A DNA stretch of 64,000 nucleotides. Source: Oikopleura dioica (lineage: Eukaryota; Animalia; Chordata). This document shows positions 1-64,000 of this stretch, one piece after another (the first letter of the stretch is position 1; every line of letters begins with the position of its first letter). Made by a program: the position numbers and the translations under genes. The notes below the pieces were generated by a model. It ran no database searches. It was not told the origin of the DNA and saw only the letters and a list, made by a program, of their open reading frames with translations. Location of the stretch: NCBI GenBank assembly GCA_907165135.1, contig OU015566.1:1-64000 (forward strand), read 5' to 3'.

Positions 1-12900: not shown

Positions 12901-14565
12901 ATTTTAACAGAAATTTAAAGAGTAGAATAAGAGCGAAATGTAACAACGAAAATTGGGATTTAGTATTACAAGAGGTTGTCCATGATATTAACACGGCTGT
13001 TCATTCAGTAACAAAACTGTCACCTTTTACCATACAAACTGGATTTGAAAGTCCACATAATATTTTCGACCCAAATTTTAGAAACTACGACAAAAAATTG
13101 AATATTGATTTTGAATCAATAAAAAAGCTTATCGACGAGGAAAAGCAAGGAAGACTAGATAAATTTGCAAATCCTAAATTTGTTCCTTACAAAATTGGAG
13201 AAAAAGTGCTTTTGCGTAATTTTGGACAGAAAAAACCAGCATTTTTGGGCCCGTTCGATATTATTTCGGTTTCAAAAGAAGGAACTTGGTATAAAGTAAA
13301 ATCTGGAAATCAAATTTTTAGACGTCACGCTGACGATCTCAAGAAATTTAATTCTCGGCCTCAACAAATTGAATTGGAAAATTCGGTGATACATGTCGAA
13401 AAAGAGAATGAAAATAATTTTGTGGCAGACTCCTATAATACTGATTATTCAACCCCTTTTTCTTTTACAAGCTCAAGCTCTTGTTTAACGGAAGATTTAT
13501 CGCCCGGACAAATTGATAAACGATATAATAGCGCTCTCGAAAAAATTTCGTCTATTTTTACGGATAACCTAATAGACAGGATTTTTACAGATTTTATTGT
13601 AGAAATACTAGAAGAGGATGAGAAGCTGTCTTCAGATGAGGCTAGCTCGGTGATTTCGGTGATCGAAAATGAGGGAGGGATAAATTTGGAACAAAAAGAA
13701 ATAGAATCTAATATTCTTGGAAAGACTGTTCCAGTGGACTGTAGAAGGCGACTCGATTTTTCGACGGATTCAGAGTCAGAGTTCGAGCCAGATCCCGAAC
13801 TTTGGGAAGTGACTATGGACTCTGAAGCTGAAGCCGGCGGTAATTCTGAGCCAAATTTAACCTCTTTTGACGCTCTTGACTTGTCTTTTAGTAGAATAGA
13901 TGACCGGAAAATATCTGAGAACTCTTTTGCCGATGCGGAAGAGAGAAACCTGCATTTTGAGGGAAATAATAAGAGGGAGCGGGAGTCATCAAAAGATTCA
14001 GCACCCGATTCAAAAAAAACCAAACCTTGGCTCAGAAGAGTGTAATTTTGATTTTGAAACATCAATAAGTATTAAATTTGAAAATGAGCATGTGGAATTT
14101 TTCGAAAGGCTTGAAAGGAAATATGAGTTATTGAGTGCGGATATGATGATTGAAAAAGGATGCATTCTCAAGTTAGGGGAGCTGACAAGGGAGACCTTAA
14201 TGTATATTCTATTTAAATTCGGAATCAATTTTAATGAAAAGGAAAAAGTAGGAGAACTTAGGATTAAAATTCGAGAATACATAAAAACAAATCATCCGAG
14301 TTGGCGTAAGGGTACTTCTGGAGAGTACTTATTCTTCTCTATCCTAAATCTGAAGGAGAATAAGACTCTCTATGAATTATCGAGACCCGAACTTAAGGTC
14401 CTTATTGCACAGTATAATTTATCGGAAACGCCTGTTCTATCTTACATGTCTAAACCGCAAATGATATTGTTTATTGATCAAAAATTTTCTTCTATGTTTC
14501 CAAACCATCCTCGAAAACAAAATGATCTTATTTTTGGACCAGAACAATTCAATAGTTCTTCCTGA
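9920..14565 (+). CDS. pol: Pol of C: protease (VDTG), RT (YMDD), RNase H, integrase (HHCC, DDE, GPF), acidic linker, tandem HEH-like tail; several frameshifts
   Basis: ORFs 10340-10930, 11013-14045 and 13900-14565; motifs LESDAS, HNYCHAGI...CTYC, VLDNARE, PQSNGQCE. Confidence 0.92.
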
Positions 14566-14608
14566 AAAAAAAAAAAAGGCTCAAAAAGATGCCCTGGTGT
14601 GGCCATAC

Positions 14609-15657
14609 TAATATCGATACTGCAGAAGAACATAAAAAATAAAAATTGAATTATCCTTCAGTCACGGCCAAATTACGCTAACTCGGATAGATTTTTGAAC
14701 GTTTCACAAATCAAATGTAAAACTTGAAATCTTGAGCCGATTTCATGGATTGCCAGCATGAGTACATCATAATCCTTCTTATTCTCTGTAGCGTACGCGC
14801 TATTTCACTTCATTTAAGGCACATTAGCCAACCGTCTTCGGGCGTCTAAATCTCACTCTTTTTAGGAACGCATGAATATTCAACCCTTTTCTATCGGAAA
14901 CAAATCTCAATTCATTATATCTTTAAAATCTCTTTCTAGCTTCAAATTAATCCCTTCTTATTGTGCTGTTATAAAACGATTCTCAAGCTTCAACCTGGAA
15001 AAGCAAAAAACGATGTATTCTTCCTTGATTTCACCCTGGACCAGTTGTATGAGTATTCATCCCCAGCCGAGTTCCGCTTTTTGCGGCTTGACAGTGTGAC
15101 CCCGTGCTCCGCGGGATGGCGCTGTCAGTAACTGCTCCTGGTAGGCGTTTTTGTTTGAACCCTTTTTTGGCTCGATTAAGGACGAATGGCTATCATCTTT
15201 AAAAAACGACAAAACTGCACGTTCTACAACGACGACGACTGCTCCATCAACGACAACGACTACGAACGGACTGACAACGATTTTGGAAATGGACTGATAA
15301 CGACTTCTTATCAAAAGTGATACGGCAACATAGTTGGAAGTTGATCTTTTGATAAGTATAAATGATATCGTGGGAATCGGCTGCTTCTTGCGTAACAATC
15401 ACCGCTGCGAAAATGAAGAAAACAACAAGAAAAACAAAAGCGCGAAACGCGCCGCGCAAAATGAAAACATCCGCGAAAAATTTGGCGAAATGCCCTTATT
15501 TGGAAATTTTACCATCTGCGCAAAATTGAAATTTGAAAATTTGAAATTCGAAAATCATTCTCGATCTTACCTAATAAAATAGCGTCGATTCCCGAATTTT
15601 TAATTGTTTCCCTTGCAAGTTGCAGATTAGCTTAGAGAATCATCCTTATCGGTATCA
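14609..15657 (+). repeat. 3' LTR of C
   Basis: Direct repeat of 7785-8832, with a homopolymer-length difference. Confidence 0.95.
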
Positions 15658-18600
15658 ATAACGATGACCATCGAAAAAAAAATTTTTTTTTTTGAATTTT
15701 TTTTCTGTTGGGTTTGAGAGGCTTAGAATCAACCAAAATGACGCTCGGAAGACGGCAGAAACGCTGCAAATAAAATTTGGGCAAAAACGAAATTTCAAAA
15801 TTTTGACCTCGTTTTTGGGCGATTCATGATAACGATGACCATCGAAAAAAATTTTTTTGAATTTTTTCTGTTGGGTTTGAGAGGCTCAAGATCAACCAAA
15901 ATGACGCTCGGAAGACGGCAGAAACGCTGCAAATAAAATTAGAGCAAATAACGAAATATCAAAATTTTGACCTCGTTTTTGGGCGATTCATGATAACGAT
16001 GACCATCGAAAAAAATTTTTTTGAATATTTTTCTGTTGGGTTTGAGAGGCTCAGTATCAACCAAAATGACGCTCGGAAGACGGCAGAAACGCTGCAAATA
16101 AAATTTGGGCAAAAACGAAATTTCAAAATTTTGACCTCGTTTTTGGGCGATTCATGATAACGATGACCATCGAAAAAAATTTTTTTGGTTTTTTTCTGTT
16201 TGGTTTGAGAGGCTCAGAATCAACCAAAATGACGCTCGGAAGACGGCAGAAACGCTGCAAATAAAATTAGGGCAAAAACGAAATTTCAAAATTTTGACCT
16301 CGTTTTTGGGCGATTCATGATAACGATGACCATCGAAAAAATTTTTTTGAATTTTTTTCTGTTGGGTTTGAGAGGCTCAGAATCAACCAAAATGACGCTC
16401 GGAAGACGGCAGAAACGCTGCAAATAAAATTAGAGCAAATAACGAAATTTCAAAATTTTGACCTCGTTTTTGGGCGATTCATGATAACGATGACCATCGA
16501 AAAAAATTTTTTGAATATTTTTTCTGTTGGGTTTGAGAGGCTCAGTATCAACCAAAATGACGCTCGGAAGACGGCAGAAACGCTGCAAATAAAATTTGGG
16601 CAAAAACGAAATTTCAAAATTTTGACCTCGTTTTTGGGCGATTCATGATAACGATGACCATCGAAAAAAATTTTTTTGGTTTTTTCTGTTGGGTTTGAGA
16701 GGCTCAGAATCAACAAAAATGACGCTCGGAAGACGGCAAAAACGCTGCAAATAAAATTAGGGCAAAAAACGAAATTTCAAAATTTTGACCTCGTTTTTGA
16801 GCGATTCATGATAACGATGACCATCGAAAAAAAAATTTTTTTTTTGAATTTTTTTTCTGTTGGGTTTGAGAGGCTCAGTATCAACCAAAATGACGCACTA
16901 AAGACGGCAGAAACGCTGCAAATAAAATTTGGGCAAAAACGAAATTTCAAAATTTTGACCTCGTTTTTGGGCGATTCATGATAACGATGACCATCGAAAA
17001 AAAAATTTTTTTTTTGAATATTTTTTCTGTTGGGTTTGAGAGGCTCAGAATCAACCAAAATAACGCTCGGAAGACGGCAGAAACGCTGCAAATAAAATTA
17101 GGGCAAAAACGAAATTTCAAAATTTTGACCTCGTTTTTGGGCGATTCATGATAACGATGGCCATCGAAAAAAAAATTTTTTTTTTGAATTTTTTTTCTGT
17201 TGGGTTTGAGAGGCTCAAGATCAACCAAAATGACGCTCGGAAGACGGCAGAAACGCTGCAAATAAAATTTGGGCAAAAACGAATTTTCAAAATTTTGACC
17301 TCGTTTTTGGGCGATTCATGATAACGATGACCATCGAAAAAAAAATTTTTTTTTTGGTTTTTTTTCTGTTGGGTTTGAGAGGCTCAGAATCAACCAAAAT
17401 GACGCTCGGAAGACGGCAGAAACGCTGCAAATAAAATTAGAGCAAAAACGAAATTTCAAAATTTTGACCTCGTTTTTGGGCGATTCATGATAACGATGAC
17501 CATCGAAAAAAATTTTTTTAATTTTTTTCTGTTGGGTTTGAGAGGCTCAGAATCAACCAAAATGACGCTCGGAAGACGGCAGAAACGCTGCAAATAAAAT
17601 TAGAGCAAATAACGAAATTTCAAAATTTTGACCTCGTTTTTGGGCGATTCATGATAACGATGACCATCGAAAAAAATTTTTTGAATATTTTTTCTGTTGG
17701 GTTTGAGAGGCTCAGTATCAACCAAAATGACGCTCGGAAGACGGCAGAAACGCTGCAAATAAAATTTGGGCAAAAAACGAAATTTCAAAATTTTGACCTC
17801 GTTTTTGGGCGATTCATGATAACGATGACCATCGAAAAAAAAATTTTTTTTTTTGGTTTTTTTTTCTGTTGGGTTTGAGAGGCTCAGAATCAACCAAAAT
17901 GACGCTCGGAAGACGGCAGAAACGCTGCAAATAAAATTAGGGCAAAAAACGAAATTTAAAAATTTTGACCTCGTTCTTGGGCGATTCATGATAACGATGA
18001 CCATCGAAAAAAAAATTTTTTTTTTTGAATTTTTTTTCTGTTAGGTTTGAGAGGCTCAAGATCAACCAAAATGACGCTCGGTAGACGGCAGAAACGCTGC
18101 AAATAAAATTAGAGCAAATAACGAAATTTCAAAATTTTGACCTCGTTTTTGGGCGATTCATGATAACGATGACCATCGAAAAAAATTTTTTGAATATTTT
18201 TTCTGTTGGGTTTGAGAGGCTCAGAATCAACCAAAATAACGCTCGGAAGACGGCAGAAACGCTGCAAATAAAATTAGGGCAAAAAACGAAATTTCAAAAT
18301 TTTGACCTCGTTTTTGGGCGATTCATGATAACGATGGCCATCGAAAAAAAAATTTTTTTTTTGAATTTTTTTTCTGTTGGGTTTTAGAGGCTCAAGATCA
18401 ACCAAAATGACGCTCGGTAGACGGCAGAAACGCTGCAAATAAAATTAGAGCAAATAACGAAATTTCAAAATTTTGACCTCGTTTTTGGGCGATTCATGAT
18501 AACGATGACCATCGAAAAAAAAATTTTTTTTTTTGAATATTTTTTCTGTTGGGTTTGAGAGGCTCAGAATCAACCAAAATGACGCTCGGAAGACAACAGA

Positions 18601-18955
18601 AACGCTGCAAATAAAATTAGAGCAAAAACGAATTTTCAAAATTTTGACCTCATTTTTGGGCGATTCATGATAACGATGACCATCGAAAAAAAAATTTTTT
18701 TTTTTTGGTTTTTTTTTCTGTTGGGTTTGAGAGGCTCAGAATCAACCAGAATGACGCTCGGAAGACGGAAGAAACGCTGCAAATAAAATTAGGGCAAAAA
18801 ACGAAATTTAAAAATTTTGACCTCGTTTTTGGGCGATTCATGATAACGATGACCATCGAAAAAAAAATTTTTTTTTTTGAATATTTTTTCTGTTGGGTTT
18901 GAGAGGCTCAGTATCAACCAAAATGACGCTCGGAAGACGGCAGAAACGCTGCAAA
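15658..18955 (+). repeat. ~170 bp satellite, array 2
   Basis: Same tandem unit, continuing across the C insertion. Confidence 0.97.
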
Positions 18956-19174
18956 CAAATGTCAGCTTTTTTTGTTATCGAATTTGAGCGGCTAAGATAG
19001 TCGCTTATTTTCATATCTTTTGATTTTCGCTGAATCGGCTTATAAGAGAACCCTTGAATATTCATAATCCAACGCTGGATTTTCCGGTTTTTTGTTTTTA
19101 GAGAATTTATGAATTTTAAGCATGAATTATCGACGACCCAGTCAAATTCATTAAATAAAAGATACGGTGCCCAG
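18956..19174 (-). pseudogene. pol: Family E pol fragment, part 2 (end of RNase H)
   Basis: RWAPYLLFNEFDWVV...IQRWIMNIQGFSYKPIQRKSKDMKISDYLSR continues the frame of 27456-28561 once B is removed. Confidence 0.88.
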
Positions 19175-20493
19175 TGATATCCTTAGGGATAAATGCCACA
19201 CCCAAAAAAAAAATTGTTTGCTTTCACAGGTCCCCGGTTTTCGCTTGTTCGGATATACTGTTTGGTTTGCTAGATCCGTTAGCTTGGTATCACCAAATTG
19301 ACTGATTTGGTTAATTAAATAGTTTTCACATTTTCTCTCTTCATCTCGTCTGAAATTGTAAAAAGATGGTCATTTTAACGAGCCAGAATGACCCAAAAAT
19401 ATTGTCTTCGCTTCATTATTCTTCTCGCGCTGAGAATGTTTCTCAGTTTCATTGGAATGCTCATCATGCTTTCATCATTATCAACGGGTCGGAAATTAAT
19501 TAAGGGGAATTGTCTAGGATTAATGAGTATGTACGCATACTGTTCGAAATCTCTTATTTAATTTACGACCAATTCTAGCACGATTCATCTCAAGTCGACA
19601 AAAAAGTACCTCGCAAAAACAAAATATTATTAGCACTCTTCTGAATTTTAATTTTATTTGATTACGTTTTGCGAAATTTAGTTCAATTATTGACAGTACA
19701 TATTCCCGCTCAACGACGCTGCCAACTTCAAGTTCTCCGTCAACATCACTCTCGCCATCGAAATGGAGGTCGCCGTAACATTCGCGACGCCGTGGGGTCG
19801 GGTTTTTCTCTTTGTCAGAAAACCCGCTTGTCGCAAATTAGCTAATCCGTAAGAGAAGATACGGTGCGAACCGCGACAGTAACTTCCCCCGGGTACGTTT
19901 CTTTAGCTTTGCTTCTTCTTTTTTTAAAATTAAAAATAGACAAATTCTTTTTAATCTTGACCAAATTTTAATTAATCTGTTTATTTTTAATTCTGTATAT
20001 ATTCTTTTATTTATTTTCATAACTCAAATTACAGTAACTCTTACGGTCACATAGTGAGAAGTTTGAGAAGCTGTAATTCTTTTTCTGTTTTTATGTTTCA
20101 CAAAAATCTTAATTTACGTTTTTATCGCTTTCGTCACCAGCGGCGCCAGACTCAACGACACCAGAAATAACTTGCTTGGCGAGTTCGACAACCTTCAGTT
20201 CAAATCGACAAGAATGCGATCCGAAAGGATTTCCGGAAAGAAAAACCGCTCTGAAGGCCTTGGGCTTTCTTCCTTGATTTCAAAAACAATGCTTTTCAAA
20301 AGCTCAAAAACACCGCTCGTTCAAAAACATGATTTTATCGAACCGCTATTTAATTCTGCGCGCCGCTCTTTTTCCTCATTCAAATCACCAATAAATCCAA
20401 CGTAAATTAAATTTACAAAATTCTCGTTTTTATTCGCTTGGCATTCTTAGAGTTAGAGACACAGTTTTGCTGCAGGATAGTGCTTTGGTATCA
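19175..20493 (+). repeat. 5' LTR of B (~1319 bp)
   Basis: TGATATCCTTAGGG...GTATCA followed by PBS TGGTGACC. Confidence 0.95.
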
Positions 20494-21617
20494 TGGTGAC
20501 CCAGACTCCTGAAGAGGTACTTTTAAAAAGTCATGCCCTTTTCTCGGTTGCTCCAAATCAAATTGTAAAACAGCAAATGCGAAATTTTGAATTTGAATTA
20601 GTTAAGGCGGCAATTGAAGACAAAATACAAAGAGCAAAGTGGCTTTTTGAAAATGCATTAAAAGACAATGAGCGCGCGAACAAGACCGACCTCGAGGCAC
20701 AATTTTCGCGCCTTTGCTCTTCTTTTGTCTACAATTCGTGCTCCCCCGATTTTCTTGCCGAATTCGGTGAAGATTTGTGCGGATTTGAAACAGCCGAGAA
20801 AAAACTGTCATTTTTGACAAATGTTTTTGGGGAGGAATCTGCTGAGGAAAGGGTTCGCCGGGAAAAAGAAAAATTTGAAAATCTTTCACGAAAATCGGAA
20901 AATAACGAAAAATTCGAAATCTTTTTATCACGCGTAAAAACGGTCGCGGAGAAAATTACAAAGAAAACCGACGCGCAAGAATATATTATTGACTCGCAAT
21001 TTCGAAAATCGCTAACGCCGGATCTTCAGAATTTTCTTCGGGATCAATGTATGCTCGAAGAGACTCCCGGGAAAATTGCGGAATATTTAGATAAACGCAA
21101 GCGTTACATTTTCACCCCCAAAGTTGCCCAAATAGAACTTGACAACCGCTTAGGCTCGTTTTTCCAATCAACCTCAGATCTTTTGGCAAAATCGAGCATT
21201 TCGTTTGAAGATCAAATATATCAGCTAAAAACGGAGCACAGAAAGTCTGAGGAATTGGCGGAAAAGCGAGCTAGTGCGCTAGAGGACAAAATCGACACGT
21301 TAACGGCCACAATTGCCCAACTGAAATTTGATCGGCGCCTTGATCAGCAAGGTTTTGCGCGCCAAAATCGTGAGGAAAGAAATGTTCAAAGCAGAAATTT
21401 AGGTGCGCAAAGCTTTGAAAATCGACGGCCCCGACGTTTTTGCGGTTATTGTAATACGGACACCCATTTTCGTAGCCAGTGCCCTTTCGTTACTTGCTTC
21501 CATTGTCAGAAAAAGGGACACATGAAAAGTGCTTGCCCTGATAATCCTGATCGAATTCATGGTCTCCCTAACCCTGTCTCCACGACTGACAAAAATTCTG
21601 CGTCAAAAAACGAGTAA
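20493..21617 (+). CDS. gag: Gag of B, 374 aa, two CCHC knuckles
   Basis: CGYCNTDTHFRSQC and CFHCQKKGHMKSAC. Confidence 0.95.
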   Translation: MVTQTPEEVLLKSHALFSVAPNQIVKQQMRNFEFELVKAAIEDKIQRAKWLFENALKDNERANKTDLEAQFSRLCSSFVYNSCSPDFLAEFGEDLCGFETAEKKLSFLTNVFGEESAEERVRREKEKFENLSRKSENNEKFEIFLSRVKTVAEKITKKTDAQEYIIDSQFRKSLTPDLQNFLRDQCMLEETPGKIAEYLDKRKRYIFTPKVAQIELDNRLGSFFQSTSDLLAKSSISFEDQIYQLKTEHRKSEELAEKRASALEDKIDTLTATIAQLKFDRRLDQQGFARQNREERNVQSRNLGAQSFENRRPRRFCGYCNTDTHFRSQCPFVTCFHCQKKGHMKSACPDNPDRIHGLPNPVSTTDKNSASKNE

Positions 21618-24600
21618 CTGGAACGGTAAGCTTTGGTCAGGCCCAAGTTCCAAAAACTTGTTCAATTTTTCGAATCGGTTTACAATATTTCGTCGAATTA
21701 AAAATGTTTTCAAAGAAAATAAAATGTTTGGTCGATACAGGTGCTCAGTTAAATCTTCTGCCAAAATCGTTTATTCCTGATACCGTTAAAATTAATCCAC
21801 CGGATCTTTTCGCCAAAAATTACGGTGGCGGAAATATCAAAATTTATGGATATGTCGAATGTGATTTTTTTGTTGGTCCCGAACGGTGGGGAAATTCAAG
21901 ATTCTATATTGTCGATAACCATCTTGACCCTATTTTGGGGTCGGAAGCAATCAAAGCAAATGAAATTCAAGTAAATTTACATCGAAATCGTCTAATTAAA
22001 TCTGGCCCAATACAAAGAATGGCAAATTTATGCAATATTTCGACAGAAACCCCCGTTATTGATAAAATCGAAAGGACTGATTTTTTTGCAGTTTCGACAC
22101 AAAATTACACTTTTAGAGGTAAAAGCGAAATATTAATTGATTTAAAAGTCTCAGATTTAGATAAAACAAGAAATTTGTTTTTGGATGAAAATGCGCTCGG
22201 TAATTCAAAGCTTGAACTTATACAATCATTTCAAACAGTAGAGGGCGATAACCCGGTTTTTCGTATGCTTGTGATAAATCCCCTAAACTCGACAGTTAAA
22301 ATTAAAGCGGGAACAGTTTTTGCAAAATTGGCCGAGATCGTTGAGATCGCGCAAATCAAACCATCGAAAAAGACTTTAGAATTTCTGCTTGAACACATTA
22401 AAATTGGAGATATATCCCCGGAAAATCGCCCAAAATTGCTTGAGCTTTTGTTAATATACAGTCATTTATTTCAAGACGAGGATGATTATCTTCCAGTATC
22501 AAATTTAGAAGAATTTTTGATTGAATTAGAAACGGATCAACCAATTTACAGTAATATGTACCGTACGCCATATGCATTGAGAGAAGAATTTAAAAATATT
22601 CTTAGCTCATATCTCGGTCAAGACATTGTTATTCCAATAAATTCACCGTATAATTCACCGGCGCTGTTAGTTCGTAAGCGTAATGGAACGTTTCGTCTTT
22701 GTATCGATTATCGTAAATTAAATTCCATGACATTACAACAACACCATCCCTTACAACAGATCGAGGACATTTTAGGTTATTTGGAGAGTAGTCTGATTTT
22801 TAGCACAATTGACTTAAGAAAAGGTTTCCATCAGTGTCTGGTCGAAGAAAAATCAAGGCCGAAATTAGCGTTTTCATGTGAGTGGGGTCAATTCACATGG
22901 AAAAGGTTACCAATGGGTCTTAAGAACGCCCCGATTCATTTTGCTAAATGTATGGACATAATTTTACGAGACACACCAAAAAGCCAAATTTGTGCCTACT
23001 TGGACGATTTGGTCGTTCACTCAAAAACCGAAACGGAGCACCTCTCAAATTTGGCCAAATTTTTTCAAATTTTAGATCAAAATAATTTACGGATTAATAT
23101 TGATAAAGCTAGATTTTTGAGCGGAAAACGACTATTTTGGGTTTCGAAGTTTGCGACGGAAGAGTTCGGCCATCAACTGATAAGATTGAAGCAGTCCGCA
23201 ACCTTTCGATTCCAAAATGTCGGGAAGAAGCACAGTCCCTTTTCGGGCTCTTATCGCAGCATAGAAAATTTATTAAAAATTTTGCACCTCTTGGAATGGA
23301 AATTTCACGCACATACAGGGGAAATTTTAAATGGACTTTGGAGGCTTCAAAAGCTTTAGATAAATTAAAAACAATTATTTGTAACAACGCGCTTGAGTTA
23401 AAAATTCCTCCCTTGAAAAACGGCGTTTTTGTCCTTGAAACGGATGCGAGCAATCTTAGTCTTGGCGGAGTTTTGTACATTTGCAAAGCAAAAATAAAAG
23501 TCATTGCCATGGCTCAGACTGCTTGCAACCGGTTGCATATCATTCTCTTAATTTTACTCCCTCTCAGCAGCGTTACGGAACACTCGAAAAAGAATTGTAC
23601 AGCGGTAAAATTTGTATGGAACGTTGGCGAGCTTATCTCGCATATGTTGATTTTCTGTGGATAACAGATAATTCTTGCGTCAAATATGCCCAATCGTTTA
23701 AAACTAATAATTTAAAAATACAGCGTTGGTTTACCGAATTGCAAGGATTTTCCTTTACGATTGAGCAACGGAAAACACATCAAATGAAAATCAGCGATTG
23801 CTTGAGTCGGAATAATGTACAACAACAAATTAACCAAGTCAAATTTTCTGCAGAATCATTTATCGAGTTTCAAAAGTCTGATCCTATTCTGTCTCAAGTA
23901 AGACGCTTCGTTTCCGTTGATCGGTGGCCAAATAATCCTAAAAGCGAATTATACCCGTATCATATTCAGAGATCAAATTTAGGATTAAACGAATCTGGAG
24001 AATTAATTTTAAATACGGTTAATAATAATTTCAAGCTTTGCGTCCCGGAGGCATTGACAGAAACAATCTGTGCTGAATATCATGATCATTCTCACTTTGG
24101 AATAGATATTACAGTCGAAAAATCTCTCGAAAATACTTCTGGCCACGGTTAAGAAATTTTGTGGCAGACTATATCCGATCTTGTCATAAATGTCAAATTT
24201 CGAAGCCTAATCTTCATCCAAATCGGCCGTCTCTGGGGAAATCATATACTCCCTCGGGACCATATGAGGTTTTATATTTTGATCTAATCGGTCCGCTACA
24301 AGAAACTGATTACGGGAATAAATATGTTATGGTTGTTATTGATGGATTTAGCAAAAAACTATATGTAGAACCGTTGTCGAATAAAAAATCCGATTATTTA
24401 TTGCAAAAATTTCGTAGTATTTTGTTCCGAAACCCTCAATTTCCAAAATTTGTGGTTTTAGATAACGCAAAAGAACACGTTCTTATCGAGAAATTCTTGG
24501 TAGAAAATAAAATCGGAGCTCACTTCATTCCTCCACGTCACCCGCAATCGAACGGGCAAGTTGAGAATGTCAATCGTACCCTGAAAGCGCGACTTAGAGC

Positions 24601-26085
24601 AAGAACAAATTGGGTTAATTGGGATCTGCAGCTCTTTGAAATAACTCATGAAATTAACAGTAGTGTTCATTCAGTGTTAGAAACAACCCCTTTCTGTGTT
24701 GAAACTGGTATCGAGGATTGTCATTATTTCCAAGATGCTAATTGGCGTCAATATGGGCATAAAGTTGAAGTTGATTTTGAAAAAATTCGATCGAAAATTG
24801 AACAAGAAAAGTCTAAACGAATCAAAAAATTTGAAAATCCAAAATTTAAAGAGTACAGTCTTGGAGACAAGGTTTTGATAAAAAATTTCCGCGAAAAATT
24901 CCCACCATTTTTAGGTCCATTCAGCATAAGTAAAAAATCTCCCAGCGGGTCGTGGTATATGGTCCAAAATGAGAAAGAAACATTCCGTCGGCATGCCGAT
25001 GATATAAAATTATACACTGAGCGTTCTTCTGCTTTTGATCAGTCATTTGAGGCCCAATCGATAACACAGCCGGTCAAGGAGAATAACCCTGAAAATGATT
25101 TCGATTTAGTTGAGGAATTTTTTTCCGGCGATTCTTATTTTGCGGATGAAAACCCCGAAAAGACAGTTGACGAAAAACCCTCGGATGAGTCAGAGCAAAC
25201 TTTTATTCCAAATTCATGTCCTGGACTATTCGGAGCCGAAGAAACTGACTCTGATAATTTATCAAGCGCGACAGAAATGTCAATCACTAGAATAACGGAA
25301 TCCATAGCGAATAACGATGAGATTTTTATGATTGAAAATAATTCGTTTAGTGAGCATAATAGTCAATCTAATGATTTGAATCAGATACAAAATGAAACGA
25401 CTCATCCTCATGACTCCAAGATAAACGCTTCTGATTCAATCTCGTCAGATGATTTTATGTCTTATGATAAATTGCCCGCTGTTGACCCACTTGTTCAATT
25501 AAAAGAAGGAGAGAAAAATCGGATGATTCAGTTGTCGATCGTAAAATCGCAAAATTTACTGTTGAAAATAATCTTGAGAATATGTCAATTCTTATAAAAA
25601 TGGAAAATCACGATCTCGACTTTTTCAAGAAATTAAATGACAAGTGGAAAAATACAGTAGACATTGAGCAAACTTACGTTGAAAATGGATTGTTCATGAG
25701 ACTTAATGAGCTGACGAAAGACACGCTATTATACATTCTTTTTAAAATGGATCAGGAGTTTGATATCGAGGAGTCAAGAGCGAATCTTCAGATAAAAGTG
25801 AAGGAAACGATTCGTAAAAAATATCCGAACTGGCGTAAATCAAAGAGCGGACAGCTTCTTTTCTTCGGAATTTTTAGGGTTCAAAAAGAGAGGACGCTGT
25901 ACGAACTTTCTGTCCCCGAATTAAAAACTGTCTGCGCAGCGTATAATTTACCGTGTAAAATTCATAATTCTTCAAAAACTTTTCTGCAAGCTTTTATTGA
26001 AAAAGAACTCCTAAAAATTTGTCCAAATCATCCAATGCGCAAAAACACAATTATTTTTCAACCTGACAATGAAACAGAAATTTGA
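21605..26085 (+). CDS. pol: Pol of B (PR VDTG, RT YLDD, RNase H, IN, HEH-like tail), entered by -1 frameshift; indel breaks
   Basis: ORFs 21704-23359, 23137-23664, 23481-24152, 24161-25597 and 25582-26085 are collinear with A Pol. Confidence 0.92.
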
Positions 26086-26135
26086 AAAAGATTGGCAAAA
26101 AAAGACGCTCGTTTTAGACCCATGGAAGGTCATAG

Positions 26136-27455
26136 TGATATCCTTAGGGATAAATGCCACACCCAAAAAAAAAATTGTTTGCTTTCACAGGTCCCCGGTT
26201 TTCGCTTGTTCGGATATACTGTTTGGTTTGCTAGATCCGTTAGCTTGGTATCACCAAATTGACTGATTTGGTTAATTAAATAGTTTTCACATTTTCTCTC
26301 TTCATCTCGTCTGAAATTGTAAAAAGATGGTCATTTTAACGAGCCAGAATGACCCAAAAATATTGTCTTCGCTTCATTATTCTTCTCGCGCTGAGAATGT
26401 TTCTCAGTTTCATTGGAATGCTCATCATGCTTTCATCATTATCAACGGGTCGGAAATTAATTAAGGGGAATTGTCTAGGATTAATGAGTATGTACGCATA
26501 CTGTTCGAAATCTCTTATTTAATTTACGACCAATTCTAGCACGATTCATCTCAAGTCGACAAAAAAAGTACCTCGCAAAAACAAAATATTATTAGCACTC
26601 TTCTGAATTTTAATTTTATTTGATTACGTTTTGCGAAATTTAGTTCAATTATTGACAGTACATATTCCCGCTCAACGACGCTGCCAACTTCAAGTTCTCC
26701 GTCAACATCACTCTCGCCATCGAAATGGAGGTCGCCGTAACATTCGCGACGCCGTGGGGTCGGGTTTTTCTCTTTGTCAGAAAACCCGCTTGTCGCAAAT
26801 TAGCTAATCCGTAAGAGAAGATACGGTGCGAACCGCGACAGTAACTTCCCCCGGGTACGTTTCTTTAGCTTTGCTTCTTCTTTTTTTAAAATTAAAAATA
26901 GACAAATTCTTTTTAATCTTGACCAAATTTTAATTAATCTGTTTATTTTTAATTCTGTATATATTCTTTTATTTATTTTCATAACTCAAATTACAGTAAC
27001 TCTTACGGTCACATAGTGAGAAGTTTGAGAAGCTGTAATTCTTTTTCTGTTTTTATGTTTCACAAAAATCTTAATTTACGTTTTTATCGCTTTCGTCACC
27101 AGCGGCGCCAGACTCAACGACACCAGAAATAACTTGCTTGGCGAGTTCGACAACCTTCAGTTCAAATCGACAAGAATGCGATCCGAAAGGATTTCCGGAA
27201 AGAAAAACCGCTCTGAAGGCCTTGGGCTTTCTTCCTTGATTTCAAAAACAATGCTTTTCAAAAGCTCAAAAACACCGCTCGTTCAAAAACATGATTTTAT
27301 CGAACCGCTATTTAATTCTGCGCGCCGCTCTTTTTCCTCATTCAAATCACCAATAAATCCAACGTAAATTAAATTTACAAAATTCTCGTTTTTATTCGCT
27401 TGGCATTCTTAGAGTTAGAGACACAGTTTTGCTGCAGGATAGTGCTTTGGTATCA
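26136..27455 (+). repeat. 3' LTR of B
   Basis: Direct repeat of 19175-20493. Confidence 0.95.
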
Positions 27456-28561
27456 CCCAGCGCTCCATACATGTCATTCCACTGTAAAGCTCTTTCTCAA
27501 CAGTCACATACCGAGCTTGTGTTTCTGAAAAATTTCCTGAATGATAAGCGATCTGGCGCAAGCAATTTTCTCCGTGCTCATGCGCTAAGTTAGGAAATCG
27601 ACAAAACGAAAGGCATCCCCCGAAGCCTGTTTCTGAAGCATCCGATTCAAGGACGAATCTACAATTTTTGGGAGGCAATGACAATTGAAGCGCATTACTC
27701 GAAATTATGTCCTTCAATTTTTCAAAGGCTTCAGTTGCCTCTGGAGTCCACTCAAATTTACCTCGATAGGTTTTCGTTATTGGAAGCGCTAGTTCTGCAA
27801 AACTCTCAATAAAACGCCTGTGACTCGAAAGAGCTCCAAATAGCGAAATCGCCTCGTCCCGATCCTTCGGAATTTCTCGATCCTTAATCGCTTCTACTCT
27901 ACTCTGCGAAGGCCGAATACATCCTTTCTCGATTTCAAACCCAAGAAAATCAACTTTTTTCACGCAAAAAATCGCTTTTCTTGCGTTAAGTCGAAGCGAA
28001 TTTACTGCCATTATTTTGAAAAACTTTTGTAAATTTTCCAAATGGGTTTCATAATCTGGGCTGTGGACGATAAGGTCGTCCAAGTACGCTGTAATTTCTG
28101 TCCGCGGAACGTCCTCGAGAACCTTATCTATTACTTTCGCGAAATAACTCGGGGAATTTCTAGTGCCCATAGGCATTCGCTTGAATTGAAATTGGCCGTA
28201 TTCACAACTGAATGCGGTTTTCTCCTTCGAACTCTCTTCAATTGCAATCTGGTGGAAACCCTTGATCATGTCTGCTATACTATAAATTCGGCTCTCCGCT
28301 AAATAGTTGAGTGTGTCCTCAATATTTGGCAACGGGTGATTTGCCTGGACTGTGATGGAATTTAAGCGTCTAAAATCAATAACTAGCCTAAATTTACCAT
28401 TTTTCTTTCTTACTAATAGCAAGGGCGAATTCCATGGACTGTTAGATTTTTCGATTATATCATGGCTTTCGAATAAAGAAAGAAGCTCTTTTAAAAATGG
28501 CCGAAGACTGTACGGAGTGCGGTACGGATCAGAACAAACCGGAGGATGGTTACCGGTATCT
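27456..28561 (-). pseudogene. pol: Family E pol fragment, part 1 (RT and RNase H), no LTR
   Basis: ORF 27415-28422: FRLVIDFRRLN, DMIKGFHQI, YLDD, VLESDAS; distinct from A-D. Confidence 0.92.
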
Positions 28562-30616
28562 AAAATTTTGAAATTTCGTTATTTGCTCTAATTTTATTTG
28601 CAGCGTTTCTGCCGTCTTCCGAGCGTCATTTTGGTTGATTCTGAGCCTCTCAAACCCAACAGAAAAAAAATTCAAAAAAAAAATTTTTTTTTCGATGGTC
28701 ATCGTTATCATGAATCGCCCAAAAACGAGGTCAAAATTTTGAAATTTCGTTTTTTGCCCTAATTTTATTTGCAGCGTTTCTGCCGTCTTCCGAGCGTCAT
28801 TTTGGTTGATTCTGAGCCTCTCAAACCAAACAGAAAAAAAAACCAAAAAAAAAATTTTTTTTTCGATGGTCATCGTTATCATGAATCGCCCAAAAACGAG
28901 GTCAAAATTTTGAAATTTCGTTTTTTGCCCAAATTTTATTTGCAGCGTTTCTGCCGTCTTCCGAGCGTCATTTTGGTTGATACTGAGCCTCTCAAACCCA
29001 ACAGAAAAAATATTCAAAAAAAAAAATTTTTTTTTCGATGGTCATCGTTATCATGAATCGCCCAAAAACGAGGTCAAAATTTTGATATTTCGTTATTTGC
29101 TCTAATTTTATTTGCAGCGTTTCTGCCGTCTTCCGAGCGTCATTTTGGTTGATCTTGAGCCTCTCAAACCCAACAGAAAAAATTCAAAAAATTTTTTTCG
29201 ATGGTCATCGTTATCATGAATCGCCCAAAAACGAGGTCAAAATTTTGAAATTTCGTTTTTGCCCAAATTTTATTTGCAGCGTTTCTGCCGTCTTCCGAGC
29301 GTCATTTTGGTTGATTCTAAGCCTCTCAAACCCAACAGAAAAAATTCAAAAAATTTTTTTTCGATGGTCATCGTTATCATGAATCGCCCAAAAACGAGGT
29401 CAAAATTTTGAAATTTCGTTATTTGCTCTAATTTTATTTGCAGCGTTTCTGCCGTCTACCGAGCGTCATTTTGGTTGATCTTGAGCCTCTCAAACCCAAC
29501 CGAAAAAATTCAAAAAATTTATTTTTCGATGGTCATCGTTATCAGGAATCGCCCAAGAACGAGGTCAAAATTTTTAAATTTCGTTATTTGCTCTAATTTT
29601 ATTTGCAATGTTTCTGCCGTCTTCCGAAAGTCATTTTGGTTGATCTTGAGCCTCTCAAACCCAACAGAAAAAATTCAAAAAATTTTTTTCGATGGTCATC
29701 GTTATCATGAATCGCCCAAAAACGAGGTCAAAATTTTGAAATTTCGTTTTTCGCTCTAATTTTATTTGCAGCGTTTCTGCCGTCTTCCGAGCGTCATTTT
29801 GGTTGATTCTGAGCCTCTCAAACCCAACAGAGAAAATATTCAAAAAAAAAATTTTTTTTTCGATGGTCATCGTTATCATGAATCGCCCAAAAACGAGGTC
29901 AAAATTTTGAAATTTCGTTATTTGCTCTGATTTTATTTGCAGCGTTTCTGCCGTCTACCGAGCGTCATTTTGGTTGATCTTGAGCCTCTCAAACCCAACA
30001 GAAAAAATTCAAAAAAATTTTTTCGATCGTCATCGTTATCATGAATCGCCCAAGAACGAGGTCAAAATTTTTAAATTTCGTTTTTTGCCCTAATTTTATT
30101 TGCAGCGTTTCTGCCGTCTTCCGAGCGTCATTTTGGTTGATTCTGAGCCTCTCAAACCCAACAGAAAAAATATTCAAAAATAAATTTTTTTCGATGGTCA
30201 TCGTTATCATGAATCGCCCAAAAACGAGGTCAAAATTTTGAAATTTCGTTTTTGCCTTAATTTTATTTGCAGCGTTTCTGCCGTCTTCCGAGCGTCATTT
30301 TGGTTGATACTGAGCCTCTCAAACCCAACAGAAAAATATTCAAAAAAATTTTTTTCGATGGTCATCGTTATCATGAATCGCCCAAAAACGAGGTCAAAAT
30401 TTTGAAATTTCGTTATTTGCTCTAATTTTATTTGCAGCGTTTCTGCCGTCTTCCGAGCGTCATTTTGGTTGATTCTGAGCCTCTCAAACCCAACAGAAAA
30501 AATTCAAAAAATTTTTTTCGATGGTCATCGTTATCATGAATCGCCCAAAAACGAGGTCAAAATTTTGAAATTTCGTTTTTTGCCCTAATTTTATTTGCAG
30601 CGTTTCTGCCGTCTTC
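28562..30616 (-). repeat. ~170 bp satellite, array 3, inverted orientation
   Basis: Reverse complement of 5065-7119 with the same monomer-variant order. Confidence 0.96.
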
Positions 30617-31916
30617 TGATATCCTTAGGGAACAACGCCTCAAGCAATACAAAAAAATTTATTTCACGGCCAAATATTTACGTCAATTCGGTTCTACGTT
30701 GGTTTAAATTTGTCTTGTCAATTTGGTATTACCAAATTGATCCGACATTTTTCCGAAAATCATTTCACGATATTCTTCTCAAAATGAAAAGATGGTCAGT
30801 TTTTACGAGCCAGATTGACCCAAAATTGTCTTATCATCATGTCATCTCTTTACGATTTGTACTTTTATCATTGGAATGCTCATATGCTCTCATCATAATC
30901 AACGGGTCGGAAACTAATTAAGGGTTTATTCAGTCTAGGATTAATGTGTATGTACGCATACTTTGGAAAAAATCTTAATTCGTTTCTGACTATTCTAGTG
31001 CGATCTGACGTCCATTCATCAAAAATATGCAATTCGCAAAACCGCATGTTTAATCTTTTTATTGATATTTCTTATCATTGCTTTGCGATTTTAAAAGTTC
31101 GATTATTGACAGTTCATACGATTCAACTTCTACAACAAGATAGCCGTCAACACCTTCTTCAACAACAACTACTCCAACGAGCCGATAAACCGTCGTATCA
31201 TCTCGGTGCCGTGGGGTCGGACAAACTCTCTGTCAGTGCGTCCGCTTGTCGCAAACTAGCTCATCCGTAAGAGAAGATACTGTGCGAACCGCGACAGTAA
31301 CTTCCCCCGGGTATGTTCCTTGGAATTTGCTTCTTCTATGATTTCAATTTTGATAAATTTATTTTATAAAATCCTGACCAAATTTTATTCAATTTATTTG
31401 TTAAAATTTTGTACATATTCTTTTACTTTTCTCATCCCTTTTTTATATATTTCAATCTTAATTAACAGTCACTTCTACGGTCACATAGTGAGAAGTTTTA
31501 GTGGCTGTTATTATTTTCTGCTTTTTATTATGAAAAAAATTAATTTGCGTTTTATCTCGTCACGCGCGGCGCCGGCTCCAGAATCCTTTGAAAATAACTT
31601 GCTTGGCAAGTTCGACCAGCTTATCATCCGAAAAGAAATCGATCCGAAAGGATTTCCCGCTAGAAAAACCGTCAGAGAAAGCCACGGGCTCTCTTCCTTG
31701 TTTTCAAAAGAAAAATTGTTTTTCAAAAACAACCGCTTGTTCAAAAACACTGATTGAATCTCGCTGCTATTTAACCCCGCGTCGCGCCTTTTTCCGGCAT
31801 TCAAATCACAAATAAAACCACGCAAATTTCAAATTTGATTCTCGATATTTTCGCTTGGCATTCTAGAGTAAGAGATTAGAGAGCAAAATTCCTGCAGGAC
31901 AGCCGCTTCCGTATCA
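30617..31916 (+). repeat. 5' LTR of A2
   Basis: TGATATCC...GTATCA followed by PBS. Confidence 0.95.
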
Positions 31917-33025
31917 TGGTGACTCCAACTCCTGAAGAGGTACTGTACAAGAGTCATGCGCTTTTTTCGGTTTCCCCAAATCAGATGATTAGATTAGGAA
32001 TGAGAAATTTCGAATTTCATTTGATTAACTCTACAATCAAAGACAAATTACAGCGAGCAAAATGGATTTTTGAAAAATCTCTCGCGGAAAATAAACCCGA
32101 AAACAAAGAGGACCTCGAGGCTCAATTTTCGCGCCTTTCAAGTTCTTTTGTTTATAATTCATGCGAGCCAGAATTTCTTAGGGAATACGGGGAAGATCTT
32201 TATGGATTTGAATCAGCTGAGGAAAAATTGTCTTTTTTGACTTCTGTTTTTGGCGACGAATCGCCCGAGGAAAAGATCCTTCGAAACAAAGAGAAAATGG
32301 AAAATCTCGCTCGTATGAGCGAGAATAATGAAAAGTTCGAGATTTTTTTGTCACGTGTCAAAACGGTCGCGGAGAAGATTACGCAGAAACCAGATGCGAG
32401 AGAATACATTATCGACGCGCAATTTAGAAAATCGCTAACGCCCGAACTGCAGAATTTTCTTCGCGATCAGTGTATGCTTGAAAAAACCCCCGAGGAAATA
32501 TCCAAATTTCTTGACAAAAGAAAACGAAATGAGACTGTCCCCAAAATTGCCCAAATCGAGATTGACGCGAAACTGGGCTCGTTTTTCCAGTCGACTTCTG
32601 ACTTAATTTCGAAATCGACAATGTCCTTTGAGGATCAAATTGCTCAATTGAAAATTGAACAGAAAAAATCAGAAGAGGCGGCGGAAAAACGGGCATGTGC
32701 GCTACATGATCAAATTGAAAAACTAACGGCAACAATTGCAAAATTGGAAGTTGATCGCCGAAACGATCAGAGTTTGACGCGCCAAAATAACCAGCAACGG
32801 AATTTTCAAAGTCGAAATTTGGGCGCGCCAAACTCAGATCGGCAAAGGCCACGACGATTTTGTGGATTTTGTAACACAGACACTCATTTTAGATCGCATT
32901 GCCCCTTTATAACCTGTCATTTTTGTCAGAAAAAAGGCCACATGAAAACGGCCTGTCCCGATAATCCCGATAGAATTTACAGAGCTGCTCGGGTCGAGGG
33001 AGAAGAAACTTCAAAAAACGAGTAA
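31916..33025 (+). CDS. gag: Gag of A2, 369 aa, intact, two CCHC knuckles
   Basis: CGFCNTDTHFRSHC and CHFCQKKGHMKTAC. Confidence 0.95.
   Translation: MVTPTPEEVLYKSHALFSVSPNQMIRLGMRNFEFHLINSTIKDKLQRAKWIFEKSLAENKPENKEDLEAQFSRLSSSFVYNSCEPEFLREYGEDLYGFESAEEKLSFLTSVFGDESPEEKILRNKEKMENLARMSENNEKFEIFLSRVKTVAEKITQKPDAREYIIDAQFRKSLTPELQNFLRDQCMLEKTPEEISKFLDKRKRNETVPKIAQIEIDAKLGSFFQSTSDLISKSTMSFEDQIAQLKIEQKKSEEAAEKRACALHDQIEKLTATIAKLEVDRRNDQSLTRQNNQQRNFQSRNLGAPNSDRQRPRRFCGFCNTDTHFRSHCPFITCHFCQKKGHMKTACPDNPDRIYRAARVEGEETSKNE
33013..33019 (+). promoter_or_regulatory. -1 ribosomal frameshift slippery heptamer A AAA AAC at the gag-pol junction
   Basis: In the gag frame (tcA AAA AAC gag taa); the -1 frame is open into the protease; same heptamer at 21605-21611 and 47135-47141 (-). 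Confidence 0.75.
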
Positions 33026-36000
33026 ATAGAACTGAAAGCCCTGGTCAGGCACCAGTTCCAAGAACTTGTTCAATTTTTCGCATTGGATTACAATATTTTG
33101 TAGAAATGACAATTTTTTCAAAGAAAATAAAAATGCTCGTCGATTCAGGTTCCCAACTTAATCTTTTGCCCAAATCATTTATTCCCGATAATGTTAAAAT
33201 TCAAGCCCCTGATATTTTTGCTAAAAATTATGGTGGAGGAAGTATTGAAATTCTTGGTTTTGTTGAATGTGATTTTCATGTTAAAACGGAAAAATGGGGT
33301 AAATCACGATTTTACATTGTAAATGACAATTGTGAGGCGATTCTCGGTTCGGAAGCACTCAAATCTAATGAATTAATGATTAATCTTCATCGTAATCGTC
33401 TTGTTAAATCTGGTCCTATCGAGCGAATGGCGAATTTATGTAATAATTCATCAAAAAGCCCAAAAATTAATAACATTGAGCATGACAGTTTTTATGCCGT
33501 TTCTGAACAAAATTTCACATTCAGAGGCAAAAGTGAGCAAATAATCGATTTGAAAATTCCTCATTTGAATAGATCAATGAATCTTTTTTTAGAAAAAAGT
33601 CAGCTTAGAAATTCCAAGCTCGAATTAATAGAATCATTTCAAAGAGTTGATCCAGAAAATCCATTTTTTCGAGTTCTTGTCATAAACCCTCTTAATTCGA
33701 CAATAAAAATTCCCGCTGGCACGGCCTTCGCAAAACTTGCAGAAATAGCTGAAATCGCGTGCATAAAGCCCTCTAAAAGGATCTTGATTTTCTTCTTTCA
33801 CGATTAAAAATAGGCAATTTATCGGAGAGCAATAAGCCAAGATTTTTCGATCTTCTCGGCATTTATACTCATTTGTTTCAAGACGAGGACGACGATTTGC
33901 CTGTCTCGAACCTTGAAAAATTTTCGATTGAACTTGAGACTGATCGCCCGATTTGTAGCAATATGTACAGAACGCCGTATGCCTTGCGGGGAGTAATGAC
34001 CGGTACTCTTACCTCCTACCTTGGGCAAGACATAATAATGCGAGTAAATTCACCCTATAATAGCCCCGCGTTACTCGTAAGAAAACGAAATGGTACATTC
34101 AGATTGTGTATAGATTACAGGAAATTAAATTCATTCACGCTTCAGCAGCATCACCCGCTGCAACAAATTGAGGACGTTTTAGGATTTTTAGAGAATAGCC
34201 TTATTTTTTCTTGCGTGGATTTGCGTAAAGGATTTCATCAGTGCCTCGTGGATGAGAAATCGCGAGAAAAACTAGCTTTTTCGACTGAAGACGGACAATT
34301 TACTTGGAAAAGACTTCCAATGGGTCTTAAAAATGCCCCTATTCATTTCGCAAAATGTATGGATGTTATTTTACGAGACACGCCAAAAACTCAAATTTGC
34401 GCATATCTTGATGATTTAGTGGTCCATTCAAGAACAGAAGAAGAACACCTAGCCAATTTATGTAAATTTTTCAAATTTTAGATCAAAATAATTTACGAAT
34501 TAATATTGACAAAGCGAGTTTCTTTGAGCGAAAAGCATGCATTTTGGGTTTTGAAATTTTTAACGGGAGAATACGGCCATCACAGGACAAGATCGAGGCG
34601 GTTAAAAATCTTTCTATTCCAAGAAATCGTGAGGAGGCACAATCACTTTTTGGCCTTCTTTCGCAGCACAGAAAATTTATTAAAAATTTTGCACCCCTGG
34701 GAGTAGAAATTTCAAAAACGTACAGAGGTTCATTTTGTTGGACAAAAGAGGCGACAATTGCACTCGAAAAGCTCAAAAGTATCATCTGCCAAAACACCCT
34801 TGAGCTCAAAATCCCCCCACTAAATAACGGTGTTTTTGTACTTGAGACTGACGCATCTAATCATAGTCTCGGTGGAGTTCTTTATCTTTGCGCGGAGCGG
34901 AATAAAAATCACCATCATTCGCATAACTGCTTGCAACCGATAGCTTATCACTCGCTTAATTTCACGCCGGCACAACAGAAATACGGAACATTGGAAAAAG
35001 AGCTTTATAGTGGAAAAACATGTATGGAACGATGGAGGGCTTATCTTGCTTATGTCGATTTTCTTTGGATTACTGATAATTCTTGTGTGAAATACGCTCA
35101 ATCCTTTAAGACAAGTAATTTAAAAATTCAAAGATGGTTTACGGAGCTTCAGGGCTTTTCATTTCGAATTGAACAAAGAAAAACTCATCAGATGAAAATA
35201 AGTGATTGCCTTAGTCGTAATACATTAAATTGTTCAATCAATCAAATTAGGTTCACCCCTGAATCATTTGTAGAATTCCAAAAATCTGACCGAGTATTAT
35301 CACAAGTTAGACGTTTCGTTAGTATTGATAGATGGCCAAATAACCCACCAAGTGAGCTTTACCCATTCTTTTTACGTAGACCTGACCTTGAAATCCTTGA
35401 GACCGGGGAACTAGCTATAAACTCTCCAGCCCATCAAAAAAGATTTTGCGTCCCCGAGGCATTGACAGAAACAATTTGCAGCGAATATCATGATCACTCT
35501 CATTTTGGAATCGATATTACAGCCGAAAAAATTTCTAGAAAGTATTTTTGGCCGGGATTAAAAAATACAGTCGCGAGCTTTATCAAATCATGTCACAAAT
35601 GTCAAATTTCAAAACCAAATCTACAACCAAATAAACCCCCTTTAGGTAAATCTGAAACACCAAGCGGCCCATTTGAAATTTTGTACTTCGATTTGATCGG
35701 CCCACTTCAAGAAACTGATTTTGGTCATAAATATGTAATGGTGGTTATTGACGGTTTCAGCAAGAAAGTTTATGCGGAGCCCTTGTCTTCTAAAAAATCG
35801 GATCATTTACTGCAGAAATTCCGTAGCGTATTATTTAGAAATCCTAAATTTCCAAAATATATGGTTTTAGATAACGCGAAGGAACACGTTTTGATTGAAA
35901 AATTTTTGAAAGAAAATAAAATTGGTGTGCATTATATTCCCCCGCGTCATCCCCAATCTAACGGGCAAGTTGAAAACGTCAATCGAACCATAAAAGCCAG

Positions 36001-37477
36001 GCTCAGGGCTCGTTCAAACTGGGTGAATTGGGATATTTTTCTGTTTGAAATTGTTCATGAAATAAACAGTAGTTTACATACAGTGCTCGGAACAACCCCA
36101 TTTTGTGTAGAAACTGGTGTAAAAATCAGTCATCATTTTCAAGACCCTTATTGGCGAACATACGGAGATAAAATCGACGTTGACTTTGAGAAAATTCGTG
36201 CGAAAATTGAACAAGAAAAGCAAAAAAGAATGATCAAATTTGATAATCCCCGTTTCAAAGAATATGATTTAGGCGATAAAGTTCTTATAAAAAATTTCCG
36301 CGAAAAATTCCCTCCCTTTTTGGGTCCCTATGAAGTAACGTTTAAATCCCCGAGTGGTCTATGGTACACTGTTAAAAATGATAAGGACGAATTTAGGCGA
36401 CATGCAGAGCATATAAAAAGCTATTCTGAACGAAATTCAATTTTAGAGACGAATAATAATGTTGTAAAATACCCGAAGACTGTGACAAAACCACAAGAAA
36501 ATGATCTCGAGCTTTTTGAAATTTTTTCTGAAAACTGTCTTTTTTCGAAGGATTCCCTCGGTCGGTTTGATGAAGATTTCTCTACAGAAAAAGAATCGGA
36601 AAAAGCGCATGAACCTTTATCCTCTGAAATGTCAGATCAGTCATTACAATCGGAACCTTATCGGGAGCGGTCTAGTTCTTCTTTAGAACCAGAAAATGTT
36701 TCATCCTCTTCGACTCTTTTGATAGAAATGCCATTACCGAAAATTTATCGTAATCAAGAACCTGATTTGAATCAAGTAGGAAATGGATCAGATATTGTGC
36801 TTGATTCCGAGAAATCAAGTTCTGATTCTGAGCTTTCTGTTAATTTGACATCGTATGATAAATTGCCCGAAATTGATCCGCTAGTTGCTCTAAAACGAAG
36901 AAGGGAAAGATCTGATGATTCCGTTGTCGAGCGTAAAATTGCTAAATTTACAGTGGAAAATAATTTGGAAAACATGTCAATTTTAATTAAAATGGAAAAT
37001 CATGATCTTGACTTTTTTGAACATCTAAATGATAAATGGAAAAATACAGACGACATAGAGGAGACTTATGTTGAAAATGGTATATTTATCAAACTAAACG
37101 AATTAACAAGAGACTCACTTTTATTTATTCTTTTTAAAATGAATCAGGACTTTGATCTTGAGGAATCAAGGGCGAAACTTCAGATAAAAGTGAAGGAAAC
37201 TATTCGTAGAGAATATCCGAATTGGCGTAAATCGAGAAACGGACAACTTCTTTTTTTTGCGGTCTTTAGAGTGCAAAAAGAGCGAACGTTGTACGAACTA
37301 ACTGTCCCCGAGCTAAAGACTGTTTGCGCTTTTTATGATTTACCCTGTAAGTTTAAAAACTGCTCCAAGACAATCTTACAGGCATCTATCGAAACAGAAT
37401 TGCTGAAAAAATTTCCAAATCATCCGATGCGAAAAAATGTTCTTGTTTTTCTTCCTGACTTTGAAACTGAAATATGA
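33013..37477 (+). CDS. pol: Pol of A2 (PR VDSG, RT YLDD, RNase H, IN HHCC/DDE/GPY, acidic linker, tandem HEH-like tail)
   Basis: ORFs 33106-33807, 33873-34481 and 34544-37477; integrase and tail are in one frame. Confidence 0.94.
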
Positions 37478-37526
37478 AAAAGAAAGGCAAAAAAGATGCT
37501 CGTTTGCGACCCATGGAAGGTCACAG

Positions 37527-38825
37527 TGATATCCTTAGGGAACAACGCCTCAAGCAATACAAAAAATTTATTTCACGGCCAAATATTTACGTCAATTCGG
37601 TTCTTCGTTGGTTTAAATTTGTCTTGTCAACTTGGTATTACCAAATTGATCCGACATTTTTCCGAAAATCATTTCACGATATTCTTCTCAAAATGAAAAG
37701 ATGGTCAGTTTTTACGAGCCAGATTGACCCAAAATTGTCTTATCATCATGTCATCTCTTTACGATTTGTACTTTTATCATTGAAATGCTCATATGCTCTC
37801 ATCATAATCAACGGGTCGGAAACTAATTAAGGGTTTATTCAGTCTAGGATTAATGTGTATGTACGCATACTTTGGAAAAAATCTTAATTCGTTTCTGACT
37901 ATTCTAGTGCGATCTGACGTCCATTCATCAAAAATATGCAATTCGCAAAACCGCATGTTTAATCTATTTATTGATATTTCTTATCATTGCTTTGCGATTT
38001 TAAAAGTTCGATTATTGACAGTTCATACGATTCAACTTCTACAACAAGATAGCCGTCAACACCTTCTTCAACAACAACTACTCCAACGAGCCGATAAACC
38101 GTCGTATCATCTCGGTGCCGTGGGGTCGGACAAACTCTCTGTCAGTGCGTCCGCTTGTCGCAAACTAGCTCATCCGTAAGAGAAGATACTGTGCGAACCG
38201 CGACAGTAACTTCCCCCGGGTATGTTCCTTGGAATTTGTTTCTTCTATGATTTCAATTTTGATAAATTTATTTTATAAAATCCTGACCAAATTTTATTCA
38301 ATTTATTTGTTAAAATTTTGTACATATTCTTTTACTTTTCTCATCCCTTTTTTATATATTTCAATCTTAATTAACAGTCACTTCTACGGTCACATAGTGA
38401 GAAGTTTTAGTGGCTGTTATTATTTTCTGCTTTTTATTATGAAAAAAATTAATTTGCGTTTTATCTCGTCACGCGCGGCGCCGGCTCCAGAATCCTTTGA
38501 AAATAACTTGCTTGGCAAGTTCGACCAGCTTATCATCCGAAAAGAAATCGATCCGAAAGGATTTCCCGCTAGAAAAACCGTCAGAGAAAGCCACGGGCTC
38601 TCTTCCTTGTTTTCAAAAGAAAAATTGTTTTTCAAAAACAACCGCTTGTTCAAAAACACTGATTGAATCTCGCTGCTATTTAACCCCGCGTCGCGCCTTT
38701 TTCCGGCATTCAAATCACAAATAAAACCACGCAAATTTCAAATTTGATTCTCGATATTTTCGCTTGGCATTCTAGAGTAAGAGATTAGAGAGCAAAATTC
38801 CTGCAGGACAGCCGCTTCCGTATCA
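37527..38825 (+). repeat. 3' LTR of A2
   Basis: Direct repeat of the 5' LTR with a few SNPs. Confidence 0.95.
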
Positions 38826-39285
38826 TCTTCCGAGCGTCATTTTGGTTGATTCTGAGCCTCTCAAACCCAACAGAAAAAAAATTCAAAAAAAAAAATTTTT
38901 TTTTCGATGGTCATCGTTATCATGAATCGCCCAAAAACGAGGTCAAAATTTTGAAATTTCGTTATTTGCTCTTATTTTATTTGCAGCGTTTCTGCCGTCT
39001 TCCGAGCGTCATTTTGGTTGATTCTGAGCCTCTCAAACCCAACAGAAAAAATTCAAAAAATTTTTTCGATGGTCATCATTATCATGAATCGCCCAAAAAC
39101 GAGGTCAAAATTTTGAAATTTCGTTTTTGCCCTTATTTTATTTGCAGCGTTTCTGCCGTCTTTCGAGCGTCATTTTGGTTGATACTGAGCCTCTCAAACC
39201 CAACAGAAAAAAAATTCAAAAAAAAAATTTTTTTTTCGATGGTCATCGTTATCATGAATCGCCCAAAAACGAGGTCAAAATTTTT
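38826..39285 (-). repeat. ~170 bp satellite, array 4 (inverted)
   Basis: About 2.7 monomers in reverse complement. Confidence 0.93.
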
Positions 39286-41293
39286 AAACTTCTCTGCAAA
39301 CTTCGATTAAGTTCAGTCGGACCCCCGGCCATACCGAGCCGAGGAGAAAATCACCTGTCTCGGTTCAGTTCAGTCGAATCCTCGGCCAAAGTGACCCGAG
39401 GAGAAGTTTACTTTCCTCGATTCAAGTCAGTCGGACCTCCGCAAAAACTGACCCCTTCTGGTTTAGTTCAGTTGGACCCCAAGCATAACTGACCCAAGGA
39501 GAAGGTCAGCTCTCTCTGCTTAATTCTGTTCGACCAACGGCAAATACTGACCCAAGGAGACGGTCACCTCTCTAGAGTCAGTTCAGTCGGACCCCGGCAA
39601 AATTGACGCGTGGAGAAGGTCACTCCTAAAGGTTCAGTTCAGTCCGAACTCCGACCAAACTGACCCGAAAAGAAGGTCATCTCTCTCGGTTCAGTTCAGT
39701 TGGACCTCCGCCATAACGGCCCGAGGAGAAGGTTGTCCTTCTCGCTCCAGTTAAGTCGGACCCCGGCCATACCGACCCGAGAAGACAATCACCTCTCTCG
39801 GTTCAGTCCAGTCGAACCTCCGGCAAAACTGACCCGTGGAGAAGGTCACCTCTCTGGGTTTTGTTCAGTCGGACCCCAAGCAAAACTGTCCCGAGAAGAA
39901 AGTCATCTCTCACGGCTGGACCATCGGGAAAAACTGACCCAAGGAGAAGGTCACCTCTCTCTGCTAAGTTCAGTCGGACCCCCGGCCAAAGGGGCCCGAG
40001 GAGAAGGTCGCCTTTCTCTGTACACTTCAGTCAGACCTCCGTCTAAACTGATCCGAGGAGAATTTCACTTCTCTCGGCTTACTTCAGTCGGACTCCGTCA
40101 AAATTGACCCGGGGAGAACGTCAACTTTCACGGCTTAGTTCTGTTTGACCATCGGCAAAATCTGACCCAAAAAGAAGGTCACCTCACTCGGTTCAGCTCA
40201 GTCGGACATCCGGCCAAACTGACCCAAGGAGAAGATGATTTTTTTCTATTCAGTTCACCAGGACCCCTTTTAACTGACCCGAGGAGAAGGTCATCTCTCT
40301 CGGCTTAGTTTTGTTGTACCATCGGCAAAAACTGACCAAAGGAGAAGGTCACCTCTCTCGGTCCAGTTAAGTCGGACGTCCGGCCAATTTGACCCGAGAA
40401 GAATGTCACCTCTCTCTGCTGAGTTCAGTCGGACCCCCGGCCAAAGGGGCCCGAGGAGAAGGTCACCTCACTCGGTCCAGTTTCGTCAGAACCCCGCCAT
40501 ACTGACCCGAGGAGAAGGTCACTTCTCAAGGTTAAGTATAAAACCCCGGCCTAACTGACAAAAGGAGAAGGTCACCTCTCTCCGTTCAATTTAGTCGGGC
40601 CCACGCCAAATTGACTCGAGGAAAATGTCATCTCTCTCAGTTTAGTTCAGTCGGACCCTGGCAAAACTGTTAAGAGAGAGGTCAACTCTCTCGGTCCAGT
40701 TAAGTCGGACAACCGGCCAACTTGACCCGAGAAGAAGGTCATCTCTCTCGGTTCCGTTCAGTCTTATGCCCGGCCAAACTGACCCGAAGAGAAGGTCACC
40801 CCTCTTGGCTTAGTTCTGTTGGACCATCGGCAAAATCTGACCCAAGGAGAATGTCACCAGCTCTTTGTCCAGTTATGTCTGACAACCGGCCAACTTGACC
40901 CGAGAAGGAGATCATCTCTCTCGGTTTCGTTTAGTTGGACCCCCGCCATTCTGACCCGAGGAGAAGGTCACCTCTCTCGGTTTGGTTCAGTCTGAACCCC
41001 GGCCAGCTGACCCGAGGAAAAGGTCACCCCTCTCCGTTCAGTAGAATTGAACAATCGGCTAAACTGACCCGAGGAGAAGGCCACCTCTATCGGTTAAGTT
41101 CAGTCAGACCCCATGAAAACTTGATCCGAGAAGAAGATTACCACTCTCGGTTCAGTTTAATTGGATCATCGGCCGAACTGACCCGAGGAGAAGTTCAACT
41201 ACATCGGTTCAGCTCAGTCGGACCCCATGCAAACTTGACCCGAGGAGAAGGTCACCCTTGTGGGTTTAGTTCAGGCGGACCCCAAGGCCAACA
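39286..41293. repeat. Diverged ~57-bp GC-richer minisatellite (~35 units)
   Basis: Approximate consensus gagaaggtcacctctctcggttcagttcagtcggaccccggccaaactgacccgag; gaaggt recurs every 56-59 bp. Confidence 0.92.
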
Positions 41294-41336
41294 GGGTTTG
41301 AGAGGCTCAGAATCAACCAAAATGACGCTCGGAAGA

Positions 41337-42634
41337 TGATACGGAAGCGGCTGTCCTGCAGGAATTTTGCTCTCTAATCTCTTACTCTAGAATGCCAAGC
41401 GAAAATATCGAGAATCAAATTTGAAATTTGCGTGGTTTTATTTGTGATTTGAATGCCGGAAAAAGGCGCGACGCGGGGTTAAATAGCAGCGAGATTCAAT
41501 CAGTGTTTTTGAACAAGCGGTTGTTTTTGAAAAACAATTTTTCTTTTGAAAACAAGGAAGAGAGCCCGTGGCTTTCTCTGACGGTTTTTCTAGCGGGAAA
41601 TCCTTTCGGATCGATTTCTTTTCGGATGATAAGCTGGTCGAACTTGCCAAGCAAGTTATTTTCAAAGGATTCTGGAGCCGGCGCCGCGCGTGACGAGATA
41701 AAACGCAAATTAATTTTTTTCATAATAAAAAGCAGAAAATAATAACAGCCACTAAAACTTCTCACTATGTGACCGTAGAAGTGACTGTTAATTAAGATTG
41801 AAATATATAAAAAAGGGATGAGAAAAGTAAAAGAATATGTACAAAATTTTAACAAATAAATTGAATAAAATTTGGTCAGGATTTTATAAAATAAATTTAT
41901 CAAAATTGAAATCATAGAAGAAACAAATTCCAAGGAACATACCCGGGGGAAGTTACTGTCGCGGTTCGCACAGTATCTTCTCTTACGGATGAGCTAGTTT
42001 GCGACAAGCGGACGCACTGACAGAGAGTTTGTCCGACCCCACGGCACCGAGATGATACGACGGTTTATCGGCTCGTTGGAGTAGTTGTTGTTGAAGAAGG
42101 TGTTGACGGCTATCTTGTTGTAGAAGTTGAATCGTATGAACTGTCAATAATCGAACTTTTAAAATCGCAAAGCAATGATAAGAAATATCAATAAATAGAT
42201 TAAACATGCGGTTTTGCGAATTGCATATTTTTGATGAATGGACGTCAGATCGCACTAGAATAGTCAGAAACGAATTAAGATTTTTTCCAAAGTATGCGTA
42301 CATACACATTAATCCTAGACTAAATAAACCCTTAATTAGTTTCCGACCCGTTGATTATGATGAGAGCATATGAGCATTCCAATGATAAAAGTACAAATCG
42401 TAAAGAGATGACATGATGATAAGACAATTTTGGGTCAATCTGGCTCGTAAAAACTGACCATCTTTTCATTTTGAGAAGAATATCGTGAAATGATTTTCGG
42501 AAAAATGTCGGATCAATTTGGTAATACCAAGTTGACAAGACAAATTTAAACCAACGTAGAACCGAATTGACGTAAATATTTGGCCGTGAAATAAATTTTT
42601 GTATTGCTTGAGGCGTTGTTCCCTAAGGATATCA
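41337..42634 (-). repeat. 3' LTR of A3
   Basis: Shares diagnostic SNPs with the 3' LTR of A2. Confidence 0.95.
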
Positions 42635-42682
42635 CTGTGACCTTCCATGGGTCGCAAACGAGCATCTTTTTGCCTTTCTTTT

Positions 42683-45600
42683 TCATATTTCAGTTTCAAA
42701 GTCAGGAAGAAAAACAAGAACATTTTTTCGCATCGGATGATTTGGAAATTTTTCAGCAATTCTGTTTCGATAGATGCCTGTAAGATTGTCTTGGAGCAGT
42801 TTTTAAACTTACAGGGTAAATCATAAAAAGCGCAAACAGTCTTTAGCTCGGGGACAGTTAGTTCGTACAACGTTCGCTCTTTTGCACTCTAAAGACCGCA
42901 AAAAAGAAGTTGTCCGTTTCTCGATTTACGCCAATTCGGATATTCTCTACGAATAGTTTCCTTCACTTTTATCTGAAGTTTCGCCCTTGATTCCTCAAGA
43001 TCAAAGTCCTGATTCATTTTAAAAGAATAAATAAAAGTGAGTCTCTTGTTAATTCGTTTAGTTTGATAAATATACCATTTTCAACATAAGTCTCCTCTAT
43101 GTCGTCTGTATTTTTCCATTTATCATTTAGATGTTCAAAAAGTCAAGATCATGATTTTCCATTTTAATTAAAATTGACATGTTTTCCAAATTATTTTCCA
43201 CTGTAAATTTAGCAATTTTACGCTCGACAACGGAATCATCAGATCTTTCCCTTCTTCGTTTTAGAGCAACTAGCGGATCAATTTCGGGCAATTTATCATA
43301 CGATGTCAAATTAACAGAAAGCTCAGAATCAGAACTTGATTTCTCGGAATCAAGCACAATATCTGATCCATTTCCTACTTGATTCAAATCAGGTTCTTGA
43401 TTACGATAAATTTTCGGTAATGGCATTTCTATCAAAAGAGTCGAAGAGGATGAAACATTTTCTGGTTCTAAAGAAGAACTAGACCGCTCCCGATAAGGTT
43501 CCGATTGTAATGACTGATCTGACATTTCAGAGGATAAAGGTTCATGCGCTTTTTCCGATTCTTTTTCTGTAGAGAAATCTTCATCAAACCGACCGAGGGA
43601 ATCCTTCGAAAAAGACAGTTTTCAGAAAAAATTTCAAAAGCTCGAGATCATTTTCTTGTGGTTTTGTCACAGTCTTCGGGTATTTTACAACATTATTATT
43701 CGTCTCTAAAATTGAATTTCGTTCAGAATAGCTTTTTATATGCTCTGCATGTCGCCTAAATTCGTCCTTATCATTTTTAACAGTGTACCATAGACCACTC
43801 GGGGATTTAAACGTTACTTCATAGGGACCCAAAAAGGGAGGGAATTTTTCGCGGAAATTTTTTATAAGAACTTTATCGCCTAAATCATATTCTTTGAAAC
43901 GGGGATTATCAAATTTGATCATTCTTTTTTGCTTTTCTTGTTCAATTTTCGCACGAATTTTCTCAAAGTCAACGTCGATTTTATCTCCGTATGTTCGCCA
44001 ATAAGGGTCTTGAAAATGATGACTGATTTTTACACCAGTTTCTACACAAAATGGGGTTGTTCCGAGCACTGTATGTAAACTACTGTTTATTTCATGAACA
44101 ATTTCAAACAGAAAAATATCCCAATTCACCCAGTTTGAACGAGCCCTGAGCCTGGCTTTTATGGTTCGATTGACGTTTTCAACTTGCCCGTTAGATTGGG
44201 GATGACGCGGGGGAATATAATGCACACCAATTTTATTTTCTTTCAAAAATTTTTCAATCAAAACGTGTTCCTTCGCGTTATCTAAAACCATATATTTTGG
44301 AAATTTAGGATTTCTAAATAATACGCTACGGAATTTCTGCAGTAAATGATCCGATTTTTTAGAAGACAAGGGCTCCGCATAAACTTTCTTGCTGAAACCG
44401 TCAATAACCACCATTACATATTTATGACCAAAATCAGTTTCTTGAAGTGGGCCGATCAAATCGAAGTACAAAATTTCAAATGGGCCGCTTGGTGTTTCAG
44501 ATTTACCTAAAGGGGGTTTATTTGGTTGTAGATTTGGTTTTGAAATTTGACATTTGTGACATGATTTGATAAAGCTCGCGACTGTATTTTTTAATCCCGG
44601 CCAAAAATACTTTCTAGAAATTTTTTCGGCTGTAATATCGATTCCAAAATGAGAGTGATCATGATATTCGCTGCAAATTGTTTCTGTCAATGCCTCGGGG
44701 ACGCAAAATCTTTTTTGATGGGCTGGAGAGTTTATAGCTAGTTCCCCGGTCTCAAGGATTTCAAGGTCAGGTCTACGTAAAAAGAATGGGTAAAGCTCAC
44801 TTGGTGGGTTATTTGGCCATCTATCAATACTAACGAAACGTCTAACTTGTGATAATACTCGGTCAGATTTTTGGAATTCTACAAATGATTCAGGGGTGAA
44901 CCTTATTTGATTGATTGAACAATTTAATGTATTACGACTAAGGCAATCACTTATTTTCATCTGATGAGTTTTTCTTTGTTCAATTCGAAATGAAAAGCCC
45001 TGAAGCTCCGTAAACCATCTTTGAATTTTTAAATTACTTGTCTTAAAGGATTTAGCGTATTTCACACAAGAATTATCAGTAATCCAAAGAAAATCGACAT
45101 AAGCAAGATAAGCCCTCCATCGTTCCATACATGTTTTTCCACTATAAAGCTCTTTTTCCAATGTTCCGTATTTCTGTTGTGCCGGCGTGAAATTAAGCGA
45201 GTGATAAGCTATCGGTTGCAAGCAGTTATGCGAATGATGGTGATTTTTATTCCGCTCCGCGCAAAGATAAAGAACTCCACCGAGACTATGATTAGATGCG
45301 TCAGTCTCAAGTACAAAAACACCGTTATTTAGTGGGGGGATTTTGAGCTCAAGGGTGTTTTGGCAGATGATACTTTTGAGCTTTTCGAGTGCAATTGTCG
45401 CCTCTTTTGTCCAACAAAATGAACCTCTGTACGTTTTTGAAATTTCTACTCCCAGGGGTGCAAAATTTTTAATAAATTTTCTGTGCTGCGAAAGAAGGCC
45501 AAAAAGTGATTGTGCCTCCTCACGATTTCTTGGAATAGAAAGATTTTTAACCGCCTCGATCTTGTCCTGTGATGGCCGTATTCTCCCGTTAAAAATTTCA

Positions 45601-47141
45601 AAACCCAAAATGCATGCTTTTCGCTCAAAGAAACTCGCTTTGTCAATATTAATTCGTAAATTATTTTGATCTAAAATTTGAAAAAATTTACATAAATTGG
45701 CTAGGTGTTCTTCTTCTGTTCTTGAATGGACCACTAAATCATCAAGATATGCGCAAATTTGAGTTTTTGGCGTGTCTCGTAAAATAACATCCATACATTT
45801 TGCGAAATGAATAGGGGCATTTTTAAGACCCATTGGAAGTCTTTTCCAAGTAAATTGTCCGTCTTCAGTCGAAAAAGCTAGTTTTTCTCGCGATTTCTCA
45901 TCCACGAGGCACTGATGAAATCCTTTACGCAAATCCACGCAAGAAAAAATAAGGCTATTCTCTAAAAATCCTAAAACGTCCTCAATTTGTTGCAGCGGGT
46001 GATGCTGCTGAAGCGTGAATGAATTTAATTTCCTGTAATCTATACACAATCTGAATGTACCATTTCGTTTTCTTACGAGTAACGCGGGGCTATTATAGGG
46101 TGAATTTACTCGCATTATTATGTCTTGCCCAAGGTAGGAGGTAAGAGTACCGGTCATTACTCCCCGCAAGGCATACGGCGTTCTGTACATATTGCTACAA
46201 ATCGGGCGATCAGTCTCAAGTTCAATCGAAAATTTTTCAAGGTTCGAGACAGGCAAATCGTCGTCCTCGTCTTGAAACAAATGAGTATAAATGCCGAGAA
46301 GATCGAAAAATCTTGGCTTATTGCTCTCCGATAAATTGCCTATTTTTAATCGTGAAAGAAGAAAATCAAGATCCTTTTTAGAGGGCTTTATGCACGCGAT
46401 TTCAGCTATTTCTGCAAGTTTTGCGAAGGCCGTGCCAGCGGGAATTTTTATTGTCGAATTAAGAGGGTTTATGACAAGAACTCGAAAAAATGGATTTTCT
46501 GGATCAACTCTTTGAAATGATTCTATTAATTCGAGCTTGGAATTTCTAAGCTGACTTTTTTCTAAAAAAAGATTCATTGATCTATTCAAATGAGGAATTT
46601 TCAAATCGATTATTTGCTCACTTTTGCCTCTGAATGTGAAATTTTGTTCAGAAACGGCATAAAAACTGTCATGCTCAATGTTATTAATTTTTGGGCTTTT
46701 TGATGAATTATTACATAAATTCGCCATTCGCTCGATAGGACCAGATTTAACAAGACGATTACGATGAAGATTAATCATTAATTCATTAGATTTGAGTGCT
46801 TCCGAACCGAGAATCGCCTCACAATTGTCATTTACAATGTAAAATCGTGATTTACCCCATTTTTCCGTTTTAACATGAAAATCACATTCAACAAAACCAA
46901 GAATTTCAATACTTCCTCCACCATAATTTTTAGCAAAAATATCAGGGGCTTGAATTTTAACATTATCGGGAATAAATGATTTGGGCAAAAGATTAAGTTG
47001 GGAACCTGAATCGACGAGCATTTTTATTTTCTTTGAAAAAATTGTCATTTCTACAAAATATTGTAATCCAATGCGAAAAATTGAACAAGTTCTTGGAACT
47101 GGTGCCTGACCAGGGCTTTCAGTTCTATTTACTCGTTTTTT
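42683..47141 (-). CDS. pol: Pol of A3; 1154-aa uninterrupted PR-RT-RH-IN ORF at 43584-47048, tail broken by indels
   Basis: ORF track 43584-47048, 43127-43525 and 42466-42870. Confidence 0.95.
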
Positions 47142-48238
47142 GAAGTTTCTTCTCCCTCGACCCGAGCAGCTCTGTAAATTCTATCGGGATTATCGGGACA
47201 GGCCGTTTTCATGTGGCCTTTTTTCTGACAAAAATGACAGGTTATAAAGGGGCAATGCGATCTAAAATGAGTGTCTGTGTTACAAAATCCACAAAATCGT
47301 CGTGGCCTTTGCCGATCTGAGTTTGGCGCGCCCAAATTTCGACTTTGAAAATTCCGTTGCTGGTTATTTTGGCGCGTCAAACTCTGATCGTTTCGGCGAT
47401 CAACTTCCAATTTTGCAATTGTTGCCGTTAGTTTTTCAATTTAATCATGTAGCGCACATGCCCGTTTTTCCGCCGCCTCTTCTGATTTTTTCTGTTCAAT
47501 TTTCAATTGAGCAATTTGATCCTCAAAGGACATTGTCGATTTCGAAATTAAGTCAGAAGTCGACTGGAAAAACGAGCCCAGTTTCGCGTCAATCTCGATT
47601 TGGGCAATTTTGGGGACAGTCTCATTTCGTTTTCTTTTGTCAAGAAATTTGGATATTTCCTCGGGGGTTTTTTCAAGCATACACTGATCGCGAAGAAAAT
47701 TCTGCAGTTCGGGCGTTAGCGATTTTCTAAATTGCGCGTCGATAATGTATTCTCTCGCATCTGGTTTCTGCGTAATCTTCTCCGCGACCGTTTTGACACG
47801 TGACAAAAAAATCTCGAACTTTTCATTATTCTCGCTCATACGAGCGAGATTTTCCATTTTCTCTTTGTTTCGAAGGATCTTTTCCTCGGGCGATTCGTCG
47901 CCAAAAACAGAAGTCAAAAAAGACAATTTTTCCTCAGCTGATTCAAATCCATAAAGATCTTCCCCGTATTCCCTAAGAAATTCTGGCTCGCATGAATTAT
48001 AAACAAAAGAACTTGAAAGGCGCGAAAATTGAGCCTCGAGGTCCTCTTTGTTTTCGGGTTTATTTTCCGCGAGAGATTTTTCAAAAATCCATTTTGCTCG
48101 CTGTAATTTGTCTTTGATTGTAGAGTTAATCAAATGAAATTCGAAATTTCTCATTCCTAATCTAATCATCTGATTTGGGGAAACCGAAAAAAGCGCATGA
48201 CTCTTGTACAGTACCTCTTCAGGAGTTGGAGTCACCAT
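47129..48238 (-). CDS. gag: Gag of A3 (one frame break)
   Basis: ORFs 47441-48238 and 47129-47410 match A2 Gag. Confidence 0.92.
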
Positions 48239-49534
48239 GATACGGAAGCGGCTGTCCTGCAGGAATTTTGCTCTCTAATCTCTTACTCTAGAATGCCAAG
48301 CGAAAATATCGAGAATCAAATTTGAAATTTGCGTGGTTTTATTTGTGATTTGAATGCCGGAAAAAGGCGCGACGCGGGGTTAAATAGCAGCGAGATTCAA
48401 TCAGTGTTTTTGAACAAGCGGTTGTTTTTGAAAAACAATTTTTCTTTTGAAAACAAGGAAGAGAGCCCGTGGCTTTCTCTGACGGTTTTTCTAGCGGGAA
48501 ATCCTTTCGGATCGATTTCTTTTCGGATGATAAGCTGGTCGAACTTGCCAAGCAAGTTATTTTCAAAGGATTCTGGAGCCGGCGCCGCGCGTGACGAGAT
48601 AAAACGCAAATTAATTTTTTTCATAATAAAAAGCAGAAAATAATAACAGCCACTAAAACTTCTCACTATGTGACCGTAGAAGTGACTGTTAATTAAGATT
48701 GAAATATATAAAAAAGGATGAGAAAAGTAAAAGAATATGTACAAAATTTTAACAAATAAATTGAATAAAATTTGGTCAGGATTTTATAAAATAAATTTAT
48801 CAAAATTGAAATCATAGAAGAAGCAAATTCCAAGGAACATACCCGGGGGAAGTTACTGTCGCGGTTCGCACAGTATCTTCTCTTACGGATGAGCTAGTTT
48901 GCGACAAGCGGACGCACTGACAGAGAGTTTGTCCGACCCCACGGCACCGAGATGATACGACGGTTTATCGGCTCGTTGGAGTAGTTGTTGTTGAAGAAGG
49001 TGTTGACGGCTATCTTGTTGTAGAAGTTGAATCGTATGAACTGTCAATAATCGAACTTTTAAAATCGCAAAGCAATGATAAGAAATATCAATAAATAGAT
49101 TAAACATGCGGTTTTGCGAATTGCATATTTTTGATGAATGGACGTCAGATCGCACTAGAATAGTCAGAAACGAATTAAGATTTTTCCAAAGTATGCGTAC
49201 ATACACATTAATCCTAGACTGAATAAACCCTTAATTAGTTTCCGACCCGTTGATTATGATGAGAGCATATGAGCATTCCAATGATAAAAGTACAAATCGT
49301 AAAGAGATGACATGATGATAAGACAATTTTGGGTCAATCTGGCTCGTAAAAACTGACCATCTTTTCATTTTGAGAAGAATATCGTGAAATGATTTTCGGA
49401 AAAATGTCGGATCAATTTGGTAATACCAAATTGACAAGACAAATTTAAACCAACGTAGAACCGAATTGACGTAAATATTTGGCCGTGAAATAAATTTTTT
49501 GTATTGCTTGAGGCGTTGTTCCCTAAGGATATCA
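48238..49534 (-). repeat. 5' LTR of A3
   Basis: Near-identical to the A1 and A2 5' LTRs. Confidence 0.95.
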
Positions 49535-52500
49535 GAAGACGGCAGAAACGCTGCAAATAAAATTAGGGCAAAAAACGAAATTTCAAAATTTTGACCTCGT
49601 TTTTGGGCGATTCATGATAACGATGACCATCGAAAAAAAAATTTTTTTTTTGAATTTTTTTTCTGTTGGGTTTGAGAGGCTCAGAATCAACCAAAATGAC
49701 GCTCGGAAGACGGCAGAAACGCTGCAAATAAAATTAGAGCAAATAACGAAATTTCAAAATTTTGACCTCGTTTTTGGGCGATTCATGATAACGATGACCA
49801 TCGAAAAAAATTTTTTGAATATTTTTCTGTTGGGTTTGAGAGGCTCAGTATCAACCAAAATGACGCTCGGAAGACGGCAGAAACGCTGCAAATAAAATTA
49901 AGGCAAAAAACGAAATTTCAAAATTTTGACCTCGTTTTTGGGCGATTCATGATAACGATGACCATCGAAAAAAAAATTTATTTTTTGAATATTTTTTCTG
50001 TTGGGTTTGAGAGGCTCAGAATCAACCAAAATGACGCTCGGAAGACGGCAGAAACGCTGCAAATAAAATTAGGGCAAAAAACGAAATTTAAAAATTTTGA
50101 CCTCGTTCTTGGGCGATTCATGATAACGATGACGATCGAAAAAAATTTTTTGAATTTTTTCTGTTGGGTTTGAGAGGCTCAAGATCAACCAAAATGACGC
50201 TCGGTAGACGGCAGAAACGCTGCAAATAAAATCAGAGCAAATAACGAAATTTCAAAATTTTGACCTCGTTTTTGGGCGATTCATGATAACGATGACCATC
50301 GAAAAAAATTTTTTGAATATTTTCTCTGTTGGGTTTGAGAGGCTCAGAATCAACCAAAATGACGCTCGGAAGACGGCAGAAACGCTGCAAATAAAATTAG
50401 AGCGAAAAACGAAATTTCAAAATTTTGACCTCGTTTTTGGGCGATTCATGATAACGATGACCATCGAAAAAAAAATTTTTTTTTTTGAATTTTTTTTCTG
50501 TTGGGTTTGAGAGGCTTAGAATCAACCAAAATGACGCTCGGAAGACGGCAGAAACGCTGCAAATAAAATTTGGGCAAAAAACGAAATTTCAAAATTTTGA
50601 CCTCGTTTTTGGGCGATTCATGATAACGATGACCATCGAAAAAAAAATTTTTTTTTTGAATTTTTTTTCTGTTGGGTTTGAGAGGCTCAAGATCAACCAA
50701 AATGACGCTCGGAAGACGGCAGAAACGCTGCAAATAAAATTAGAGCAAATAACGAAATATCAAAATTTTGACCTCGTTTTTGGGCGATTCATGATAACGA
50801 TGACCATCGAAAAAAAATTTTTTGAATTTTTTCTGTTGGGTTTGAGAGGCTCAGTATCAACCAAAATGACGCTCGGAAGACGGCAGAAACGCTGCAAATA
50901 AAATTTGGGCAAAAAACGAAATTTCAAAATTTTGACCTCGTTTTTGGGCGATTCATGATAACGATGACCATCGAAAAAAAAATTTTTTTTTTGGTTTTTT
51001 TTTCTGTTTGGTTTGAGAGGCTCAGAATCAACCAAAATGACGCTCGGAAGACGGCAGAAACGCTGCAAATAAAATTAGGGCAAAAAACGAAATTTCAAAT
51101 TTTTGACCTCGTTTTTGGGCGATTCATGATAACGATGACCATCGAAAAAAAAATTTTTTTTTTTGAATTTTTTTTCTGTTGGGTTTGAGAGGCTCAGAAT
51201 CAACCAAAATGACGCTTGGAAGACGGCAGAAACGCTGCAAATAAAATTAGAGCAAATAACGAAATTTCAAAATTTTGACCTCGTTTTTGGGCGATTCATG
51301 ATAACGATGACCATCGAAAAAAAAATTTTTTTTTTTGAATATTTTTTCTGTTGGGTTTGAGAGGCTCAGTATCAACCAAAATGACGCTCGGAAGACGGCA
51401 GAAACGCTGCAAATAAAATTTGGGCAAAAAACGAAATTTCAAAATTTTGACCTCGTTTTTGGGCGATTCATGATAACGATGACCATCGAAAAAAAATTTT
51501 TTTGGTTTTCTGTTGGGTTTGAGAGGCTCAGAATCAACCAAAATGACGCTCGGAAGACGGCAAAAACGCTGCAAATAAAATTAGGGCAAAAAACGAAATT
51601 TCAAAATTTTGACCTCGTTTTTGGGCGATTCATGATAACGATGACCATCGAAAAAAAAATTTTTTTTTTGAATTTTTTTTCTGTTGGGTTTGAGAGGCTC
51701 AGTATCAACCAAAATGACGCACTAAAGACGGCAGAAACGCTGCAAATAAAATTTGGGCAAAAAACGAAATTTCAAAATTTTGACCTCGTTTTTGGGCGAT
51801 TCATGATAACGATGACCATCGAAAAAAAAATTTTTTTTTTGAATATTTTTTCTGTTGGGTTTGAGAGGCTCAGAATCAACCAAAATAACGCTCGGAAGAC
51901 GGCAGAAACGCTGCAAATAAAATTAGGGCAAAAAACGAAATTTCAAAATTTTGACCTCGTTTTTGGGCGATTCATGATAACGATGGCCATCGAAAAAAAA
52001 ATTTTTTTTTTGAATTTTTTTTCTGTTGGGTTTGAGAGGCTCAAGATCAACCAAAATGACGCTCGGAAGACGGCAGAAACGCTGCAAATAAAATTAGAGC
52101 AAATAACGAAATATCAAAATTTTGACCTCGTTTTTGGGCGATTCATGATAACGATGACCATCGAAAAAAAAATTTTTTTTTTTGAATATTTTTTCTGTTG
52201 GGTTTGAGAGGCTCAGTATCAACCAAAATGACGCTCGGAAGACGGCAGAAACGCTGCAAATAAAATTTGGGCAAAAACGAATTTTCAAAATTTTGACCTC
52301 GTTTTTGGGCGATTCATGATAACGATGACCATCGAAAAAAAAATTTTTTTTTTGGTTTTTTTTTCTGTTGGGTTTGAGAGGCTCAGAATCAACCAAAATG
52401 ACGCTCGGAAGACGGCAGAAACGCTGCAAATAAAATTAGGGCAAAAAACGAAATTTCAAAATTTTGACCTCGTTTTTGGGCGATTCATGATAACGATGAC

Positions 52501-52955
52501 CATCGAAAAAAAAATTTTTTTTTTGAATTTTTTTTCTGTTGGGTTTGAGAGGCTCAGAATCAACCAAAATGACGCTCGGAAGACGGCAGAAACGCTGCAA
52601 ATAAAATTAGAGCAAATAACGAAATTTCAAAATTTTGACCTCGTTTTTGGGCGATTCATGATAACGATGACCATCGAAAAAAAAATTTTTTTTTTTGAAT
52701 ATTTTTTCTGTTGGGTTTAAGAGGCTCAGTATCAACCAAAATGACGCTCGGAAGACGGCAGAAACGCTGCAAATAAAATTTGGGCAAAAAACGAAATTTC
52801 AAAATTTTGACCTCGTTTTTGGGCGATTCATGATAACGATGACCATCGAAAAAAAAATTTTTTTTTTTGGTTTTTTTTTCTGTTGGGTTTGAGAGGCTCA
52901 GAATCAACCAAAATGACGCTCGGAAGACGGCAGAAACGCTGCAAATAAAATTAGA
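49535..52955 (+). repeat. ~170 bp satellite, array 5
   Basis: Same unit; starts with the same variant order as 5065 onward. Confidence 0.97.
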
Positions 52956-52994
52956 ATCAGGAAGTTGTGGGTTCGGGTCCCATCGTGGTCACCA
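52956..52994 (+). other. Processed copy of the 3' half of a mature tRNA (positions ~38-76 incl. CCA; Trp-like acceptor) fused to an LTR end; not a tRNA gene
   Basis: A-TCAGG-AAGTT-GTGGG-TTCGGGT-CCCAT-CGTGGTC-A-CCA: anticodon 3' stem, variable loop, T arm, acceptor strand, CCA. Confidence 0.85.
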
Positions 52995-54197
52995 TGATAC
53001 GGAAGCGGCTGTCCTGCAAGAATTTTGCTCGATCTCTAACTCTAGAATGCCAAGCCAAAATAACGAGAATCAAATTTTAAATTTGCGTGGTTTTATTTGT
53101 GATTTGAATGACTGAAAAAGGCGCGACGCGGGGTTAAATAGCAGCGAGATTTGATCAGTGTTTTTGAACAAGCGGTTGTTTTTGAAAAACAATTTTTCTT
53201 TTGAAAACAAGGAAGAGAGCCCGTGGCTTTCTTTAGCGGTTTTCTTGCGGGAAATCCTTTCGGATCGATTTCTTTTCGGAAGACGAGCTGATCGAACTTG
53301 CCAAGCAAGTTATTTTCAAAGGTTTCGGGAGCCGGCGCCGCGCGTGACGAGATAAAACGCAAATTAATTTTTCAAAATAAAAAGCAGAAAATAATAACAG
53401 CCACTTAAACTTCTCACTATGTGACCGTAGAAGTGACTGTTAATTATGGTTGAAATAAAAAAGGATGAGAAAAGTAAAAGAATATATACAAAATTTTAAC
53501 AAATAAATTGAATAAAATTTGGTCAGGATTTTATAAAATGAATTTATCAAAATTGAAATCACAGAAGAAGCAAATTCCAAGGAACATACCCGGGGGAAGT
53601 TACTGTCGCGGTTCGCACCGTATCTTCTCTTACGGATGAGCTAATTTGCGACAAGCGGACGCCCTGACATAGAGTTTGTCCGACCCCACGGCACCGAGAT
53701 GATACGACGGTTTATCGGCTCGTTGGAGTAGTTGTTGTTGAAGAAGATGTTGACGGCTATCTTGTTGTAGAAGTTGAATCGTATGCACTGTCAATAATCG
53801 AACTTTAAAAATCGCAAAGCAATGATAAGAAATATCGATAAATAGATTAAACATGCAGTTTTGCAAATAGCATATTTTTGGATGAATTGACATCAGATTG
53901 CACTAGAAAAGTATTATGATGAGAGCATATGAGCATTCCAATGATAGAACGTATAGATCGTAAGGAGATGACATGATGATAAGACAATTTTGGGTCAATC
54001 TGGCTCGTTAAAACTGACCATCTTTTCATTTTAAGTAGAATATCGTGAAATGATTTTTGCAAATATGTCTGATCAATTTGGTGATACCAAGCTGACAAGA
54101 CAAATTTAAACTAACGTAGAACCGAATTGGCGTAAATATTTGGCCGTGAAATAAAAATTTTTTATTTGGCTTGAGGCGTTGTTCCCTAAGGATATCA
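52995..54197 (-). repeat. 3' LTR of A' (~1203 bp, ~100 bp internal deletion relative to A)
   Basis: TGATATCC...GTATCA, homologous to the A LTR with many substitutions. Confidence 0.92.
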
Positions 54198-54247
54198 CTG
54201 TGACCTTCCATGGGTCCCAAACGAGCATCTTTATCGCCCATCTTTTT

Positions 54248-57200
54248 TTATATTTCAGTTTCAAAGTCCGGAAGAAAAACAAGAACATTTTTACGCATTG
54301 GATGATTTGGAAATTTTTTAAGCAGTTCTGTTTCGATAGATGCCTGTAAAATTGTTTTTGAGCAGTTTCGAAATTTACAGGGTAAATCATAAAATGCGCA
54401 TACAGTTTTTAGCTCGGGGACAGTTAGTTCGTACAACGTTCGCTCTTTTTGCACTCTAAAGACCGCAAAAAAAAGGAGTTGTCCGTTTCTCGATTTACGC
54501 CAATTCGGATATTCTCTACGAATAGTTTCCTTCACTTTTATCTGAAGTTTTGCCCTTGATTCCTCAAGATCAAATTCCTGATTCATTTTAAAAAGAATGA
54601 ATAAAAGAGAGTCTCTTGTTAATTCGTTCAGTTTGATAAATATACCATTTTCAACATAGGTCTCCTCTATGTCGTCTGTATTTTTCCATTTATCATTAAG
54701 ATGTTCGAAAAAGTCAAGATCATGATTTTCCATTTTAATTAAAATTGACATGTTTTTAAAATTATTTTCAACTGTAAATTTAGCAATTTTACGCTCGACA
54801 ACGGAATCATCAGATCTTTCCCTTCTACGTTTTAAAGCAACTAGCGGATCAATTTCGGGCAATTTATCGTACGATGTCAAATTAACAGAGAGCTCAGAAT
54901 CAGAACTTGATTTCTCGGAATCAAGCACAATGTCTGATCCATTTCCTACTTGATTCAAATCACGTTCTTGATTACCATTTATATTCGGTACTGGCATTTC
55001 TATCAAAAGAGTCGATGAGGATGAAAAATTTTCTGGTTCTGAAGAAGAACTAGACCGCTCCCGATAAGGTTCCGATTGTAAAGACTGATCTGACCTTTCG
55101 GAGGAGAAAGGTTCATGCGCTTTTTCCGATTCTTTTTCTGTGGGGGAATTTTCAGCAAACCGGCCGAGGGAATCCTTCGAAAAAAGACAGTTTTCGGAAA
55201 AAAATTCAAAAAACTCGAGATCGTTCTCTTGTGGCTTTGTCACAATCTTGGAGTATTTTTCAACATCATTATTCGTCTCTAAAATTGAATTTCGCTGAGA
55301 ATAACTTTTCATATGTTCCGCATGTCGCCTAAATTCGTCCTTATCATTTTTAACAGCGTACCACAGACCACTCGGGGATTTAAACGTCACTTCATAAGGA
55401 CCTAAAAACGGAGGAAATTTTTCGCGGAAATTTTTAATAAGAACTTTATCGCCTAAATTGTATTCTTTGAAACGGGGATTTTCAAATTTGGTCATTCTTT
55501 TTTTGCTTTTCTTGTTCAATTTTCGCACGAATTTTCTCAAAGTCTACGTCGATTTTATCTCCGTATGTTCGCCAATAAGGGTCTTGAAAATGATGACTGC
55601 TTTTTATACCAGTTTCTACACAAAATGGGGTTGTTCCGAGTACTGTGTGTAAACTACTGTTTATTTCGTGAACAATTTCAAACAGAAAAATATCCCAATT
55701 CACCCAATTTGAACGAGCCCTGAGCCTGGCTTTTATGGTTCTATTGACGTTTTCAACTTGCCCGTTAGATTGGGGATGACGCGGGGGAATATAATGTACA
55801 CCAATTTTATTTTCTTTCAAAAATTTTTCAATCAGAACGTGTTCCTTCGCGTTATCTAAAACCATATATTTTGGAAATTTTGGATTTCTAAATAATACGC
55901 TCCGGAATTTTTGCAGTAAATAATCCGATTTTTTGCACGATAGGGGCTCCGCGTAAACTTTTTTGCTAAAACCGTCAATAACCACCATTATATATTTATG
56001 ACCAAAATCAGTTTCTTGAAGTGGGCCAATTAAATCAAAGTACAAAATTTCAAAAGGGCCGCTTGGTGTTTCAGATTTGCCTAAAGGAGGTTTGTTAGGC
56101 TGTAGATTTGGTTTTGAAATTTGACATTTGTGACATGATTTTATAAAGCTCGCGACTGTATTTTTTAATCCCGGCCAAAAATACTTTCTAGAAATTTTTT
56201 CGGTTGTAATATCGACTCCGAAATGAGAGTGATCATGATATTCGCTGCAAATTGTCTCTGTCAATGCCTCGGGGACGCAAAATCTTTTTTTGATAGGCTG
56301 GAGAATTTATAGCTAGCTCACCAGACCCAAGGATTTCAAGGTCAGGTCTACGTAAAAAGAATGGGTAAAGCTCGCTTGGTGGGTTATTTGGCCATCTATC
56401 AATACTAACGAAACGTCTAACTTGTGATAATACTGGGTCAGATTTTTGAAACTCTACGAATGATTCAGGGGTAAATTTTATTTGATTGATCGAACAATTT
56501 AATGTATTACGACTAAGGCAATCACTTATTTTCATTTGATGAGTTTTCCTCTGTTCAATTCGAAATGAAAAGCCCTGAAGCTCCGTAAACCATCTTTGAA
56601 TTTTTAAATTATTTGTCTTGAAGGATTGAGCGTATTTAACACAAGAGTTATCAGTAATCCAAAGAAAATCGACATAAGCAAGATAAGCCCTCCATCGTTC
56701 CATACATGTCTTCCCACTATAAAGTTCTTTTTCCAATGTCCCGTATTTCTGTTGTGCCGGCGTAAAATTAAGCGAGTGGTAAGCTATCGGTTGTAGGCAA
56801 TTATGAGAATGATGGTGATTTTTATTTCGCTCCGCGCAAAGATAAAGAACTCCACCAAAACTATGATTAGATGCGTCTGTCTCGAGTACGAAAACACCGT
56901 CATTTAGTGGGGGGATTTTGAGCTCAAGAGCGTTATGGCAGATGATACTTTTGAGCTTTTCGAGTGAAATCGTCGCCTCTTTTGTCCAACAAAATGACCC
57001 TCTGTACGTTTTTGAAATTTCTACTCCCAGGGGTGCAAAATTTTTAATAAATTTTCTGTGCTGCGAAAGAAGTCCGAAAAGTGATTGTGCCTCCTCACGG
57101 TTTCTCGGAATAGACAGATTTTTAACCGCTTCGATCTTGTCCTGTGATGGCCGTATTCTCCCTTCAAAAATTTCAAAACCCAAAATGCATGCTTTTCGCT

Positions 57201-58264
57201 CAAAAAAACTCGCTTTGTCGATGTTAATCCGTAAATTATTTTGGTCTAAAATTTGAAATAATTTACGTAAATTGGCTAAATGTTCTTCTTCCGTTCTTGA
57301 ATGGACCACTAAATCGTCAAGATAAGCGCAAATTTGAGTTTTCGGCGTGTCTCGTAAAATAACATCCATGCATTTTGCGAAATGAATAGGGGCATTTTTG
57401 AGACCCATTGGAAGCCTTTTCCAAGTAAATTGTCCGTCTTCAGTCGAAAAAGCTAGTTTTTCTCGCGATTTCTCATCTACGAGGCACTGATGAAATCCTT
57501 TTCGCAAATCAACACAAGAAAAAATAATGCTATTTTCTAAATACCCTAAAACGTCTTCAATTTGTTGCAACGGATGATGCTGCTGGAGCGTAAACGAATT
57601 TAATTTCCTGTAATCAATACATAATCTGAATGTACCATTCTTTTTCCTTACGAGTAACGCGGGGCTATTATAGGGTGAATTAATTCGCATTATCATGTCT
57701 TGCCCAAGGTAGGAGGTAGTAGTACCGGTCATTATTCCCCGCAAGGCATATGGCGTTCTGTACATATTGCTACAAATCGGGCGATCAGTCTCTAGTTCAA
57801 TCGAAAATTTTTCAAGGTTCGAAACAGGCAAATTGTCGTCCTCGTCTTGAAATAAATGGGTGTATATAGCAAGAAGACCAAAAAGTACCGGCTTATTCTT
57901 TTTCGATATATTGCCTATTTTTAACCGCGAAAGAAGAAAATTAAGATCTTTTTTTGAGGGCTTGATTTGGGCGATCTCAGCTATTTCCGCTAGTTTTGCA
58001 AAGGCCGTGCCAGCAGGAATTTTAACTGTAGAATTCAGGGGATTTATAACAAGAATACGAAAGAATGGATTCTCGGGATCAACTCTCTGGAATGATTCTA
58101 TTAACTCTAGCTTCGAATTTTTAAGCTGGCTTTCTTCTAAAAAAAGATTCATTGATCTGTTCAAATGAGGAATTTTTAAATCGATAATTTGCTCACTTTT
58201 GCCTCGAAATGTGTAAGTTTGCTCAGAAACGGCATAAAAACTGTCTTGCTCAATGTTATTCAGT
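54248..58264 (-). CDS. pol: Pol of A' (RT, RNase H, IN, HEH-like tail); protease end missing
   Basis: YLDD, VLETDAS, HDHSHFG...CHKC, VLDNAKE, PQSNGQVE. Confidence 0.9.
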
Positions 58265-60019
58265 TTGAGAGGCTCAAGATCAACCAAAATGACGCTCGGT
58301 AGACGGCAGAAACGCTGCAAATAAAATTAGAGCAAATAACGAAATTTCAAAATTTTGACCTCGTTTTTGGGCGATTCATGATAACGATGACCATCGAAAA
58401 AAAAATTTTTTTTTTTTGAATATTTTTTCTGTTGGGTTTGAGAGGCTCAGAATCAACCAAAATGACGCTCGGAAGACAACAGAAACGCTGCAAATAAAAT
58501 TAGAGCAAAAACGAATTTTCAAAATTTTGACCTCATTTTTGGGCGATTCATGATAACGATGACCATCGAAAAAAATTTTTTTGGTTTTCTGTTGGGTTTG
58601 AGAGGCTCAGAATCAACCAGAATGACGCTCGGAAGACGGAAGAAACGCTGCAAATAAAATTAGGGCAAAAAACGAAATTTAAAAATTTTGACCTCGTTTT
58701 TGGGCGATTCATGATAACGATGACCATCGAAAAAAAAATTTTTTTTTTTGAATATTTTTTCTGTTGGGTTTGAGAGGCTCAGTATCAACCAAAATGACGC
58801 TCGGAAGACGGCAGAAACGCTGCAAATAAAATTTGGGCAAAAAACGAAATTTCAAAATTTTGACCTCGTTTTTGGGCGATTCATGATAACGATGACCATC
58901 GAAAAAAAAATTTTTTTTTTGGTTTTTTTTTCTGTTGGGTTTGAGAGGCTCAGAATCAACCAAAATGACGCTCGGAAGACAGCAGAAACGCTGCAAATAA
59001 AATTAGGGCAAAAAACGAAATTTCAAAATTTTGACCTCGTTTTTGGGCGATTCATGATAACGATGACCATCGAAAAAAAAATTTTTTTTTTGAATTTTTT
59101 TTCTGTTGGGTTTGAGAGGCTCAGTATCAACCAAAATGACGCACTAAAGACGGCAGAAACGCTGCAAATAAAATTTGGGCAAAAAACGAAATTTCAAAAT
59201 TTTGACCTCGTTTTTGGGCGATTCATGATAACGATGACCATCGAAAAAAAAATTTTTTTTTTGAATATTTTTTCTGTTGGGTTTGAGAGGCTCAGAATCA
59301 ACCAAAATAACGCTCGGAAGACGGCAGAAACGCTGCAAATAAAATCAGAGCAAATAACGAAATTTCAAAATTTTGACCTCGTTTTTGGGCGATTCATGAT
59401 AACGATGACCATCGAAAAAAAAATTTTTTTTTTGAATATTTTCTCTGTTGGGTTTGAGAGGCTCAGAATCAACCAAAATGACGCTCGGAAGACGGCAGAA
59501 ACGCTGCAAATAAAATTAGAGCGAAAAACGAAATTTCAAAATTTTGACCTCGTTTTTGGGCGATTCATGATAACGATGACCATCGAAAAAAAAATTTTTT
59601 TTTTTGGTTTTTTTTTCTGTTGGGTTTGAGAGGCTCAGAATCAACCAAAATGACGCTCGGAAGACGGCAGAAACGCTGCAAATAAAATTAGGGCAAAAAA
59701 CGAAATTTAAAAATTTTGACCTCGTTCTTGGGCGATTCATGATAACGATGACCATCGAAAAAAAAATTTTTTTTTTTGAATTTTTTTTCTGTTGGGTTTT
59801 AGAGGCTCAAGATCAACCAAAATGACGCTCGGTAGACGGCAGAAACGCTGCAAATAAAATTAGAGCAAATAACGAAATTTCAAAATTTTGACCTCGTTTT
59901 TGGGCGATTCATGATAACGATGACCATCGAAAAAAAAATTTTTTTTTTGAATATTTTTTCTGTTGGGTTTGAGAGGCTCAGAATCAACCAAAATGACGCT
60001 CGGAAGACGGCAGAAACGC
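58262..60019 (+). repeat. ~170 bp satellite, array 6
   Basis: Same tandem unit. Confidence 0.96.
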
Positions 60020-61741
60020 TGATACAAAATCTCTTGTTTTGCTGATTGCAATTAAAATTTAACTAATCAAATTATTTTTCCTGCAGTAAATTTTAATCAA
60101 AATTTTTAAATTAACGGTTATTTGTTTATTCGAGGAATGAGGGAAATTTGGCGGTGAGCGAAAATGCAAAAAATATGCAGCTGCATTTTCAAAATATAAA
60201 AACAGGAGTGCACGCGCGAAAAGCATGGTTTTTCAGAATCACAAAGTTCAAAAGTTCGCCTCAGTTTTTTTCTTCCGGATAATCAATAACGACCTTTTCA
60301 GATCAAATTCTTTCGCTTGAGCCGGGTTCTCAGGCATTTTTTCATATCAGGAGACGAACAGGGAAGGGATGAACAATGTCGCAAGTGGCGGCGCCAAATT
60401 TCGAATAAATAAAATAAAGAAAGATTAATTAAAGATAAAGAAGGGTTAAATAAATAAAAAAAGCAAGTTAAAATAATCTATAATAATAATTGGCCAGTAA
60501 TTAGAATTATAAATTACAGAAAGGTTAATTATACGGAAAATTCTTTTTTCAATTTTTTATCTTTTGTTTGAGTTTTTTCGTTTCAATTTACGGTGAGAAA
60601 TAAATAAGCATAAAAAAACAGTTAAATAAAATAACGCTACGATAAAATAATATATACAGTAAAGTTTATGGTCAAAACTACTTCGGCTCACCTTGCAGTG
60701 CTTATTGACGCCTTTTGCTTTGCCTCGCTACTTTGCGTCAAGCCCTATCGTTGACAGGGAACCGCAAGATGCCAAGTATCTGCAGCTTGAAGCTTGCCAT
60801 CCGGCGCGCCCATGGGTGCCATTTGAAGTAGATTTGAAGAGTTGGCGAGGTGGTAGAACTCGCGTCCGCGCCGAGAGCAGCAGTCGAAGATTTTCCAAAT
60901 AGAACAGAAAAGGATAATACCACTAGCTTGAATTTTAGAATAAATTAACCCCCCGAACACTCAGGGATTTTACAGAACAAAATCAATTTAATTGAGGAAA
61001 GAAACGATTCAAGCTAAAAAAAGAGACGATTAAGGCTTGAGAAGAGACGTTCTAAGCTAGAGAAGAGTCGATTTAATAAAATTTTGCAATTTAAAATAAA
61101 ATTAACCCTCGAACATGCGGGGCTTTTCATGCACAACAAAGAGCGATTTGATTAATTTCAGCAATCATAAATAAAAGTTAACCCTCGAACACTTTGGTCT
61201 GGATATTAATCATAAATTTCAAATAAAGTTAACCCTCGAACACAAGGGTTTCCATGCAAACATTTTTTTCCCAAGCAATGAATGGTCAATCATGCAAATT
61301 TTAACATGAAAATTTGAAGCATTTTTAGTAAATAAATTTAGGAATCAAGCGGTTACTTTTGAAGGTGGTTCTAATTAGGTTTCGAATAATAATTGTACAG
61401 TATTTATAAGTGCACGCGTACGTACTGTTAAGCCTAGACTCTGACCGCTTAATTTTAACCCCTAACCAGAGAAAACTGAAGAGTGCGGCCGCTCGCTGGC
61501 CTTAGAGGTCTGCCGAGGTTCTAGCTCCGATGCAGACATAAAGCCGCGAGAAGACCTTTTACCATATGTGAGATGATAATTTGGACCGTGAAGAGACGTT
61601 TTTGGGCGGAAAATTCGACGCCATCTTTTCAAATTTCTAAGTGTGAATTTGGGCAGTATTTTGAAGCTTAGTTCGAGTTCAATTTTACCGTGAATATTAT
61701 CAAAAGATTTTTTTTTCAGTTGTTTCTGTAGTATTGTATCA
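60020..61741 (-). repeat. Putative 3' LTR of D (1722 bp)
   Basis: 6-bp terminal inverted repeat TGATAC/GTATCA, downstream of the pol stop; partner LTR lies outside the window. Confidence 0.8.
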
Positions 61742-61886
61742 CTGTGACCACTTATGGGTCCGGAACTATTTTTCTTCCATTATTTTTTGTCAGTGAAACA
61801 ATTATTTTTTCCTACAGAAAAATATTTTCGAACAAGCTTGGCTAATTGAACTCAAGCTACAAAATACCATGGATAAAAGTTCTAAT

Positions 61887-64000
61887 TTAAAGAGCCGTTT
61901 CTGGGCTAAAAATAAGCTCACCATTAGCGCGCTCGTGATTTGGAAAATTATCGCAAAAAAATTGATCAATAATTTCTCGCGCTTCATATTTTCTAAGATG
62001 GAAGACGCCTTTTATATCATAAAATGCTGCAAGGGCCTTTAATTCAGGTTTACTAAACTCGCTTAATTTTGTCGGTTTTAAAACAACGAATATTCCGTAG
62101 AAAAGAAACTCCCCGTTCGTTGCCTTTTTCCAAAATTTAAAATTCTTTTGAACATGATTTCTAATTTTAAGCCTTAGTTCGGAAAGCTCATCATTTTCCC
62201 AATTATCTAATTCAAATTTGTTAGCTATGTATTTAAGCATTAGCATTGAAAGCTCGCTAAGCTTACAGAAAATTCCTTTTTCGATCGACATATTCTGTTT
62301 ACACTGATCATAAATTAGGTCGAATTGATCAAAAAGCTGTTGATTTTCATTTTGTAATTTAAAATTTATTGAAAAATCCATTCTGTCCGTCTGCTCGGCA
62401 AGTGCAATCTCAAAATTGTCGCTGTCTAAAATTTGGCACTTGCCTGAACGTCCAGAATTGGAATCTTTTGACGACTCCCTTCCTCGTTTTTTTGGATTTG
62501 AGGGATTGTGGCTTACATCTAGGTTGTCAAAACTAGGTAAATTTTCACCATTTATCTGTGTCTCAGTTTCGGTAATGCGCTCAAGATTCTCATTATCTAG
62601 ACTCGAACTATCCGAAGTTTCAACGATATTCTGAAATCGACTATTTTTAATGATTGGTGAATCAAGAGAACCAGAGCTATTACTGTTTGATTTTTCAGGC
62701 GTATTAGGGTCACAAAATGTAAGTTTTTTGTTATGATTTGGTTGGGCTTGGCTATTATTGTCTGAGTTTTCTGAAGAATCAAGGTCCGAAAAAGTGATTT
62801 TTCTGCGGATATTTTCTGGCTTTGGGGCTATACTAGGGGTATTATGCGGAGGAACTGGCTCACTAGTCTCGGGCGCAGCGTTGCTCGAAATCGGGTCTGC
62901 CTGGGCTTCGCGGCCGTTATCAGTTATTTCGGGCTGAAAACTGATTTTCTTTGGAAATTTTAGCATGACTATCGGGTCAATAAGAGCCTGATCTGGGCTC
63001 TCGTTTTCAAAATCACTATCAGAACTTGTCTCTGATTCGGAGACATTTTCAGGGACGTGCTCTGTAATGTTATTCGGCGACTGCGCAATCTCTCCACTGA
63101 AGCTTCTACTTTCAGACCTTTCCCGATAATTTATTTCTGGTTCAGAAATATGGCTACTTTCGGAAAAATGATTTCCTCCAGAAGCGCTAACAACTACCGG
63201 AAAAAACATTTCTTCTTCCTCTTCCGACTCGAAATTCAATTGCTCTTGAGCATACGGATTCCGATCATCTATTTCTAACTCGGCAGTTCTTTCCGCACTT
63301 TCTTCGGCATCTTTATCTGTACTACGTTCAATATACTTTCTAAGGTCACAACCGTGTCTTTTGTATTCATACCCAGTTTGTAAATTTTTCAAAGTGTACC
63401 AGGTAGATTTTGAAGATTTACTTATTATCAGAAACGGTCCTACAAACGGTGGATAATTCGAACGCAAGTTTTTCATCAGAACCTTGGAACCAATTTCGTA
63501 TTCAATATACTTTGAATTAGAATACTTTTCGACTCTTTTACTCTTTTCGACCTCGATTTTTTCTTTGATTTTTCCGAAATCAATATCAATCTTTTCGCCG
63601 TATTTTCTAAAAAGAGGATCATTCGGATTGTGTACTTCCGCGACGCCGGTTTCAATTTGAAATGGACTGTACTCCGAGACAGAATGAATACTACCGTTTA
63701 TTCCATGAACAACTTGAAAAATCCAATTGTCCCAATTTTCCATATTACAAATGGCGCGAAGACGGCTCTTTATCGTGCGATTTACTACTTCAATACCGCC
63801 GTTTGTCTGAGGATGATACGGCGGACTCAACTTGTGCTCAATTCCTTTTTCTTTCAAAAATTCAGCTACCCCGAAAAACTCTGTTCCGTTATCAGAAAGA
63901 ACACTTTTTGGAACATGCGGAATAGAAAAAACGATTCTTTTGAATTTCTCCAAAACTTCATATTTATTTTTCGAAGAAAGAGGCTCCGCGTATACTTTTT
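61887..64000 (-). CDS. pol: Integrase core, GPF motif, long Ser/Glu-rich linker and tandem HEH-like tail of D Pol
   Basis: VLSDNGTEF, PQTNGGIEVVNRTIKSRL, PPFVGPF; C-terminus LSEFSKPELKALAAFYDIKGVFHLRK. Confidence 0.93.
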   Translation of the reverse strand, partial: KVYAEPLSSKNKYEVLEKFKRIVFSIPHVPKSVLSDNGTEFFGVAEFLKEKGIEHKLSPPYHPQTNGGIEVVNRTIKSRLRAICNMENWDNWIFQVVHGINGSIHSVSEYSPFQIETGVAEVHNPNDPLFRKYGEKIDIDFGKIKEKIEVEKSKRVEKYSNSKYIEYEIGSKVLMKNLRSNYPPFVGPFLIISKSSKSTWYTLKNLQTGYEYKRHGCDLRKYIERSTDKDAEESAERTAELEIDDRNPYAQEQLNFESEEEEEMFFPVVVSASGGNHFSESSHISEPEINYRERSESRSFSGEIAQSPNNITEHVPENVSESETSSDSDFENESPDQALIDPIVMLKFPKKISFQPEITDNGREAQADPISSNAAPETSEPVPPHNTPSIAPKPENIRRKITFSDLDSSENSDNNSQAQPNHNKKLTFCDPNTPEKSNSNSSGSLDSPIIKNSRFQNIVETSDSSSLDNENLERITETETQINGENLPSFDNLDVSHNPSNPKKRGRESSKDSNSGRSGKCQILDSDNFEIALAEQTDRMDFSINFKLQNENQQLFDQFDLIYDQCKQNMSIEKGIFCKLSELSMLMLKYIANKFELDNWENDELSELRLKIRNHVQKNFKFWKKATNGEFLFYGIFVVLKPTKLSEFSKPELKALAAFYDIKGVFHLRKYEAREIIDQFFCDNFPNHERANGELIFSPETAL

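What the first reader, a model, noticed from the sequence alone, without database searches (positions are those of the whole stretch)
52956..52994. Reverse-transcribed mature primer tRNA frozen in the genome at the end of a truncated element
Seen: between satellite and the U5 end of the A' LTR lie 39 nt that fold as tRNA positions 38-76 with the CCA tail. The near-invariant A58 of the T loop is G (base 52976, TTCGGGT), and the copy ends at about position 38. A' lacks a 5' LTR, gag and TSD. Knowledge: RT misincorporates when reading through m1A58 and stalls at modified position 37. Inference: this is a tRNA-primed, incomplete minus-strand cDNA (tRNA-U5-R-U3-pol) captured without integrase, probably as a double-strand-break patch in the satellite. 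It identifies the primer tRNA (Trp-like acceptor GGTCA, Arg not excluded) and records tRNA modifications in genomic DNA.
Basis: partly seen in the sequence, partly recalled or inferred. Interest (0 to 1): 0.85.

Follow-up and report, generated by a model that had tools for sequence, protein, structure and literature searches.

The report
Primer tRNA copy at LTR end
A broken copy of a virus-like jumping gene sits in subtelomeric satellite DNA with a 39-41-base DNA copy of the mature arginine tRNA that primed its reverse transcription still attached, a natural relic of a failed copying reaction pasted into the chromosome without the element's own integrase.

Summary
Bases 52956-52994 lie between the 171-bp satellite and the last U5 base of a complete, single LTR. 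On the minus strand that LTR follows a 5'-truncated pol. The 39 bases are positions 38-76 of a mature tRNA, including CCA.

A metagenome scan found 13 tRNA-Arg(TCG) genes that match positions 38-73 at 35 of 36 bases. The only mismatch is position 58 (A in the genes, G in the window), and none of the genes encodes CCA. So the primer is tRNA-Arg(UCG), not Trp.

One of those contigs encodes a protein 90% identical to Oikopleura dioica, so the host is probably an appendicularian and the element probably Tor-like.

Intact relatives in the window have two LTRs and 5-bp target duplications. This copy has one LTR, an internal end, a 2-nt filler and a satellite phase jump. That fits end-joining capture of a dead-end cDNA, as shown experimentally for yeast Ty1.

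The tRNA gene has A37, and the window's two preceding bases also fit G36-A37, so a stall at a modified position 37 is not supported. G58 fits an m1A58 misreading, but a G58 tRNA variant or a later mutation is not excluded.

The parts
49535..52953 (+). Left flank: 171-bp satellite array, ending in phase at ...AAATTA
   Evidence: TRF; junction read
52954..52955 (+). Junction bases GA of ambiguous origin. They equal tRNA G36-A37 and also the satellite variant ...TAGA (30 of 73 monomers).
52956..52994 (+). DNA copy of mature tRNA-Arg(UCG) positions 38-76. It is tRNA-sense on the + strand, that is PBS polarity relative to the minus-strand element. CCA is at 52992-52994.
   Evidence: 35/36 identity to 13 tRNA-Arg(TCG) genes that lack an encoded CCA; Rfam tRNA hit
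52976..52976 (+). G at tRNA position 58. This is the only difference from the tRNA genes, which have A.
52995..54197 (-). Complete single LTR of A' (about 1203 bp, TG...CA). It is a 3' LTR by position, since it follows pol and a PPT-like stretch. About 94% identical to the LTRs of element A, with an internal indel of about 90 bp.
54198..58260 (-). Internal region of A': pol (RT, RNase H, integrase and a C-terminal part with no Pfam hit), 5'-truncated. It corresponds to A2 42635-46685. The reading frame is split into three overlapping ORF pieces, so at least two frame changes. gag, PBS and 5' LTR are absent.
58261..58262 (.). Two bases (CA) that match neither the element nor the satellite: filler at the pol-side junction
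58263..60021 (+). Right flank: the same satellite in the same orientation. It restarts 68 bp before the phase at which the left flank stopped.
30617..38826 (+). Reference copy A1 of the same family: two 1300-bp LTRs, 5-bp target duplication TCTTC, PBS TGGTGAC... directly after the 5' LTR and overlapping the gag start codon
41336..49536 (-). Reference copy A2, an inverted near-identical duplicate of A1 with the same flanks

Best explanation
A' is a dead-end product of reverse transcription of a Ty3/gypsy-type (probably Tor-like) element, joined into a break in the subtelomeric satellite by the host's end-joining machinery rather than by integrase.

Minus-strand DNA was primed by mature tRNA-Arg(UCG) and extended, after the first jump, through U3 into pol. 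Plus-strand synthesis then copied U3-R-U5 and ran on into the primer still attached to the minus strand. It did not stop after 18 nt, before position 58, but continued to the anticodon loop (positions 36-38). The result was a linear one-LTR molecule, pol-LTR-tRNA copy.

That molecule was ligated to satellite DNA with 0-2 nt of overlap at the tRNA end and a 2-nt filler at the pol end.

Shown: the anatomy, the identity of the tRNA, the CCA, the single mismatch at position 58, and the absence of integrase marks. Inferred: the order of the steps, which polymerase read the tRNA, that a double-strand break was the entry point, and that G58 reflects m1A58.
For: The tail abuts the terminal CA of U5 with no spacer and has PBS polarity.

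It matches 13 tRNA-Arg(TCG) genes at 35/36 over positions 38-73 and carries a CCA that those genes do not encode.

The match runs 21-23 nt beyond the 18-nt PBS length. It also differs from the family's own PBS and leader, which match the tRNA for only 7-13 nt. So it was copied from the tRNA and not inherited from an element.

The family PBS (TGGTGAC..., TGGTGACC...) fits the 3' end of this tRNA.

Intact copies have two LTRs and 5-bp duplications: TCTTC for A1 and A2, CCCAG for C. A' has one LTR, an internal end at 58260, a CA filler and a 68-bp satellite phase overlap, or equivalently a deletion of 103 + n x 171 bp.

Literature: Ty1 3' LTR fragments carrying nucleotides found only in cDNA are captured at breaks in yeast (PMC11372161). 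Synthesis that runs past positions 58 and 54 of the primer gives plus-strand DNA not complementary to the other strand (PMC8599865; PMC11251516). m1A causes both arrest and misincorporation (PMC4787781).
Against: This is a single case with no raw reads. The region is highly repetitive and contains about 100%-identical inverted duplicates, so the satellite-side junctions could be affected by assembly.

The host's own tRNA genes were not available, so the parent gene is inferred from metagenome contigs of a related animal.

No empty-site paralogue could be found, so the break and the size of any deletion are inferred.

The pol-side end could be a later deletion rather than part of the original event.

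Because the family PBS is short, even normal plus-strand strong-stop DNA would carry a non-complementary tail (my recollection of the Ty1 work by Lauermann and Boeke). Read-through therefore need not be what made this molecule a dead end.
Confidence: 0.8

Rival explanations
1. The anatomy is as in the best explanation, but G58 is not a modification mark. Either the primer was a rare tRNA-Arg(UCG) variant with G58, which cannot carry m1A58 and so gives no stop signal (that alone would explain the read-through). Or the primer was unmodified at A58 and the A changed to G after insertion.
For: One substitution cannot separate these origins. Loss of the position-58 stop is known to allow synthesis to continue into the tRNA (PMC8599865; PMC11251516). 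A-to-G is a common transition, and A' is old enough to have a broken pol.
Against: None of the 105 natural sequences with this T arm has G at position 58, and 101 have A. All 13 closest genes have A58. The other 35-37 comparable bases of the tail are unchanged, so a random later hit landing exactly on position 58 has a chance of about 1 in 40.
Confidence: 0.35
2. The primer was a 3' tRNA half already cut in the anticodon loop. The copy then ends at 36-38 because the template ended there, not because a polymerase stalled or the end was trimmed.
For: The end point lies in the anticodon loop, where tRNA halves are usually cut (from my own knowledge). The gene has A37 in a CGN-reading tRNA, for which bulky position-37 modifications are not expected (from my own knowledge). 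Use of a tRNA fragment as primer is known for Drosophila copia (from my own knowledge).
Against: This is a single end point lying inside a 1-2 nt overlap with the satellite. Trimming followed by a microhomology join explains it equally well.
Confidence: 0.15
3. This was an ordinary integrase-made insertion or a tandem element, later truncated. On this reading the 39 nt are the element's own PBS plus leader, cut off by satellite turnover.
For: Satellite arrays recombine often, and other element fragments in the window also end in satellite. Tandem elements that share an LTR are known for Tf1 (PMC11042837).
Against: In all ten relatives examined the sequence after the LTR matches the tRNA for only 7-13 nt and then encodes gag. 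Here identity to the tRNA runs 39-41 nt, and past the first 7-8 bases the sequence bears no resemblance to the family leader.
Confidence: 0.03
4. A fragment of a tRNA gene or of a tRNA-derived SINE lies next to the LTR by chance, or the junction is an assembly chimera.
For: ARAGORN and default Rfam scans find no tRNA here, which fits a fragment. The region is repetitive and hard to assemble.
Against: The genes lack CCA whereas the tail has it exactly at the LTR edge. The orientation and register are those of a primer on U5. A chance or chimeric join reproducing that to the base is very unlikely.
Confidence: 0.04

Closest known systems
Capture of Ty1 cDNA at chromosomal double-strand breaks in yeast (Moore and Haber 1996; Teng et al. 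1996; Yu and Gabriel 1999; as summarised in PMC11372161)
   Same: The 3' LTR end of the element is the favoured captured end. Many inserts carry extra nucleotides that exist only in cDNA. Joining is by end joining, without integrase marks.
   Different: Those are induced breaks in laboratory yeast and a Ty1/copia element. This is a fixed, natural insertion of a Ty3/gypsy-type element in what is probably an animal genome. Its tRNA copy is much longer (39-41 nt) and passes position 58.
tRNA or PBS inserts at retroviral 2-LTR circle junctions, and read-through of the primer when the position-58 stop fails (PMC5618025, PMC8599865, PMC11251516; from my own knowledge, Colicelli and Goff 1986 described a cloned circle with a tRNA copy between the LTRs)
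   Same: An unprocessed U5 end is followed by primer-derived sequence, and plus-strand synthesis continues into the tRNA beyond the normal 18 nt.
   Different: Those are unintegrated or in vitro products. Here the product is in the chromosome and is joined to host satellite, not to a second LTR.
Integrase-independent insertion of Tf1 by single-strand annealing (PMC11042837)
   Same: Insertion occurs without integrase and uses the primer-derived single-stranded ends of the cDNA.
   Different: Tf1 events need homology between the target and the primer sequences, and they often land in existing elements to form tandems. Here the overlap with the target is only 0-2 nt (imperfect over about 6 nt) and the product is truncated.
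Strong-stop-DNA model for the origin of tRNA-derived SINEs (Ohshima, Okada and colleagues, 1993; from my own knowledge, not retrieved here)
   Same: A tRNA with CCA is joined to U5-like sequence and fixed in a genome.
   Different: That model concerns minus-strand strong-stop DNA that becomes a propagating family. A' is a single, non-propagating copy that includes a whole LTR and pol.
Tor elements of Oikopleura dioica (PMC4402516)
   Same: Gypsy-like LTR elements of an appendicularian with gag and pol and, in many members, a third gene. Copies are very similar to one another.
   Different: No named Tor sequence came back from the searches, so membership is inferred only from the probable host lineage and the domain order.

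Membership tests
Primer-tRNA copy on a reverse-transcription product | Abuts the last base of U5 with no spacer, in PBS polarity | tested here: met
   ...GTATCA on the element strand is followed directly by TGGTGACC...
Primer-tRNA copy on a reverse-transcription product | Carries the post-transcriptional CCA that the genes lack | tested here: met
   The tail ends in CCA. The 13 matching genes continue with AAACTT or AAATAT.
Primer-tRNA copy on a reverse-transcription product | Matches a real tRNA beyond the length of a PBS | tested here: met
   35/36 over positions 38-73 against tRNA-Arg(TCG) genes
Primer-tRNA copy on a reverse-transcription product | The family's PBS is complementary to the same tRNA | tested here: met
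   The match is short: 7 nt in A, 8 in C and 9-13 in relatives (12 of 13 in L108). The PBS overlaps the gag start codon.
Primer-tRNA copy on a reverse-transcription product | The host genome encodes that tRNA | not testable with these tools
   No host genome was available. The genes come from metagenome contigs, one of which encodes a protein 90% identical to Oikopleura dioica.
Integrase-mediated LTR element insertion | Two LTRs, both ends at TG...CA, and a 5-bp target duplication | tested here: not met
   One LTR, an internal pol end and no 5-bp duplication. A1, A2 and C do have these features.
cDNA capture by end joining at a break | Junctions with little or no homology, or with filler, and an altered target | tested here: met
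   0-2 nt overlap at the tRNA end, a CA filler at the pol end, and a satellite phase overlap of 68 bp (or a deletion of 103 + n x 171 bp)
cDNA capture by end joining at a break | A pre-existing double-strand break at the site | not testable with these tools
   No empty-site paralogue exists in the window. The arrays are homogenised at 94-96% in every register.
tRNA gene or tRNA-derived SINE | 5' half with internal promoter boxes, and a gene-type 3' end without CCA | tested here: not met
   No 5' half is present. ARAGORN finds nothing in the window, and CCA is present.
m1A58 reverse-transcription signature | A mismatch at position 58 only, with A58 in the parent | tested here: inconclusive
   The single mismatch is at position 58, and no natural G58 occurs among 105 related T arms. 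However, there is only one event, the host genes were not seen, and rival origins remain.
Tor elements of Oikopleura | Gypsy-type gag-pol in an Oikopleura genome, related to described Tor groups | tested here: inconclusive
   The domain order RT-RNase H-integrase is met. The nearest proteins are unnamed seawater-metagenome elements at 46-64% identity. No named Tor hit was returned.

The most novel reading that the evidence does not exclude
The G at 52976 is a genomic record of m1A58 in the primer, left when a polymerase read through the methylated base. Tails of this kind would then be a recoverable class of natural fossil tRNA reads at the U5 ends of dead-end LTR-element insertions. They would reveal the primer tRNA, its isodecoder and some of its modifications for elements in animals where no biochemistry exists. 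They could also show whether 3' tRNA halves serve as primers.
Probability: 0.4. Interest if true: 0.7.

Novelty: new member of a known kind. Interest (0 to 1): 0.6.

Why it matters
It identifies the primer tRNA of this element family, tRNA-Arg(UCG), directly from the genome. That is useful because the family's PBS is only 7-13 nt long and lies inside the gag start, which makes assignment from the PBS alone unsafe.

It shows that integrase-independent capture of reverse-transcription intermediates, known mainly from induced breaks in yeast and from cultured-cell work on retroviruses, also leaves fixed insertions in a natural, probably animal, genome, here in a subtelomeric satellite.

If more such tails exist, the base at position 58 and the end points along the tRNA would give a sequence-only view of primer modification and of how far polymerases run into the primer.

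Tried and rejected
1. ARAGORN on the window and a default Rfam scan of 52800-53150 found no tRNA. The tRNA model appeared only when the stretch was cut at the tail so that a 5'-truncated match was allowed.
2. Folding the 39-mer alone gave no energy signal. This is not informative for half a tRNA.
3. The Trp assignment is rejected: all the closest genes are Arg(TCG).
4. An exact look-up of the window's pol ORF in public assemblies found nothing, so no further copies from the same genome could be fetched.
5. No second tail was found. There is none in the window, none at the other element-satellite junctions, and none in ten related metagenome elements.
6. I looked for an uninterrupted paralogue of the target site in the other satellite arrays. 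All registers match at 94-96%, so none can be recognised.
7. Literature searches for a described natural genomic case returned experimental precedents only. Two searches failed on term syntax.
8. One row in alignment A1 (L017_test) used wrong coordinates and should be ignored.
9. One search returned no answer and was repeated.

Full report
**Setting.** The window is a chromosome end. (TAACCC)n runs from 1 to 2372. After it come arrays of a 171-bp satellite interrupted by LTR elements. Pfam finds RT, RNase H, the integrase zinc-binding domain and the integrase core, in that order, in the long ORFs. These are therefore Ty3/gypsy-type elements.

Element A is present in three forms:
- A1 (30617-38826, + strand).
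- A2 (41336-49536, - strand), a nearly identical inverted duplicate of A1.
- A piece next to the telomere.

A1 and A2 have 1300-bp LTRs (TG...CA) and a 5-bp target duplication, TCTTC. The related element C (19173-27455) has the duplication CCCAG.

**The observation.** A' lies on the minus strand.
- Its LTR (52995-54197) is complete and about 94% identical to the A LTRs.
- The LTR is preceded, in element sense, by the same PPT-like stretch as in A. Before that comes 4.06 kb of pol (54198-58260), which corresponds to A2 42635-46685.
- There is no gag, no PBS region and no 5' LTR.
- The pol frame is split into three overlapping ORF pieces, so it has at least two frame changes.

Directly after the last U5 base come the 39 nt at 52956-52994, and then satellite. 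Read on the + strand these 39 nt parse as tRNA positions 38-76: position 38, the 3' strand of the anticodon stem, a 5-nt variable loop, a T arm, a 7-nt acceptor strand, A73 and CCA. Position 58 (base 52976) is G. Rfam's tRNA model aligns the stretch as a 5'-cut tRNA (19.4 bits, E 0.017).

**Which tRNA.** I scanned metagenome contigs for the T arm plus acceptor strand, leaving positions 57-59 free. This returned 105 loci.
- Thirteen loci match the tail at 35 of 36 bases over positions 38-73. Twelve of these are called tRNA-Arg(TCG) by ARAGORN, and one lies at a contig edge.
- The single mismatch is position 58: A in every gene, G in the window.
- None of the genes encodes CCA.
- Among all 105 natural matches, 101 have A at position 58 and none has G.

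The primer is therefore tRNA-Arg(UCG), not a Trp-like tRNA.

The contigs that carry the gene are gene-dense and encode animal-type proteins (OATP, CUB). One encodes an endonuclease III homologue 90% identical to the Oikopleura dioica protein, with the next named hits below 60%. A relative of element A (L107) comes from the same metagenome sample as one of the tRNA contigs (L040). The nearest proteins to the A pol are unnamed elements on 4-8 kb contigs, some from seawater samples, at 46-64% identity. Identity then drops to about 30% for other animals.

The host is therefore probably an appendicularian, and the elements probably belong with the Tor elements described only in Oikopleura (PMC4402516). 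This is an inference, because no named Tor sequence was returned. I took none of the contigs for human.

**Copied from the tRNA, not inherited.** In A, C, B and seven related metagenome elements, the LTR ends in ...ATCA (mostly ...TATCA) and is followed at once by TGGTGA.... The gag ATG straddles that boundary, so the PBS is coding.

These PBS regions match the 3' end of the Arg tRNA for only 7-13 nt: 7 in A, 8 in C and 12 of 13 in L108. After that they continue as a conserved gag N-terminus. The A' tail follows the tRNA for 39-41 nt. After the first 7-8 bases it has nothing in common with the family leader.

This rules out a truncated tandem element or an ordinary PBS plus leader. It also shows that the family PBS is compatible with this primer.

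**The junctions.** On the tRNA side the satellite runs to ...AAATTAG. The next base, A at 52955, occurs at that place in 30 of 73 monomers, but 52956 never fits the satellite. The tRNA genes read G36-A37-A38 at these positions, and C35 does not match. The join therefore lies within a 0-2 nt overlap, and the copy begins at position 36, 37 or 38.

On the pol side, homology to A ends at 58260. Two bases (CA) fit neither partner, and satellite resumes at 58263.

The right flank restarts 68 bp before the phase at which the left flank stopped. The two 68-bp stretches differ at 3 positions, which is no closer than monomers in general. This is best read as a deletion of 103 + n x 171 bp, or a join between different monomers, and not as a target duplication.

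None of this is what integrase produces in this family.

**Mechanism.** The order pol-LTR-tRNA copy is that of a reverse-transcription product after the first strand transfer. In such a product, plus-strand synthesis from the PPT has copied U3-R-U5 and continued into the primer.

Normally that synthesis stops after 18 nt, before m1A58. When it does not, the product carries sequence absent from the element and is not complementary to the other strand (PMC8599865; PMC11251516).

In yeast, 3' LTR fragments of Ty1 carrying nucleotides found only in cDNA are a hotspot among DNA pieces captured at breaks (40 of 56 3' LTR inserts in PMC11372161, which cites Moore and Haber 1996 and Yu and Gabriel 1999). 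Primer-derived inserts at unprocessed U5 ends are also known from 2-LTR circle junctions (PMC5618025). Integrase-independent insertion through primer-derived single strands is known for Tf1 (PMC11042837).

A' fits this known kind. It is a dead-end, one-LTR cDNA joined to a broken satellite by end joining.

What is inferred:
- That a break was the entry point.
- Which polymerase copied the tRNA (the element's RT or a host enzyme during repair).
- Whether the pol-side end reflects an unfinished minus strand, trimming, or a later deletion.

Because the family PBS is short, even a normal strong-stop product would have a non-complementary tail (my recollection of the Ty1 work by Lauermann and Boeke). 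Read-through therefore need not be the cause of failure.

**The two modification claims.**

*Position 58.* m1A is typical of position 58 in eukaryotic tRNAs and causes both arrest and misincorporation, with G, T or C appearing in place of A (PMC4787781). A lone A-to-G at exactly this base, in an otherwise unchanged 36-38 nt, fits that well.

Two alternatives give the same sequence. One is a rare G58 variant as primer, which would lack the stop and so be strongly enriched among read-through products. The other is an unmodified primer followed by a later transition. With one event and no host tRNA catalogue, I put the m1A58 reading at roughly 0.4-0.5.

*Position 37.* The genes have A37 in a CGN-reading tRNA, where the bulky position-37 modifications are not expected (from my own knowledge). 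The window bases may include A37 and G36. A stall at a modified position 37 is therefore not supported. Trimming with a 1-2 nt microhomology join, a pause in the anticodon loop, or a 3' tRNA half as primer all remain possible.

**Novelty.** The biochemistry and the capture pathway are known. My searches returned no described natural, fixed example with a tRNA copy this long that passes position 58, but the library is incomplete. I file it as a new member of a known kind, with a more novel reading (a genomic record of primer modification) that remains open.

- Broken genes are described by counts only.
- One alignment row (L017_test) had wrong coordinates and is to be ignored.

Noticed in passing
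window 2371-5064, with telomere repeats 1-2372: A copy of element A (5' LTR, gag and the start of pol, minus strand, 99.5% identical to A2 46842-49536) is cut inside pol, and the telomere repeats begin directly at the cut. This looks like a chromosome break healed by telomere addition. The cut lies only 157 bp, in element coordinates, from the point where A' is truncated.
   Followed up: partly
window 30617-38868 and 41294-49536: A1 and A2, each with 42 bp of the same flank, form an inverted duplication at about 100% identity around a 57-bp minisatellite (39460-41283). This is either a very recent palindromic duplication or an assembly fold-back.
   Followed up: no
window 31916-31935, 20492-20510 and 8831-8850; L106-L115 at their gag starts: In this whole group of elements the gag ATG is formed by the last A of the LTR plus the TG of the PBS. 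The primer binding site is therefore coding sequence (M-V-...), which may explain why the PBS is short and imperfect.
   Followed up: partly
window 18960-19172 plus 27456-28561: A 1.3-kb internal fragment (RT and RNase H, minus strand) of another element is split by the insertion of element C (duplication CCCAG). It lies between satellite arrays of opposite orientation and has no LTR and no tRNA tail. It may be another captured fragment or a rearrangement scar.
   Followed up: partly
satellite monomer stretch GACGCTCGGAAGACGGCAGAAACGCTGCAAATAAAATTAG, e.g. window 52915-52954: Four independent element-satellite junctions fall within this roughly 40-bp part of the 171-bp monomer: the A1/A2 duplication, the LTR edge of the element at 60022, the left edge of the fragment at 18960, and the A' tail. 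This suggests a preferred or fragile site.
   Followed up: no
window 54248-55537 (minus strand) and the matching C-terminal half of ORF 34544-37474: About 430-490 residues downstream of the integrase core have no Pfam match. In Oikopleura Tor elements a third, envelope-like gene sits at this place. I did not examine this further.
   Followed up: no
window 8833-8851: The PBS of element B resembles the Arg tRNA 3' end with two bases missing. The same primer family therefore seems to be used across at least three element families in the window.
   Followed up: partly
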